This document shows, one piece after another, positions 1-64,000 of a stretch of DNA of 64,000 nt. The notes under the pieces were generated by a model, which was not told the origin of the DNA, ran no database searches, and was given only the letters and a program-made list of their open reading frames with translations. Every line of letters starts with the position of its first letter. Position 1 is the stretch's first letter. The stretch is taken from contig CAVQBK010000003.1 of assembly GCA_963710755.1 (NCBI GenBank), forward strand, positions 1,248,001-1,312,000, given 5' to 3'. Source of the stretch: an uncultured bacterium. GTDB lineage: Bacteria > Oederibacteriota > JAAXVQ01 > JAUVAV01. The position numbers and the translations under genes were made by a program.

Positions 1-2
1 GC

Positions 3-3000
3 ATGCCCATGGTGAAATACGCCTTGGTGTTGCGTCGTCTGGGCCGGCAAACCCAGGCGGACATGAGCGCTTTTCCCAATTTGAATGTTTACCTCGAAAA
101 AGAGAAAAACGTTTTTCCCGTGGCGGTCAATGTGGATGCCCTCTATCTGGAAATGGACCGGCTCAACCGCCTCATACGGGAAAGCATGTACACCGATCCC
201 CGCCAACGCCAATTGGATCAACTACTACACCGGCTGGATCTGATGGAAAAATTGCTCAATGTTTCGGCCACGCCTGCGGAGCTGGCTGAATTCAATGCGG
301 ACCGGCAGAACTTTCATGTCAAACGTTTCCTTGAGTTCATACGGACAATTAATCCTGATGCGGATTACCTGCTCGATGCGGAAGTGAGCCAGCTGGATTA
401 TTACCTCACCAAAGTGGAACGCTTTTACGAAGTGGCTGACAAGCGCAGCGAACGGTTTGTAACCAATCTGCTCAAAGACATGCAGGCTTACCACCAAACC
501 ATTGCCGTCATGATCTCAGGCGGGTTCCACACCGAGGGCATTGCCCAACAACTGAAAGCGCGTGGTATCTCTTATGTGACGGTCATGCCCAAGGTCAACC
601 ATCAGGATATTGTTAACCCCTATTTCCAATTGCTGCAAAATCGCAAAACCCCGCTGGAACAATTGTTGGCCCAAAACCAGAATCTGATTGAGATTCCCTT
701 GAACAGCGTCGGGGTGGCCCCGGAAGACCGGTATAGGACGGTCAATGAACACAATATTAAACAAGTATCCCTTGATCAGCGTCCGGGCACGATTATGCGG
801 CTCAAAACCTTTATGAACTTGATTCAATTGATGGTCAATGTCTGCTTGGTTACATATTTAGTAGGCAAAGTTAAAGCTGGAAGTTTGTTGTCAATATATG
901 AAAAAACCAAGCTTGGCGATGGCCAGGCTGAAATTCCAGGTTATTTGGCGGAGTTTGCCGGGCTGGAAGTGGACAAAGGTGCTCTGGGCAAGGAGACCAT
1001 GACCCAATTACAGCAGGGCCGCCCGGTGATCCTGCCTGTATCAGGGGCTCATTTTGCCTTGGTTGTCGCCAAAAAAGACGTGATTAGGGAACCGGCCAAT
1101 TTGGGTCAGCCCATGCCGATTGGCGAGAACTATGATTTTGTGGCTGTGGCTGGAACCGATGTGCAGGCGCTGGGGCAAAAACTCTCCACCATGACTTCTC
1201 ATTCTTTTACCTTGTTGCCCCAGGCCGGGTTGAGCCGCCAGTTGGTTAATGTCATGATGCTGACCACCGGCGGGGGAATGATTTCAGCTGGTCTAAGTCT
1301 CAATCAGTTTGTTCAAGGTATGACCAACGGCCAGGGATTTTTACCCAATATCAATGAGTTGAAACAGCGGATGCAGCGTTGGACTTCACCTTTTAAGCCG
1401 GCCATCGGGCAGCTCAACCAGTGGGTACTCAATCATTTGCCGCTCATGGCCGGGCTGGGTGTGGTAGCGGTTGGCATGGGCCTGGCGATTTTCACCCCCA
1501 TGCCGGTAGTGGGATTAACAGGTTTTGTTTTGGCTGGAGTGGGCATGGCTTATTATAAAGCCCTGCTCTTAGCCGTTGGGACCCTATGGGGCAATAGAGC
1601 ACGTTATGTCAAAGCCGGCTTGGCCGTGGTCGTTCTTTCTATAGCTGGTGCCTGGTTTAGCGCAGCCCAAGCAGCCACCTCCGGTGTTTACACAGTCACC
1701 CAGGGCGACTACGCCGGGGCTGTGGCCATTAGATTGGGGGTGGCTCAGGAGCAATTAGCCAAACAAGTGCCCAATATTAATGTCATCAAGCCGGGCCAGC
1801 AATTCAACTTTATTACTGAAAAATCGTCTCAGGCCATTCAAAAGGCCAGGGCGCATGCCCAAGGACAGATTACCGTTGCTCAGGCTGAGCAACCAGAGGC
1901 CGAAGGTGCCCTAGAACCAACAGCCATCAAATCCGCAGCTCAGACTGACCAGGCAGAAGCAGCGGCCGCCGCTGCAGGTCGAACAGCAGACCATGGGCAA
2001 CAGCCAGCGGCCCAAGCGGGTAAGACAGTACCAGCAGCGCCTGCGGCAGCCGCAGCGCCGGCAAGCAATCAAGCACCAACTGCTGCAGCCCCGGCTGAAA
2101 CAGAGCCAGCAGCCCTGGCTTCTCAGGATAAAAGGGCGCAAACCGCTGAGTCAGAACCGGCCTCTGCTGAGCAAGCGCAGGACCAGAGCGCTTCAGCACC
2201 AGACCAAGCAGCACCGAGGGCTGAAATCGTTCAACCTGAAGAAGCCCAACCGTCAGCCCTTATGGCTTTCGTAAGCCGCGTTATGGGCAGCCTTACACAA
2301 TATGATATTTTAGCCTTGATGCTTAGCTTAATTGCTTTTGGCACCATTTCCTCCAAGGTGTCCAAGGGCTTTTTATCCAGGGTCAGAGCCAAAATTAGTC
2401 TGATCCAAGGCCAGCAACTGGATGTGGAAGAAACAGCGCTCATTAACCAATTGGTGCTCAAAAATGAGCAGCGGAAAGTGGTAAATGTCCGCCTTGATGA
2501 CCGCTTTGGTCTGGCTTTGCTGCGTCGTCCTGATTTTAGAGAAACATTAAAGTCAGCGGCAGCAGAGAATCTCTCTTTGCCAGCCAACATCTCCGTGACT
2601 TTCACGCTTGGAAAAAGTCTGCCCTGGCGCTATGTGGATCAACTGGTTAAAGATATAGAAGCGATTTTTCCGGAGCAGTCGCACTTCACCATTCTTTATC
2701 GCCATGGGCGCACCAATATCATTTATTTTAGTAATGAAGGGTCTCTTACTGAGAACGGGATTGCGCCCCGCGACTTATCAAATAAGATGCAAGCCCAAGC
2801 TCGATTTGAATCCAAACTAAAGGCATGGGAAAATTTCCTGCTTCATTTCAGCCATGGGCCTACGACCATTTTTGCTTTTCTGGTGACAGTTTTTGCTGGA
2901 GCTGTTTTTGTTCTTCCAGACAATACCCTTACCCATCTGTTCGCCGAAGGCACCGCCCAGGCCCAACGAGTGGTGCAACTGCTCTGGAGTTCTGATTGGA

Positions 3001-6000
3001 TGGGTTTATTAAAATCAACAGCTTTGACAGTAACTGCTCATCCCGGGATTACTGCTGCGGTGGCCATGCTGGTTGGGTTTTGGTACCTCTACCGCCAGGT
3101 GCCCAAATCCATGGTTAAAACGTTTTGGACCAAAGTCGTGTTTTCCACCGTAGCATTAATTAGAAATCTAGTCTTGCTGGCGCTGGCCATTTTTATCAGC
3201 TTTGAAGCCGTGCAGATGCATAAACCCCATCTCATCCAGTCCAATCAGCAAATTCAAAAGATAGAACAAGATTATTTTTGGAAGGATGTGTTTACCCAGG
3301 GCGCCCTGCCGAAAGGCATGGAAAAGTTTATGGGCCAGGAACATCTCCATGTTCAACAATATCCTGCCAAACTTCAGGAACAAGCCAAGGAAGTATTGTC
3401 CTGGACCAGTGATGCTGCTGTAGCACTGAATGCTAATATTAATGCTGCCTTGCAACAAAGAAACGATAACCTTGACAAAACAATTTGGCAAATGTCCCTT
3501 TATCTTGCCGGGCAAATTAAGGACCAAGGCTATTCCTTTTTAAGCGAACGTGCGGTGCATTATTTTGGTTTTGGGTTGGTTGATAATGGTTTGCTGAGGC
3601 TGGCATCAGACTTGAAGGGCAAAGTCATGCTTAAAAGGGGTTATGAGACCGGAACCCCCGATGTTTACTCTTTCCTGCCCGGGACATTTAGGGGACGTAG
3701 CCTTACCCAAGAGGGCACCTGGCAAGCGACCAATGATGACGGCCGCCTCAGCTTAAATGGCCGATTTACCACACCCGAAGGCCGCCAGGTCAGTAGCACT
3801 ATTGGTTTCCCCGGTACTGATCAGGCGTATGTGATCAGGCAGGATACTTATACGGGTACAGCTCCGGTCAGACAGCCGGGTTATCAGATGAATCTATTTG
3901 AAGCTGGAAAGTCGCCCAATTTTACCAACAGCCTATGGATCAAGGGTATGAAAGCCCCTCTCTCCGCACCAGGACACGTGTCTCCCGGCAAGTCTTTAGA
4001 TATTACCGATCTGATCAGAAAAAATAAGAGCACTCTTTTTATATATTCATTCGGCGAAGCGCTGGTGGTCAACATTCCCAATATGGACCAGGTGGCCCAA
4101 ATCAAGCTTTACGCTCCCACGCAGGAGGAAATCAATAGCGGCCAGACACCCATGACCTGGAAACGGCTGGAAATCATCTATAAAGATGGGGCAGTAACCC
4201 ACCAGGATGGTAACACAGTGCTTCCCAAGCTATATACCGGCCTGCTGGAAGGTAACCTAGTGTCTGCCCAGGACAATGATGCTATCCCCGATATGATTCA
4301 GAACCTGGTTGATGACTGGCTGCTGATGCTTTCCAATCCGGACCATGCCAAATACCGTGTCTGGGTTACCGGATATGATGAAATCGGTGTGGCCTCCAGC
4401 TTGGCCAAGGCTGCCCTTTACTTTGAAAGCATAGGAGATCAGGAAAAGGCCGCCTTGGCCAAAGATGCAGCCTTGCGTATCGGTGCCCATACCTATCAGA
4501 TTTACGCACAGACCAGGCTGCATCTCGATAATCTATTGGAAACCTATTCGGTGGGCATGTATTATCCCATGATGGTTACTTTGTACTATGAGTTGCACCA
4601 ACTGGATCCCCAGGGAGGCTGGATGGAAAAGTCCATTGCCGTGGCCGACCAACTGGTGCAGCGGCAGTATTTGCATCCCAACAGCAAGGATATTCACTAT
4701 GGGCTGACCACCATTACCAAGGCCAACCTCCCGGTCAAGCGCACGGTTGATGGGAAAAGCCTTACTTTCCAACGCGGCCCCTTAGGACAGCTGAAAACTA
4801 TATCCGATGATCAAAACAACGTCAGATTTAAGGGCGATGAAGAGGGGCTTACCATTTTAAGGGCCATGATGGATCAGCTTTACATGCGGCCTCATGCCAG
4901 TAATATTACCTATATTGAAGGGCGTCAGGGCCAACAATTGATCAACCAAGTGGAAGTACTTTTTCTAAGTAAAAAATACACCTTTTATTTCATATACAAT
5001 AATAAAGACCAACTTATTGAAATAGATTCACCCCAAGCCAAGGCAGCGTTTTTCGGCACCTTTAAGGATTTGGAAAATTTGCGGCTTATTCTCAATGGTG
5101 AGGGAGAAGAAAAAACCGAATTGTTCAACATCAAATCCGCCACCAGACCGGTCATTGATTTTTTCAAGGATGCCACCGGCAATATCTTCCGCATGCACTA
5201 TAATGAACTGGGAACCTTGGACAAGGTTACAGGACCAAATAATACAGATGTCACCGACCAATTCAAGAAAGATCCCATCATTCCAGCCTATGCCTTGTGG
5301 CCGTCAGGGGAATCACGTGGTGACCCCAAAGGCCGGCTGAGCGTGCAAGGCCAGGCTCTCAAGGCCTTGCGCGTGGCCTATCAAGAAGCTATGGATAATG
5401 GTGATCACAACCGGGCTGGAAAATATTTGCACGCGGCGGATCTTTTCATCCATCAAGGCCTCAAGGTCGGTCCTGACGGGACCTTTATCGGTTACAGTGA
5501 GTTGGATCCAAACTCCGGTGTACTGACAGAAGTGGAAGAGCTGCATAATGGTTTTGGCATTGCCGTACTGGCCGAAGGGTATGCAGCCTGGCAGGATGTC
5601 GTTCCTAAAGCCGCTGAAAAATTAGAAGTGGCCTTCAAGAATTTACATGACACCTACCAAACCTCCCAGGGTTTTGCCAAAAAAAAGGGGGAAGTAGCTG
5701 ATGCGGAAACCACGTTCAGTGCTGATTTAGCTTGGCTGGCAAGCCGGGGAAATCCCGCCTATCTCCATTGGGCTCAGCAATTAGGATTATCGAATTGGGG
5801 CTGGCTGATACCTTATATCCAGGACCGTTTGGATTTTCAAAGCAAGGGCATCGATCAAGAGAGCCTTAAGGTGAAATGGATAAGCCAAGAATCTTTCAAA
5901 TTGAGTTGGAAGCCTGTGCTGGGTGCCAGTATTTTCCAGATCCAGGAACAGTACTGGGATGAAGAGAATCAACGCTGGGCCTTGACCGAAGCCGCCAAAG

Positions 6001-9000
6001 ACCAGCCCCAACAACTCTGGAGCGGTGTGCCGGAAGTAGTCATTGAAAAACCGCTGAAAGGGCTTTATCGCTATACCATCACCCCTTATCGTGTGCCTGA
6101 TAAACAACAATTGGGGCCTATAGGCGGGCCGGGGTTGTATGGCGGCCGCGGCCAGGCGGCTGTCATCAAAGTGCAGACCCAAAATATTAAGATCGAGCCG
6201 CCGGAAGGGCCGATCATTATTACCAACACACCCAATGGCAGCCTGGTCACCTTGGATTTCAATGGTGATGTGGTTTCCTTGTCCTATAAAAAAGAAGCCT
6301 TTCCCCAAGTACGCGGCTGGGAATGGGAGTTCTATGACGGTCCCTATTACGAGGGCAAAGAACCGGTTGGTGTTTATAGAACTGAGCATGACACTATTCA
6401 CTTAACCCAGTTGCCTTTCAAACTCGAAGCCAATCATCAATATTATGCGCGGGTTCACGGCTTTACTGGTGTTAGGGGAGAAAAGGGCACGCCCGATTAT
6501 TTTGGCTTTAATGGTTTCCAACTTGATTATAAGCCGCTTACGCATGGTCAAGGGGTTGTCCATAAGCCCCTTCCTTCCGGGCCCATTGAAGCTTTTGCTT
6601 ATGATCACGATACACATATGCTGAGCTGGCAGGGCCTGGCTCCCAACTATACGGTTATCACCTGGCAGGGAGACCCCAACCCTCAAGCTGCTTATTTTAG
6701 GAAAAATGTGCGTACTTATGACGTCACCGGAAGCACAAATAATGAAATAGAATTGATATACCCGTGCGACCACGTGATGATTGTTGGATCCAACACCAGC
6801 GGTCCTTTTGGCGTAACCGGAGAATCTTCAGGAGCCATAGCAGTTGATGCCATGGATATTCCGCCCTATGAGGGCATTGTTCTGACCGCCAAGGATATTG
6901 AAATTAAGGGCAATAAAGTGATGATTAAGGACAGGGTGGTCAAAGCCTTGCCTGAAAATGCGGTGGTCAGGGTGAATTTGTTCAATCCCTTTTTGGAGGG
7001 CAAATCTTTTCATTCAGTGGTACTCGACAATCTCAAGCAAGAACCTTATTTTTATTTGAGCGGTACAGAGGTCATCGATGAGCTGACGGCCACCAAGGGC
7101 AATATTGGCCTCAGCTTTACCGTGGGGTTGAGAGATGATTTGAATGATTCGACCCTCTACTCCAGCGAAGCCTTATCCCTGAAGATTACTATCAATCAAC
7201 AAGACTTGCAGCGCCTGATGATGGACCCTATGATTAAGATCAATGCAGACCAAATCACCTTTGACGGAAAAACAATCTTTTTTCCCAGCGTCCATGGCAT
7301 GGACATCAGCCGGGTGGTGGTTAAAAATGCTCTCGGAGTACCGGTCAAGGACACACTGGTAACGCCGGGGAACAATGTGGGGGCGCTGCCCATCGCGGGT
7401 ATCGATTTAGCCGGGTCCAAATTTTTTACGGTGGAAGTCTATGCCGGGTGGCATGCAACCAAAAAATTTACGGTGTTCAACCGCAACCCCGCGGTCCGGC
7501 GCTTTGATCTGACCCACCAGGCTTTGGGGGCCATCAGCCAGCAAAAGGAACAACAGTTATTGCAGGCCACCAACCGGTTAATTCGCGACGGCAAAATCAC
7601 GGTTGGTCCCTTGGTAGGCCATGGGCAGCAAGGTCAAGCCGTTACGCTCAGGAATGCGCCTTATGATATTAATTTTAGGGATGCCTTTAAGCATGCGTCC
7701 GCGTATAAAGTAGCGGTGTATGACAATGATGGAAAATTGGTTGATACCTTTAACCTTGAAAAACCGCTTGATCCCAGAATAGCCATTCTTTCCCTCAGAG
7801 GCCAGAAAGTGGCGCGAGCTGCGGCTCGGGGACCGCTTTACTTAAAACTCTGCCCTGGTTATATCTACCAAGGTGCTACTGTATACACCTCCAAGGGCGT
7901 GCTTTGGCCCAAACGGGTCAGCATCGACCCAGCCCTGATTCCTCATCTGACCAGTCGGGAAATTAACCAAGCCCTGAAAGAGCTCAAAGTCCGAGTGCAA
8001 GGAAACCAGGTATTTTTCGATCTTCGATCCGGGGAATTAAATACCAAGGGTTATAGGGTTGAATTGTGGTACGGCAACGAACGAAAGATTAAAGACGAGA
8101 GAATATCTTACAATCAAGCTTTTTTCTTTCTCATGGGAAGTGACATTAAACAAGCCGTTCAGGAGGGGAAGCTGGTTTTTAGGGTTTATGCAGCCAAAAA
8201 GGAAAGCGGCATTTTTGTTGCCGCTGATGATCAGACGGCTCATCGTACCATCAAGGCGGTGGAACTTGGCCTCACCCCTGACAAGGCCAAGGACATTCCT
8301 GAAATGACGGCTGTCTTGGCAGATCAATTGTTAACCAAAATTGAGGTCAATAAGATAAAGTTGACCCAGGATAACCGTCAGATCGTCATTCCCACCACTC
8401 TGGATAATGGTTTTGTAAAGGTGATTATTTACGACAAGACCGGCCGCCAGATCACAGATAAAATCATTCACGTGGCTAAAGGCGAAGACATCAAACTTTC
8501 ACAGGAACTTTTTCAGTATGAGAACAATCCTTTTTCATCTGCTTTCGGACCTTTGACCATTACCCTTCAAGCTGGATTAAATGAGGATTTCCTCAGGCCT
8601 GAATTAAGAAAAGCCTTGGATGACAACCCCAATTTAATAAAGTGGAATTGGAACGCTTATTTTACCACCCAGACTGTGCGTATCCGTGTCAACTTATCGC
8701 AGGATGGGAAAATCAAATCCGTTAAAAAATTACCACGGTCCCAACCCGCTGTTCCTGAGACTGAAAATACCGGTTATATGCTCAGCTGGCAGCCGCCCTC
8801 ATGGAAAACGCTCCAGCAAATGGGCGCACGAACACCGGAAGACTTTGACGGCTACCGGTTGATCCTTAAAACCGACCAAGGTGAGACCATTAAAAGAGAC
8901 ATCGACAAAGATTATCCTTATTTTTCCTTAATCAATGTTTTGCCGGAAGGCATCAAGTATTCCTATGAAGTACAGGTCAAAATACGCGGGAAAGCCCAGG

Positions 9001-12000
9001 GCGATTTCACGGCCTGGAGCAGCTTCTCGCCTTTGGTGGCCAAGGGGCCGGCACCGGTCGATCCCAATTTGCAGGGGACCCAACCAACCGGCTGGGTGAT
9101 CAATGCGGTGGAGACCACGCCTTCTGAGCAACAACAAGAAAGACGTAAGATTGTGGATGTGGTCATTACAGCGGGCGGTATGGTGGTGTTGGTGCCCAAA
9201 GATTCTGATGCCAGTGATTTTCATTTCCCCGGATATACCGAAGCGGTTTTTAAACTGGGGGAAGAGGTTTATCCCATCGGCCGGACGCAAAAACTTTCCA
9301 AACCTTCGGCTGCCAAGCAAGGGCTTCATGGACAGGAAGTTTTTGCCTCTGATGATGGCCGATTGCGGTATTTGGTAAACCATGTCGCGCTGCCTGAAAA
9401 GAATGTGGTGGTTAATCATTATGCCTGGGAGAATCCAGACCAACAGGGCCCCATTGAAATGAATATTGGTGCCCGTCCGGCTAACAGCGCCGGCAAGGCA
9501 CAGGCAGGAAAAGTAACGGTGGGTGATAAAACCTATGTGGTGATTTTGTTCGGTAATGGTCAATTCATGGCTGTAGACGAAGCCACGGTGGTGCAAAGGG
9601 GCTGGTACGTGGGCAATGAAATGCAGGCCGCCCTAAACGATGATAAAAAAGCCAACCGAAACGAGCACTACACCGGCCATGGTGAAGGCTCGGTCTTTTT
9701 TATTTCCTTACCTAAAGGAGAAGATTTTTCCGTTTACTCCGGCCTGGCCAAAACCATGGATCAGGCAGGGCAATTAGTGGAAAAAGCCACCGCCTATTAT
9801 CAGAATTTTCAAGACCTGCAACAAAGCTTTAGAACACACGGTCCGACGTTGGGAAATCTCCAAACCATGGCCCAGCGAACCGTGCCGGCCTTTATTAATC
9901 CTCAAAATTATCATGTGGGCGAACTGCCGCTGTCATGGACAGGCGGCGATCTACCCAATATCAACCATGCCGACAACATGTGGACCGGTAATGCTTCGGA
10001 AATGCAAATGATGTTATGGCAGCTTTATCAATTATACGGGAATATCCGACTTGGCGATTACACGGTGGAAGAATTGCTGGCCAACAATGCCAAGGTGATT
10101 ACTCAAATGCAAACCCCCACGGGATTGTTCTACTTGCGCTTGAGCCGGGGCATGAGGCTTTATAAAAATGACGAAGGCGGCCAGGTGGCGGACAACAGCT
10201 TAAGTTTGATTATCATGAATGATCAGGATGTCTTGCGAATGCTACAGGGTTACGAGCCTTTGCCTGTAGCCAGCATTGGGGGAATTGAGTTGGCTGTTGA
10301 CGGCCGGAAAGTTCATCCCAATGATGCTTCCCAATACGGCTTCAATTACAAGGAACCCGATTCCTTTAAACCCGATCAACCGGTTATGACTATCCAGCGC
10401 TTTTTTGATTTACGCAGTGGCAGCGGCCAGCATCGTGTTACTGAAAAGGCGACCCTTATCAATGGTATCCGGGGCGTGAAACAAGCCATTGAAGTCACCA
10501 ATACCTCGGAAAAACCAATTCGGCTGACCAAGATGAAAACGGGTTATGTGGATCTGGCAGCTGATCAGTCAGTAACCTTTAATCCACAAAAACTGGCCGG
10601 CATTCCCCAAAGTCCCAATATGATGATCATTCCCGGCTATGATAAGCCGATCTATGCCCAAGATCTGCTCAATGAAGGCAGGGCTAAGCAGCTTCAGGGC
10701 GATGACCTGGTTAAGTATGTCAATGACCGGATCAATGACCTGATTAAACAAGCAGGCGCCAAGAACCTTGTTTTTGCAGGATGGGATGAATTTATTACCA
10801 TGCGTTTTGGGGAACTAAAACCCAATCAACGCCTTGAAGTGGGGGTGGGGATAAGCCCCTTGCGTGCCAATCAACGGGTCAATGAGTTTCTCACGGCCCG
10901 GGTGGTGACCGATATTCCTGAAGACCAGCAAGAACTACAACCGGGTCAAACTTGGGAGGGTGACCCTGTTACTTATGCTCACTTTTTTAATCCTGTTTCC
11001 GTGGTGGACGCAAAAGGCATGCCCGTGGAAATCTATCTTGTTCATGAATGGGAAAAGCGCATGGAAATTTTGGAAGATCCCCATGCCACGGAAGCGCAAA
11101 AAAAAGAAGTCCTTGATGCCATTGCCTTTGATACCAACTATGGTTTTGCAGCTGATGCCTTGGCCATGGGCGCTACCAGCGACTTTTACAAAAACATGGC
11201 TGAAAATGCAAAAGACCCCCAAAAGAAAAAGGAATACTTGGACCAGGCCCGTTTCTATGGCGACCGGGTCATGTTGGCGGCCATGGCGGCCAAGCAGGCT
11301 TATTGGACGGCGTTGTTCAACAAAAACACGGTCTTGTCAGCCGGGATCATGCGTTTTTACGGTTATCATTTCTGGCTCTTCCAATGGATGGACCAGTATG
11401 CCAACAGCGAGCTGGGCCAAGGCGCGGTGGGCCGTATCCTGGAGGATAAGTTTGTCAATCCCCATGCCAAGGAATGGTTCAAGCAATTAAAGCAGGAAGG
11501 GCAATGGCCCAAACAAATTAAAGACCATCTGGAGTTGAAACTGGATGAACTGGCCCGGTATGTTCATAACCACGGTGAAGTCGGCCGTGAAAAGGTTTAT
11601 GACGTCATTAAAAACAGAACCTATGAAGATTCCTGGAAAGGGTGGGCCTATTTTATTTCGGATATGATCGTGGCTTTAGAGGAAACCCGAGAAAACGCGG
11701 TTGAAGGCGGGGCCCGCCAAAATGAAGGTCCATCGGAAGTTCAACTTGATGATCAAGGGGTTAAAGTGGCCGTGGTGGCTCAGGCTTATGCCATGGCTAA
11801 AAATGATTCCAACCCCGCCAACTTTGATACCAATCGCAAGCGCATGGCTGAATATAAGGCCTTTGCCGAGCGGGCTATTAGCAAATGGTTCCATATCGTT
11901 GAAAAAGGCGATGTTGGCCAGTTGTGGGGCTTTAGAAATTTGGTAGCTCCCCAACATTTTGATAATCAGTTGACCACCTATGGTCAAGTTAATGCTATGC

Positions 12001-15000
12001 GAGGTCTGGTAATGACTTCTATTATTTTTGGTGACGAAATGCCCCGAGCCAAAAAGTTGCTTGATCTGGCGTTTGAAAACTTGTTTGAACGTCACAAGGG
12101 CGCCACGGAAACCACCATTTTCAGGACTTTAGGGTTGACCATTTTTGACAATTTGCAGTTGCCCACCAATGGCCATGATACGAACAGTGAAAATTTGCCC
12201 ATTGGCATGCAAATGATGCTGATTCATGCCGCTCATCAGGCAGGCATGGATCTTGATCCCAACAATCCGCTGCAATTTAACCGTGAAACCGGCAAACCCT
12301 TTTTGGCTGGATTGCCGCAAGTGGATAATTATCCCGACAGTTTCTGGGTGGCCCTGGGCGGGTTGGCCTTTATTCTGATGGGTTTTGGCGGGGGTGCGGT
12401 TGCCTGGAATTATCTTAACAGACGCAAAGCCGATAAGCGCATTGAAGAGGACCAGCCTATCGCCAAGGTGGACGGCAAATCGCTCACGGACTTGACCTAT
12501 GACGACTTCAAAGCTTTTTTACCAGCCGAAGTGCTGGACACTTGGTTAAATCCCCAGGCTGTGCCTACTAATCAACTCAATGACCCGCGATCGCTGCCGC
12601 AGTTTTTGAACTGGAAGCGGAGCAATCAAATCTTTGACCCGCGCCAAGCACTGCTGCTGCTGGCCGAGCGCCTGGAAAGTGAACAAAAAGGCAAGGAAAA
12701 TCTCAGACTGAAAACATTGTTGGGAAACCTTGGAGGCATTAAAATGCCCGCTCATATGCGCGGATTGCAATGGGATAAAAATATGCTGGTATCCAGCGGC
12801 AAGGCTTCGCGAGCTACGGTGGCTGCGGTTTACAGAGCTGCAGGGGCAGTGCTTGCCAATTATTTAGGCGATCAGGCAGATGACCAGTCGGTTCGTCGAC
12901 TTTTAGCTGAGATTGACGCCTTGTTACAAAAAACGCAAATACATAAAGAACAAACTAAGGCGGCTGGAGCTGTCACTCAGGCAAATGGGCTTGAAAAACA
13001 ACCACCCACTATGTTAAATCAGGGCCAACAATTGGAAAAAACTTTTGACATTACCAGCCCTGTTATTCAAAGCATTCAAGCCCGGCTCGACCAAGTTCAA
13101 ACCCAGCCGTTGACCCAACGGGGTTGGTTCCACTGGCTCATGGGGCAGCAGCAGAAAGCCATCAAAAAGTGGCTGGCCACTATGCTCAGCTCGCCGCCTT
13201 TTAATTTCCGCCCCTTCTTAATGGTTCCTTTCCTGCCCTGGCGTTTGGAACAGTCCTATACCATGCCCGGTCAGCATTACATGATCATTATGAAAACCCT
13301 GGAACGGCGTATTAAATACCTGACCAAAATTTATGATTACCTGGCCGGCGTCTATAAAGTTAACCGCCAAATTAAGGCGTTGCATAAACAACACGACCGT
13401 TTGGAAGATATCTTTTATCAAGCCGGCCGCCAACCGGACGTTAATCAAACTCGGTTGATGCAATTGAACCAGGAATTAACCCTGAAGAAAAAAGAGATTG
13501 AGATTGCTGAAGCCCTGCGTGATGAAATTCAGAAAACCATCCAGGACCAGGTAAGTACGCCTCTGGTCAGGTTTATGGAGACTCTTCCCGAGGACACCAA
13601 GTGGGCCACTCGTATTGAGGGAAATCTTTCCCGGACCATTAAGGACTATGAAAAAGATCAAGTATTGATAGATCGGAAAATAGCCCAGGCTCAACCTGAA
13701 ACTTTGACGCAAACCATTTTGGGCTGGTTAAAACTGACCGAAGTTTTTAAAAGAGCCCAAAAAGAAGCCAATGCCAAAAACGCAACCAGCTTCAAGGCCC
13801 GCTTCCTGAATAGCCTTTTAGCAGCCCCTTACGCTAACAAGGAAGCCGTGGCGTTGCTGGAACGGGCAGAACTTACGGCCACAGCTTTGTTGCCCTATCT
13901 GGTTCGACAGTTATTGGAAGTGGAAAAAAGCTACCAAGACCGGCTCAAAACCTTGCAAGACCAAATCAGCGAACTTAGTGAAAAGAATAAAGATGTCCGC
14001 GAGCTTGATACGATGAGCATGCAGGTTCGCTTGCTCGAAACCTACTTGCTGCCAAAAATTCATCAGCAGCTTGAAAAAAACTATGCTGATTATCAAAAGG
14101 AAAAAGATACGCTGACAGAAAAGTTGGCAACCGCCTCAACAGCGGAAGAAAGAACCGCGCTGCAATCTGAACTGGATGCACTGAAGATCATTCTGGACGC
14201 TTTTCCGAGACTGGGCGCTTTCCATTTAGCCATGGATCAGGATTTGGCCGCTCACTTGGCTGAGCTTGATAAGCAATTGAAAAATACACAGAGAAATTTC
14301 ACCACTTTCGATATTGATGAACAAACCCTTTATCAATTGAATGAACACTATACCTTGCTCAATACTTTGGGGGCCAAAATCAAAGACATCAAGGGCCGCC
14401 GTGATCAGTTGGTTGCCGCGGCTGAGACATTAAACATGCCTGTTTCCAACTTCACCTTGGGGCACCGTCTGGGCTCGAACGTTATTGGTAAAGCCCGTGA
14501 GAAGATGGAATTTTTATTCCAGCAGATTGAAAATTACGACGGTGTCCTGAAGGATATTGATGATGCCCGGGCTGCGACCAAAAAGCGTTTGTCTCAAATT
14601 AAAGCTTTTACCCAGTCCCGTTTATACTACTTGACCATGATGACTGATGGCGTCTTGTCTGATGCCTATGATATTACCAATTTCTGGAGAGACAACCAAC
14701 TGCAAACGGATAATGCGGTTGCCAGGGATTATTTTGAAAATGCCATTCTTAGATCTTTGGATCCCGATGAAATGATCAAAGCCTTGAATATTAACATTAA
14801 AAAGGGATTGAAAGAAAGTGATGGTGAGTTTAAGAAACGCGTTGCCGCAACCATCGCCAAGACTGCGGAAGAGATGGACCATCAACAACGGATCGAAGTG
14901 GTGAAATCCTACCTTAATCGTTTGAACGACAGCCAGATCCGGGATTTAATCAGAAACATTCTTTATGATAACAATCTTTATGAAGATAACACCATAGGCA

Positions 15001-18000
15001 GCGGTTCCCTTACCAAATTAAAAGATGTGGATCGTTTTCACAAAAACACCAATATTTTCCTCAAATATTTCCCTGACCCTGACTACAGTGCTGTTCCGGA
15101 TCAAGGTTTACGTCAGGCGGTCAACTACCTGGCAGACAATATGCGTATTGACCTCAAAGATCTGCTGCCTGATTATTTCTTGCCATCCTTGCGTTCTTTT
15201 TCATATGTGTGGGGTGTGCGTTTGATCCAATTTGGTATGACCGTGGGCATTATGGCTTCCTTCTCTTTGGTCTTTGCTGATCCTGATACCTATTACCGTC
15301 TTGTAGAAACCATGACCAATATTCCGGGTTTGATTGATTATATTAACCATTTACTAACTTGGCTTCTTGAGAGTGTTGGCTTGGGAGGGAGTTTTCTCTT
15401 TGCCGGCCTGGTGACCCCAGGGAAAATTGAAAAACAAAACATCAGAGGATCTATGTGGCGATATAGTGCCTTTGGGGCCTTCCTGGTCTTAATGGCCTTT
15501 TATCTGAATGCCGCCACCGGTGTATCCATGGGCGGGGTGGTCTTTTTTCTGGTTCACGTCCTCGTGGGCGGCACGTTGCTTTTCCATACCTTGTGGGCAC
15601 CTTCCCACAAATTATATACATTTATATTACAGTTGTTCGGTGTGCGGCCAGAAGCACCAGCCCAATACAGTTTGGATGAATTAAGAAATGAAGTGGACGC
15701 TTATTACCAAAAACATGGTCAGCCTCTAAATCTTATCTTTTTAAAACCAAAATTCGGGAGTGATCCCAGTGACTATCAAGAATATATAAACTTTCTGAAG
15801 CGTGATGTGGCGTTCATGGCCGACAGCCTGCGCTATTTACCCCATCTCCATGTGACCCTGTCCTCTCCCAGCTTGGCACCGGGCCATGGTTTGGAAGCTT
15901 TTCAGAAAGCGGCTTTGGCCAGTTTCCAAAACTACATTAAATCTACTTATCCTGACATTGCCGATCAATTGCATATTGCCTACTTCCCCGTGAACCGCGT
16001 TTGGTCTTCCAAACCGGGTCAGTTGGAAAGGTTTGAAGTCTTTTTATCCGACTTGTACACCACCTACGGCACGCGTCTGAAAAAAGGGTTGTACGGTAAT
16101 TCGGGATTAACTATTGGGGGCAAACAGTTTGCCCAGGTGGGCGGCGACAATCTTTTGCTCCTAGTCGGCGGCCCCGGTAAAGTTAAAAATGTGACTCAAC
16201 AAGACAAAATCATTGAAACCAACCAAGACCTGCTGGATGCCATCCATAACGGCGATCGTCTGGAGCCAGTGGATAAAGAGGCGTGGGAACAATGGGTTTA
16301 TGATCCCATGCGGGTCGTGGCCAATAGCGATGACAAGAATTCCTGGGGCCTGACCGGAGAAATGGGGCTGCAGGGTTCGACCATGCTTTCCTATTTGCGG
16401 GTGATGTTCAAAAACCCCAATATCTATATGGCCCTGCCTACGATTTATGTCACCAAACCGACCATGAAGAGCAAGACTTATTCCAGCCCGTGGCTCTATA
16501 TTGCCGATCTGGCCCGTACCTATAACACCATCTCCGAAGTAGTCATGATGTGGATATATAAAGGTGCGTATGGGCATTATGGCAAAAGCATGCTCCAGCC
16601 CGGTCAGCATGCCCGTACCATCTATAAATCAGAACATTTGCATCCGGATAAACAAACCTCCCATGATTATCAGGAAGCTATTGCCATGATGAAGGCTAGG
16701 GTTATTATCGGATCGGTGCTCTCCAAACTTCGGGTCACTATTTTGAATGCCAAATCCTATTTGTTCTCCCACCGTCTGGGAGACCGCAAACATGTCTATA
16801 AATTGCAGCGTGAGGGCATGACCCTGAGAATTTGGGAACATAACCCCGGTAGTCCAACCCAGACTGTTCAATCGGACGGCCAAATCCTGGCTAAGTCGGC
16901 TGATGGTTTTGTGCCTACCATGGCCTTTAAAGATGTCCTGGCCAAAGTGATCCTGACGGCTGCGGCTGAACGGAAACTATTGAATGAAGATCCTGATGTG
17001 GTGCAAGGCCAAGAATGGTCGATCCAATCCATCGCCCCTCTGGGCAATGAAGATCATTATGAAATCGTGGTGCGTATGGGTGAGGGGGAAGAGGCTAAAG
17101 AGGCCAAATTTCAATTTTTATTTGACGCAAACGGTGGAGTAAGTTTGACCAGCAATAATATGATGTCAAAACCGGCCTGGTTTTCACCGCAAGATATGCG
17201 TAAGTACATGGATATCATTATCCGCCATGCAGTGATGTCCAATATCGAAGACAAAGGCTCGGTTGGTGAACGTGACCTGCGCATGCCTATTTCCTTCTTC
17301 TTGCGTGATGGTCGCTGGGTGGTGGGGGACTGGCAAATGCTGCTCACCGAAGGCCCCTATGATAAATATTTAAGTCCCCGCGAACTTTTTCATTATGTGT
17401 TGCTGAAGCGGCGGCTTTATTTGGATGCCGTGTTTTTGATCTTTAGTATGTATTTTCTGACCATTGCCTTGACAGGCTATATGACTCTCAGTAATTTTGG
17501 ACTGGCCACTACTATTCTGATCATCACCAATGTGGCTATTATCGGCGTGGACAAATTATTCCTGCCTTTTGGCGAAAGTTTAAAGGATTACAGGAAAATA
17601 ATTTGGGATGAGCCCACCTTGCGGGGGCGGTTCATACAATTCCTGAAGCAGGGCGGATTTCTGGTCAAGTTGACATTCAATACGCTCAATTTTGGGGTTC
17701 GTGTTACTTTGTATACCACCTTGGTCTCACTTATGAATTTGTGGATCATGGGCTTTGTGGTGGCTAAAGTCATTAAAGCCGGCAGAGAGGGAGCTAAGAT
17801 CGAATGGAAAGGTCTGGACAATGCTACCCTGGCTCAAATGGAATTCAAAATGCTATTCCCGGCTTTCTTGAACCGCTTTTTCGAAGGTAAGCTGGTGAAA
17901 TCCCATTACAATACATTTACCCGGCCCTGGAGAGTCGGATTGGCCGCAGTGGCCATTCTGGCCGGCGCCGGCTATGTTGGTCTGATTTTGACAGGCACTT

Positions 18001-21000
18001 TATATACCGGCATTGGCATCATGATTCTAAGTTGGTTGGTGGCACCGCTGGTTATGTATATTGCCTCTCAGGGCAAAGAAGGTAAATGGCGCGAGAAACT
18101 CTATTTCCCATTCTTATTGGGGTACATGGCGCTTTTCATAGGCGTGCTTGGTCCTTACTACCAATGGGAACCTCTTCTGCGCGTGGTACTCAGTCTGTAT
18201 TCTTTGTTCGTGACTTTCTTTATCTTTGAATTCACGCCCATGCTGCCCAAACGAATTAAGACGGCCGGACAAAATTTAAAACAAAGTTCGAAAGGACAAA
18301 TTTGGCTGGCTATGGCAATGACCGCATTGATTGCTGGAGGTGTGGTTTATCAGGAAGATCTGAAACAATGGACCAGTACCATTCCGGCCAGGACTCAGCG
18401 AGTCATTGATGAAGCTAAATATATCCTGCACAGCCAAGTTCCATGGCTTCCGATTGACTTTGCAAAAGGTACTTCCATCACACCAACTACTGCCGAAGGC
18501 GGACAGGCACCTCAGGGAAAAGAGGAGAAGAAGCAGAGCACGGCTGCGCCGGTTCAGGGCAACCGGCTGCTCCAGCCCAAAAATAAAGAAGAAAAACCTG
18601 CCGTTAACCCCTCCGCTACTATTCCAAATACTGATGAAGGCGGGAAGGCACCGCAGGGAAAAGAGAAGAAGCCGAGCACGGTGGCTGCGCCGGCCCAGAG
18701 CAACCTGCAGCCTCAGTCCAAGACCAGAAAAGAACAACCAGCTGTTGATCTCTCTGCTACTATTCTAAATGGGAGTATGGCATTTACTAATAATAAACTT
18801 CAAGTACAGCAAGTTGATATTGAACATTGGCGTAAGGATCAGGCAATCCCAGATAAAGAAGCATTTTTTAAGAATTATTTAAAACTTTTACACATGTATG
18901 GTCAGTCTTCAGTGACAGGGAAAAATGCCGGTGATTTGGCCTTTTGGGCTGCAAAAACTAGTCGTGGTGAGATGACTTTTGAACAAATAGAATATAATGA
19001 ACTGCCTCCGGCCAAGGCGGCGGTAGAAGTTGATGAAACCTCTGTCCCGGCGGCCACGCATAGTAGTAAGCCATTATTCTCAGCCGGCATGGATGCTGCA
19101 GCTAAAAAAGCATATGTTAAAAAGTTGCTGCAAGCCTATTTGCATGAACGGGTAAAATTCCGTGATCCCAACAAGGATTACCCCCTTGATTATCCGGCCA
19201 AAACTGATGAAACCAATGCCACTAATATTGGCTTTGATCTGGTTCAAACCGTGGTGGCGCAACAGATTAATGGTGAAATTAAGCAGAAAGAAGCCTTAAC
19301 CCATTTGCGCAAAGTGTTGCGTCATTTACTAAAGGAACCGCAGACCAGCGGTTTCTTCCCGAATCATCTTAGTCTCAAAGGGCAAACACCAGTGCCCGAT
19401 AATCCGCAAGCTTTGTCGGACAGCAATAAAATTATTCCGGGCTTAATTATGGTATGGCATGCTTACAAGGGAACAGAAGTGGGAAAAATGGCCTATCAGC
19501 TATTGAACCGGATTGATTGGTCCAAGTTATATGATGCGTCCCACAACGCCCTGAGATTTATGTTTGATGTAAAGACCGGCCAGTGGAGCGGAGGGCCACG
19601 GGTATGGCTGGGCAGTGATTTGCGGCTGCCTTACATCATCGGCACGGCTATTGGCCAGTTGCCAATGAAATCACTTGACCTCATTAGCGGTCGTCCTGAC
19701 ACCAAACCCGGCGAAATAAGAGAAACCAAACAGTTCGGTTTGTTTATGCCCATGATGGACGGTTTGTTCCTGTCGGTAGCTGAAAAAGGCACCATTGTGG
19801 AAAAATGGGCAGCAGATCAAGCGTGGGCACAATTTGAACACGCAGCAGAGAGAGGGGCACCTTTAACCTTTAATTCGAGTTCTATTAATCCCAATAACTA
19901 TAGCTACAATGCCAATTTCACCGGTGCTGGGATCAATATTGTCTCCCCCCATGCTGTGGCCTTGGCCAGCCGGTTTTATCCTAATGTTGCCACTGAGGAA
20001 TTTGAACGGATGGATGCCATGGGTATGCGTGGTCAATTTGGCTTTAGTGATGCTATTGATGTTACGACCGGTAAAATGGCAGGAGAAGATCGTGCGGTTG
20101 GCGGTCCCAATAACGCCATGACCTATTTAAGTCTCACCAACCTGTTTGCAGGCGGGCAAGTGGTTAGCCAGTACTTTACTAATGCCCTTTCCGATTATAT
20201 GCAAGATCAAGGTCCCAAGGCAAAATATCCTGTTGCACAAGATGCCCGATCTTTTTACAGGCAGGTGCCGTTCTATCGGAACAAAACAGACCAGTTTGCA
20301 CTTTACCGCCAGCGTGATCAGCAAGGATTAAACAAGATACCACCTGTACCCCAACGTTTATTAAAGGGCAACCGGCTGCTCTGGAACGCCAATGTGGTGC
20401 CTGCGGCCATTGCCGCGGTACTTGGCCTGGCCGGCTTGTTCTTTACCGGCTACCTTGATTCCACGGTAATGGGCAGTACTATCGGCGCAGGTGCCATTGC
20501 TTTCTTGAGTGCCATTGGATTGCATGAAGCCAGTCACCGTCTCTGGACGCCCGGCGGCCGTCTGGTATGGGACCGTCAGGGGCTGCAGGTCATGCCGCCT
20601 CGAGGTGCCGCGGTGACCCGCGCCCAAGCCTTGGCCGGGCCAATAGGATCTCTGATCATCGGAGCAAGCTTTGCCTTGGCCTTGGCCCTCTTGACGCCTT
20701 TTTCCTCGGCAGCCTTGGCGGTGGGGCTAACGTTTGTGGCGGTTAATATGTGGTCCTTAATCCCCGGCATTCCGGGGGACGCCCAGATGATTTGGGGTAA
20801 AAATGCGTCGGATAAACAGTTGGAAACTAAAGAAGATGGTTCAAAAATCATTGATAAATTATTGGGCAAGGGTAAGATTTATCTCTGGACAACATTTGCT
20901 TTGGCAATAGTGCTTTATATCATTATTTATCCTCAACTTGTAGATTGGTCGAAAACACAAGTGATTATGGGTTTGACCAATGTGATTGTTATTTTTACTA

Positions 21001-24000
21001 TGAATTTTTTCCTCATTAATAAAACCATCGCTCGTTTGCTGCACCTGACCAGAGGGTCCAGAACGTTAAAAGCAATGGATTATTCTTCTGGTATCCCGGA
21101 AGATCAAAAAACCGCTGCTTATTACCCCATTCTATTTAAAAACCCATCCGATTTAAAATTTTTTAACAATACCCTTAAACTTTCAATTCAAAACAATCGG
21201 GATCCCAATATTCAGTGGGTAATTTTAAGCACCTCACCTAAAAATATACAGGCAGAGGAAGAGAAGGCAATTGCGGCATTAAAAAAAGAACTGGGTATAA
21301 ATAACCTCTCATATATCCATCGCAGTTCCAAGGTGAACAATTGGGAGACCAAACGTGGCGGCTATATGCATTTTATGAATTGGCTGCATCAAGGTGCTCC
21401 TGAAAATGGCGTGATTCAAAAAGTCCAGCGATTTCCCGCCATGCCTGCTGGGGAAGTATTTGACCAAATTATTAGCGATCTTAATGGATTAAAAACTGTA
21501 ACCAACATGGTGATGGGTGATTCAGATAGTTATTGGCCAACAGATAGCATTAAAAACCTTGTGGCCAGAATTGTCGAGCCAGAAAACCAAGATTATGTTA
21601 TTTTCCAAGGTAGGGTATTGGGGCGTAACCAGGATGAAAGCTTTTTAGCCAGATTATATAATGAAATCCAAATTATCATCCAAGGTCAGAATGAATTCTG
21701 GACGCAATTCGAAGAGATTTTTTGGGGCGGCCATGGTGCGGGGTGGGAGATCAATAAATTTTTAGATAGCATGGCTGGCAACATGAACAATGGCTTTACA
21801 AGTCATGATTATGTGGAATCACTTTTTGCTCGCACCGCTTGGATTCCTGATGTTGTCAGCTATGAGGATATTACGCCCAATCTGGAATTACTGTTAAAAC
21901 AAGTTAAACGGTACTGGCAAGGTGATAAGCTTACCGGTGTTTTCTATAAAACCTTAATCCCGCAAGAAACAGGAGAGCTGAAACGGAGTCCATTGACAGT
22001 CATACAAAGAGTCACCCTTGCATCATCCGTTCACTCGATGTGGGTTTTACCGCTATTGCTGCTTGTTTATATCATGACCAGTGCCCAGATGGTCTTTTTA
22101 GGTATATCCATTTGGTATCTCAATCTCCATATCGCTCTGTTTTTCCTCCTTTTTACTGTGGCAAGCAAAGACATATCTATGATTTTAAAAGGCATTAGAG
22201 TTCTACCTGTATTATTACTAGTTGTTCCGATTGTGATGTTTTTGATGCCCTATGCAGCTACAGTTGATTTGCTTAAACAAGCCGTGAGTAAAATCTTCAA
22301 AATAAAATTTGGTGATTTCAATTGGGTTCCGCAGGGGAGCCTAAATAGATCCCAAGACTATCAAAAAATCCTTCCATTCGTCGTGACCGCTACATTGCTG
22401 GGTTTGACAGGCATATGGTTTTTACCATTGGGCATCAGTGTTTTTCTTTTTGGCCCTTTGCTTCTGGCACCGTTGACAAGCTGGTGGTTGGCGCAATCAC
22501 CTGAAATTATTTCCTTTGAAAATATTATTAATTATTTTGATCGTAAACAAGTTATGCAGAGGATACCAAAGATTGCGGCAATGGCGCTATTGGTATTGGC
22601 ACTGGTTACTGTAATTAGTTTGGCTACATCCTCATCTGCCCAAGGACAGGCAAGCTTTGATGGCAACAGCAGTAGGGGCACACCTACACTTGTTAAACCT
22701 GATTCGGATTTAGCAAGGCAAATAGTAACACAAAGTTCTTCATTATCAAGGGGTAAGCTGAAAGTTGAAGCTGGAGATGTTAATTATTGGCTGGATGATC
22801 GTACCATCACAGACAAAGCAGCATTTTTCAATGCTTATTTAAATTTGTTGAAAATGTATGGGCAGTCTTCGGTGACAGGGAAAAAAGCAGGTGATCTGGC
22901 CTATTGGGCCACGCGCATAAGTAACAGGCAAACTACTCTAGCTGAGGCTCAAAAGGATTTTCCGGCAGGAGCAATCGCCTCTAATGCTGTTCAAGCCGAT
23001 GTGAATGCGTTGGCGCAAAGAGTTGTAATGGAAAGTCAGTCGTTGACCAAGGGTAAGCTGAAAGTTGAAGCTGGAGATGTTAATTATTGGCTGGTTGATC
23101 GTACCATCACAGACAAAGCAGCATTTTTCAATGCTTATTTAAATTTGTTGAAAATGTATGGGCAGTCTTCGGTGACAGGGAAAAAAGCAGGTGATCTGGC
23201 CTATTGGGCCACGCGCATAAGTAACAGGCAAACTACTCTAGCTGAGGCTCAAAAGGATTTTCCGGCAGGAGCAATCGCCTCTAATGCTGTTCAAGCCGAT
23301 GTGAATGCGTTGGCGCAAAGAGTTGTAATGGAAAGTCAGTCGTTGACCAAGGGTAAGCTGAAAGTTGAAGCTGGAGATGTTAATTATTGGCTGGTTGATC
23401 GTACCATCACAGACAAAGCAGCATTTTTCAATGCTTATTTAAATTTGTTGAAAATGTATGGGCAGTCTTCGGTGACAGGGAAAAAAGCAGGTGACTTGGC
23501 TTTTTGGGCTGCAAGGATTAGCAAAGGCCAGGCGGGATGGGAAGAAATCAGCAGAGATTTTCTGCCGCAAGACAATGCAGCCGCCACTAAAGCTCAGCCT
23601 GCGTCTGCGGACACTTTTCATTTCCAGAGACTATTCTCCGCCGGAATGACGGCTTCAGATAAAAAATCATATTATATCACCTTGCTTGAAGCCTATTGGG
23701 AAGAACGCGTCACCCACCGTGACCAGGAAAAGGATTACCCCCTTGATTATCCGGACAAAACCGAAGAAACCAATGCCACCAATATTGGTTTTGACCTGGT
23801 TCAAACCGTGGTGGCTGATCGAATCAATGGGGATATTAAAGAAAAAGAAGCTTTAGCCCATTTGCGCAAAGTATTGAGCAATTTGTTAAAGGAGCCCCAA
23901 ACCAGCGGTTTCTTCCCGAATCATCTTAGTCTCAAAGGGAAAACACCAGTGCCCGATAATCCGCAAGCTTTGTCGGACAGCAATAAAATTATACCGGGAC

Positions 24001-27000
24001 TGATTATGGTCTGGCATGCTTACCCGAAAACAGAGGTCGGGAAGATGGCCCGCCAATTGTTGAGCAGGATTGACTGGTCAAAATTATATGATCAACCTAA
24101 TCATGCGTTGAGATTTATGTTTGATATGAAAACCGGGCAATGGAGCGGCGGCCCGGGGGTGTGGCTGGGAAGTGATGTACGGCTGCCTTACATTATAGGG
24201 GCAGCCATTGGTCAATTGCCAATGGAAGCGCTTGATCTCATTGGCGGCCGTCCTGATACCAAGCCCGATGAGCCAAGGGAGACCCAGCAGTTCGGATTGT
24301 TTATGCCCATGATGGATGGCTTGTTTCTGGCCAATGCAGAAAAAGGCACCATGGTGGAACAATGGGCGGCTGATCAAGCCTGGTCACAATTTGAACATGG
24401 GGTAGAAAGAGGGTATGCTTTAACCTTTAATTCAAGTTCTATTAATCCCAATGACTATAGCTATAATGCCAACTTCACCGGTCCTGGCGCCAGTATTATT
24501 TCACCCCATGCGATTGCCTTGGCCAGCCGTTTTTATCCTGAAATTGCTACTGAGCAATTCAAACGGATGGATGCCATGGGCATGCGCCACTATGGCTATA
24601 GGGATGCGATTGATGTGGTCACAGGCAACATGGCTCGAGAAGACCGCGCGGTTGGCGGACCCAATAATGGCATGACCTATTTAAGTCTCACCAACCTGAA
24701 AGCAGGCAAGCAGGTGGTGGCTGATTACTTTGATCAAGCCCTGACCCACTTGATGAATGATCAGCGCGGCAAGGCAAAATACCCGGTTGCAGCGGATGCT
24801 CGAGCGTTTTACCATGAAGTACCAGTCTATCAAAATCCACAAAATCGCGCTGGAGTTTATAGGCAACGCGACCAGCAAGGCATGACACAAATACCACCCA
24901 TTCCCCAGCGCTTATTAAAAGGCAACCGGCTGTTATGGGAAAGCAATGTCATACCCGCGGCTGTTGCCACTATTCTTGGCCTGGCCGGGTTATTCTTTGC
25001 GGGCTATCTTGATTCCACGGTGATGGGCAGCACCATAGGCGCTGCGGTCATGGCGTTTTTGAGCGCCATGGGATTACATGAAGCCAGTCACCGTCTTTGG
25101 ACACCCGGCGGCCGTCTGGTATGGGACCGTCAGGGGCTGCTGGTCATGCCGCCTCGAGGTGCCGCAGTAACCCGCGCCCAAGCCTTGGCCGGGCCAATAG
25201 GATCTCTGATCATCGGAGCAAGCGTTGCCTTGGCCTTGGCCCTCTTGACGCCTTTTTCCTCGGCAGCCTTGGCGGTGGGGCTAACGTTTGTGGCGGTTAA
25301 TATGTGGTCCTTAATCCCCGGTGTACAGGGTGATGCTCAAATCATCTGGGGCCAAAGCAAGCAACCGGCCCTCTTGAAGCTGGAAGCACCAGTGGCTGCG
25401 GCCGAAAAAACAAGCGGCGTCATGCAAGAAATCAGCAGAATGAGGACCTGGTTCAATCAACCGCTTAGAACCAATCCTACCATGACCGGCATGCTGCGCG
25501 GGTTGATTGCCCTTGGGCTTCCGGCTGTGCTTTATCCTCTGGCGTCAGCCATACAAATGACAGCCGGCTATCTGCAAACCGATCCCGTGGGCCTGGCCGT
25601 GGTTTTGACGGCCATTACTGGTTTGGTTTTGGCAGGTTTAAAGGGCTTGTTGACTGCGGTTCTGCGTCGTGGCCCTGGCCGCCAACTTGATGCCGACCAA
25701 GTAGGGCAGTTGAAGCAATTGGCGGGCTTTGCGCCTGAGTATCGAGGGTTGACATTTATCACCAAAAGCCAAAAAGCACAGGCAACCGGTAATGACGTTA
25801 TTATTCCTGATATAGTGGCAGGTATCTTAATTGATACCATTGCGGCCCAAGGGCCGCAAACCGTGATCAACCGGCTCAAAGCCCGTTTGGCCTACTATAT
25901 CTTCAAGAGTGTGGTCAATGACGCCATGCTGCAATGGACCAAGCGCACGAGCTTGGAAAAACAAAATTTGTCTTGGATCGACCGTTTGGCCATGCCTTTT
26001 GAAACCTTGGCCTTGCGTGCGGGCAACCCGCTGTTTACAGGCATGATGGCCGCAGCCGCCATGGCGGCCACGATTATGATTGCCGGCTTGCTGGGGCTGC
26101 CCGTGTTGGGCATCACGATCATCGTGGGCTTGGCCGCGGCGACGATGGCCTGGGCTTTTGCCACCATCACCACCAGCTCCTTTGACTATAGCGATCCAAA
26201 ATCAGGTGCCGGAACCTTGACAGAAGCAGGGCTGGCGATGTTGAGAGCTAATGAACAAAAATATTCCAATAATAAGCAAAGGGTAGCCCTTGACCCTGTA
26301 GACCTCCTGGGCGCGGTGGTGCAGGCCAATGAAGCCGTGGCAACACAATTAGGGCAGAAAGCAGAACCCAATCTGGGCGAGACTTTGGTCCAACGGTTGA
26401 ATGAGATGGTCAGGACCGGATTTGGCCGCAATTTGTTGTCCTTGATCAATGAGTTGCGGATGGGCAAGGCTGAGAGCCTGAGGCAACGGTTACTGCAGAC
26501 CTTGGCAAAAGAGTGGCAAGGACAGTCGGGTATGACGGCTGCAGCCTATGAAAACGCCGCCCTGGCGCTGGTGCAAACAAAGTCTTCCCAGGCTATGGTG
26601 GCCAAATCAGAGGCAACGCCGCCGGTTAATCAAGTGGTTTATTTATTCAATTCACCGCAACTGATCGCAGCCTTGCTGGAAAATACGCGGCAGCTTTTGA
26701 CTCAAGCTCACCAGCAGGAAGTGAGGGGAAGTACCGTCGAAAGCTTGACGGCTGTTGCAGAAAGTTTGACGGCCCTGAAGGCCATGTCCGAACAGCACCA
26801 GCCTGGGGAACTGATGACGCTCAGTGATGATCCGGCCATGGTCCAGGCACTAATGCCTTATATTCGCGGCTATGCACAACAGGCTGATACCGGCAGCATG
26901 CTTAATTTGGGTGAGGATTTTGAAGAAAAAACCAGCGTGGTGCTGGGCGAGCATCAGACCTATACCCTGCAACTGGCCAGCGGACAGGACGTGGCTATGC

Positions 27001-27668
27001 CCATCACCGCGGTCTATGAGTTGAGTACAGCTTCAGCTTCGGTGGATATGAAGCAGTGGCGGCAATTACTCAAACAAGGTGCAATTAGCGGTACCTCTTT
27101 CTTTGAAATGCGCCAAACGCTGCGAACCCCATCCGCCGGGAATCACATGCTGGCCAAAATGGCCATGAGCCTGAGCACTGGTCTTCTGGCCAATAACTTT
27201 ATCGGCCGGGCTTTGGATCAAGTGGCTGCTAAGCTTGACTTCGAAACCTACATCACCACCTACGCTTCGGCACAGCATTACCAATCGGCGCTAGGTGGGA
27301 TGCTGAAGGATGACAATAGTGGATTGCGCCAACTGCTTAAAACCCATCAGGCCAATGCCAAGCTGACCCAGCGTGAGTTCATTATTGCCTTGATCCGGGT
27401 GCTGCGCGAGCATACAGATGATCGTCTGTTGACCAAGGATGTGATTGACCTCATGACTCATGCTGCGCCAGGCGCCACGACCGTGGCCGGCACGATGGAT
27501 GGTAAGCCCTTCCAGCTGCCCAATCTGCTATGGGCCAGCGGTATGCGCGGCAAGTTGGGGGCCTTTATGGATCATGTGAATGCTTTTGAAGATATGATTA
27601 AACTGGATAACAACATGAACAATGCCATTGAACGGCGCGTCATCCGTTCGGCTGCCGGCTCGGCCTAG
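3..27668 (+). CDS. Giant (>9,221 aa, 5'-truncated) multidomain membrane protein: conserved giant-protein N-domain, LysM, extracytoplasmic barrel/Ig region, coiled-coil, 2x [beta-1,2-glucan glucosyltransferase (GT84/OpgH-like) + glucanase-clan GH domain + M50-like HExxH domain]
   Basis: Uninterrupted 27.7 kb ORF ending in TAG at 27666-27668, followed by a terminator. The frame is open at the window edge, so the true start probably lies upstream. Many hydrophobic TM clusters. Motifs: ISGGFHTEGI..L..RGISY, LysM YTVTQGD..INVIKPGQ, WETKRG/DSD/SHD/RW..GD, TNATNIG, HEASH. Confidence 0.93.
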   Translation: MPMVKYALVLRRLGRQTQADMSAFPNLNVYLEKEKNVFPVAVNVDALYLEMDRLNRLIRESMYTDPRQRQLDQLLHRLDLMEKLLNVSATPAELAEFNADRQNFHVKRFLEFIRTINPDADYLLDAEVSQLDYYLTKVERFYEVADKRSERFVTNLLKDMQAYHQTIAVMISGGFHTEGIAQQLKARGISYVTVMPKVNHQDIVNPYFQLLQNRKTPLEQLLAQNQNLIEIPLNSVGVAPEDRYRTVNEHNIKQVSLDQRPGTIMRLKTFMNLIQLMVNVCLVTYLVGKVKAGSLLSIYEKTKLGDGQAEIPGYLAEFAGLEVDKGALGKETMTQLQQGRPVILPVSGAHFALVVAKKDVIREPANLGQPMPIGENYDFVAVAGTDVQALGQKLSTMTSHSFTLLPQAGLSRQLVNVMMLTTGGGMISAGLSLNQFVQGMTNGQGFLPNINELKQRMQRWTSPFKPAIGQLNQWVLNHLPLMAGLGVVAVGMGLAIFTPMPVVGLTGFVLAGVGMAYYKALLLAVGTLWGNRARYVKAGLAVVVLSIAGAWFSAAQAATSGVYTVTQGDYAGAVAIRLGVAQEQLAKQVPNINVIKPGQQFNFITEKSSQAIQKARAHAQGQITVAQAEQPEAEGALEPTAIKSAAQTDQAEAAAAAAGRTADHGQQPAAQAGKTVPAAPAAAAAPASNQAPTAAAPAETEPAALASQDKRAQTAESEPASAEQAQDQSASAPDQAAPRAEIVQPEEAQPSALMAFVSRVMGSLTQYDILALMLSLIAFGTISSKVSKGFLSRVRAKISLIQGQQLDVEETALINQLVLKNEQRKVVNVRLDDRFGLALLRRPDFRETLKSAAAENLSLPANISVTFTLGKSLPWRYVDQLVKDIEAIFPEQSHFTILYRHGRTNIIYFSNEGSLTENGIAPRDLSNKMQAQARFESKLKAWENFLLHFSHGPTTIFAFLVTVFAGAVFVLPDNTLTHLFAEGTAQAQRVVQLLWSSDWMGLLKSTALTVTAHPGITAAVAMLVGFWYLYRQVPKSMVKTFWTKVVFSTVALIRNLVLLALAIFISFEAVQMHKPHLIQSNQQIQKIEQDYFWKDVFTQGALPKGMEKFMGQEHLHVQQYPAKLQEQAKEVLSWTSDAAVALNANINAALQQRNDNLDKTIWQMSLYLAGQIKDQGYSFLSERAVHYFGFGLVDNGLLRLASDLKGKVMLKRGYETGTPDVYSFLPGTFRGRSLTQEGTWQATNDDGRLSLNGRFTTPEGRQVSSTIGFPGTDQAYVIRQDTYTGTAPVRQPGYQMNLFEAGKSPNFTNSLWIKGMKAPLSAPGHVSPGKSLDITDLIRKNKSTLFIYSFGEALVVNIPNMDQVAQIKLYAPTQEEINSGQTPMTWKRLEIIYKDGAVTHQDGNTVLPKLYTGLLEGNLVSAQDNDAIPDMIQNLVDDWLLMLSNPDHAKYRVWVTGYDEIGVASSLAKAALYFESIGDQEKAALAKDAALRIGAHTYQIYAQTRLHLDNLLETYSVGMYYPMMVTLYYELHQLDPQGGWMEKSIAVADQLVQRQYLHPNSKDIHYGLTTITKANLPVKRTVDGKSLTFQRGPLGQLKTISDDQNNVRFKGDEEGLTILRAMMDQLYMRPHASNITYIEGRQGQQLINQVEVLFLSKKYTFYFIYNNKDQLIEIDSPQAKAAFFGTFKDLENLRLILNGEGEEKTELFNIKSATRPVIDFFKDATGNIFRMHYNELGTLDKVTGPNNTDVTDQFKKDPIIPAYALWPSGESRGDPKGRLSVQGQALKALRVAYQEAMDNGDHNRAGKYLHAADLFIHQGLKVGPDGTFIGYSELDPNSGVLTEVEELHNGFGIAVLAEGYAAWQDVVPKAAEKLEVAFKNLHDTYQTSQGFAKKKGEVADAETTFSADLAWLASRGNPAYLHWAQQLGLSNWGWLIPYIQDRLDFQSKGIDQESLKVKWISQESFKLSWKPVLGASIFQIQEQYWDEENQRWALTEAAKDQPQQLWSGVPEVVIEKPLKGLYRYTITPYRVPDKQQLGPIGGPGLYGGRGQAAVIKVQTQNIKIEPPEGPIIITNTPNGSLVTLDFNGDVVSLSYKKEAFPQVRGWEWEFYDGPYYEGKEPVGVYRTEHDTIHLTQLPFKLEANHQYYARVHGFTGVRGEKGTPDYFGFNGFQLDYKPLTHGQGVVHKPLPSGPIEAFAYDHDTHMLSWQGLAPNYTVITWQGDPNPQAAYFRKNVRTYDVTGSTNNEIELIYPCDHVMIVGSNTSGPFGVTGESSGAIAVDAMDIPPYEGIVLTAKDIEIKGNKVMIKDRVVKALPENAVVRVNLFNPFLEGKSFHSVVLDNLKQEPYFYLSGTEVIDELTATKGNIGLSFTVGLRDDLNDSTLYSSEALSLKITINQQDLQRLMMDPMIKINADQITFDGKTIFFPSVHGMDISRVVVKNALGVPVKDTLVTPGNNVGALPIAGIDLAGSKFFTVEVYAGWHATKKFTVFNRNPAVRRFDLTHQALGAISQQKEQQLLQATNRLIRDGKITVGPLVGHGQQGQAVTLRNAPYDINFRDAFKHASAYKVAVYDNDGKLVDTFNLEKPLDPRIAILSLRGQKVARAAARGPLYLKLCPGYIYQGATVYTSKGVLWPKRVSIDPALIPHLTSREINQALKELKVRVQGNQVFFDLRSGELNTKGYRVELWYGNERKIKDERISYNQAFFFLMGSDIKQAVQEGKLVFRVYAAKKESGIFVAADDQTAHRTIKAVELGLTPDKAKDIPEMTAVLADQLLTKIEVNKIKLTQDNRQIVIPTTLDNGFVKVIIYDKTGRQITDKIIHVAKGEDIKLSQELFQYENNPFSSAFGPLTITLQAGLNEDFLRPELRKALDDNPNLIKWNWNAYFTTQTVRIRVNLSQDGKIKSVKKLPRSQPAVPETENTGYMLSWQPPSWKTLQQMGARTPEDFDGYRLILKTDQGETIKRDIDKDYPYFSLINVLPEGIKYSYEVQVKIRGKAQGDFTAWSSFSPLVAKGPAPVDPNLQGTQPTGWVINAVETTPSEQQQERRKIVDVVITAGGMVVLVPKDSDASDFHFPGYTEAVFKLGEEVYPIGRTQKLSKPSAAKQGLHGQEVFASDDGRLRYLVNHVALPEKNVVVNHYAWENPDQQGPIEMNIGARPANSAGKAQAGKVTVGDKTYVVILFGNGQFMAVDEATVVQRGWYVGNEMQAALNDDKKANRNEHYTGHGEGSVFFISLPKGEDFSVYSGLAKTMDQAGQLVEKATAYYQNFQDLQQSFRTHGPTLGNLQTMAQRTVPAFINPQNYHVGELPLSWTGGDLPNINHADNMWTGNASEMQMMLWQLYQLYGNIRLGDYTVEELLANNAKVITQMQTPTGLFYLRLSRGMRLYKNDEGGQVADNSLSLIIMNDQDVLRMLQGYEPLPVASIGGIELAVDGRKVHPNDASQYGFNYKEPDSFKPDQPVMTIQRFFDLRSGSGQHRVTEKATLINGIRGVKQAIEVTNTSEKPIRLTKMKTGYVDLAADQSVTFNPQKLAGIPQSPNMMIIPGYDKPIYAQDLLNEGRAKQLQGDDLVKYVNDRINDLIKQAGAKNLVFAGWDEFITMRFGELKPNQRLEVGVGISPLRANQRVNEFLTARVVTDIPEDQQELQPGQTWEGDPVTYAHFFNPVSVVDAKGMPVEIYLVHEWEKRMEILEDPHATEAQKKEVLDAIAFDTNYGFAADALAMGATSDFYKNMAENAKDPQKKKEYLDQARFYGDRVMLAAMAAKQAYWTALFNKNTVLSAGIMRFYGYHFWLFQWMDQYANSELGQGAVGRILEDKFVNPHAKEWFKQLKQEGQWPKQIKDHLELKLDELARYVHNHGEVGREKVYDVIKNRTYEDSWKGWAYFISDMIVALEETRENAVEGGARQNEGPSEVQLDDQGVKVAVVAQAYAMAKNDSNPANFDTNRKRMAEYKAFAERAISKWFHIVEKGDVGQLWGFRNLVAPQHFDNQLTTYGQVNAMRGLVMTSIIFGDEMPRAKKLLDLAFENLFERHKGATETTIFRTLGLTIFDNLQLPTNGHDTNSENLPIGMQMMLIHAAHQAGMDLDPNNPLQFNRETGKPFLAGLPQVDNYPDSFWVALGGLAFILMGFGGGAVAWNYLNRRKADKRIEEDQPIAKVDGKSLTDLTYDDFKAFLPAEVLDTWLNPQAVPTNQLNDPRSLPQFLNWKRSNQIFDPRQALLLLAERLESEQKGKENLRLKTLLGNLGGIKMPAHMRGLQWDKNMLVSSGKASRATVAAVYRAAGAVLANYLGDQADDQSVRRLLAEIDALLQKTQIHKEQTKAAGAVTQANGLEKQPPTMLNQGQQLEKTFDITSPVIQSIQARLDQVQTQPLTQRGWFHWLMGQQQKAIKKWLATMLSSPPFNFRPFLMVPFLPWRLEQSYTMPGQHYMIIMKTLERRIKYLTKIYDYLAGVYKVNRQIKALHKQHDRLEDIFYQAGRQPDVNQTRLMQLNQELTLKKKEIEIAEALRDEIQKTIQDQVSTPLVRFMETLPEDTKWATRIEGNLSRTIKDYEKDQVLIDRKIAQAQPETLTQTILGWLKLTEVFKRAQKEANAKNATSFKARFLNSLLAAPYANKEAVALLERAELTATALLPYLVRQLLEVEKSYQDRLKTLQDQISELSEKNKDVRELDTMSMQVRLLETYLLPKIHQQLEKNYADYQKEKDTLTEKLATASTAEERTALQSELDALKIILDAFPRLGAFHLAMDQDLAAHLAELDKQLKNTQRNFTTFDIDEQTLYQLNEHYTLLNTLGAKIKDIKGRRDQLVAAAETLNMPVSNFTLGHRLGSNVIGKAREKMEFLFQQIENYDGVLKDIDDARAATKKRLSQIKAFTQSRLYYLTMMTDGVLSDAYDITNFWRDNQLQTDNAVARDYFENAILRSLDPDEMIKALNINIKKGLKESDGEFKKRVAATIAKTAEEMDHQQRIEVVKSYLNRLNDSQIRDLIRNILYDNNLYEDNTIGSGSLTKLKDVDRFHKNTNIFLKYFPDPDYSAVPDQGLRQAVNYLADNMRIDLKDLLPDYFLPSLRSFSYVWGVRLIQFGMTVGIMASFSLVFADPDTYYRLVETMTNIPGLIDYINHLLTWLLESVGLGGSFLFAGLVTPGKIEKQNIRGSMWRYSAFGAFLVLMAFYLNAATGVSMGGVVFFLVHVLVGGTLLFHTLWAPSHKLYTFILQLFGVRPEAPAQYSLDELRNEVDAYYQKHGQPLNLIFLKPKFGSDPSDYQEYINFLKRDVAFMADSLRYLPHLHVTLSSPSLAPGHGLEAFQKAALASFQNYIKSTYPDIADQLHIAYFPVNRVWSSKPGQLERFEVFLSDLYTTYGTRLKKGLYGNSGLTIGGKQFAQVGGDNLLLLVGGPGKVKNVTQQDKIIETNQDLLDAIHNGDRLEPVDKEAWEQWVYDPMRVVANSDDKNSWGLTGEMGLQGSTMLSYLRVMFKNPNIYMALPTIYVTKPTMKSKTYSSPWLYIADLARTYNTISEVVMMWIYKGAYGHYGKSMLQPGQHARTIYKSEHLHPDKQTSHDYQEAIAMMKARVIIGSVLSKLRVTILNAKSYLFSHRLGDRKHVYKLQREGMTLRIWEHNPGSPTQTVQSDGQILAKSADGFVPTMAFKDVLAKVILTAAAERKLLNEDPDVVQGQEWSIQSIAPLGNEDHYEIVVRMGEGEEAKEAKFQFLFDANGGVSLTSNNMMSKPAWFSPQDMRKYMDIIIRHAVMSNIEDKGSVGERDLRMPISFFLRDGRWVVGDWQMLLTEGPYDKYLSPRELFHYVLLKRRLYLDAVFLIFSMYFLTIALTGYMTLSNFGLATTILIITNVAIIGVDKLFLPFGESLKDYRKIIWDEPTLRGRFIQFLKQGGFLVKLTFNTLNFGVRVTLYTTLVSLMNLWIMGFVVAKVIKAGREGAKIEWKGLDNATLAQMEFKMLFPAFLNRFFEGKLVKSHYNTFTRPWRVGLAAVAILAGAGYVGLILTGTLYTGIGIMILSWLVAPLVMYIASQGKEGKWREKLYFPFLLGYMALFIGVLGPYYQWEPLLRVVLSLYSLFVTFFIFEFTPMLPKRIKTAGQNLKQSSKGQIWLAMAMTALIAGGVVYQEDLKQWTSTIPARTQRVIDEAKYILHSQVPWLPIDFAKGTSITPTTAEGGQAPQGKEEKKQSTAAPVQGNRLLQPKNKEEKPAVNPSATIPNTDEGGKAPQGKEKKPSTVAAPAQSNLQPQSKTRKEQPAVDLSATILNGSMAFTNNKLQVQQVDIEHWRKDQAIPDKEAFFKNYLKLLHMYGQSSVTGKNAGDLAFWAAKTSRGEMTFEQIEYNELPPAKAAVEVDETSVPAATHSSKPLFSAGMDAAAKKAYVKKLLQAYLHERVKFRDPNKDYPLDYPAKTDETNATNIGFDLVQTVVAQQINGEIKQKEALTHLRKVLRHLLKEPQTSGFFPNHLSLKGQTPVPDNPQALSDSNKIIPGLIMVWHAYKGTEVGKMAYQLLNRIDWSKLYDASHNALRFMFDVKTGQWSGGPRVWLGSDLRLPYIIGTAIGQLPMKSLDLISGRPDTKPGEIRETKQFGLFMPMMDGLFLSVAEKGTIVEKWAADQAWAQFEHAAERGAPLTFNSSSINPNNYSYNANFTGAGINIVSPHAVALASRFYPNVATEEFERMDAMGMRGQFGFSDAIDVTTGKMAGEDRAVGGPNNAMTYLSLTNLFAGGQVVSQYFTNALSDYMQDQGPKAKYPVAQDARSFYRQVPFYRNKTDQFALYRQRDQQGLNKIPPVPQRLLKGNRLLWNANVVPAAIAAVLGLAGLFFTGYLDSTVMGSTIGAGAIAFLSAIGLHEASHRLWTPGGRLVWDRQGLQVMPPRGAAVTRAQALAGPIGSLIIGASFALALALLTPFSSAALAVGLTFVAVNMWSLIPGIPGDAQMIWGKNASDKQLETKEDGSKIIDKLLGKGKIYLWTTFALAIVLYIIIYPQLVDWSKTQVIMGLTNVIVIFTMNFFLINKTIARLLHLTRGSRTLKAMDYSSGIPEDQKTAAYYPILFKNPSDLKFFNNTLKLSIQNNRDPNIQWVILSTSPKNIQAEEEKAIAALKKELGINNLSYIHRSSKVNNWETKRGGYMHFMNWLHQGAPENGVIQKVQRFPAMPAGEVFDQIISDLNGLKTVTNMVMGDSDSYWPTDSIKNLVARIVEPENQDYVIFQGRVLGRNQDESFLARLYNEIQIIIQGQNEFWTQFEEIFWGGHGAGWEINKFLDSMAGNMNNGFTSHDYVESLFARTAWIPDVVSYEDITPNLELLLKQVKRYWQGDKLTGVFYKTLIPQETGELKRSPLTVIQRVTLASSVHSMWVLPLLLLVYIMTSAQMVFLGISIWYLNLHIALFFLLFTVASKDISMILKGIRVLPVLLLVVPIVMFLMPYAATVDLLKQAVSKIFKIKFGDFNWVPQGSLNRSQDYQKILPFVVTATLLGLTGIWFLPLGISVFLFGPLLLAPLTSWWLAQSPEIISFENIINYFDRKQVMQRIPKIAAMALLVLALVTVISLATSSSAQGQASFDGNSSRGTPTLVKPDSDLARQIVTQSSSLSRGKLKVEAGDVNYWLDDRTITDKAAFFNAYLNLLKMYGQSSVTGKKAGDLAYWATRISNRQTTLAEAQKDFPAGAIASNAVQADVNALAQRVVMESQSLTKGKLKVEAGDVNYWLVDRTITDKAAFFNAYLNLLKMYGQSSVTGKKAGDLAYWATRISNRQTTLAEAQKDFPAGAIASNAVQADVNALAQRVVMESQSLTKGKLKVEAGDVNYWLVDRTITDKAAFFNAYLNLLKMYGQSSVTGKKAGDLAFWAARISKGQAGWEEISRDFLPQDNAAATKAQPASADTFHFQRLFSAGMTASDKKSYYITLLEAYWEERVTHRDQEKDYPLDYPDKTEETNATNIGFDLVQTVVADRINGDIKEKEALAHLRKVLSNLLKEPQTSGFFPNHLSLKGKTPVPDNPQALSDSNKIIPGLIMVWHAYPKTEVGKMARQLLSRIDWSKLYDQPNHALRFMFDMKTGQWSGGPGVWLGSDVRLPYIIGAAIGQLPMEALDLIGGRPDTKPDEPRETQQFGLFMPMMDGLFLANAEKGTMVEQWAADQAWSQFEHGVERGYALTFNSSSINPNDYSYNANFTGPGASIISPHAIALASRFYPEIATEQFKRMDAMGMRHYGYRDAIDVVTGNMAREDRAVGGPNNGMTYLSLTNLKAGKQVVADYFDQALTHLMNDQRGKAKYPVAADARAFYHEVPVYQNPQNRAGVYRQRDQQGMTQIPPIPQRLLKGNRLLWESNVIPAAVATILGLAGLFFAGYLDSTVMGSTIGAAVMAFLSAMGLHEASHRLWTPGGRLVWDRQGLLVMPPRGAAVTRAQALAGPIGSLIIGASVALALALLTPFSSAALAVGLTFVAVNMWSLIPGVQGDAQIIWGQSKQPALLKLEAPVAAAEKTSGVMQEISRMRTWFNQPLRTNPTMTGMLRGLIALGLPAVLYPLASAIQMTAGYLQTDPVGLAVVLTAITGLVLAGLKGLLTAVLRRGPGRQLDADQVGQLKQLAGFAPEYRGLTFITKSQKAQATGNDVIIPDIVAGILIDTIAAQGPQTVINRLKARLAYYIFKSVVNDAMLQWTKRTSLEKQNLSWIDRLAMPFETLALRAGNPLFTGMMAAAAMAATIMIAGLLGLPVLGITIIVGLAAATMAWAFATITTSSFDYSDPKSGAGTLTEAGLAMLRANEQKYSNNKQRVALDPVDLLGAVVQANEAVATQLGQKAEPNLGETLVQRLNEMVRTGFGRNLLSLINELRMGKAESLRQRLLQTLAKEWQGQSGMTAAAYENAALALVQTKSSQAMVAKSEATPPVNQVVYLFNSPQLIAALLENTRQLLTQAHQQEVRGSTVESLTAVAESLTALKAMSEQHQPGELMTLSDDPAMVQALMPYIRGYAQQADTGSMLNLGEDFEEKTSVVLGEHQTYTLQLASGQDVAMPITAVYELSTASASVDMKQWRQLLKQGAISGTSFFEMRQTLRTPSAGNHMLAKMAMSLSTGLLANNFIGRALDQVAAKLDFETYITTYASAQHYQSALGGMLKDDNSGLRQLLKTHQANAKLTQREFIIALIRVLREHTDDRLLTKDVIDLMTHAAPGATTVAGTMDGKPFQLPNLLWASGMRGKLGAFMDHVNAFEDMIKLDNNMNNAIERRVIRSAAGSA
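1686..1815 (+). other. LysM domain within giant protein
   Basis: VYTVTQGDYAGAVAIRLGVAQEQLAKQVPNINVIKPGQQF matches the LysM pattern YtV..GDtl..IA..yg.....L...N....i.pGq.l. It follows a signal-peptide-like segment ending AQA and precedes an A/Q/P/E-rich linker. Confidence 0.8.
15700..17350 (+). other. GT2-fold beta-glucan glucosyltransferase domain 1 (OpgH/Cgs-like) within giant protein
   Basis: Ordered motifs SSKPGQL, NSDD, GHYGK, SHDYQEA, RDGRWVVGDWQ. Compare Cgs SHDLLEG...RxxRWxRGDWQ and OpgH SHDFVEA...RDRRW. Flanked by TM helices, with an insertion of about 190 aa between the SHD and RW motifs. Confidence 0.7.
18489..18770 (+). repeat. Two-copy ~141 bp (47 aa) tandem repeat in a low-complexity linker
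   Basis: TAEGGQAPQGKEEKKQSTAAPVQGN...PAVNPSATIPN and TDEGGKAPQGKEKKPSTVAAPAQSN...PAVDLSATILN; the similarity is also visible at DNA level. Confidence 0.85.
19074..20797 (+). repeat. Copy A of ~1.7 kb intragenic duplication (glucanase-clan domain + M50-like domain)
   Basis: LFSAGM...TNATNIGFDLVQTVVA...HEASH...GDAQMIWG recurs about 4.55 kb downstream. Confidence 0.92.
21060..21930 (+). other. Cgs/NdvB (GT84)-like glucosyltransferase domain 2 within giant protein
   Basis: LKAMDYSSGIPEDQKTAAYYP, NRDPNIQWVILS, WETKRGG, GDSDSYWP, IFQGRV, SHDYVES, YED..., KRYWQGD. These follow the order of the Cgs motifs LPRLDF..GIP...T.VVVP, N.D.NL.FALLSD, WERKRGK, LDADT, ILQPRV, SHDLLEG, EDFP, RW.RGD. Confidence 0.8.
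22748..23510 (+). repeat. Near-identical 300 bp (100 aa) tandem repeat, ~2.5 copies, DUF4214-like helical unit
   Basis: gggtaagctgaaagttgaagctggagatgttaattattgg starts at 22751, 23051 and 23351; the copies are almost base-identical. Unit: GKLKVEAGDVNYWL.DRTITDKAAFFNAYLNLLKMYGQSSVTGKKAGDLAYW... Confidence 0.95.
23632..25352 (+). repeat. Copy B of ~1.7 kb intragenic duplication (glucanase-clan domain + M50-like domain)
   Basis: Homologous to 19074-20797, with several patches nearly identical at DNA level. Confidence 0.92.
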
Positions 27669-27690
27669 CCGTCAGCATAAGCCGGGGAGG

Positions 27691-27723
27691 AAAGGGCGGC
27701 CAAGGCTGGCCGCCCTTTTTTTA
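27691..27723 (+). terminator. Intrinsic terminator after giant gene
   Basis: aaagggcggcca-aggc-tggccgcccttt followed by a T run. Confidence 0.9.
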
Positions 27724-27824
27724 TTTCCCCCACACCTCTTACAAACCATATCTTATGACGTGAAAAAATATTAGAATGTAAGAAACCGGATTCAAGAACC
27801 GTCTAATTAATAGAAAAGACCTTA

Positions 27825-30800
27825 ATGATGGGATGTTGTATGAAGGTATCTTATAACCACCGTTTCTTTCCAACCATGATCCTCCTATTAGTTACCTTGG
27901 TATTTATTGTGATAGGCATTGCCTCGGCTGATTATGATAAACGGGTTATCTGCGGCCGCGACAGTGGCGGACCTTATACGGATGTATACGGCTACCGCTG
28001 GGAACAGGATCAAGCTTATATTCCAGGAGACTTCGGCTTTACCAAACCAGGTACCATAGGGGTTTATTATGGCGGGGTTATTGAGAATACCGTCAATTGG
28101 ATACCATACCGGTATGAACGCTGGAATGATCCTGAGTACCAATTTGATGTTCCCGGACCGGGAACTTATTATGTGAAACTGCTTTATGCGGAAAAATGGT
28201 TTGGCTTGCCCCTAGATGCCGGCTTTGGCGGCGGCGGTGTAGGCAGCCGGGTATTTGATGTGCTGATCAACGACACGATGGTACAGCAGGATTTTGATAT
28301 TCTGCTGGATACGGGCGAGCGCGGCGCGCGGGCCGTGGTGATGACCTATCCGGTGGTAATCCCCAGCGGCGGGCCTTATGCCATCAAGATCACCATCGCC
28401 AGCGCTGATCAAGGCGGCAAACTGGATGCTATTGAGATTGCCGACCATCCTACTCTGACCGCGGTCATGGATAATTATAGGCCTGCTAGCATGACTCATG
28501 AAGAAGTCTATCGTTTAAACTGCGGCGGCGGCCAGGTCCTGGACAGCCAGCAACAATTGTGGATGCCCGATGAACCTTTTGCCATGGTCCAGCGCTGGGG
28601 GTTTGCAGGCGGTCGGGAAGCCGTCAAGCCAAGTTATGATATTAACCTGTTGGGTGTGCTGGATACTTGGCGTGCCGGCGATGACCAGATGAGCTACCGT
28701 CTGCATATCCCTAACGGACGCTACCAGGTGGTGCTGCTATTCTCAGAGCATGAAGCCCAGTCGCCGGGGCAGCGCGTTTTTGATGTACTGGTCAACGGTC
28801 AGACGGTGGGCAACCAGCTTGACATCTTTAAGGAGGCAGGGGCAGCCACACTTTTGGAAAAGGAAACCACGCTTACGGTCAGTGATGAAAAAGTTGATAT
28901 CCGTTTTGCCAACATCACCGCTGGTGAAGCGATGATCAATGGCATTGAGTTGCATGTATTGGATGTGACGGACAATGACTTTTTGGATTTTGTGGAAAAA
29001 AGAAGTCTGGATTATTTTCGCATGACCGACGGACCCTTTGCCACGGTCAATGCCAACAATGGTCTGACCCTGGACCGGCAACATAATTTTTTCGGAGACC
29101 ATCAGTGGGGCGCGGCCAGTATTGCGGCCACAGGTTTTGCCCTGGCCGCCATTTGTGCCGGGGCTGAACGGGGCTGGCTGGATAAGGCCCAGGTGGAGCA
29201 GCAGGCCGCCACCACCATCACTTATTTCAATAGCGCCTCTGATTACCAGGATGAGACCCAGGATGAAGTCACTCAGAAAGAGGGCTTCTTTTTCCATTTC
29301 CTGGATATGAACACAGGGAAACGGGTCAGTACCTGTGAATTGTCCTCCATTGACAGCACCTTACTTTTTGCAGGCATGCTCGCAGCTGCTGATTATTTCA
29401 AAAATACCGCTTTGGACAGTCAAGCGCAGGCCCTGTTGCAACGCGCCAACTGGACCTGGTTTGCACAATCCAGCTCATTGGGATTTTGTGCCATGGCTTG
29501 GCGGCCGGAGAGCGGTGCCTTTGAAAGTCAATGGAGCCGGTACAATGAAGGGGTGTTGTTGAATATCATCGGTATGGGGGCCTCCAATAATGCCCTGTCC
29601 ACGGCGGCATGGTATTACATGGATCGTTATTGGGTTAAGGCCGAGGGTTTTGATTATATGATCGAGGATCCGGTGGAGCCAACACCAATGTTTACCCATC
29701 TTTACCCGCAATGTTATTTGCGTTTATCCAACCTTCAGGACGACAAGAACAACTATTTTAAGAACAATGCCCTGGTGGTGGATGTGGACAAGGCTTATTG
29801 CCAAAGCCACAGTGATCAAACCTATCAAGCTGGCGGGTGGGGTTTGACAGCCTCCGATTCACCCAAAAAAGTGTATAGTTATGCGGTTTATCGAACCAAG
29901 GATGGGGAGAACGACGGCACGGTCAATCCCTGCATGGTGGCCGGGGCTATTCCTTTTGCACCTCAGCAGACTATTGCCGATTTAAGACGGCTCTATTTTG
30001 ATTACAAGCATTTTATATGGGGCCGGTTTGGGTTCAGTAACAGTTACAATCTGGATGCACCCAAACTGGTCTCTGATGAAAAAAGCGGTGTGGGCTGGGT
30101 GGCGGCTGATATTATCGGTATTGACCAGGGTGCCTTAGTTGCGGGTATAGAAAATTATCGTACTGGATTCGTATGGGATCATTTTATGGCTCAGCCCAGC
30201 GTGAAACAGGGAATGGCCCGGGTGGGCATGGGAAGTTTATTAATCGATGATTTCGATAATGATGGTTTTTATCAGGATCAACCGTTGAGCCGAGACGCCA
30301 ATTGGTGGAGTACTGCACCAAGCCAATGCAGCCTGAGTGTGGTTACAGACCAACCCGGCAATTCTACGGCCTGTCTTAAAATTGACTATATATTCCAAAC
30401 CGGACAAACAGGATTGGATTTTGGCATGGCCAATCTCAGCCAGCCGGCTAACATGAGTTATTTTCAAGACCAAAGCAGTTTAACCTTTGCTTTCAAGGGC
30501 ACGGTGACCATGCAGTTGCGTTTTGAAGATAAAAAAGGTCAAGTTTCTTCCTGGTCATCACCTTTTAGTTTGTCATCGGATCAATGGCAGGAAGAAAATT
30601 GGGATTATAATAACCTTAATTGGCTTAATTGTGATAATAAACAAATTGAAAAAATAACTTTTCATATCATTTCTGTACCGAATAACGCCAATCCAGGTAT
30701 TTTTTACCTAGATTCCATCAGGTTGGGAGGATCAGCTGTCCCAGTTATAGTCACCTCGGAAATCCTGGATAAGTTAAAGTCCGATGATGTGCTCCTTTAT

Positions 30801-31061
30801 CCCAATCCTGCCGGCAGGGAAGTCAGCTTTAGTTTTAACCGTCAACAAGCACAGCTGGTGCAGATTGATATTTATAATATGGCTGGGGAACGGATAGCCC
30901 AAGTCTCGGGCCAAACCCAACCAATTGCAGGTGACCATCAGAAAATAGTCTGGTTGGTTCAGCAGGCAGCGCCGGGGTTATACTTATGCCGTGTTCAATG
31001 GAGCGGTCTAAATGGGGAAGAAAAGGCCAGAGCAGTTAAAAAACTGGTGATAGTTAAATAG
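27825..31061 (+). CDS. Secreted modular endo-beta-1,2-glucanase-like enzyme: 2x malectin + GH144 (glucoamylase-like fold) + CBM11-like + T9SS/FlgD-type C-terminal domain
   Basis: Signal peptide. Malectin motifs (YYVKLLYAE..GSRVFDVLIN; YQVVLLFSE..GQRVFDV). GH144 motifs SIAATGF, GFFFHFLD, ELSSIDSTL, RYNEG, WGLTASD, DGTV.P, GIDQG..IENYRTG. C-terminal YPNP...IYNMAGERI...GLYL..KKLVIVK. Start may be the ATG at 27840. Confidence 0.85.
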   Translation: MMGCCMKVSYNHRFFPTMILLLVTLVFIVIGIASADYDKRVICGRDSGGPYTDVYGYRWEQDQAYIPGDFGFTKPGTIGVYYGGVIENTVNWIPYRYERWNDPEYQFDVPGPGTYYVKLLYAEKWFGLPLDAGFGGGGVGSRVFDVLINDTMVQQDFDILLDTGERGARAVVMTYPVVIPSGGPYAIKITIASADQGGKLDAIEIADHPTLTAVMDNYRPASMTHEEVYRLNCGGGQVLDSQQQLWMPDEPFAMVQRWGFAGGREAVKPSYDINLLGVLDTWRAGDDQMSYRLHIPNGRYQVVLLFSEHEAQSPGQRVFDVLVNGQTVGNQLDIFKEAGAATLLEKETTLTVSDEKVDIRFANITAGEAMINGIELHVLDVTDNDFLDFVEKRSLDYFRMTDGPFATVNANNGLTLDRQHNFFGDHQWGAASIAATGFALAAICAGAERGWLDKAQVEQQAATTITYFNSASDYQDETQDEVTQKEGFFFHFLDMNTGKRVSTCELSSIDSTLLFAGMLAAADYFKNTALDSQAQALLQRANWTWFAQSSSLGFCAMAWRPESGAFESQWSRYNEGVLLNIIGMGASNNALSTAAWYYMDRYWVKAEGFDYMIEDPVEPTPMFTHLYPQCYLRLSNLQDDKNNYFKNNALVVDVDKAYCQSHSDQTYQAGGWGLTASDSPKKVYSYAVYRTKDGENDGTVNPCMVAGAIPFAPQQTIADLRRLYFDYKHFIWGRFGFSNSYNLDAPKLVSDEKSGVGWVAADIIGIDQGALVAGIENYRTGFVWDHFMAQPSVKQGMARVGMGSLLIDDFDNDGFYQDQPLSRDANWWSTAPSQCSLSVVTDQPGNSTACLKIDYIFQTGQTGLDFGMANLSQPANMSYFQDQSSLTFAFKGTVTMQLRFEDKKGQVSSWSSPFSLSSDQWQEENWDYNNLNWLNCDNKQIEKITFHIISVPNNANPGIFYLDSIRLGGSAVPVIVTSEILDKLKSDDVLLYPNPAGREVSFSFNRQQAQLVQIDIYNMAGERIAQVSGQTQPIAGDHQKIVWLVQQAAPGLYLCRVQWSGLNGEEKARAVKKLVIVK

Positions 31062-31086
31062 TGTGACCTATTTTATTTGATTTATC

Positions 31087-31114
31087 TTGACACCCCAAAG
31101 AAATATGATAAAAT
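31087..31114 (+). promoter_or_regulatory. Sigma70-type promoter of ABC transporter operon
   Basis: TTGACA-16 nt-TAAAAT with extended TG; AAGGAG RBS before the ATG at 31178. Confidence 0.65.
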
Positions 31115-31177
31115 CCATTCGGTTTTTTGACCACTTCCATTGAATTTTCTGTCAATCCTTTTAAAAGGAGCTATCCC

Positions 31178-32443
31178 ATGATAATGCCCAAATCAAAGTT
31201 AAATCTTTTTCTCATTGTCTTTTTAGGCATGATCTCCATGACGTTCTTGGGCTGCGGAGGCAAAAAGGCAGCACCGAATAAATCCTTGGTTATTTGGGGC
31301 ATGGGGGTGGAAGGTGAAAAGTTAAAAGAAATCATCGGCGATTTTAAGGCCGAACATCCGGAAGCTCAATTTACCATTCAGTCCGTACCTTGGGGAACAG
31401 CTCATGAAAAAATGATTACTTCTGTGGCCGGGGGCATTGGCCCGGATGTTTGCCAATTTGGCACCACCTGGATACCTGAATTTGTGGCCCTCGATGCTTT
31501 GGAACCATTGGACAGTTATATCGACAAATCGCCGAAAATCTCCAAAGCCGATTATTTTGAAGGGTCATGGGATACCGGTGTTATTAATAATGTAGATTAT
31601 GGAATTCCCTGGTATGTGGATACGCGTGTCGTTTTCTATCGTACGGATATCCTGCGGGAAGTGGGTTTTGACCATGCCCCACGAACCTGGGATGAGTTGA
31701 AAACAGTATGTGAAAAATTAACCGTCAAAAATGAAAAGGGTGACTATCTGCGCACAGGGATTTCCCTCTCGCCGGTGGATGCCAAAACCCTGCTGATGTT
31801 CATGTGGTCCAACGGCGGTGATGTATTGGCCGATGGCAATAAGAAAGTGGTCATCGACAGTCCCGAAAATGTGGAAGCCCTTCAATTTTATGCCATGTTT
31901 TTCAAAGAAGGTCTTTCCCCCATGGTGGCGCCAGGGGGGCTGGAATTATACAATAATTTTAAAACCGGCTATACGCCTATGTTCATTGGCGGGCCTTGGA
32001 TGCTCAAGGACTTGGACACCTATGTGCCTGAAATCAAGGGCAAATGGGATGTCGCTACACTGCCTGTCAAAAAAACAGGTACCTCTTTTGTCGGCGGCAG
32101 TAATTTCTGTATCTTTAAGGATAGCAACAACAAAGAACTGGCCTGGCAATTCATTGAATTCATGAGCCGTCCGGACATCCAGCTTAAATGGTATCAACTA
32201 ACTACGGATTTACCTACCCGTTTGGAAGCGTGGGAAAACGAATACTTCAAGGATAAAACCAAGGTTCAGGTGTTCGGCAAACAATTATTCCATACCAAAA
32301 CCCCGCCCAGGATCCAGCAATGGGAGGAAATGGAAGGGGCCATCAATCTGGAAATGGAAAAAGTGACACGCGATGATACCAGTGCTGCTGATGCCGTGGC
32401 TGCTATGCAGAGAAAGATCAAGACAATTCTGGAAAACCAATAA
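31178..32443 (+). CDS. Sugar ABC transporter substrate-binding lipoprotein (CUT1 family)
   Basis: Lipobox FLGC; PDVCQFGTTW..F...ALEPLD, YGIPWYVDTRVVFYRTD, AWQFIEF; RBS supports the start at 31178. Confidence 0.92.
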   Translation: MIMPKSKLNLFLIVFLGMISMTFLGCGGKKAAPNKSLVIWGMGVEGEKLKEIIGDFKAEHPEAQFTIQSVPWGTAHEKMITSVAGGIGPDVCQFGTTWIPEFVALDALEPLDSYIDKSPKISKADYFEGSWDTGVINNVDYGIPWYVDTRVVFYRTDILREVGFDHAPRTWDELKTVCEKLTVKNEKGDYLRTGISLSPVDAKTLLMFMWSNGGDVLADGNKKVVIDSPENVEALQFYAMFFKEGLSPMVAPGGLELYNNFKTGYTPMFIGGPWMLKDLDTYVPEIKGKWDVATLPVKKTGTSFVGGSNFCIFKDSNNKELAWQFIEFMSRPDIQLKWYQLTTDLPTRLEAWENEYFKDKTKVQVFGKQLFHTKTPPRIQQWEEMEGAINLEMEKVTRDDTSAADAVAAMQRKIKTILENQ

Positions 32444-32485
32444 TTCGGATGGTTCTGCCATTCACGAGCGAGGGATAATAGTGTA

Positions 32486-33385
32486 ATGGGAAAGAAGAAG
32501 CTGTTCAGCATTTACCATAATAATCCATGGGGCTATATATTCACCATCTATCCGGTCGTCATCTTGTTGGTCTTTATGTTTTTCCCCATTATTTATTCAT
32601 TGCTATTAAGTTTTACCGATGCCAATATTAAAACCATCACCAGTTTTTTCAATTTTCATTTCGTGGGCTTTGCCAATTATGTCAAGTTGTTCAAGGACGA
32701 AATATTTTGGAAAAGTTTTTTCAATACCTTTTACTTCGTACTGGTTGGCGGTCCTCTGACAATATTAGCCGCGCTTTTTTCCGCTTTACTGCTGAATAAA
32801 TCGATTGTTAAAGCCAAGTCTTTATTCAGGACTATTTATTTTCTGCCTGTGGTGACCACCATTGTGGCCATTGCCGTGGTTTGGCGCATGCTCTACGAGC
32901 CGCGTCTGGGTCTGATTAATTGGGTGCTTTCCTTGGTCTCCATTCAAGGCCCGGACTGGTTGAACAGCACCGTGTTTGCCATGCCGGCTATTATTGTCAT
33001 GGCCTCTTGGAAGGGCTTTGGTATCAACATGCTGATCCTGGTGGCCGGGCTTCAGGCTATTCCGCGCGAATTATACGAAGCCTCCCAGATCGATGGTGCC
33101 GACAAATTCCAACAGTTTCTTTACATTACCCTGCCTTCGTTAAAGCCAGTGCTGCTGACGGTCACCGTCATGGTCACCATTGGCTACCTGCAGGTGTTCG
33201 GCGAGCCCTATATTATGACGCAGGGTGGACCCTTACATTCCACCATTACAATGACCATGATGATTTACAACAATGGATTTAAGTTTTTTAACCTGGGTTA
33301 TGCCTCTACGATTGCTTATATTCTTTTTGCTTTGATCGCCTTTATGTCGTTTGTGCAAGTTAAATTTTTAAGGAGTGACACCTAA
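32486..33385 (+). CDS. Sugar ABC transporter permease (MalF/UgpA type)
   Basis: FVGFANY, AGLQAIPRELYEASQIDGA (EAA loop), TQGGP. Confidence 0.93.
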   Translation: MGKKKLFSIYHNNPWGYIFTIYPVVILLVFMFFPIIYSLLLSFTDANIKTITSFFNFHFVGFANYVKLFKDEIFWKSFFNTFYFVLVGGPLTILAALFSALLLNKSIVKAKSLFRTIYFLPVVTTIVAIAVVWRMLYEPRLGLINWVLSLVSIQGPDWLNSTVFAMPAIIVMASWKGFGINMLILVAGLQAIPRELYEASQIDGADKFQQFLYITLPSLKPVLLTVTVMVTIGYLQVFGEPYIMTQGGPLHSTITMTMMIYNNGFKFFNLGYASTIAYILFALIAFMSFVQVKFLRSDT

Positions 33386-33386
33386 C

Positions 33387-34259
33387 ATGGCTGTAGGAAC
33401 GCCGTCATCCTCCATAAAAGACCGGAAACTATATTTATATGAAAAACGGTTTGAATATGTTTGGACCTATTTGCTGCTCATTTTGGGCGCCATAATCACC
33501 ATTGCCCCCTTTCTGTGGATGGCCTTAACTTCCATCAAACCGGAGTGGGAAGTTTTCTTGATACCGCCTACCTTGATTCCCAAGGCCCCCACGCTCATAG
33601 CCTATAAAAAATTGTTTGAACAAGTTAATTTTGCCAGAACCTTAATGAACAGTGCAATAATCACCCTCTCTTTTACGGTAATCAATGTGTTCGTCTGTTC
33701 CTTGGCAGGTTATGCTTTCGCCAAAATCAAATTCCTGGGTCGGGATAAAATCTTCTTTCTCTTCCTGGCGACGATCATGATTCCCAGCCAGGTTACCATG
33801 ATTCCCTCTTTCATGGTGCTGCGCAACCTGGGTCTGCTCAACAATTACTTTGGTCTAATTCTGCCTGGGAGTGCTTCCATTTTCGGCATCTTCCTGGTGC
33901 GTCAATTCATGCTGGGTGTTCCTACGGATCTCATTGATGCTGCCCGTATTGATGGGTGCAATGAGTTTTTGATTTACCGGCACATCATTTTGCCCTTGCT
34001 CAGGCCGGTACTGGCCACGATTGCTATTTTTGCTTTTATGGGTGCCTGGAATGATTTTCTCTGGCCTCTGATCGTCATGACCAGTGAAAAAATGTACACC
34101 CTGCCAGTGGCCTTGGCCATGCTTAATGGAGAACACAACACAGCCTGGGCGCTATTGATGGCCGGCGCCATGGTCGTAACCCTGCCAGTGCTCATTGTCT
34201 TTTTCGCCTTGCAACGTTATTTTATTGAAGGCATTGCCCATTCCGGCATAAAAGGCTGA
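33387..34259 (+). CDS. Sugar ABC transporter permease (MalG/UgpE type)
   Basis: LAGYAFAK, DLIDAARIDG (EAA loop), WNDFLWP, QRYFIEGI; AGGAG upstream of the ATG at 33387. Confidence 0.93.
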   Translation: MAVGTPSSSIKDRKLYLYEKRFEYVWTYLLLILGAIITIAPFLWMALTSIKPEWEVFLIPPTLIPKAPTLIAYKKLFEQVNFARTLMNSAIITLSFTVINVFVCSLAGYAFAKIKFLGRDKIFFLFLATIMIPSQVTMIPSFMVLRNLGLLNNYFGLILPGSASIFGIFLVRQFMLGVPTDLIDAARIDGCNEFLIYRHIILPLLRPVLATIAIFAFMGAWNDFLWPLIVMTSEKMYTLPVALAMLNGEHNTAWALLMAGAMVVTLPVLIVFFALQRYFIEGIAHSGIKG

Positions 34260-34367
34260 GTCCCGTTCCTGCACTGGAAGCGGGCTGGTGTTTGTTAGCC
34301 AGGATCTCCATAAACACACCAATTTTATATGGTTGCCAAAGCAAGCGGCTTCATTAAGAGGTAAGTC

Positions 34368-35669
34368 ATGACCTTGTTTAAGAGAAATAGGCTAAGGTTG
34401 TTTTTAATCCTGGTGGCCGGCTCTTTGAGTGTCATGACTACAGCCCGTGCGAATCAGTCTCTAGACCACAAAACCTACCTGCGCGGCCTTTATCACGATA
34501 CCTATGCCTGCCTCGATTATTTTACGGCCCCTGCCACGAACTTTCCTTATGATGTGAGCACCAAGAAAGCGGAGACCTCTATCAGCAATATCGGCCTGTA
34601 TATGGCGGCCACGGCCGTGGCCGGCAAAACCGGGCTCCTTAGTGACCAGCAAGCCCTATCCAGATTGAATAAAACCTTTGCCGCCCTCCGGCGTATCCCT
34701 ACCTGGGAGGGCTTTCCAGTAACGTGGGTCAACGTGGAAAATGCGCAACTGGCTTATGGACCAAAATTTTCTTATGCCGATCACATTGGGAACCTTATCT
34801 GCGGCTTGTTGGTGGTAGCCGGATTGTATCCGGAAGACTTTGCCCGAAAAGTGAATGCTTTCATTACGCCCATGAATTTTAAGGCCACCTTTGATCCTCG
34901 CGTGAATATGATCAAGGGTGGTTATGATTTTGAGAAAAAAACCTTTGATGTCAAGCAATCTTGGGGAAATTGGTACTATAACCTTTTAGCCAGCGATACC
35001 CGTCAGTTTGGTTTGTTGGGTATGGCCAGGGGACAGATTCCGGAAGTCTATTGGCGGACCTTAACCAGGCACAATAATTTTAATGATCCCCTGGACAAGG
35101 AAATGCTTACCTTGCTTGGCCCGGGACGGGAACCTTATTATTGGCCGGGCATGGAAGGCGGCGGACTGTTTATGCAATATCTGCCGGGGATTTTTCTTAT
35201 GGAGAAAAACACGGCCATGGGCATCTCCGCAAAAACCATGGCCTATGCTCAGATTAAACTAGCCCGGGCGCAGCATACGTATCCTTTTTGGGGCATCTCA
35301 GCTTCAGAAACTCCCGACGGCCGGGGTTACCTCGGCTGGGGGACATTGAAAAAATCGGTCGTAACGCCCCATGCCAGTATGCTGGCGGTGGCTGATTTTC
35401 CTGAAGACACCGTAAAGTGTTTGCGGGCTTTGGAAAAAAAGAATATGCGGCCGGTTGTTTCCATTGATGGCCGGGATTATCACTTCGGGTTCACCGATGC
35501 TTATGATACCACCGCTCAGACGTCATCGGAACACTATTTGGCGTTGGATCAGAGCATGGCATTTTTGAGTTTGGCCAATTATTTATATGATGAGATTGTG
35601 CGTAAGGCCTTTCAGACCCCCCCCTTGGGACATAAAGCCCAGACCTTGCTGGAAAAGCTGGAACCATAA
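34368..35669 (+). CDS. Secreted beta-1,2-glucanase-clan (glucoamylase-like/DUF3131) protein
   Basis: Signal peptide; TSISNIGLY, LLASDTR, GGGLFMQ, WGISASE, VVTPHAS, FGFTDA, LALDQSM. Confidence 0.8.
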   Translation: MTLFKRNRLRLFLILVAGSLSVMTTARANQSLDHKTYLRGLYHDTYACLDYFTAPATNFPYDVSTKKAETSISNIGLYMAATAVAGKTGLLSDQQALSRLNKTFAALRRIPTWEGFPVTWVNVENAQLAYGPKFSYADHIGNLICGLLVVAGLYPEDFARKVNAFITPMNFKATFDPRVNMIKGGYDFEKKTFDVKQSWGNWYYNLLASDTRQFGLLGMARGQIPEVYWRTLTRHNNFNDPLDKEMLTLLGPGREPYYWPGMEGGGLFMQYLPGIFLMEKNTAMGISAKTMAYAQIKLARAQHTYPFWGISASETPDGRGYLGWGTLKKSVVTPHASMLAVADFPEDTVKCLRALEKKNMRPVVSIDGRDYHFGFTDAYDTTAQTSSEHYLALDQSMAFLSLANYLYDEIVRKAFQTPPLGHKAQTLLEKLEP

Positions 35670-35812
35670 GCATAAGATGATCTGAGCTTGGTCCACAGGT
35701 CGGGCAGGAGCCACCGGAACGGGTGAGCACCTTCGTGCCGGCACTGGTAATGAGTCCGGAACTACTATTGGTCATGGCATGGAAACGCTCTTGTGATTTT
35801 AAATGGTTGTGG

Positions 35813-35840
35813 TTGACGTTCCCGAAGGTTGTGGTATGAT
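35813..35840 (+). promoter_or_regulatory. Putative sigma70 promoter
   Basis: TTGACG-16 nt-TATGAT with extended TG, about 200 nt upstream of the CDS at 36039. Confidence 0.5.
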
Positions 35841-36038
35841 AATCTGACTTTTAGATCAGCACTCGGAAAAATCCAGCTGGACTATGACACATGGTGGTAC
35901 ACCAACGGCAGTCCAAGGTTGTTTGGCCTGACCGGATTCGTCCCCAGCCATATCAAACCTGCAAGCATGGCCTGCTACTGGGTCCTCGGAGCCACAGTGG
36001 TATGACCACCAACTTCATCTCACCTTAGGAGAGTTATT

Positions 36039-38054
36039 ATGGGATCCAATATCCGCACCAAAAGTCTTCGCTTTGGCCTGTTGCTTCTGCTGGCCCTATC
36101 ATTGCTTCAACAACCGGCGCTGGCCATGGGCAGTATTAAAGGCTACTTCTCAAAAGATAAACTGTCCTCAAAAGATATTAACTATTTAAAAGGCGTGGCC
36201 AAGGAGACCTGGTCTTGTATTGATTTCATGGTCAATCCCAATACCCAGCTGCCTTATGATAATATTCATAAATACGAATGGACCTCGGTCACCAACATCG
36301 GTTTGTATGTGGCCAGTATTGCGGCAGCGGTGGACATGGGGTATTTGTCCAAAAAAACAGCAGAAGAACGTTTGAAGGTTCTTCTTGAAAACTATGATCA
36401 ATTTCAAAAGTGGGATGGCTTTACCCAGAGTTGGAACAGCGTGGTGAGCGGCAAACCGTCACCCAATGATCCCTGGACCTCCACCCTGGATTCCGGCAAT
36501 TTATATGCCGGGATGATGGTGGCCCGTGCCTATTTCCCCAAACTGAAATCTCTCCTCACCCAAATTCTCGACGAACCCAAATGGGCCAGCGTCTATGATC
36601 CCAATAATGAAAAGTTGTTGTTCGGGTACAATTTCCGCACCCGGAAATTGGGTGGACCGCTCAATGATTTTGGATCCGATGCCCGCCTGGCTTATTTTCT
36701 GGCCATGGGCAAAGGCGTGGTTCCGAAAAACGCCTTGGAAAAGTTAAACCGCGGCCTGGAAGAACGGTATGGCTATCAATATTATCTGCCCGGCTGGCAG
36801 GGCGGCGGGCTGTTCATGCAGATGATTTCCGGTCTGATGGTGGACGAGCGCAATACCTTGATGGGCCAGGCTGCAGCCAATTTTGCCTATGCTCAGATTT
36901 TGCATGCCAAGGAAAAGGATTATCCGGTCTGGGGATGGTCGGCCAGTGAATCGCCCAGCGGTGGTTACCTGGGCATGAATGCCATTGAGGATGACGTCGT
37001 CACACCGCATGCCTCTGTTCTTGCGATTATTTATTATCCCCGCCATGTGGTGAGAAATTTAAAAGAACTGGAAAAAATGGGGGCCCGCAAACCCTTGCTG
37101 ATCAACGGTAAAGAACGTCATTTTGGATTTCGTGATGCCATCAACATTAAAAGTGGCAAGGTCACGGACAACTACCTCATGCTCGATCAGTGCATGCTCT
37201 TTTTATCGTTGGCTAATTATTTGAATAAAGGTGTTATCTGGAAAAATTTCAAAAAAAATCCCGGCATTGGCGACGATTATGCCACAGTTCCGGATTTACG
37301 CGACCGTCATATCTTCAAAACCCTGCAAGCCCGTGATTTGAAAAAAGCCGTGGTGGGGGAAGTGGATGCGCTGGCCAAATTGCCTGAACCCAATGTGGTG
37401 GTACACCCCTTTAAGGAAAAAGGCATGCGCGAAACGACCGCGGTTTATGCGGTGGATGGCATCAAGGTGGACGGTGATTTGGAAGATTGGGGGCAGGCTG
37501 ATCCCATTGTTATCAACCGGGAAACCAACGCGGAGGTTGAAAATCAAAATCAGGAAGGTAACCAACAGGCGATTGCCTATTTCATGTGGGACCAGACCTA
37601 TTTGTATTTTGCAGCCCGGGTGTATGACAGGGACCTCGTGTTTACTCAAAATCCGGTTGATTTATGGAAAGATGATGCCATTGAATTATTTATTGCGCCC
37701 AAGCAAAAAGATTTTGAATGGGGCCGCAAAGACTGTTTTCAGATCGGGTTGAGTGCCAGCGGGCCCGAGGGTAAGCCTGAAAAATGGGCTTGGTTTCAAA
37801 ACGGTGATCCCGGCGATAATGTAGAGCTGGCTTCCAAATTGCTGGACAAGGATGTGGAAGAAGAGGACAAAGGTTATATTATCGAAGCGGCGATTAAGTG
37901 GTCATTTTTAGGCATTACCCCCGCGGTTGACCAGGTGATTGGTGTCAGCCCGGCCATTCATTTTGTAGATAAAAATCATCAAAACGAAGTCAAGTTGAAC
38001 TGGTGTTACTTGCCGGATGGTAAATCCTTGGGAAAATTAAAATTAGTAAAATAA
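36039..38054 (+). CDS. Secreted beta-1,2-glucanase-clan protein with C-terminal CBM9-like sugar-binding domain
   Basis: Signal peptide; TSVTNIGLY, STLDSGNL, GSDARL, GGGLFMQ, WGWSASE, VVTPHAS, LMLDQCM. C-terminal IKVDGDLEDW...WDQTYLYFAARVYD...WKDDAIELF...GYIIEAAIKW (CBM9-like). AGGAG RBS. Confidence 0.85.
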   Translation: MGSNIRTKSLRFGLLLLLALSLLQQPALAMGSIKGYFSKDKLSSKDINYLKGVAKETWSCIDFMVNPNTQLPYDNIHKYEWTSVTNIGLYVASIAAAVDMGYLSKKTAEERLKVLLENYDQFQKWDGFTQSWNSVVSGKPSPNDPWTSTLDSGNLYAGMMVARAYFPKLKSLLTQILDEPKWASVYDPNNEKLLFGYNFRTRKLGGPLNDFGSDARLAYFLAMGKGVVPKNALEKLNRGLEERYGYQYYLPGWQGGGLFMQMISGLMVDERNTLMGQAAANFAYAQILHAKEKDYPVWGWSASESPSGGYLGMNAIEDDVVTPHASVLAIIYYPRHVVRNLKELEKMGARKPLLINGKERHFGFRDAINIKSGKVTDNYLMLDQCMLFLSLANYLNKGVIWKNFKKNPGIGDDYATVPDLRDRHIFKTLQARDLKKAVVGEVDALAKLPEPNVVVHPFKEKGMRETTAVYAVDGIKVDGDLEDWGQADPIVINRETNAEVENQNQEGNQQAIAYFMWDQTYLYFAARVYDRDLVFTQNPVDLWKDDAIELFIAPKQKDFEWGRKDCFQIGLSASGPEGKPEKWAWFQNGDPGDNVELASKLLDKDVEEEDKGYIIEAAIKWSFLGITPAVDQVIGVSPAIHFVDKNHQNEVKLNWCYLPDGKSLGKLKLVK

Positions 38055-38113
38055 CTGCTGCTGATCCTGCCGGGTGTGCTTCGAATGACATTCCCGGCAG
38101 GGTTCGAGCCATA

Positions 38114-38160
38114 GCCGCCCGGTCACTATTTGTGATCCGGGTTTCGGGCGGCATTTTTTT
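38114..38160 (+). terminator. Intrinsic terminator
   Basis: gccgcccg...cgggcggc stem followed by a T run; preceded by another hairpin, cctgccggg...cccggcagg (38066-38101). Confidence 0.7.
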
Positions 38161-38337
38161 AATCGGGTAAAATCATTGTTTTTTAAGCACTTTCCAAGCG
38201 TCGACTGTGTGTCCTGGCTGTTTGAATTGCTTCATATTAAGAATTGTGGTTTGTAAAAAAAATAAACCTTGGACAAGCGACTAAATAGATTTGCATCTCT
38301 CCCCATCATCTGTTAATCTTTCATTAAAATCCTACTA

Positions 38338-38375
38338 AACATTCAGCCATTTTTTACAACATCCAGCCATTTTTT
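38338..38375. promoter_or_regulatory. 18 bp direct repeat, 20 bp period (putative regulator binding site)
   Basis: aacattcagccatttttt (38338) and aacatccagccatttttt (38358), one mismatch, upstream of the pilin-like genes. Confidence 0.5.
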
Positions 38376-38515
38376 TAAAAAAAAAGGAAATAAAAGCAGG
38401 ACGGCAAGGCTCTAATTAAATGAGGTGGACTTGTTTAAGCAGGAGGGACTCGTGTTTTGGTGCGTCCTGAAACAAAGCAGCCACCAACACTAAACAAGGG
38501 GAGGGAAATTGAATC

Positions 38516-39118
38516 ATGAAAAAAATGGTGATGTTAGGCTTGGCAGTGGTCGCAATGGTTGCATTTTCGGGGTTAGCCAAGGCGGCGAGTTCCGAGGCAT
38601 TTCATTTGGTGGTTGTGGTTGCAAGCGATGAGATTGCGGTGGATGTGACCGGCGTGGATAACAACGGCTACGTTAATCTCGGGGTCGTGCAGGCAGGCAA
38701 TGCTCTGGTGACGTCATCAGGACAGCATTCCAATGTGATGAACGTGGGCTATGGCACCATTGATCTGCAACTGCAGGCTGTGACCAATGCCAACAACTCG
38801 ACCTGGACGCAGCGCACCGATGCCCCCAGCAATCCCCTTAATGCTAATGAATACCGTTTGGGTGGTATCTTTACCCAGTGGGATAGGAGTACCATTGCAG
38901 CCTCGGATTTCGGAGCTGATGATATTTTTCAAACGACGGCCACCACTTGCACGGCCACGGTTCATGCCTTTGACAGCGAGGCTGATGGCGTAAAAGGATT
39001 TAATGTAGCGCCCGGAGCTTCCCGCGCCTTGCATTACATGTTCCAAGCGCCGTCCACCGTTTCCAACCCTGGTGAAGTGGTCATGGATCTGGTAGTTTCG
39101 GCGGTCTTGCATATTTAA
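38516..39118 (+). CDS. Secreted pilin-like subunit 1 (paralog family)
   Basis: Sec signal ending AKA; N-terminal alternating strand ASSEAFHLVVVV; shared motifs GIFTQWDR, ASDF..DDI, KGFN..G..R; ends VSAVLHI; GGAGG RBS. Confidence 0.75.
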   Translation: MKKMVMLGLAVVAMVAFSGLAKAASSEAFHLVVVVASDEIAVDVTGVDNNGYVNLGVVQAGNALVTSSGQHSNVMNVGYGTIDLQLQAVTNANNSTWTQRTDAPSNPLNANEYRLGGIFTQWDRSTIAASDFGADDIFQTTATTCTATVHAFDSEADGVKGFNVAPGASRALHYMFQAPSTVSNPGEVVMDLVVSAVLHI

Positions 39119-39221
39119 TTCACCGAGTTCGGCGTCATGAAAACACTGCCTTTTTTAAAGTGTAACCACCCAATGTCTAAGGGGCTAACGAACACCGCCT
39201 AACAAAGGCTAGAGGACGTTT

Positions 39222-39830
39222 ATGATAAGATACACGGTTCTTTTTCTGGGGATGATTGTGGTTCTTCTTTCGCTACGGCCCGTAGCGGCTGAAGATCAAA
39301 CGCACCTGGAATTCAATATCATTGTTTCCATCGAGGCCAATGATATCGCATTGGAGATCTCGGCGGGCGAATATCACGCATTCCTGGATAAAACAGCTGT
39401 CCGAACCGGTGAAACCATAATCACGCCGGCCAAGCAGGACGTGACCGTCACCAATGTAGGCGGCCGTAATATCACGGTGTCTATCCAGGCCTCGACCAAT
39501 GAGACCAGCGTCGGTCACTGGACCCAACGGGTGGACGGCCTAGGCAATACGCTCAATGCTAATGAATACCGGATCAGCGCCATATTTACCAATGCTCAAC
39601 GTTCCGTCATGACGGCTGCTGATTTTGGGGATGAAGACGTTTTGAACACTGTCCTTAAACCTGCGACCAGCACGGCATTAGCTTATAATCAGGAATTGGA
39701 TCGTTACAAAGGATTTAATATTCCCCCGGGGGAGAGCAGATCTTTGTTCTTTCGTTTCGATGCGCCACCCACCGTGACTTACCCTGGGGAACTGTTGATT
39801 GACATTGGGCTCCATGCCCAATTGCCCTGA
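39222..39830 (+). CDS. Secreted pilin-like subunit 2 (paralog family)
   Basis: Signal peptide; WTQR...LNANEYR..IFT, ADFG.EDV, KGFNIP.G.SR.LFFRFDAP..V..PGE; clearly homologous to the 38516 protein. Confidence 0.75.
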   Translation: MIRYTVLFLGMIVVLLSLRPVAAEDQTHLEFNIIVSIEANDIALEISAGEYHAFLDKTAVRTGETIITPAKQDVTVTNVGGRNITVSIQASTNETSVGHWTQRVDGLGNTLNANEYRISAIFTNAQRSVMTAADFGDEDVLNTVLKPATSTALAYNQELDRYKGFNIPPGESRSLFFRFDAPPTVTYPGELLIDIGLHAQLP

Positions 39831-39861
39831 AGAGAAAAAACGCTTTACGGTCATAAGAGTG

Positions 39862-39870
39862 TGGTATAAT
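39862..39870 (+). promoter_or_regulatory. Extended -10 promoter element
   Basis: TGgTATAAT about 170 nt upstream of the CDS at 40037; TTTACG upstream at a sub-optimal spacing. Confidence 0.5.
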
Positions 39871-40036
39871 TTTTTTTGCTTCACCATTAAAGTTGCGAAG
39901 GATTTTAACCGACCCTAAAGGCTTTTTTCGTCATGTGTTCGTCGGGCAGCTGACAGGAAAGGGGGGATGAGAGCGTCGTTGGATTTATGTGCTGCAGTTT
40001 ACAAAGACCATAATAAAAATTGATGAGGTGAAGACC

Positions 40037-40633
40037 ATGAAAAAGAAACTCCTGATTGCTTTAGCCCTTCTGGCCTCCTTAACGCTGGCCGCCCAGTCTT
40101 TTGCCGCTACCACAGCCACCGTTAACATTACGGTCACCATTGTCAGCGGTGTGGTTAGTATTGCCAATACCGGTCCTGCTGATGTTTCCTTCAATGCTAC
40201 CAATCCAACAATTTTATTCAACCAAACAGGTTATGTAAGCGCTGACGGTACCGGCAATGGCCGGGCTATCTTTAAAAATGACAGCGTTGATACAACTGCT
40301 GATTTTTCGGTACAAGCTATAGACTTTGATCCGAATTTTACCTTGGGCACAGCCCCAAGCGCCACTGCTGGCGTACTTTATGGTATTTGGACACAATGGG
40401 ATCGTACTCCTATTGCTGCCTCCGATTTTGTGGCTAATGATATCATTACCACTACCTCCAAACTTTCCAGCACAACGGATTTTGCTTTGGATGGAGAAGG
40501 CGATAATGTTAAAGGCTTCAATATCCCGGCAGGTGACGAACGGAATATGTACTTCCGCTTGGATACACCCACCAGCGGCACGGCTGGGTCTTTTACCTCG
40601 ACCATGACCGTCACCGCTTCAGTCCATATTTAA
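40037..40633 (+). CDS. Secreted pilin-like subunit 3 (probable major subunit)
   Basis: GAGGTG RBS, signal ending SFA, N-terminal ATTATVNITVTI, GIWTQWDR..AASDF..NDII, VKGFNIP.G..R.MYFRLDTP, ends TASVHI; followed by a perfect 17 bp hairpin. Confidence 0.78.
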   Translation: MKKKLLIALALLASLTLAAQSFAATTATVNITVTIVSGVVSIANTGPADVSFNATNPTILFNQTGYVSADGTGNGRAIFKNDSVDTTADFSVQAIDFDPNFTLGTAPSATAGVLYGIWTQWDRTPIAASDFVANDIITTTSKLSSTTDFALDGEGDNVKGFNIPAGDERNMYFRLDTPTSGTAGSFTSTMTVTASVHI

Positions 40634-40646
40634 TTTAAGCCAACGG

Positions 40647-40683
40647 CATATCCAACTGCCCCAGCCTGGGGCAGTTGGATATG
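40647..40683. terminator. Perfect 17 bp inverted repeat (mRNA-stabilising or attenuating hairpin, no U tract)
   Basis: catatccaactgcccca-gcc-tggggcagttggatatg. Confidence 0.7.
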
Positions 40684-40708
40684 ATCCGGCTGGGCAGGGG
40701 GACCTAGA

Positions 40709-41608
40709 ATGATAAAAAAAATATGGGGCTTAATAATAGCTGTATTGGTTCTGTCTGCAGGTTCGGTGCATGCCGATGCACTGGCTTTACGTAATTATGC
40801 TGAGATCTTGGTTCAAAACCTGCAAATCGGTCAGACCTACAGCATGATCAACCTTGTCAACCTGCCTCTGGAAATCGCCAACAACGGCGATGCCCCTGCG
40901 ACCGTGGAAATCAATGTTTTTAAGCCTTCACCGGGCAAGACCAAGCCCGGCTTTGAACCCATTCCCGATACGTCCTGGATTACTATTGCACCCAAACAAG
41001 TGACCATTGCAGCGCATGCGGTTTATGACACGGATGTGAAAATTTCCATCCCCAAAGATAAAGCCCTGCTGGGCAAAAAATTTCATGCTGATTTGCATGT
41101 GCGCACCCTGCCGGAAGGTAAGTCCATGATGATGATCGCCTTGGCCGTACAGGGTCGGTTTTTATTTACTATTGCACCGGTGGAGCAGGAAACAACTGCA
41201 CCGGAAAAAGTAAATCTCAATTTTAGCGTCAAGCCGGGACGGATCGTGCTGGATCAGGTGCCCTTGGGCCGGGCCGTGGCCGTGAAAGCTGAAAAAGGCC
41301 ATCCGGTTACCATTAAAAATAGTAGCGCGGAAGAATTAACCATTTTCGTTAAGAGTCTGGATCCTCGACAAACCATCACGCGCATTGAAGAAGGTTACCA
41401 AGCCTGCCCTGATCCGAATTTTATCACCTGTCCTCAGGGTGAACTCCAGCTTAAGGGTAAATCGGAAAAAGCATTGGAACTGAAATTGCGGATTCCTGAC
41501 CAGCCTGCTTACCGCGGCAAGCATTATCAGTTTATTGTGGCCGTGAGCACAGGCGAACAGACCAGCGGGATCAGATATGTGCCCATTCTGGTCAATACTG
41601 CACCCTAA
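40709..41608 (+). CDS. Secreted two-Ig-domain pilus chaperone-like protein (PapD/DUF916-like)
   Basis: Signal peptide; two repeats of L.I.N......V......P......GF/YE..PD..WI...P..V.......V/L...IP.......GK.Y/F. Confidence 0.55.
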   Translation: MIKKIWGLIIAVLVLSAGSVHADALALRNYAEILVQNLQIGQTYSMINLVNLPLEIANNGDAPATVEINVFKPSPGKTKPGFEPIPDTSWITIAPKQVTIAAHAVYDTDVKISIPKDKALLGKKFHADLHVRTLPEGKSMMMIALAVQGRFLFTIAPVEQETTAPEKVNLNFSVKPGRIVLDQVPLGRAVAVKAEKGHPVTIKNSSAEELTIFVKSLDPRQTITRIEEGYQACPDPNFITCPQGELQLKGKSEKALELKLRIPDQPAYRGKHYQFIVAVSTGEQTSGIRYVPILVNTAP

Positions 41609-42385
41609 ATGAAGGGTTTACGTTTATTGATAATTGTTGCTGTTGTTGCCGGTTTGACAGCGAGCCGGTTGATGGCTTTGGCTCTGGATTTGGACCCTGC
41701 CATGATCCAGGCAAACCTCCGGCCGCACGAGTCCCGGACTTTTACGGTCCGGATCAGCAACCCGTCGTCTGAGAAGATTAGGTTGACCGTGGAATCTGAC
41801 TGTTGGAGTCCCGGCCGGCTTCCCGGTCCATCGGAACAATGGCTGCAGCTGACGCCGCACCAGATGGTATTAGGTCCCGGCCAAACTGAGGACTTACAAA
41901 TAAAGACAGTCTTTCCCGATCCCCTGGAGGGGGAAGTGGTGATGATGGTTTATCTGGTACCGGAGATCAAGCCAGGGCAGCTATCCATCAAGACCAGGAT
42001 GGGGTTTCCGGTTTATTTAAGGAAAAACGCTACGGTTGAAAAGAAGGCGGCCATAACGGCATTTTCAGCACGGCAACAGGGGAACCGGTTGCTTTTGAAT
42101 TTTGAATTGCGCAACAACGGCAACAGCCATCTGTTGCCTTTCGGCGCGGTGCTGCTCAAACAGCAAGGCAAAGTAATGCGGCAACGGGAAGTGGTTTTTG
42201 ACCAGCCCCTGTTCCGAGACCGGACGTTGAGCAAGCAGGCGGAGATGGATCTGGGCGGTCTTGGGCCGGGCCACTATCAGGCTCAATTGGACCTGTTTTT
42301 GAATGACGGGTTTAACCAGGATTTTGCGCAAGCCGGGCTGCCACTGGTTAGTAAAACCTGTGAGGTTACAATAGAAAAACCATGA
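41609..42385 (+). CDS. PapD-like periplasmic pilus chaperone
   Basis: Signal peptide; LDLDP, ISNPS....L.V, WL.L.P....L.PG....L.I, MGFPVY, LRNNGNSHL. Directly abuts the upstream stop codon. Confidence 0.65.
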   Translation: MKGLRLLIIVAVVAGLTASRLMALALDLDPAMIQANLRPHESRTFTVRISNPSSEKIRLTVESDCWSPGRLPGPSEQWLQLTPHQMVLGPGQTEDLQIKTVFPDPLEGEVVMMVYLVPEIKPGQLSIKTRMGFPVYLRKNATVEKKAAITAFSARQQGNRLLLNFELRNNGNSHLLPFGAVLLKQQGKVMRQREVVFDQPLFRDRTLSKQAEMDLGGLGPGHYQAQLDLFLNDGFNQDFAQAGLPLVSKTCEVTIEKP

Positions 42386-42486
42386 TCATCGGCGGGCATC
42401 TGCAATAATGATGAAATAAAGGGCTGTTGTCCTTTGTCTAATCACTAGAGCGTGCTCTGACCGGATGCCAAGAAAGGATTAATGCT

Positions 42487-43443
42487 ATGGTCCGACATAA
42501 GGGGATGTGGAGCCTGGGATGTTTGGCGGGCCTGTTGCTGATGGCCTGGCCGCAACACAGTTACGCTGAAGCCTTTATCCGTGCGGATGTACTGGGCCTC
42601 TCGACCAATGCCGCGGCCACGGGCACCTTGAATCTTGGGTCCTTGAGCGTTCAGGATCAGTATTACCTTTTTCCTTTTTATTTGCGCATTGAATTCCCAT
42701 CCACCAATTTCACCGCCTGGGGTATACAAATGTATACCAACAACAATAAAACCCAAAGCTGGACGCCATTGAATGGTTTAAGCGGTGGCTTGCGGGGGCT
42801 TACCAATCCCAGTTACGGCATTCCCATGCATTGGCAGGTCTATGATCAGCTGCAAGATGCTGTTCCCAATTGGGGCGCAGCCAATTCCGTGACCATGACT
42901 GCAGGCGGCCTGGCTTATAACAGCTCAACCTTAGGGTATTGGGGCAGACTGTATGACCAGTCGGATGCGGATGTGAAGGATAGTTGGGACACGAGCACCA
43001 TAGTCCTGCGGCGTACGCTGGCCAGGGATAAGGGGTTGGGCGATTATCCGGTGAGTGGCAGGCCCACGGCCAATTCGCCTATCTATGTTTACCTGGGGCT
43101 GGATTTAACCGCTGTGACCATGTCCCAAACTTATGGCACGACCTTAATCGTGGATTTATATAATTTGAACATTCCCATTTCCCAAGGCGGTTATGCCACA
43201 CCCAATCCGTTCACGCCGACCACAGGGCAAAAGACTAATTTTAATTTTTCCGTTCAAAATTATAGCGCAGCCTTTAAGATTAATATCTACACCATCCGCG
43301 GCCGCAAGATCCGAACCATTACCGATTCACGGGAATGGGATGGCCGCAATGACCACGGTGAGATGATGGAAGGCGGTCTATATATTTATCAAATTGAAGC
43401 TGAAGGCAAGCGAGTAAGCGGCACGGTGGTGCTGATTAAATAA
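42487..43443 (+). CDS. Secreted pilin-like domain fused to FlgD/T9SS-type C-terminal domain
   Basis: Signal ending SYA. N-domain with WGIQMYTNN and terminal strands PIYVYLGLD...QTYGTTLIVDLY. CTD: PNPFTP...INIYTIRGRKIR...WDGRN..G....GGLYIYQI...SGTVVLIK. Confidence 0.7.
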   Translation: MVRHKGMWSLGCLAGLLLMAWPQHSYAEAFIRADVLGLSTNAAATGTLNLGSLSVQDQYYLFPFYLRIEFPSTNFTAWGIQMYTNNNKTQSWTPLNGLSGGLRGLTNPSYGIPMHWQVYDQLQDAVPNWGAANSVTMTAGGLAYNSSTLGYWGRLYDQSDADVKDSWDTSTIVLRRTLARDKGLGDYPVSGRPTANSPIYVYLGLDLTAVTMSQTYGTTLIVDLYNLNIPISQGGYATPNPFTPTTGQKTNFNFSVQNYSAAFKINIYTIRGRKIRTITDSREWDGRNDHGEMMEGGLYIYQIEAEGKRVSGTVVLIK

Positions 43444-43537
43444 TCGTCCCAGCGCGTTAGCTGGCCGGCATCCCAAGAACCTGGAACCTCTGTGGCTGCA
43501 ACCTACAACGCTATAATTAGATGGCCCGGATGGACCA

Positions 43538-44614
43538 ATGAGGAAGGAATGGGGGCGCATGATAGCCAAACCTCATAAGGCATATTTTAAAAGTGGAGCC
43601 AAGGTTGTTTTGGTGGTCCTGGTCATGCTTGTGACCGGGGTGGAGGCTGGTCATGCTTATTTTGAAGATTTAGGTATGGGCAGCAGACCCATCGGCATGG
43701 GTGAAGCCTTTGTGGCCGTAGCCGATGATTCCAATGCCGTACTCTGGAATGTGGCCGGTCTGGCCGGACTTAAAACCCGCGAAATCAACTTGATGTACTC
43801 TGATTTGTATTCTCAACTCAATGGTAAATTATATACCGGTGACAACGACCATTTGGGCTTTCATAACATTGGAATGGTCATGCCCTTTGATCCGGTCATT
43901 GGCAGTTTTGGTTTTACCTGGACCTATTTCGATTCTGTTTTTTACAAAGAAAATACGTTTATCCTCAGTTATGCCAGGTCCATAGGTGATACTGTCTTTG
44001 AGTGGGCCGGTGTTAAGGACAAACTTAAGGATATAGGGCTGGACGCAGGGATAAACTTGAAGCTCCTCAACTGGATGCTGACAGAAGATCGTTATACTGC
44101 CCTTAATCCGGCGTTGCAATCCAATAAAAGCCGTACCGGGTTCACGGCTGATTTTGGATTGCTGGCCACATTTCCTTATGGCATCAAGGCAGGACTGAGT
44201 GTGGCCAACTTAATCCCTGCCAATATGGGGGTGGTGGAGTATGAGACGGCACCTATAAATTTCAGACTGGGAGCTTCTTATACTTATGAATTTGACAAAA
44301 AAGGCTCCCTGGTTAATTCACTTCTGGGCACCCTGGAATTAACCCAACGCAATAATATTTCCGACCTCAGGGTGGGAACAGAGGCCTGGTTCTTTGAGCA
44401 TCAGGCAGCCTTGCGGATGGGAAGCACAGCCGATCAATTTGCAGCGGGTATCAGCTATCTGTTGCCCATTGCCAGGACGCCCATTAAACTTCGGTTTGAT
44501 TATGCCTTTACTTACTCCTATACGATTCAGGATACCATTGGATCACACCGTGTAGCCATGGTCGTCTTTTGGAATCCTGAACCACGGGAAGCCTATTTTA
44601 AGCCCTTGCAATGA
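43538..44614 (+). CDS. PorV/PorQ-like (FadL-related) outer-membrane beta-barrel
   Basis: GSRPIGMGEAFVAVADDSNAVLWNVAGLA N-terminal motif, amphipathic strands, FDYAF...SHRV. Start may be at 43559. Confidence 0.8.
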   Translation: MRKEWGRMIAKPHKAYFKSGAKVVLVVLVMLVTGVEAGHAYFEDLGMGSRPIGMGEAFVAVADDSNAVLWNVAGLAGLKTREINLMYSDLYSQLNGKLYTGDNDHLGFHNIGMVMPFDPVIGSFGFTWTYFDSVFYKENTFILSYARSIGDTVFEWAGVKDKLKDIGLDAGINLKLLNWMLTEDRYTALNPALQSNKSRTGFTADFGLLATFPYGIKAGLSVANLIPANMGVVEYETAPINFRLGASYTYEFDKKGSLVNSLLGTLELTQRNNISDLRVGTEAWFFEHQAALRMGSTADQFAAGISYLLPIARTPIKLRFDYAFTYSYTIQDTIGSHRVAMVVFWNPEPREAYFKPLQ

Positions 44615-44905
44615 ATCGGCCTAAATGGCTCTGTGCCAAGGTAAGCAAAGGGTGGAGCACTTCGGATAAGTGTTTGCATTAATCATTTTTAGGCTGTGTG
44701 ATGCGAAACAGTTGGATATGTGCAGTTATTAAAAGAGATTATTTGCAAAATATATTAGCAAATTAATTTTTTGCTATATTTTTTTTCGGTGATGTAATAA
44801 AGTATACAAAATTTAATTCTCTCCAGGAAAAATCATCGGATTAATCATTCAATGAATATGATTTATCCAAAGGAGAATAACTTTAAGTGGCCCAAGGAGG
44901 TTCGA

Positions 44906-46021
44906 ATGAAAAGAGTTTTAAATGTTTTGATGGCAGTTTGTTTCCTAGGTCTGACGGGTATGGCGATGGCCAAAGGAGGAACCAAGGTGATCGATCCCAC
45001 CAAGACCACCTTTGGTTGGGCCGTTTATACCGACAAGGAAACCACTACCAAATTGGACGTGGTCAAGGGTGTAGATCATCAATCAGCATTGCGTTTAAGC
45101 TATACCTTTGGTGATTGCGAATGGATTGCCTTGGTTAAAGAAACCACTTTCAGCATGGAAACCGGTGATGCTATTAAGTTTAACTATAAGGGTACCGGGG
45201 CGGTGCTGAATTTAAAAGTAAAAGTATCGGACGGCAAGGGGACGGTATTTGGCTTTGACATCCTCACCGGCACCAAGGCGCCCAAATGGCAAACAGTGGT
45301 TATTCCTAAAAATGATTTCAACTATCTCTATGGTGGTGATGGGAAAATCGATTGGAATGCTCTGGTCAAATTTGAAGTTACCCTGGATGACAGCGCGCCC
45401 ATGGGCAGCTATGTGATCAACAAAGATAAACCGGGTATTCTGGAAATTTCCAATATTCGTATTGTCAAGTCTTTCAAAGCTGTAGTTCCCGGGTCCAGGA
45501 GCATGGGCAAAAGACTTTCCGACGGAAGCTATCTGCTGGATCCCCTGGTTTCGCCCGATGATTGGGCCAGCTATGCCGATCAAGACGGAAAATGCGATTT
45601 GTCCACCGTGAAAATGATTTCCAATGCCAAAACAAAAAGATCCATCAAAGCCTTGAAAGCGGTCTACAATTTTGGCAAGGATGGCGTCTGGGTGGCCATT
45701 GTTAAAATGGTCAACCTTGATTTATCCAAAATGAAAATGGTGGAGTTTTATTATCGGGGAACCGGTGGCGCCAACAGTCTGCAGTTCAAGTTAACCGATG
45801 GCAAGGAAAGGGTTTACGGATACACCTTAAATGAAACCACGGCCCGCAAATCCTGGAAGAAAGTCATTATACCGGAAAAATCCCTGAAGTATCTGTACGG
45901 TGGTCCCGCCGAAGCGCCGATTGATTTGTCGGACATTAAAAAAATTGAGTTTACCATTGAAAAGAAGGATGCTGCCACCCCGGGTGGCACGCTCTATCTG
46001 CGGTTGTTAAAATACAATTAA
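44906..46021 (+). CDS. Secreted protein with two CBM11/CIA30-like carbohydrate-binding domains
   Basis: AAGGAGG RBS supports the start at 44906; signal peptide; two repeats of W..Y.D...AL...Y.FG...W(I/V)A.VK...F.Y.GTG....L..K..DG....W..V.IP.....YLYGG. Confidence 0.75.
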   Translation: MKRVLNVLMAVCFLGLTGMAMAKGGTKVIDPTKTTFGWAVYTDKETTTKLDVVKGVDHQSALRLSYTFGDCEWIALVKETTFSMETGDAIKFNYKGTGAVLNLKVKVSDGKGTVFGFDILTGTKAPKWQTVVIPKNDFNYLYGGDGKIDWNALVKFEVTLDDSAPMGSYVINKDKPGILEISNIRIVKSFKAVVPGSRSMGKRLSDGSYLLDPLVSPDDWASYADQDGKCDLSTVKMISNAKTKRSIKALKAVYNFGKDGVWVAIVKMVNLDLSKMKMVEFYYRGTGGANSLQFKLTDGKERVYGYTLNETTARKSWKKVIIPEKSLKYLYGGPAEAPIDLSDIKKIEFTIEKKDAATPGGTLYLRLLKYN

Positions 46022-46029
46022 TTACACTC

Positions 46030-46061
46030 CAAGGCCTCCGGTGCGAGCACCGGAGGCCTTG
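46030..46061. terminator. Perfect 14 bp hairpin between CBM genes
   Basis: caaggcctccggtg-cgag-caccggaggccttg followed by atttgtt. Confidence 0.7.
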
Positions 46062-46083
46062 ATTTGTTAGGAGCGCTTAGCCG

Positions 46084-48024
46084 ATGAAAAAATGGTCTGT
46101 GATCACCACGATTATTTCACTCTTCTTAGTCGCGGGTAGTGCCTGGGGCACCATCATTACTCCGAGTCAAAATATCACCTCTTCCGCAAGTACCTGGACC
46201 ACATCCGTTGATCAAAATAATACGATTACACTGACCACTCAATCCGACGCCACCCATGGCACTTATCTTGATATGGCCTACAATCTGGGCGGCGGCGGCG
46301 CCTGGGTTGCGGCGGATAATGCATCCATGGTTTCTGTTCTGGATTTGGCCACTAAGGGCAATGCTTTTCGGTTTTATTTAAAAGGGGAAGGCCTGGCGAA
46401 TAATTTTGTCATCAAGGCCCAACTCCCGGATGGCACGGTGTTTAAGTCCAAGACTTATTCCATTCCCACCAATGGAGCATGGATAACGCAAACAGTGTTG
46501 TTTACCGACATGGATTATGCCTACGGCAATCCGCTTTACGATGAGGATGATTTCAGCCAACATGCCGACCAGACGTCGAACATTGAATTTACCATTCAAC
46601 CGGTGGAGGGTGGCGCCGGATCGATGGCCATTGATGATCTAAAAGTAGTTTCCTATTACCCCGATGTGGTGATCACGCCGACCCCAACTGCGGTCGATGA
46701 TGCGGAACAGGCCAATTTAAATAACTTTAACAGTCCCGTGGGTCCCTTGGGCCATGCCACAGTTGACTTGGTAAGCGCTAATCCCACTCCCATTCAGGGA
46801 ACCTCCTGTAGACGTATCATTGCTCAGAATGACAGCGCTGATTACGAGGACGGCATGTATGAGATTATTTATTATAACAATGTCTCGTCCCAGGCTTTTG
46901 ACGCCACGCCTTACACGTATCTCTCCTTTTATGTTTATGCCCAAACGGTTCCCGGTGATATTCATCTTGATCTAAAGCAAGCCGACCTGTCGGTGGTGCA
47001 AACCGTGACTATTCAGGATTATCTGGCCGACGGCCATTGGGATCCCAACACCTGGGAATTGGTCAACATTCCTTTAAGTGCCTGGCCGGCCGTGAACAAA
47101 AGCCAATTGGGGCAATTGGTCTTCTCTTTGCCGGCCGGCTACTCCTTTTACGTGGACGCCATGACCTTTGAATTTAAATTGGGTCCTGCTTACATGGTGG
47201 ACAACATGGATACCTATTATACCGACTCTTCCTGGTTTTTTGGCGACTCCGGCAATGACACCAGCACCTCCCTGGAGAGCATTGACGGTGTGGACAACAA
47301 AGCCCTAAGGTTGAACTTTACCTTCCCTACCGTGCTTCTTCCATCGGTGGACTATTACGCATACTTGAAAAGAGGCTTCAGCATTAATTTGAAGGAAAAC
47401 AACGCTGATGCCATCACTTTTGACTATAAAGGCACCGGGGCGAGCAATAACATAGAATTTAAAATGACGGACAGTCAGGACACCATTTACCGGTTTGTGC
47501 TGCAGAATGCCACCAATACCAACGGGGTTTGGAAAACCACGTTCATGCCCTACAGCGAATTTGCCTACTTCAGTGGTAAAAATACCACCTTTGATTTTAA
47601 GGATTTGGTGAAGATCGAAATTGCTTTTTCCAAAGGCAATGGCAATGAGGGGACCGTGGGTTTTTCCAACATTGCTTATGTAAAAAAACCGGATTTTTCT
47701 GCACTCATTCCCAAGACCGGCCTGATTAGGTCATTCTCCATCGACAACAATCCTTTTGCACCCCGGGACGACACGCCCCGATCGAAAGCCACCTTCAGCT
47801 ATGTCCTGAGTGAGCCCAACGCCAAAGTATGGCTCAATATTTATGATCTTAATGGCAATCCCATTATTAAATTGGAACCGGCGGCGGGTGACAGTAAAAT
47901 TGTCTGGAACGGAAAAAATGAGAATGGTTATCGCGTGAGGAACGGCATGTATCTTTATCAATTTGTCGCCCAGGGATTGTCTAAAACCGAGCGCGTCAAG
48001 AATATTATTGCCGTGATACGCTAA
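46084..48024 (+). CDS. Secreted multi-CBM11-like protein with FlgD/T9SS-type C-terminal domain
   Basis: Signal peptide; FYLKGEG..NNF..K, YLSFYVY, FDYKGTGASNNIEFK motifs; CTD NNPFAP...IYDLNG...WNGKNENG..V.NGMYLYQ...IIAVIR. Confidence 0.75.
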   Translation: MKKWSVITTIISLFLVAGSAWGTIITPSQNITSSASTWTTSVDQNNTITLTTQSDATHGTYLDMAYNLGGGGAWVAADNASMVSVLDLATKGNAFRFYLKGEGLANNFVIKAQLPDGTVFKSKTYSIPTNGAWITQTVLFTDMDYAYGNPLYDEDDFSQHADQTSNIEFTIQPVEGGAGSMAIDDLKVVSYYPDVVITPTPTAVDDAEQANLNNFNSPVGPLGHATVDLVSANPTPIQGTSCRRIIAQNDSADYEDGMYEIIYYNNVSSQAFDATPYTYLSFYVYAQTVPGDIHLDLKQADLSVVQTVTIQDYLADGHWDPNTWELVNIPLSAWPAVNKSQLGQLVFSLPAGYSFYVDAMTFEFKLGPAYMVDNMDTYYTDSSWFFGDSGNDTSTSLESIDGVDNKALRLNFTFPTVLLPSVDYYAYLKRGFSINLKENNADAITFDYKGTGASNNIEFKMTDSQDTIYRFVLQNATNTNGVWKTTFMPYSEFAYFSGKNTTFDFKDLVKIEIAFSKGNGNEGTVGFSNIAYVKKPDFSALIPKTGLIRSFSIDNNPFAPRDDTPRSKATFSYVLSEPNAKVWLNIYDLNGNPIIKLEPAAGDSKIVWNGKNENGYRVRNGMYLYQFVAQGLSKTERVKNIIAVIR

Positions 48025-48057
48025 GCAAGCAGAATGAAACTATAGGGGGGAACCTAC

Positions 48058-48927
48058 GTGCGTTATCGAATGACGTTGAAGGCGGTTATGATCACGACTC
48101 TGTTTTTGGTGACGCCGGTTCTTAGCCGGGCCGGCGCTTTTGATCCTATCCCTACGGGCGCGCAAGCCTGGGGCATGGGTAATGCATACACAGCGGTGGT
48201 GAACGACGCCAATGCCGTGCAGTGGAATCCGGCGGCCTTGGCTGATGTGATTCGTCCCCAAGCCGTGGGGTCCCATATGGATATTCAGAGTTTGGGCCTA
48301 TTATTTTATGATCAGTTCACCTATGCCCAGCCCTTTGTATTTAACAATGTGATCGGCGTGTCCTGGCTGCGCATGGGCACGTCAGGACAGGTCAGTTTCC
48401 TCAATTATTCGGAGAATACCTTTATTCTGTCCTATCAGCAGCCTATTATTGAAAATTTATCGGCCGGTTTGAATGTGAAAGTCTTCGAAGTCGAGTCGGA
48501 CAATTCCGCGGGTGGGCTCGGTTTTGACCTGGGCTTGCGTTACCGCGTACTCCCTGAACTGGGTGTGGCCGTGGTGGGCGAGAACATCAACCACCCTGAA
48601 ATTTTTTGGCTTACCAGTGCGGTGGACCGGCTGCCGGTGAATTTACGGGTGGGTCTGGCCGGGTATATTGATCCCGATACCACCGTGGCCGTGGATGGCC
48701 ATCATCTGGTGGAAACCTATCCCGAGTTTCACGTCGGCGTGGAGCGCTGGTTTTTTGATCATGTCCTGGCTCTGCGGGCGGGCGGCACTTATCTTTCTCA
48801 AAACAAAAAAATGATGCCAGCCCTCGGGTTTGGGGTGAAATTTACTTTTATCCAATTTGACTATGCCTATGGATTCCACTATGAATTGGACGGCAACCAT
48901 GTCTTTAGTTTAAAGATCTCGTTCTAG
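48058..48927 (+). CDS. PorV/PorQ-like outer-membrane beta-barrel
   Basis: GTG start with GGGGGG RBS; GAQAWGMGNAYTAVVNDANAVQWNPAALA; FDYAY...NHVFSLKISF terminal beta-signal. Confidence 0.82.
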   Translation: MRYRMTLKAVMITTLFLVTPVLSRAGAFDPIPTGAQAWGMGNAYTAVVNDANAVQWNPAALADVIRPQAVGSHMDIQSLGLLFYDQFTYAQPFVFNNVIGVSWLRMGTSGQVSFLNYSENTFILSYQQPIIENLSAGLNVKVFEVESDNSAGGLGFDLGLRYRVLPELGVAVVGENINHPEIFWLTSAVDRLPVNLRVGLAGYIDPDTTVAVDGHHLVETYPEFHVGVERWFFDHVLALRAGGTYLSQNKKMMPALGFGVKFTFIQFDYAYGFHYELDGNHVFSLKISF

Positions 48928-49020
48928 TGCGAAAGATAGCGGTGACACAAACGCACCGGTATTCAGCAAGCGATCACGATAGCATGCAAAAGCATCATTA
49001 GCGACGGAAGAGGTGCATGA

Positions 49021-52000
49021 ATGACTAAATTTTTTCGGGCAATACTAATTCTTATGATGGGACTTCTGGGCATGGCCCAGATGGCTTCGGCCGAGGACGT
49101 CTTATTGGATAATACGGACACTACCCAAGGATGGATGGTGTTTAATGATGCCAAAGCCACAGGCTCGGTGTCTGTGGGACCTGGTCCCAACTCCACCTGG
49201 AAAGCCCTGGTGATGAATTACAATTTAACCGGCGGTAACTGGGTGTCTTTTGTGAAAAAAATCCCGGCCGGCATGCAGGGCATGAAAACATTGGTTTTTT
49301 ATTACCGCGGGCAAGGGAAGTATAATTTGGAAATCAAAGTACAAGATGGTGAAGGCGCAACTTTCGGCTTGAAAATTATCGGTGGTTCGGAAGTGCCCAA
49401 GTGGAAGAAGCTAGTGATCCCCATCGGCGAACTGAAATATCTGTGGGGCGGTACTGCTCAAACGCTCAATCCTGCCAATATACGACAATTCGAAATCGCC
49501 GTATCTACTGATGGTGGTGGCGGCCCGGGTAAAATGATGGTGTCGCACATCAGCTATTCTATGGAGACCATGAAAGCTGAATTGCCCGCAGGCACAGCAC
49601 CCGCTCAGGCCAAAGTACCGGAAACAACGACGCCCGGCATGAGTTACCGGGCTTTGGGCAATGTGGACATTGGCGCCAAAACCTCCTGGTCCACCTACGC
49701 CGACAAAGGCGCTGTGATCAATATTGATATAGCTTCCGGTCCGGCTGCAGGGGAAAAAGCGCTGCAAGCGAAATACCATTGGGGCCAGCGGGCCATTCCC
49801 GGCGTTCAGGAGCAAACCGGGATATGGGTGGCTTTTGTCAAAGATATTGGCATGGATCTGTCGGATATGCGTAACATGAGCTTTGTTTTCAGAGGTACCG
49901 GATCTGCAGCCAATCTGGAAGTCAAATTGGCTGACCAATATGGTGCCCGTTATGGCCGGGTCTTTCCCAACGGCAGTACCAGTGAAAAATGGACCACCAT
50001 TTCCATCCCCCGTTCGGATTTCAATTATATGTGGGGTGGCGACGGCTCGGGCAAATTTGACTGGAATCATGTGAAAGCACTGGAGATATCCTTGTCGCGC
50101 ACCGGCGATGCCCGCGACAGCGGAACCTTTGAGATTGCGGAAATTCATTTTGAAAGCGCGGTTTCCGTTTCCCGACCCATTGCCGGCCAGAAAGAGGCCC
50201 TGACCACAGTCAGCGGCCAGATCAAGGTTATCATCGACGACTTTACCGACCTCAATCCCACCAATCGCTATTTTGTTGTGGAAGGCGACGATTCCACACT
50301 GCAGCTGGACTCATCGCGCATCACTTTTCAGTCCGAATATTCCATGCGCATGCGTTATACCCTGAAATCCAGCCGGCCTATCGGCTCATGGGTGGAGGCC
50401 CAGCGACGATTTTCACCGGCTCTGGACTGGACCGGGGTGGAGAATGTGCGCATTTGGGTCAAAGGGGACGGCTCACGCAATATTTTCCGGATCAGTATTA
50501 CCGACGGGGAAGGACGAGTGTGGGTCAATGACAACAATGAGGTCTTGGCCTCCACCGACTGGTTCCTCGTGGATATGCCGGTAGAAACCTTTATGCTCTA
50601 TCAGGATCTCTATGCCCGCAAAGCTTCCAAACGATATGATCTAAGCAAGCAATTGCATACGGTGCGCCAGTTAGGCATCAGTGTCATCAGTCAACCTGAC
50701 CGAAGCAGCCAAGCTTCAGGTGAAATATTTGTGGAACAACTCTATGTGGTAGGACGAGATATTAATGTCGCTGCTGCCGTACCTATCAGGGAAAAACCAC
50801 CAGTGGGTATTGCTGTCCCTTTGAAAAATTGGAACATCGGCGGCACCTCGACCACGACCATGGAGAACTTACCCTCAAGCGGTAATAATATCACTCAGAG
50901 CATCAAGCCGCAATTAACCGGCAATTTCAAAAAATTCAGTGTTTTTACAGAATTGGATTTTGAATCACTCTTTGGCAATGAATCCGATGGCATACGTTCC
51001 CAAAGTGCAGCGATGACCGGCTCCAATGTCAGCGTGATTCTGCTCGATCCCTTCGCAGGTGTCAGCAATGTGATTGTCGGGAATTTATGGTTTGATGATT
51101 CGCAGCATATTTTTGCCAACAACAACCGCTACGGCGGTTGGGGCTTCAAAGGCATTCAGGCCGAGGGCTGGGTGGATGGCGTCCATCACCGCACTTATTT
51201 TCTTAAGCATAAACCTGATTCCTACACTTTGGCCGGGCACTACGCCCTCACAGCCGGAAATTTGAATTTTAATTTGGTCGGAGCTTATTACAACCAGTCA
51301 CCCTTTATTCCCAATGGCACAAAATTGGAAGAGGATGACAAGGCCTTTTTGTTTGATGTTACGCACCATTTAATTATTCCCAATCTCATGACTTTGAACA
51401 CCCTTGTGCGCGGCGGATATGACTGGTATCAGAAGTACTGGGATGTGCAAACCCAATCAGATATCGATAAGAGAGATTCAGGTCTGTTTATGGAAGGGGA
51501 ATTGAATTTTTCCGACCTAACCAATATTTTCTGGCCCGGGTTATCCTTCACCGGTCATTACCGTTATGTGGATACCGGCTTCAAGCCGCAATATCGCGAT
51601 AATCCTTATGTCTGGGATGATGAGATAGGCGACACCAATGGTTACATGGTCCAGCTCTATCAGGATTTTTCCGGAGCTTTTCTGACCGCCCAATATTACA
51701 AATATAACCGTCTTTCCAATCCGGATAATTACCTGGAAGATACTATTTTTTCGGTTGGCTACAATGATTGGAGTTCCGTAGATCTATCGCTGACCCAGGA
51801 ATTTAAAACCAAAATCTATCAATATTCGGATACCCGTTTCATTGTGGATGATCTCCCCGTTTATTTTGACGATAACCGTTCCGAGACGAGAACCACCCTG
51901 GCGGTAGCCTACCATTTCAGCGGCAGCTTTATCGTTCAGGAACAATTACAATTCAACCTGGTTGATCAATTTGCCCTGAACCAAAAGTATACGGAAATGT

Positions 52001-52164
52001 TTTCCACTATCAAGGTGTCCTATACGCCTGCACCCAACATTACCTACTCCATTGAAAACCGTTTCTCGCGCTACGGCCGGGAACAGGATGTACCTGTGAT
52101 TAACATCGCTGATCCATCCACGTTGTATGAATACACACGAGCCAGAATTGATTTGACATTTTAA
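49021..52164 (+). CDS. 3x CBM11-like domains fused to a C-terminal outer-membrane beta-barrel (putative carbohydrate porin)
   Basis: Signal peptide; three CBM11-like repeats (FYYRGQG, FVFRGTG, IWVKGDG); about 450 aa of aromatic amphipathic strands ending RARIDLTF. Confidence 0.7.
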   Translation: MTKFFRAILILMMGLLGMAQMASAEDVLLDNTDTTQGWMVFNDAKATGSVSVGPGPNSTWKALVMNYNLTGGNWVSFVKKIPAGMQGMKTLVFYYRGQGKYNLEIKVQDGEGATFGLKIIGGSEVPKWKKLVIPIGELKYLWGGTAQTLNPANIRQFEIAVSTDGGGGPGKMMVSHISYSMETMKAELPAGTAPAQAKVPETTTPGMSYRALGNVDIGAKTSWSTYADKGAVINIDIASGPAAGEKALQAKYHWGQRAIPGVQEQTGIWVAFVKDIGMDLSDMRNMSFVFRGTGSAANLEVKLADQYGARYGRVFPNGSTSEKWTTISIPRSDFNYMWGGDGSGKFDWNHVKALEISLSRTGDARDSGTFEIAEIHFESAVSVSRPIAGQKEALTTVSGQIKVIIDDFTDLNPTNRYFVVEGDDSTLQLDSSRITFQSEYSMRMRYTLKSSRPIGSWVEAQRRFSPALDWTGVENVRIWVKGDGSRNIFRISITDGEGRVWVNDNNEVLASTDWFLVDMPVETFMLYQDLYARKASKRYDLSKQLHTVRQLGISVISQPDRSSQASGEIFVEQLYVVGRDINVAAAVPIREKPPVGIAVPLKNWNIGGTSTTTMENLPSSGNNITQSIKPQLTGNFKKFSVFTELDFESLFGNESDGIRSQSAAMTGSNVSVILLDPFAGVSNVIVGNLWFDDSQHIFANNNRYGGWGFKGIQAEGWVDGVHHRTYFLKHKPDSYTLAGHYALTAGNLNFNLVGAYYNQSPFIPNGTKLEEDDKAFLFDVTHHLIIPNLMTLNTLVRGGYDWYQKYWDVQTQSDIDKRDSGLFMEGELNFSDLTNIFWPGLSFTGHYRYVDTGFKPQYRDNPYVWDDEIGDTNGYMVQLYQDFSGAFLTAQYYKYNRLSNPDNYLEDTIFSVGYNDWSSVDLSLTQEFKTKIYQYSDTRFIVDDLPVYFDDNRSETRTTLAVAYHFSGSFIVQEQLQFNLVDQFALNQKYTEMFSTIKVSYTPAPNITYSIENRFSRYGREQDVPVINIADPSTLYEYTRARIDLTF

Positions 52165-52188
52165 GGTGACATCACCAGAGGGGGGACT

Positions 52189-53757
52189 ATGGACCAATCA
52201 GCCAACAGGTCTCGCTTGAGCTTGGGTCTAAACCAACGAATTAGGCAAGGTAGCAAGGTGGCAGTGCTGGTCCTGCTGCTGGGCAGTATGATGACCGGTG
52301 TCCAAGCCGTGACCTCGGCTCAGTTGAACAGCATGGACAATCATGAGTGGGCCTTTGGATTTGGCGCGGCCAATACGATCGCCTTTGGCAATGACCAAGG
52401 CTATGATGCCATGAAGGTCACGGTCACGGACAACACCCAGATTTATTCGGCAATAAAGGTTAACGGCTTTTTCTATCCCGAAGACTGGTCTGGCATTACG
52501 GCTGTCAAAGTTTGGGTTTACATTGAATCTGCTAGCGATGGTAAAGAACTGCAATTATCGGTTCAAAAAGGGGATGGCTCGGAAATTACCAAGCCGATTT
52601 CAAGCGGTATTCCAGCTAATTCTTGGGTGGAGATTACCTTGGGCACTGATTTCAGTGCAGCCACGGCGGTATCACAAGTCATGTTGGTGGCTAACTATGT
52701 GGCCAGCGGTGATATTATCTATTACCGTGATATGCGCCTAGTCATAGGCGGGGTGGACCACCCCTGGGATGCCATGAACGGCCCCAGTTACAATTGGAAT
52801 CCCATCACCACCAGCGATTACAATATGTGGAATACCAGCGGCCAGCGTAATGAGCCGATTTCAAATTCAGTGACGGCCGATGGCTCGGCCGGCGCCCTTT
52901 ATCTGCCCTGGTCAGCTGACCGGTCGGCGGATTCGGAAGCCAAAGTGGAAAGCGGCAGTTTGCAGGGCATTACCGATCTTTCTTCTTATAATGAAATTCG
53001 TTTCAAGGTCTACAGCGACAGCACTGCCGTGCCGGTCAAAATGGGTTTCTGGGATGGCACCAACTTTGCCAGTTCCCCTGAATTTCAAGTCAGTTCAGCT
53101 GGTCAATGGGAAGAAGAGAGCTTTACGCCTCCCAGCGGGGTGGACATGAGCAGTTTGGTCAACATTTCTTTTCATGCTAACACCTCTTCTTTGGCAGGGC
53201 AGTCAGGGAATGTCTATATTGACAGTGTGCAATTTTTCACCATTCCCGCAACCTTCACGTTTACCCCAACGCCATCCTTTACCATGACGCCAACCCCAAC
53301 CATTTCCGCCACCTTCACACCGTCGCCAACCAACTCGCCCTCGTCAACCCATACGCCTGTCTTTTCGCCTACCACGACGCCCACAGTGACGCCGACAGTG
53401 ACTATGTCGCCCACGGGGACGCCAACACCCACCGCCTCCGTCACCTTTACTACAACACCAAAAGGACCTTTCAGTTTTGATGTTCGCATGGAGCGCAATA
53501 GTTTCAATCCTGCCCTGGGCCAGGTGTTGCACATCATCATTGAGTTGCCGGAGCATGAACCCCTTCAGGTAACGGTGTATAACCGTTTAGGGTTAAAAAT
53601 AAAGGAACTGGCCAATATTACCGTAGATCCCGGCCCTATAAGTTTGTCCTGGGATGGCAAGGACCAGGGCGGCAAAGTTGTGGCCAGCGGCGTATACATG
53701 ATTTACATTAACAGCGCCTCCCAGCAGAGCAAGAAGCTGGTCGCTATCATTAAATAA
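52189..53757 (+). CDS. Secreted tandem CBM-like protein with Thr/Pro linker and FlgD/T9SS-type CTD
   Basis: Signal peptide; PEDWS, DLSSYNEIRFKVY, GNVYIDSVQF; TPTP-rich linker (about 53240-53460); RNSFNP...VYNRLG...WDGKDQGG..VASGVY...KKLVAIIK. Confidence 0.75.
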   Translation: MDQSANRSRLSLGLNQRIRQGSKVAVLVLLLGSMMTGVQAVTSAQLNSMDNHEWAFGFGAANTIAFGNDQGYDAMKVTVTDNTQIYSAIKVNGFFYPEDWSGITAVKVWVYIESASDGKELQLSVQKGDGSEITKPISSGIPANSWVEITLGTDFSAATAVSQVMLVANYVASGDIIYYRDMRLVIGGVDHPWDAMNGPSYNWNPITTSDYNMWNTSGQRNEPISNSVTADGSAGALYLPWSADRSADSEAKVESGSLQGITDLSSYNEIRFKVYSDSTAVPVKMGFWDGTNFASSPEFQVSSAGQWEEESFTPPSGVDMSSLVNISFHANTSSLAGQSGNVYIDSVQFFTIPATFTFTPTPSFTMTPTPTISATFTPSPTNSPSSTHTPVFSPTTTPTVTPTVTMSPTGTPTPTASVTFTTTPKGPFSFDVRMERNSFNPALGQVLHIIIELPEHEPLQVTVYNRLGLKIKELANITVDPGPISLSWDGKDQGGKVVASGVYMIYINSASQQSKKLVAIIK

Positions 53758-53762
53758 AAAGG

Positions 53763-54710
53763 ATGATGCCTATGAAAACCAGAATAAGTTTAGGGATAAT
53801 GGTTATTGCCTTTGGCATGATCTCTGGTACAGCCCAGGCCGCTACTGGTGCCGATATGCTGGCAGCACAGCTCTCGCCTAGAGCCTTGGCTTTGGGTGGG
53901 GCCGCAACGGCCATGACCCAGGGCATTGACGCACTCCTGGTCAATCCTGCCGGTGCCAGCACGGTCAAACAATTTCAGATCAACGCCCTCTATCAGAGCG
54001 GTATAATTGACAGCACCCAATATCTGGCCTTGGCCGGGCCGATCAAGGTCGGCGGGGTCTTGGGACTGGGACTGACCTATCGCAGCCTGCCGCCCATAGA
54101 CAACCAAGGCGCAATGGATCAGTCCGTGGATGTAGAGGATGTGGTGGCTGCGCTTACCTATGCTTATAGCTTTCAGCTGGAGCCCAAAACCGATCCGGAA
54201 ATGGGCGCGGCTTTAACCTTCAAATGGTTAAGGTCGGTATTGGGAGTTTATGATGCCTCCACAGTGGCTATTGATTTGGGGGCTTGGTGGAAACCTCGTT
54301 TTTCACCGTCTTTATCGGTGGGTCTGGTCTTAAAAAATATGGGGCCGGCGCTTAAATTCATCGATGTGGCTGACCAGTTACCCATGAGTGCTAATTTAGG
54401 CCTGGCCTATCAAGTGCTTGCCGGCAAGCATCATGCCTTGCAGCTGGGCATGGCGGTGGATGTGCCGGTGGATACGGATCTTCTCGCCGTAAGTGCAGGT
54501 GCTGAATATTGGTTTGATCAAATCATCGCCGTGCGCGTGGGTTACCAATACCAAAATAATTCTCTGGCCGCTACGGTTTACGGAGGCCTTGGTGGGCAGT
54601 TTTACCTTAACAATCTGATGTTCAAGATTGACTACGCTTTATCGCCAGTACAATTTTCCACGGAGTTGCTGGAATTTGAACATACCGTTGCTTTGACCAT
54701 GGGATTTTAG
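53763..54710 (+). CDS. PorV/PorQ-like outer-membrane beta-barrel
   Basis: SPRALALGGAATAM..GIDALLVNPAG; GAEYW....AVRVGY; IDYA...HTVALTMGF. Confidence 0.82.
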   Translation: MMPMKTRISLGIMVIAFGMISGTAQAATGADMLAAQLSPRALALGGAATAMTQGIDALLVNPAGASTVKQFQINALYQSGIIDSTQYLALAGPIKVGGVLGLGLTYRSLPPIDNQGAMDQSVDVEDVVAALTYAYSFQLEPKTDPEMGAALTFKWLRSVLGVYDASTVAIDLGAWWKPRFSPSLSVGLVLKNMGPALKFIDVADQLPMSANLGLAYQVLAGKHHALQLGMAVDVPVDTDLLAVSAGAEYWFDQIIAVRVGYQYQNNSLAATVYGGLGGQFYLNNLMFKIDYALSPVQFSTELLEFEHTVALTMGF

Positions 54711-54731
54711 AAGTGGAGGAATAGCCGGAAT

Positions 54732-55775
54732 ATGCGCCGTGCACACAAAATCATCTGGATTGTCCTATGGGGCTTGGTGGTGGGGAGTGTTTTCCCACGT
54801 CCGACTGTGGCCGCAGAGTCGGCCAGCTTTAACCTGGGCGTAACCATCATTGACTATACAGTAGTACAGCTCAACAGTTGTGATAATCATGCTTGGGCCG
54901 CCCGGGATTGGGGTGCTGATTTTAATCTAACTTATGGCACCTTCAATGGACGGCGGGCCGTGCAAGCCAAAGTCACCAACCCCGACAATGCCTGGGCTTT
55001 GTTTCAAACCGATATCTATGTGCAACCCGATGACTGGTCCTCTTATGGCGTTGTGAGTGTTGATATTTACAATGATTCAGCTAGCGCCAAAGGCTTTGAA
55101 TTGGTATTGGATGATGCCAATAATAATGAACTGTTTCGCCAAACCTCTTCCGTATCGGTCAACCCCGGGAGCTGGCAAACGGTGACTTGGAACACAGCCT
55201 CCTTTCCCGCCAATGTGTCCCAAGTGAATTTAGTGTTTACCGCCGCCTCTTTTCAAGTGGGGGACAAGGTTTACTTCAGTAATTTAAGATTGGGGACAGG
55301 TGGCAAGACCTGGGACCCCTTCAGCGCGCCCAGCTACCGCTGGGAAGGAAGCGGCGATTTCGTGCCCTGGTCCACCCAGGGGCGCAACGACGGCATCGCC
55401 AATCAGGTGACCTATGCCAATTCCCCGGGCGCGGTGGTGCTGCCCTGGGACAGCGCCCAGGATGTAGGGGTCACCTTTGCCAAGATGCAGGCCACGAACT
55501 TGAGCGGCTTTGATTATTCCGGGAACACCACCATTACCATGCAATGTTTCAGTACCAGTACGGCCATTCCCATTTATATTGAATTTTGGGATGGAACCAT
55601 TCATAATACCACCCCTCAAAACGTGGGTACCGCCAACAGCTGGCAATTGCTGACCTGGACTATTCCCGGCGCAGTGGATTTAAAGCATTTGCAAGCTTTT
55701 AGTTTGATGCTGGATACCTCCGCGGCTTCCGGTTCAGGTAAAGTATATATTGATGATATTCGTTTCAATCCTTAG
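54732..55775 (+). CDS. Secreted tandem CBM-like protein, paralog of 52189, with pilin-type N-terminal strand and no CTD
   Basis: GGAGG RBS; signal peptide; mature N-terminus AESASFNLGVTI; QLNS.DNH.WA, PDDWS, WD....PSY.W, GAVVLPW and SGKVYID shared with the 52189 protein. Confidence 0.75.
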   Translation: MRRAHKIIWIVLWGLVVGSVFPRPTVAAESASFNLGVTIIDYTVVQLNSCDNHAWAARDWGADFNLTYGTFNGRRAVQAKVTNPDNAWALFQTDIYVQPDDWSSYGVVSVDIYNDSASAKGFELVLDDANNNELFRQTSSVSVNPGSWQTVTWNTASFPANVSQVNLVFTAASFQVGDKVYFSNLRLGTGGKTWDPFSAPSYRWEGSGDFVPWSTQGRNDGIANQVTYANSPGAVVLPWDSAQDVGVTFAKMQATNLSGFDYSGNTTITMQCFSTSTAIPIYIEFWDGTIHNTTPQNVGTANSWQLLTWTIPGAVDLKHLQAFSLMLDTSAASGSGKVYIDDIRFNP

Positions 55776-55918
55776 CGGTTGAGTGAAAAATAGGTGCCGG
55801 ATACCCTCACGGAAAACTTACTCATGCCTAGTTGGATAGTTCAATGGTAACCTTTGAAAAACAAAATGCTATTAAAACCCTGCATGGCATTAATTAAATA
55901 CGGAGGAAGGATTAGCAG

Positions 55919-57307
55919 ATGAAAAAAATGAATTTGGCAAGCAGATGGGTCATGACTATAGGACTCACGACTATGGCGCTCTTGGGGTGTCGCAACATTG
56001 CTCCTAATTATGTTGCCCCAACGGAACTGAATTCAAGTGATCTAAAAGTAATTCAGAAGGTGGCCAAAAGCACTTGGGATTATTTGGAGTTGAGTTGTGG
56101 CCAGTCCGGTATTCCGGCAGATCACATGCTTATCCGTGAAAATGGCGACCTGACCGATTCCAACTACACCACCATTACCAATGTGGGGTTGTATTTAATG
56201 AGTGTCCAAGGCGCAGTGGACTTGGGCTATATTGATCAAGCCACGGCTGATCAAAAAATCGAACATGTTTTGAACGTGTTGGAAAACTTGAAGAAATCGA
56301 GCCACGGCCTTTTTTACAACTATTTCATACATAAAGGCAATATGCGCCCCGCTGATGATCTGTATGTATCCAGCGTGGATTCCGCCTGGCTCGCGGCAGG
56401 GTTGATTGTGACATCACGCAATGCCAACCCCAAGCTTAGCAAGCAGGCCAAAGCCATGGCGGAAGCTATGGATTTCTCGGTGTTCTATGATTCCAAAATG
56501 GGACAATTTCTTTTGGGCTATAGTGACAGCAAAAAGGAGCAGTCCAACTATCATTATGGCCAAATTGTCTCGGAAGCACGGGTCATTAATTATATTGCCA
56601 TTGCCGAAGGTCAGGTGCCTGAGTCCAGCTGGTACCATCTCAATACCACTTTGCCCAAAGAATGGGACTGGCAGAAACAGAAACCGCGAGGCCGGAACGT
56701 CACCATAGATGGGCACACTTTTTTTCAAGGTTATTATATGTACGATAAGATTCCCATTGTGCCTTCCTGGGGTGGGAGCATGTTTGAATTTTTGATGCCT
56801 ACCTTGATTGTCCCGGAAGAACAGGTGGCGCCCCGCAGTCTTGGCATCAATAATGTGCACGCAGTTCAGATTCAAATCGATCAATGCCTGAAAAAGGACG
56901 GTTATCCGGTCTGGGGACTTTCGCCCTCCGCCATTCCTGCCGGCATTGACAACTTTAAGTATGGTGAATTTGGGGTGGCTTTGATGGGTTCCAAAGGTTA
57001 TAAGGATGAAGGCATTATCGCGCCCTATGCATCAGCCTTGGCCGTTAGCATTGATACCAAAGCCGTAGTGGAGAATTTCAAAAAACTGATGGAGCTTTAT
57101 CCTAAGATTTGGACCACCTATGGTTTTTATGATTCTGTTAATGTCAAGACCAAGGAAGTAGCACCTATGTACCTCACCCTGGATCAAGCCATGATCTTTG
57201 TGGCGCTGCAAAACTACCTGACTTTGGGTAAAACCCAACAACGATTTTTCCAGGGCCATATCAAGGAAAAATTGCTGCCGCTTTTAGGCAAAGAGACTTT
57301 TTATTAA
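55919..57307 (+). CDS. Lipoprotein of beta-1,2-glucanase clan, Cgs cyclase (GH189)-like signature
   Basis: Lipobox LLGC; YTTITNVGLYL, VSSVDSAWL, YHYG..VSEARV, PSWGGSMFEFLMP, WGLS, IAPYASALA, YGFYDSV, LTLDQAM. Confidence 0.85.
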   Translation: MKKMNLASRWVMTIGLTTMALLGCRNIAPNYVAPTELNSSDLKVIQKVAKSTWDYLELSCGQSGIPADHMLIRENGDLTDSNYTTITNVGLYLMSVQGAVDLGYIDQATADQKIEHVLNVLENLKKSSHGLFYNYFIHKGNMRPADDLYVSSVDSAWLAAGLIVTSRNANPKLSKQAKAMAEAMDFSVFYDSKMGQFLLGYSDSKKEQSNYHYGQIVSEARVINYIAIAEGQVPESSWYHLNTTLPKEWDWQKQKPRGRNVTIDGHTFFQGYYMYDKIPIVPSWGGSMFEFLMPTLIVPEEQVAPRSLGINNVHAVQIQIDQCLKKDGYPVWGLSPSAIPAGIDNFKYGEFGVALMGSKGYKDEGIIAPYASALAVSIDTKAVVENFKKLMELYPKIWTTYGFYDSVNVKTKEVAPMYLTLDQAMIFVALQNYLTLGKTQQRFFQGHIKEKLLPLLGKETFY

Positions 57308-57339
57308 TTAATAAAGTTACCGATGCACGTAAGCATTTC

Positions 57340-57387
57340 AGGGCCCTGGCATGGCGGTAAAATAGACCGCGCCGGGGCCCTTTTTTT
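57340..57387 (+). terminator. Intrinsic terminator
   Basis: agggccctggc...gccggggccct stem (inner gcggt/accgc) followed by T7. Confidence 0.75.
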
Positions 57388-57513
57388 ACCATAATTTTCT
57401 AGGCATAAACCTAATAATATGATATAGCCTTGGCGAGAAAAGGGCGGTTTAGACAGGCCCTGCCGACAAAGCAGCCGCCGGCTGTTTTGCATGAAACTGA
57501 GGGAGCGGTAAAA

Positions 57514-59913
57514 ATGAATTTCAAAGCAGAAAAGCATTATTTTACCCTGGAAGGGAAGCCCTTTTTCTTCTACAGCGGTGAAATCCAATATTTCCGTGAA
57601 AAAAAAGCTTTGTGGAAAGAACATCTGAAAAAATTAAAGGCCGCCGGCTGCAATGCGGTTACCACCTATATACCTTGGTCCTGGCATGAATTGGAAGAAG
57701 GCCGGTTTGATTTTACTGGCGAAACTTTGCCGGAGCGCGATTTGATCGGTTTTCTGGATGCCGTTCAGGAAACAGGGTTGGTCGCTGCACTAAAACCAGG
57801 ACCCTATATTCTGGCTGAATTTGAGGACCGGGGCATCCCTTCCTGGCTTACCCAAGGCTATCCGGAGATTCAGGCCAAAAGCGTAGACATGATTACCTAC
57901 ATGCATCCCACTTTTCACAAATTTGTTCGTCTTTGGTATGATGCGGTGCTGCCTATCATTCAGGAACGTCAAATCACCCAGGGTGGCCCTGTTATTATGC
58001 TGCAGGTCTGTAATGAAGTGGGCCTCTATAATTGGCTCGATGGTGCCGGCGATACCAGTGATGTTTCCCTTGCTTATTTTAAAAAGTACTTGGAAAAAGA
58101 ATACAAAAACGTGGATGCCCTCAATCACGCCTATGGCAGTTCCTGGGCAAGTTTTACTGAGGTTAAACCGCCTCGCGGAATCACGGCCAACACCGGGGAA
58201 TATCTGCACTGGGTGGATTGGCATGATTTTCATCGGTGGTACTATGCTGAATATTTAAGCTGGGCTATTGAAGAAATCAGGGCCCGTGGGATAGGCATTC
58301 AGCTGTACCATAATATCCCGGGATGGGTATTCGGCCGTGGCCAGGAATATCCGGTTAATATCTCCTTTTATGGGGAAATAGTCAAACGCCATCCTGAAAT
58401 GGTGTTCGGGGTGGACCATATTCCGGAGAATCCCAATTACCGCAACCAGCATGATGATCTGATCATCAATGAAATGACGCGCGCCCTCCAAGGAGGACAA
58501 ATGCCCATGTGGGCGGCGGAACAACAGGCAGGTTCGCGGGAACACAACGTTCATACCTTTCCCAATGAACTGGAACTTTTTTATAAAGCCTGTATTGCCC
58601 GGGGAATGACCGGTATGAATTTATATATGTTCAGCCAGGGGCTTAATCCCCCTCGTCGCGGCGCTTTTGGCCCCACCTTTTACTGGATGAATGCCCTGGG
58701 GCATGACGCCTCGGAAAAGCCGCTTTATGAAGTGGTGAAAAAAGTCGGTGACCTGATCCACACCTTTGGTGAGGCCTGGATGCAAAGTGACAGGCGCAGC
58801 CAGGCGGCGGTGGTATTCTACCGTCCTTACTATCATGATGAATTTTTCTTTCCCCTCTTTGGCGGGGTGCCTGCCCTGGATGCCGCCAAGGCGGGATTGC
58901 GTTATAATCCCAAGACCATGCGCAATGCCTACTACTTTGAAGGCATGCTTAAAGTATTGACTATTCAGAACCGTGATTTTGACATGGTGGATATTCAGCG
59001 ACAGACACCAAACCCTCAAAACCATCCTCAGCTGTGGGTGATGGCCTTGGACTGTATGGATGCCCAAAGTCAGCGCGCGTTGGCTGATTATGTAGCTCAG
59101 GGCGGTCATCTGATCATTTGGCCAGGCCTGCCGGACAAAGACTTAAAGATGCAGCCCTGCACTATATTAAAGGAAGCTTTGGGCATTGAAGAGACTGGAA
59201 GTGTGCAGCATCAGTTTGTCTCCAAGATCGACATTCTGGGTCAGGAAGACATCAACGCCTATCCCCTGGTGCGCTTGTTTGAGTCCCCGCAAGCGCAAGC
59301 CATTGCGACACTGCCGGACGGCCGGGTCTGTGGTCTGCGCAAACCGGTGGGCAAAGGCCTGGTCACGCTGATTGGTACCATCTTCGGCTATAACATCAAA
59401 GAGCAACTCTACGTTTACGAAAGCTTGTTCCGCCACAGCGCGCCCCAAGGGAACCTGCATCTGAGTAACCCTGCCTTGCAGGGCCATGTCCGCTTCGGCC
59501 GGGATTATGCCATGGCTTGCGTACTCAACTATACCCCAGTGGTTCAAACCACCTCTTTGACTGTGTCCGGGGTGGGGCAGGGCAAGACCGTGACCGTGGG
59601 CGGGGAAACACCACTGGTACTGGCGCCTCATCAGGGCTTGTTTGTGCCCCTTGACTTTAAAATTCATCCCGATCTGACGCTGGCCTATGCCACTTGTGAA
59701 ATTCTTAAAATTGGCGGCCAGGACAAGCCGCTGGAGTTGACCGTGCAGCCCAATACTTTGGCCGCCACCATGCTGTGCGTGGCCTGCGGCAGCGAGAGCC
59801 TTAAGGCTGTCTTTGACGGTCAACCCTTGGCATGTACCCGCCAATCAAACGGAGCATGGACTATTACCCTGGGCCCGGGTCAGGACCGGGGGGTGATGAC
59901 CATTACCTGGTAA
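57514..59913 (+). CDS. Cytoplasmic GH35-family glycosidase/transglycosylase (beta-galactosidase-like with trimerisation-like domain)
   Basis: SGEIQYFR..W...L.KLKA.GCN.V.TYIPW.WHE..EG.FDF.G, KPGPYI.AE....G.P.W, GGPVIMLQVCNE (acid/base), AEQQAG (nucleophile region). GAGGGAG RBS supports the start at 57514; no signal peptide. Confidence 0.88.
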   Translation: MNFKAEKHYFTLEGKPFFFYSGEIQYFREKKALWKEHLKKLKAAGCNAVTTYIPWSWHELEEGRFDFTGETLPERDLIGFLDAVQETGLVAALKPGPYILAEFEDRGIPSWLTQGYPEIQAKSVDMITYMHPTFHKFVRLWYDAVLPIIQERQITQGGPVIMLQVCNEVGLYNWLDGAGDTSDVSLAYFKKYLEKEYKNVDALNHAYGSSWASFTEVKPPRGITANTGEYLHWVDWHDFHRWYYAEYLSWAIEEIRARGIGIQLYHNIPGWVFGRGQEYPVNISFYGEIVKRHPEMVFGVDHIPENPNYRNQHDDLIINEMTRALQGGQMPMWAAEQQAGSREHNVHTFPNELELFYKACIARGMTGMNLYMFSQGLNPPRRGAFGPTFYWMNALGHDASEKPLYEVVKKVGDLIHTFGEAWMQSDRRSQAAVVFYRPYYHDEFFFPLFGGVPALDAAKAGLRYNPKTMRNAYYFEGMLKVLTIQNRDFDMVDIQRQTPNPQNHPQLWVMALDCMDAQSQRALADYVAQGGHLIIWPGLPDKDLKMQPCTILKEALGIEETGSVQHQFVSKIDILGQEDINAYPLVRLFESPQAQAIATLPDGRVCGLRKPVGKGLVTLIGTIFGYNIKEQLYVYESLFRHSAPQGNLHLSNPALQGHVRFGRDYAMACVLNYTPVVQTTSLTVSGVGQGKTVTVGGETPLVLAPHQGLFVPLDFKIHPDLTLAYATCEILKIGGQDKPLELTVQPNTLAATMLCVACGSESLKAVFDGQPLACTRQSNGAWTITLGPGQDRGVMTITW

Positions 59914-59920
59914 TGGCCAA

Positions 59921-59949
59921 TTGACGCTGCGGGTGATCTATTTTATAAT
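59921..59949 (+). promoter_or_regulatory. Consensus sigma70 promoter of bat-like operon
   Basis: TTGACG-17 nt-TATAAT, with an ATG 8 nt after the -10 box. Confidence 0.75.
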
Positions 59950-59957
59950 TGCCGCTA

Positions 59958-61001
59958 ATGAACGCATTCACCAAAGGCATAATTTTTACTGGATTGACGA
60001 TGATGGCTGCTCTTGTCTGGGCCGGGCAAAATGTTTTTGTCAAGGCGCAGGTGGACCAGCAGACCGTCAATCTGGGTGACCATCTGGTTTATACCGTGGA
60101 AGTGATGACTGCGGGCGAAACCCAATATTCGCCTGATATCTTATTGCCCAATTTTGGCGGCCACTTTCAAGTCGGTGATATTTTTACCCGCTCGTCGGTC
60201 AGCATTCTCAACGGTAAAACCTTCATCGTCAATTTTAAGGAAGTACATCTGTTGGCCAGCCAGGTGGGCAAGATAGAAATTCCTTCCAGCCAGGTGGAGC
60301 TGATCAATCCTCATACTCAGGAACGCATGGTCGAACAAACCAATCCAGTGACCTTGACCGTTAACTCAGCAGCAGGGAAAAAAGTAGAAGCCACGGCCAC
60401 GCCGCAAATTGACGTCATGCGTCCCATCAAAAGAAACGCCCGTTTGAATTTAAATCAATGGTGGCCCTTTGCGTCGGCGATTTTTTTAATCCTGGGCATC
60501 ATGGGCGCCTTGACTTACTTCAGAAAGCGTCCGCAACAAACCCCGGCCAATCAAGAACCGGAAGATACCCGCAGCCCGCAGGAACGGGCCTTTCAAAGAC
60601 TGGAGATAGCGGCCAAACTTAAAGAAGAGGGCAAGATCAATGATTACTACACCCAACTTTCTTCCATTCTAAGGGCGTATTTGTCGGAGGCTTTTGAACT
60701 AAAAGCCGAAGCCGGTACCACCAGGGAAGTGGTGAATGAAATGAATCAGCACCGCTTCAAGGAAGCATTCATCGAACGTTATAAAGCTTACGCCTTGGCC
60801 AGTGATGAGGTTAAATATGCGGGCGTCCTGCCCGATCCCGGGGATGTGGAAAAGGCCTTCCCGGAGGTGGAATTCCTGATCAAAACCGACGACGTGCAGG
60901 AGTTGCCGCCACCGCCTGAACCGGAAGAAAGCCAGCCTGAAGAAACCGTGGCCGCCGCGTCAACGGATGATGCGGAGCCGCCCGGAACCCAGGGCGCTTG
61001 A
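59958..61001 (+). CDS. BatD-like protein (Ig domain + TM + C-terminal helical domain)
   Basis: Signal peptide; VKAQVD...V.LGD...YTVEV, G...IP, TM WWPFASAIFLILGIMGALTYF, YYT.LS.ILR.YL...F......TT.E; sits directly upstream of the VWA genes. Confidence 0.7.
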   Translation: MNAFTKGIIFTGLTMMAALVWAGQNVFVKAQVDQQTVNLGDHLVYTVEVMTAGETQYSPDILLPNFGGHFQVGDIFTRSSVSILNGKTFIVNFKEVHLLASQVGKIEIPSSQVELINPHTQERMVEQTNPVTLTVNSAAGKKVEATATPQIDVMRPIKRNARLNLNQWWPFASAIFLILGIMGALTYFRKRPQQTPANQEPEDTRSPQERAFQRLEIAAKLKEEGKINDYYTQLSSILRAYLSEAFELKAEAGTTREVVNEMNQHRFKEAFIERYKAYALASDEVKYAGVLPDPGDVEKAFPEVEFLIKTDDVQELPPPPEPEESQPEETVAAASTDDAEPPGTQGA

Positions 61002-62058
61002 CGTGCACAGTCTGCTGCATTTTGGAACCAATGAGCATTTGCTGTGGGCGGCGCCGGCCTGGCTATGGGGACTGGTGCTGCTGCCCTTAATTTATTTTGG
61101 CATGATCCTGCTTGTCAACCGCAAAAACCATACTGTCCTATTCTCCAAAAGTCAACTTTTAAACAACCGTCCCTGGTCGTGGTCGGCCTTCAGCTATCTC
61201 ATCGTGCCCGGGTTGCGGCTGATGGCCTTGCTCTGCCTGTGTCTCGCCCTGGCCAGACCTCAGGCCGCCTTAGAGTTGGTCAACCGCACGGTCCGGCAGC
61301 TGGACTTTATGCTGGTGCTGGATGTGTCCAACAGCATGCGGGCATATGACATTCAACCGACCAGGCTGGAAGCGGCCAAAAAGCTATTCGCTGATTTTGT
61401 TCAACATCGTCCGCAGGACCGTCTGGGATTGGTGGGATTTGCCGGAAAAAGCCTAACGTTGATGCCTCTGACCATTGATCATCAGGCTTTGGCCGGAGTC
61501 TTGGCAGGGCTTAATACTCGTGTGGTGCCCGTGGAGGGCACGGCCATTGGAGACGCACTGTTAACCGCGGCCAACCGTTTGCTGCAGGTGTCACGCGGTC
61601 CCAAGGCCGCTGCGCCGGTTATTATTCTGGCTACGGATGGGATTAATACTCAAGGTGTTGAGCCCATGCAGGCGGCCGCTATTCTTGCTGAAAAACATAT
61701 CAAGTGTTACAGCATTGGTCTGGGCGGGGAAAAGCCGATACTACGTTATACCCGGCAGGCGGATGGTCAAGTGGTGCCCATGCGGGATGTTTACGGGCAC
61801 CTGCAATACTGGTCCAAGGCGGATCATAGGGTTTTGCAGAGCATTGCCGCTAAAACAGGCGGCCAATTTTTCCTGGCGCAAAACCGGAAGCGTTTTGAGG
61901 AAGTGTTGCAAGAGATTGACCACCTGGAAAAGACCGTGGTCAATGTGCAGCACAGCCGGCAGGTAAAGGAACTGTTTTTCTGGCCCCTCGCTCTGGGGCT
62001 GGTTCTGCTGCTGACGGAGCGTCTCTTAAGCCGCACTCGTTATTTAGATTTTACCTGA
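60967..62058 (+). CDS. batA: BatA-like VWA domain membrane protein
   Basis: ALARPQ, LDVSNSMRAYDIQPTRLEAAK (MIDAS DxSxS), DRLGLVGFAG, GTAIGDAL, ILATDG, IAAKTGG.FF. Start may be the GTG at 61003. Confidence 0.85.
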   Translation: MMRSRPEPRALDVHSLLHFGTNEHLLWAAPAWLWGLVLLPLIYFGMILLVNRKNHTVLFSKSQLLNNRPWSWSAFSYLIVPGLRLMALLCLCLALARPQAALELVNRTVRQLDFMLVLDVSNSMRAYDIQPTRLEAAKKLFADFVQHRPQDRLGLVGFAGKSLTLMPLTIDHQALAGVLAGLNTRVVPVEGTAIGDALLTAANRLLQVSRGPKAAAPVIILATDGINTQGVEPMQAAAILAEKHIKCYSIGLGGEKPILRYTRQADGQVVPMRDVYGHLQYWSKADHRVLQSIAAKTGGQFFLAQNRKRFEEVLQEIDHLEKTVVNVQHSRQVKELFFWPLALGLVLLLTERLLSRTRYLDFT

Positions 62059-62068
62059 GGATAGTGCC

Positions 62069-63082
62069 GTGAATTTAGTCCGATTTGTTTATCCTGCAGT
62101 GCTTCTACTGATATTGTTGATCGTTCCGCTTTTTGTCTTTTTGGATCGACGGTTTTTCCGGGTTTATGAAGAAAAAAGAGCGGCCTTTGCAACGCGTCCT
62201 TTTATTCATCACGTGTGGAAACCCATGGCCTACTGGCCCCACCAGCTGACCCAGGTTTTATGGCTGGCGGCATTGGTACTACTCTGCCTGGCGTTGGCCA
62301 GGCCCCAGGGGCAGCCCCACCTGAAAAGCGTCAAGCGGCCGGAAAGGCTGGGTTATATCGTGCTGGATGTATCCAAAAGCATGAAGGTTAATGATGCCGA
62401 TGGCAGCCGTCTGGACAGGGGCAAGGCTATTATCAAATCTTTTATTGCCGCCAATCCTCAGGATCGCCTGGGTCTGATTACTTTTGAAAAAGGAGCCCGT
62501 CAGGTTTGCCCGGCCACCAGTGATCAAGACGCCCTGCTGCTGGCTTTGAGCCGGGCTTACCCAGGAAGTCTTCCTCAACCAGGCACGGATTTGGAGGCCG
62601 CCTTACTGCTGGCCTTGGATAAATTGTCGGTTCGGCCCAAAGCGCAAAAGTATATCCTGCTGCTAAGCGACGGTGAAACTCAAGGCCCTCAGGACTGGCA
62701 GCAGATCATGACCACGGCCCAGGTCCAAAAAACCAGCCTGATCTGCATTGGCCTGGGCTCCCTACAGGGAGGCATTATTCCCAATGGCAAGACCATGTGG
62801 GGCAAGGCTTTGTTTAAAACCTATCATGGCAAGCAGGTCATCTCCAGGTTGGAATCGAAGCCCTTGAATGAATTGGCCCGGCTGACTGAAGGCCGCTATT
62901 ACCATTGGCAGCAACCACTTTTGCTCAAACGGATCATGGATTATCTTAAACTTAAAGACAGTGCCGAAGGTCAAAAAGACATTGTCGTTTACAGGGAATG
63001 GGCCTTTTATTTCATCCTAATAGCCCTGGTTCTGCTTCTACTGGAGCCTTTTGTACCCAAAATAGTAAGGAGGCCGGTATGA
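62069..63082 (+). CDS. batB: BatB-like VWA domain membrane protein
   Basis: GTG start after GAGG; ALARPQ, LDVSKSM, DRLGLITF, CP.TSD, GTDL..AL, LLSDGE, GIGS..GG.IP-like segment, V.SRL. Confidence 0.85.
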   Translation: MNLVRFVYPAVLLLILLIVPLFVFLDRRFFRVYEEKRAAFATRPFIHHVWKPMAYWPHQLTQVLWLAALVLLCLALARPQGQPHLKSVKRPERLGYIVLDVSKSMKVNDADGSRLDRGKAIIKSFIAANPQDRLGLITFEKGARQVCPATSDQDALLLALSRAYPGSLPQPGTDLEAALLLALDKLSVRPKAQKYILLLSDGETQGPQDWQQIMTTAQVQKTSLICIGLGSLQGGIIPNGKTMWGKALFKTYHGKQVISRLESKPLNELARLTEGRYYHWQQPLLLKRIMDYLKLKDSAEGQKDIVVYREWAFYFILIALVLLLLEPFVPKIVRRPV

Positions 63083-63708
63083 TCATCAATTCCGTGGGCT
63101 GGCTGGCCTTATTCTGGTTGCTGCGCTCATGGCTGCCTATTCCTGGTGTTAATTATTTTAATGCTGCCAATGCCTGTTATGAGCAAGGCCGCTATGAGCA
63201 GGCCCTTGATTATTACCAGCGTCTTTTTCAGGATCCGCATCTGGGTGGCCGGGCGTACTACAATGCCGGCAACACGGCTTTTCATCAGGGTCGCTATCAG
63301 CAGGCCTTGAAATGGTACGAAAAAGCGCTGCAAGTGATGCCTGAAGATGAAGATGTCTGGCATAATTTCACCCTGGCCAATCAAAAGCTGATTGCCCAAA
63401 ACAAGCAGGCCGGACAGGACAGTCAATCCCAAAGCAGCCGCAAGCCGCCCAAATCACGCCAGCGCCTGGGCACATCCGCGGCGGACCGGCTGCTTGCCCG
63501 GGCCGGGGCGGAGGAATACCGGCTTAGGCCGGCGCTTAATCAACAGAGCCGGCGTAAGGTGAAAGGCAGTTTCAGCCAGGATATTTTTAATCTGCCGCCT
63601 CAGGAATTGATTGCTTATATTAAAAACCAGACCCAGGCCGGCTATCCCTTTAAAGCCGGATCATCCCTTAAAAAGGAAGAACCCAGAGATAATGAAGTAG
63701 ACTGGTAG
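63079..63708 (+). CDS. batC: BatC-like TPR protein
   Basis: ATGA overlap with the batB stop and AGGAGG RBS; TPRs (AYYNAGN..F.QG.Y..A...Y.KAL...P.D.D..HN); Q-rich linker; ends in DW. Confidence 0.8.
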   Translation: MIINSVGWLALFWLLRSWLPIPGVNYFNAANACYEQGRYEQALDYYQRLFQDPHLGGRAYYNAGNTAFHQGRYQQALKWYEKALQVMPEDEDVWHNFTLANQKLIAQNKQAGQDSQSQSSRKPPKSRQRLGTSAADRLLARAGAEEYRLRPALNQQSRRKVKGSFSQDIFNLPPQELIAYIKNQTQAGYPFKAGSSLKKEEPRDNEVDW

Positions 63709-63968
63709 CCACGGGCAGCTTGGAAGGGAGCGCCCTTTTGGAAGGTTCATATACCTTGACTTTTAAAATTAGGTCTGATAATTTTTTGTTAATATGGTAT
63801 GTTGGATTGCTGTTTTTGAGAATAAGGTAACCATGGTTGTGGTGATGGTCATCCCGTCTGACTCCCTACCTAACCTTTCTACAATATTATATGGGCGGAA
63901 TTTGTGCCGGAACACAAGGCCATGGGATTGTTGTTGAAAGAGGACCCCGAAGGGTCTTTGGAGGCTTT

Positions 63969-64000
63969 ATGAATAAGCGATCAGTCCTCATGCTGGCCGT
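63969..64000 (+). CDS. Start of a truncated CDS with signal-peptide-like N-terminus
   Basis: GGAGG RBS then ATG: MNKRSVLMLA...; runs off the window. Confidence 0.5.
   Translation, partial: MNKRSVLMLA

Follow-up and report, generated by a model that had tools for sequence, protein, structure and literature searches.

A giant reading frame with two Cgs-type glycosyltransferase cores and SGL-clan barrels in an uncultured bacterium

OpgH, a membrane glycosyltransferase that makes beta-1,2-glucan, translocates its product, and periplasmic glucanase-type proteins (OpgG/OpgD) process it. In the cyclic beta-1,2-glucan synthases (Cgs), GH94 sets the chain length, and all soluble domains are cytoplasmic according to the available text of PMC10901819. 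For the GH189 cyclisation domain, the accessible part of PMC10834661 gives E1356 as the acid/base and E1442 as the nucleophile and assigns a role to a His pair; the general-acid Glu (XcSGL E239) is reported, in the available portion of PMC12102758, to be conserved across the whole SGL clan. Giant multi-helix carbohydrate-active proteins, the 'archaeovorins', have been described from Omnitrophota in the part of a preprint that is accessible to us (bioRxiv 10.1101/2023.11.21.568195).

The giant reading frame and its parts

We analysed a 64,000-nucleotide stretch of DNA (the window) from an uncultured bacterium, in which an earlier note had reported two tandem Cgs-like modules at 15200..25352 in one polypeptide. 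They do lie in one frame, as do all the motifs quoted for them, but the region is only part of a much larger ORF that reaches upstream of the window. The overall parts are:

3..27668, + strand: single giant ORF, 9,221 codons within the window, open without an internal stop
18351..18761, + strand: low-complexity linker rich in Pro/Lys/Glu/Gln, seen in the sequence
18762..19019, + strand: one copy of a 'GD..YW' domain of roughly 100 residues, from repeat comparison
22680..23582, + strand: three tandem 'GD..YW' copies with 85% identity among them
25404..27665, + strand: C-terminal region common to P0002, its start also common to the G008 giant

The ORF starts about 238 codons before the window (G000:C3, about 1247289) and spans 9,474 codons from stop to stop, or ~9,459 residues when counted from the earliest plausible ATG; residue n begins at window nucleotide 3n. 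Its product is best read as an inner-membrane protein of roughly 9,460 residues with Cgs-type parts in residues about 5070-8450. The first 5,000 and last 751 residues had no match in Pfam, NCBIfam or PDB sequences, and the C-terminal region had none in PDB. Two colinear giant homologues were found, the G008 giant and P0002 (7,397 residues), the latter with 47% identity over 1,054 residues of the GT1 region. P0002 carries the first glycosyltransferase segment (GT1) and its helices and lacks residues 6094-8468 entirely.

The reported order of GT segment, hydrophobic helices and barrel was seen at both GT segments. Each core is followed by extra helices of which the last is signal-anchor-like, a low-complexity linker, 'GD..YW' domains (one before barrel 1, three before barrel 2), a barrel and an HExxH block. 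The 'GD..YW' domain, for which Pfam and PDB gave no match, also stands before the barrel in the G008 giant.

The suggestion that a Cgs-like unit occurs twice did not hold. Residues 6254-6934 and 7774-8452 form a repeated block with 67-82% identity, and the two barrels are near copies, as the note had said (76% identical). GT1 and GT2 are very divergent, also as described, giving no BLAST match to each other at E<=1e-4; P0002 has GT1 without residues 6094-8468, and the nearest GT2 relative (34% identity, E 5e-99) sits in a different giant protein. On these comparisons the recent duplication involves the barrel-plus-HExxH block only, the GT1 and GT2 units not being copies of one module; GT1 is part of the conserved giant scaffold.

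The same genome encodes a canonical Cgs of 2,950 residues about 80 kb away, with PF06165 and PF17167 scores of 582 and 409 bits. It matches the giant only via its GT and cyclase parts. The lack of GH94 noted before was borne out, with neither PF06165 nor PF17167 in any of the four Pfam chunks spanning the ORF and no match to the giant from the GH94 half of the genome's own Cgs. A coiled-coil at 12430-15180 does occupy the position of the Cgs N-terminal helical domain, as proposed, but has no detectable similarity to it.

Two Cgs-type glycosyltransferase cores

Both GT segments are Cgs-type (GT84-like) membrane-embedded cores and belong to different subfamilies:

15210..15593, + strand: hydrophobic helices before GT1 (residues 5070-5197), from hydropathy and covered by the profile match with the helices that precede the GT of Cgs
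15600..17387, + strand: GT1, GT84-like core of a rare subfamily, from profile-profile match, AF2 model and fold match
16695..17282, + strand: beta-rich insertion in GT1, about 180-195 residues long and separating SHD from RW, from AF2 strands E375-E528 and motif spacing
20877..21026, + strand: two helices aligned with Cgs TM1-TM2 (alignment A5, phmmer range)
21030..22007, + strand: GT2, GT84-like core, from WETKRG, DSD, SHD and RYWQGD and BLAST to the genome's own Cgs

The Cgs-like identity claimed earlier is carried by sequence for GT2 and by profile and fold for GT1. GT2 matched the genome's own Cgs with 22% identity over 561 aa (E 5e-18), with WE.KRG, DxD, SHD and R(W/Y) all in register, and all nine of its shorter database matches were Cgs-type proteins. 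Its motifs lie at residues 7114 (WETKRG), 7172 (GDSDS), 7267 (SHDYVES) and 7302 (KRYWQGD); D-S-D aligns to the D-A-D of Cgs, so that DxD is kept, and the R-Y noted where Cgs has R-W is real, the sequence reading R-Y-W. The top three Foldseek matches of the GT2 model, a low-confidence one (pLDDT 58.8), were Cgs.

GT1 aligned to a profile of GT2 and Cgs sequences over 307 columns (hhalign, probability 98.9, E 3.6e-17). Its AF2 model (pLDDT 77, pTM 0.82) had three Cgs entries as its best three solved Foldseek matches (E 3.8e-5 to 6.6e-3), which superposed in VIA with Z 15.3-15.8 and rmsd 4.1-4.2 over 471-481 residues; the next-best solved folds, hyaluronan and cellulose synthases, gave Z 12.5-13.1. 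GT1 contains W..KPG, D-D-K, GK, SHD (SHDYQEA, residue 5553) and RW..GDWQ (RDGRWVVGDWQ, residue 5768). A distance of 216 residues separates SHD from RW, as against 34 residues from D739 to R773 in the Cgs of A. tumefaciens, and the gaps in GT1 homologues are shorter than that of GT1, in agreement with the insertion of about 190 aa described previously.

The note had expected both segments to fold with aligned DxD, SHD and RxxRW motifs: Cgs is the top fold for both, in the case of GT2 with a low-confidence model, and DxD is kept in GT2 and not in GT1. In GT1 and its family the motif reads D-D-K, with Lys at the second Asp, in an alignment anchored by the downstream HP.N. SHD with the catalytic base (D739) and the R of the RW motif (R773; RW itself kept in GT1) are present in both cores, and the GT1 family, like the two cores, retains SHD, R-W/R-Y and the first of the two Asp in DxD. 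By alignment, the first UDP-binding Asp (D527) is missing from both: where Cgs reads L-T-D, GT2 and the G014 relative have S-T-S and GT1 has S-S-P-S. The GIDPY primer loop (Y694), found in all 16 Cgs rows of A5, is absent from GT2 and the G014 relative and has no equivalent in the GT1 profile alignment. Since D527 is missing and GT1 has Lys in DxD, donor or metal use may differ from that of Cgs, or a core may be inactive.

Barrels, topology and HExxH blocks

The barrels and their neighbouring relatives are:

19020..20372, + strand: barrel 1, SGL-clan (PF10091-related), from sequence comparison with Cgs and closer relatives
23580..24932, + strand: barrel 2, from its identity to barrel 1 and PF10091
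34368..35669 and 36039..38054, + strand: two downstream genes for signal-peptide-bearing barrel relatives that share the acid-position Asp

Both barrels are homologous to the Cgs cyclase region (phmmer, 1e-11 to 1e-5), and TNATNIGFDL occurs at residues 6404 and 7923. Barrel 2 scored 27.4 bits against PF10091 (cut-off 27) and barrel 1 gave no match at E<=0.01, while both matched PF10091 proteins with E 1e-16 to 1e-43. Their nearest relatives are an 830-residue ORF in G001 (E 1e-36 to 1e-43), ORF 36039-38054 (E 3e-29 to 4e-31) and ORF 34368-35669, all three with N-terminal signal peptides; among solved structures, ORF 36039-38054 comes closest to 8wy1, the GH189 cyclisation domain (E 3.8e-29). 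Judged by these similarities, the barrels are nearer to secreted proteins that stand alone than to the cyclase domain of Cgs. The earlier view of them as Cgs GH189-like survives as homology, but they are not cyclase domains of the Cgs kind: by alignment, the GH189 nucleophile and His-His are missing, and secreted proteins are nearer.

In alignments with 10 Cgs sequences and closer relatives, the barrels have Asp in place of the acid/base E1356, Ser in place of the nucleophile E1442, Asn-Asn for the His pair and Met for E1400. Lacking the nucleophile Glu, the barrels cannot function like a GH189 cyclase. Asp replaces the clan general-acid Glu in both barrels and their three nearest relatives, and the candidate general-base position is acidic, the D of L-S-D-S-N aligning with that of V-D-S-G-N (AtCgs D1104; CpSGL E142). 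If active, the barrels are more likely inverting glucanases with two conserved Asp; they could also be binding modules.

Their side of the membrane depends on the following helices:

17418..18350, + strand: membrane region 1 (residues 5806-6116), from the VIA alignment of model 1-825 with Cgs 454-980, hydropathy and charge
22035..22490, + strand: membrane region 2, corresponding to TM3-TM6 of Cgs with the intervening interface motif, from hydropathy and alignment
22566..22628, + strand: extra signal-peptide-like helix (RIPK, hydrophobic stretch, SSSAQG) with no Cgs counterpart

The Cgs-aligned helices stop where the cytoplasmic cyclase of Cgs begins, and beyond that point module 1 has three more and module 2 has one; in membrane region 1 the Cgs-like part extends to about residue 6024 and the last added helix (6100-6116) is signal-anchor-like. 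In a topology drawn by hand, Lys and Arg fall almost solely in loops that barrels outside would put inside. The barrel of the G008 giant lies between a helix with a positive N-flank and a helix with a positive C-flank. An extracytoplasmic location, as the note had proposed, is therefore favoured by charge, homologues and fold mapping, against the even helix counts, and we consider it fairly probable.

Those counts speak for a Cgs-like arrangement that keeps everything in the cytoplasm, in which two synthase-cyclase units without length control would release glucan there for export by a separate transporter. There are 8 hydrophobic segments from GT1 to barrel 1, 6 from there to GT2 and another 6 from GT2 to barrel 2; if all six of the middle group span, barrel 1 and GT2 are on the same side, and if every segment is a helix, all domains are cytoplasmic, as the soluble domains of Cgs are. 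The six helices after barrel 1 presumably resemble the six-helix N-in/C-in layout of SpoIVFB-type S2P, which would also fit. However, the outside loops would then contain about 20 Lys/Arg in module 1 and about 11 in module 2, compared with 9 and 3 inside, and the helices that would have to cross the membrane align with the interface motif of Cgs, which does not span it. The secreted nearest relatives of the barrels, the cleanly outside topology of the G008 homologue and the missing GH189 nucleophile also speak against it, and we consider it unlikely.

A feature that the earlier note did not mention follows each barrel:

20391..20807, + strand: HExxH membrane block 1, helices A-D, with HEASH at residue 6841, AGPIGS and N..PG.PGD
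24948..25358, + strand: HExxH membrane block 2, from its motifs and as a repeat of block 1

At motif level only, these blocks look M50/S2P-like, sharing with site-2 proteases an HExxH at the end of a hydrophobic helix followed by AGP and N...GD. The spacing to the last motif is probably longer than in RseP. Such blocks, perhaps together with signal peptidase, might cut the ORF product as a precursor at the signal-anchor-like helices into separate enzymes. HExxH, AGP and N..GD are invariant in 3/3 sequences (both copies and a 28%-identical block of a 2,761-residue G005 protein), M50 clusters are among the ESM Atlas neighbours at 0.85-0.88 (a lead only), and the helix that precedes barrel 2 terminates in SSSAQG, its G008 counterpart in a lipobox-like SIGC. 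Peptidase domains have been proposed to cleave other giant proteins, in the accessible text of 10.1101/2023.11.21.568195. Against this, Pfam M50 gave no match at E<=5 and none in a genome scan at E<=10, hhalign with 16 M50 proteins aligned only 17-18 columns around HExxH, and a PDB profile search returned no S2P. Precursor cleavage, which is compatible with our preferred explanation below, thus seems improbable.

Possible function and comparison with known systems

We lean slightly towards explaining the whole as two Cgs-type cores with outer-face barrels and an OpgH/OpgG-like logic. The GT cores would polymerise a glucan, most likely beta-1,2-linked, at the cytoplasmic face, and barrels at the inner membrane's outer face would then trim, transfer or hold the chain, so that the machine would unite a synthase with outer-face processing. 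Downstream lie genes for PF10091 proteins, a sugar ABC importer and T9SS-tailed glycan-binding proteins.

Alternatively, the barrels and perhaps one of the GT cores might be non-catalytic and serve in glucan binding or scaffolding, the real function of a giant envelope protein lying in its ~5,000 unannotated residues. Two motifs that the nearest relatives of the barrels keep are gone from the barrels themselves, WG.S(A)S having become TFNSSS and LDQ having become PNN, and this reading would also agree with the Asp at their acid position, D-D-K in GT1, the missing D527 equivalents and the unmatched ends of the protein. On the other hand, the GT motifs kept in both cores and the GT1 family argue for activity, and the acid- and base-position Asp are retained in both barrels and all close relatives, which suggests a family trait rather than decay. 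We regard loss of catalysis as quite unlikely.

More doubtful still is a one-precursor envelope-glucan factory, in which two Cgs-derived synthases would push chains through the membrane to outer-face barrels and the HExxH blocks would cut at internal signal-anchors. The donor would then perhaps not be UDP-glucose, or synthesis would proceed without metal. If true, the barrels would found a new glycoside hydrolase family with an Asp acid and no nucleophile. An assembly or gene-calling artefact fusing several genes, to which the length of the ORF might point, as might the result that 4 public runs of one study contained only small shares of the words in the region, is hardly credible given 9,474 open codons on a 1.47-Mb contig, two colinear giant homologues and duplicated blocks that have diverged instead of being collapsed repeats.

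Like Cgs, the giant has membrane-embedded GT84-type cores with flanking helices followed by an SGL-clan domain with T(S/N)(P/A)TNIG, and Cgs is the best solved match to both GT models, the GT2 model being of low confidence. Unlike Cgs, it carries two cores from different subfamilies in one ~9,460-residue chain, lacks GH94 and the GIDPY loop with primer Tyr694, has D-D-K for DxD and an insert of roughly 180 residues in GT1, and its extra helices probably put the barrels outside. Also missing from the barrels are the 4-helix insert and both catalytic Glu.

With the GH189 domain TiCGS-Cy (8WY1) and the SGL-clan families GH144, GH162 and GH192-194, as far as the available texts of PMC10834661 and PMC12102758 describe them, the barrels share homology and the acidic residue at the CpSGL E142 / AtCgs D1104 position; they differ from GH189 at the four sites given above and in having secreted stand-alone proteins that share the Asp as nearest relatives. 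The 'archaeovorins' are similar, by the accessible description, in great length, many membrane helices, divergent domains of GT, GH and peptidase type and extended parts that carry no annotation, although that description includes no Cgs-type cores paired with SGL-type barrels and no HExxH membrane blocks. The proposed logic would be closer to that of OpgH with OpgG/OpgD than to the all-cytoplasmic logic of Cgs, a likeness of logic that implies no homology, with the parts here fused in one chain and drawn from Cgs-type families.

Two glycosyltransferase cores in a giant reading frame

The region lies inside one open reading frame that spans positions 3-27668 of the window (9,221 codons, residue n starting at nucleotide 3n) and runs on upstream. 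Between its two stops it comprises 9,474 codons, and counted from the earliest plausible ATG the protein has about 9,459 residues. The window corresponds to G000:C3:1248001-1312000, in a genome of 3.44 Mb that is 98% complete. The motifs quoted in the earlier note were all found at their places in its translation. Small shares of the region (0.05-0.16) were present in four public sequencing runs of one study, and no RNA run was listed. Pfam searches with the whole protein yielded only PF10091 (27.4 bits, cut-off 27), located in the barrel behind the second glycosyltransferase core, and a sub-threshold match to Glyco_trans_2_3 in that core. An NCBIfam scan of the whole frame gave nothing relevant, and neither the N-terminal 5,000 residues, the C-terminal 751 residues nor the N-terminal domain of 504 residues had a PDB or Pfam match. 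The latter domain (positions 3-1586 plus about 238 codons upstream; L001:789-2300) stands after a single helix and recurs in a 2,761-residue protein of genome G005 and a giant protein of genome G008 (E 4e-53 and 6e-115). Only 3 cysteines occur in the 9,221 residues of positions 3-27665, all before residue 2,620, compared with 30 in 6,616 residues of the G008 relative.

The second core (GT2) is of the type found in Cgs, the synthase of cyclic beta-1,2-glucan. All nine shorter database matches to residues 5100-8460 were Cgs-type proteins with PF10091 and the C-terminal phosphorylase domain GH94, and they cover GT2 with its helices (about residues 6966-7498 against about 430-995 of Cgs) as well as the barrels. 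Between the genome's own Cgs and GT2, 561 residues align at 22% identity (E 5e-18) and the motifs coincide: WE(T/R)KRG, D-S-D against D-A-D, SHD, and R-Y facing R-W, as had been proposed from the sequence. In the numbering of PMC10901819, the Asp of SHD is D739 and the Arg of the R-W motif is R773. The AF2 model of GT2 was poor (pLDDT 58.8) and was left out of the helix mapping because of this low confidence, yet the three Cgs entries ranked highest among its Foldseek matches. GT2 has a much closer relative (34% identity, E 5e-99) in a giant frame of G014, a genome of the same order. This frame (L068/L069, G014:C8:128001-152562, minus strand) has at least 8,770 codons, with the GT2-type core at its start followed by cytidylate kinase, GT1/GT5-type, HD, glucosamine-6-P-isomerase-like and metallophosphatase domains.

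The first core (GT1) is likewise Cgs-type and belongs to a rare subfamily. BLAST detected no similarity between GT1 and GT2, in agreement with their suggested high divergence. A full scan of 1.84 billion representatives recovered only 22 GT1 homologues at E<=1e-3, and 19 of the 20 that were small enough to scan contained no Pfam family. The family retains the motifs W..K.G, DDKN, MLHP.N, GK, LSHD.QES and RD.RW..GD. A first profile comparison of GT1 with Cgs was weak (P 7e-4) and was replaced by a profile-profile alignment with GT2 plus Cgs, in which the motifs coincide across 307 aligned columns (probability 98.9, E 3.6e-17). For residues 5200-6120 the AF2 model was good (pLDDT 77, pTM 0.82), and the comparison with Cgs that the earlier note had proposed as a check returned Cgs structures as the three best solved matches in Foldseek (E 3.8e-5 to 6.6e-3). 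Superposition with VIA gave Z 15.3-15.8 and an rmsd of 4.1-4.2 Å over 471-481 residues (model 1-825 against Cgs 454-980), followed by hyaluronan and cellulose synthases at Z 12.5-13.1. The insertion between SHD and RW was modelled as a beta-rich domain that is shorter in most homologues. No match to GT1 was obtained in a PDB sequence search at E<=5, the ESM Atlas gave nothing useful (best score 0.77) and a search of genome contigs for related loci found none.

Repeated blocks and divergent barrels

Residues 6254-6934 and 7774-8452 are 67-82% identical, and both comprise a domain of about 100 residues, followed by a barrel and a HEASH-bearing membrane block. The small domain carries paired GD..YW motifs, has no Pfam or PDB match and occurs as follows.

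About 18720-19022: single copy before barrel 1, diverged (43%)
22680-23582: three tandem copies before barrel 2, 85% identical

P0002, a homologue of 7,397 residues, covers residues 2-6094 and 8468-9221 and has nothing of the stretch between them; GT1 is therefore part of the conserved scaffold. The whole glycosyltransferase-barrel unit had been thought to occur twice, but P0002 keeps GT1 without the barrels and GT2, and the recent duplication is restricted to the small domain, the barrel and the HExxH-containing membrane block. The giant frame of G008, from the same family, is colinear with ours: after the N-terminal domain, GT1 and the helices it has a signal-anchor-like helix, a linker that is acidic and rich in Pro, a single GD..YW domain, a barrel and the first part of the C-terminal region. 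Residues 893-1248 of this protein (L023, G008:C91) form a sugar-1-phosphate nucleotidyltransferase domain with a ManC-type beta-helix, which hints that these giant proteins make their own donor.

The barrels are homologous to the cyclase region (GH189) of Cgs: TNATNIG aligns to TSPTNIG, and the D of LSDSN to D1104 of the Agrobacterium tumefaciens enzyme. They differ from it in that the 4-helix insert is missing, the acid/base Glu is replaced by Asp (GSDLRL), the nucleophile Glu of WGISE by Ser (FNSSS) and the His pair by Asn-Asn. The genome's own Cgs matched the barrels at only E 1e-4 to 8e-8, and the nearest relatives are not Cgs. The closest, an 830-residue frame (E 1e-36 to 1e-43), belongs to the same genus; next come two genes 7-10 kb downstream in the window, at 36039-38054 (E 3e-29 to 4e-31) and 34368-35669. 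These nearest relatives have N-terminal signal peptides and the same Asp. The best solved relative of the gene at 36039-38054 is the GH189 domain 8wy1 (E 3.8e-29), where the Asp again faces E1356. A Glu at this position is reported to be conserved throughout the SGL clan (PMC12102758), so that the group with Asp looks like a branch not yet described. Together with the secreted relatives in the locus, the Asp-type barrels would be candidates for such a branch of the beta-1,2-glucanase clan. WG.S and LDQ are lost from the barrels of the giant protein, whereas their relatives keep both, and given this loss the barrels may have a non-catalytic role.

Membrane topology and the HExxH block

Cgs has six helices and all its soluble domains are cytoplasmic (PMC10901819). 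In module 1 (GT1 with its helices and barrel), the helices that superpose on Cgs stop near residue 6024, at what would be the start of the cytoplasmic cyclase domain in Cgs, and three more helices follow. The alignment of module 2 to 16 Cgs sequences runs to about residue 7498, after which comes one more helix, signal-peptide-like. When the Cgs interface motif was treated as non-spanning, nearly all Lys and Arg fell in inside loops; counted as a span, it left about 20 of them outside in module 1 and about 11 in module 2. The G008 barrel has before it a helix that is positive at its N-flank and after it a single helix that is positive at its C-flank, and no overlooked membrane helix was found in the barrel regions (best 19-residue hydropathy 1.2). 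The six hydrophobic segments between barrel 1 and GT2, being even in number, argue against an outside location, which needs one of them to be non-spanning; the simplest choice is the Gly/Ser-rich segment just before HExxH. On balance, we consider it likely that the barrels face the periplasm.

In the HExxH block, H, E, H, AGP and N..GD do not vary between the two copies or in the corresponding block (28% identity) of the 2,761-residue G005 protein, which also has the N-terminal domain of the giant. The block was detected in 5 of 99 genomes, this one included, two of them weakly (E above 1e-3). Motif order and a match in the ESM Atlas are leads to a putative M50-like identity. Pfam gave no M50 match, a PDB profile search gave chance matches only (e.g. 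TrwC at E 0.37), and in hhalign comparisons with three M50 alignments only the HExxH stretch or 17 columns around AGP aligned. Elsewhere in the genome, a 1,313-codon open frame contains a true Pfam M50 domain (G000:C3:95687-96130; L013).

Genomic setting and comparison with Cgs

The genes downstream of the giant frame are the following.

27825-31061: next gene, with a strong PF10091 domain (166 bits), two malectin stretches and a T9SS sorting tail
31127-34259: sugar ABC importer (SBP and two permeases), downstream of the PF10091-malectin gene
38516-52164: same-strand gene run, several without Pfam match, others with CBM11/CIA30-like domains and T9SS-type tails (CHU_C, FlgD_ig)

Also downstream are both genes for Asp-type barrels, genes for more CBM-bearing T9SS proteins, a further gene with PF10091 and one that is GH35/42-like. 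A GT1-type core was present in 3 of 41 relatives and a canonical Cgs in 38 of 99 genomes of the phylum at E<=1e-10, the present genome counted in both. Its own canonical Cgs of 2,950 residues (GT, PF10091 and GH94, the last at 582 and 409 bits) is encoded about 80 kb beyond the giant gene, outside the window (G000:C3:1389381-1398230; L022:1381-10230).

The giant protein is not a Cgs, since five of the defining features of Cgs were tested for and are lacking. In the DxD motif, the second Asp of Cgs is replaced by Lys in the GT1 family, a placement anchored by the downstream HP.N motif, and by alignment the first UDP-binding Asp is kept in neither GT1 nor GT2. The GIDPY loop with the primer Tyr694 is conserved in all 16 Cgs rows of the alignment but absent from GT2. 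To our knowledge, GT84 is known almost only from Cgs, which has GH94, whereas the two distant GT84-like subfamilies described here are without it. The arrangement appears in no title among the listed literature on giant genes or proteins with glycosyltransferases, or on GT84.

The architecture is real and well supported. As for function, we infer a glucan synthase with processing domains on the outer face, that is, the logic of the OpgH/OpgG pathway for osmoregulated periplasmic glucans built from Cgs-type parts. With this, about one third of a 9,460-residue protein that is dark elsewhere would gain a readable, predicted function, as would its relatives. In Cgs, synthesis, cyclisation and length control are all cytoplasmic; if our reading is true, Cgs-type cores can be rewired into a design of synthase plus outside processing, without GH94 or the primer-tyrosine loop and with barrels that probably face the periplasm.
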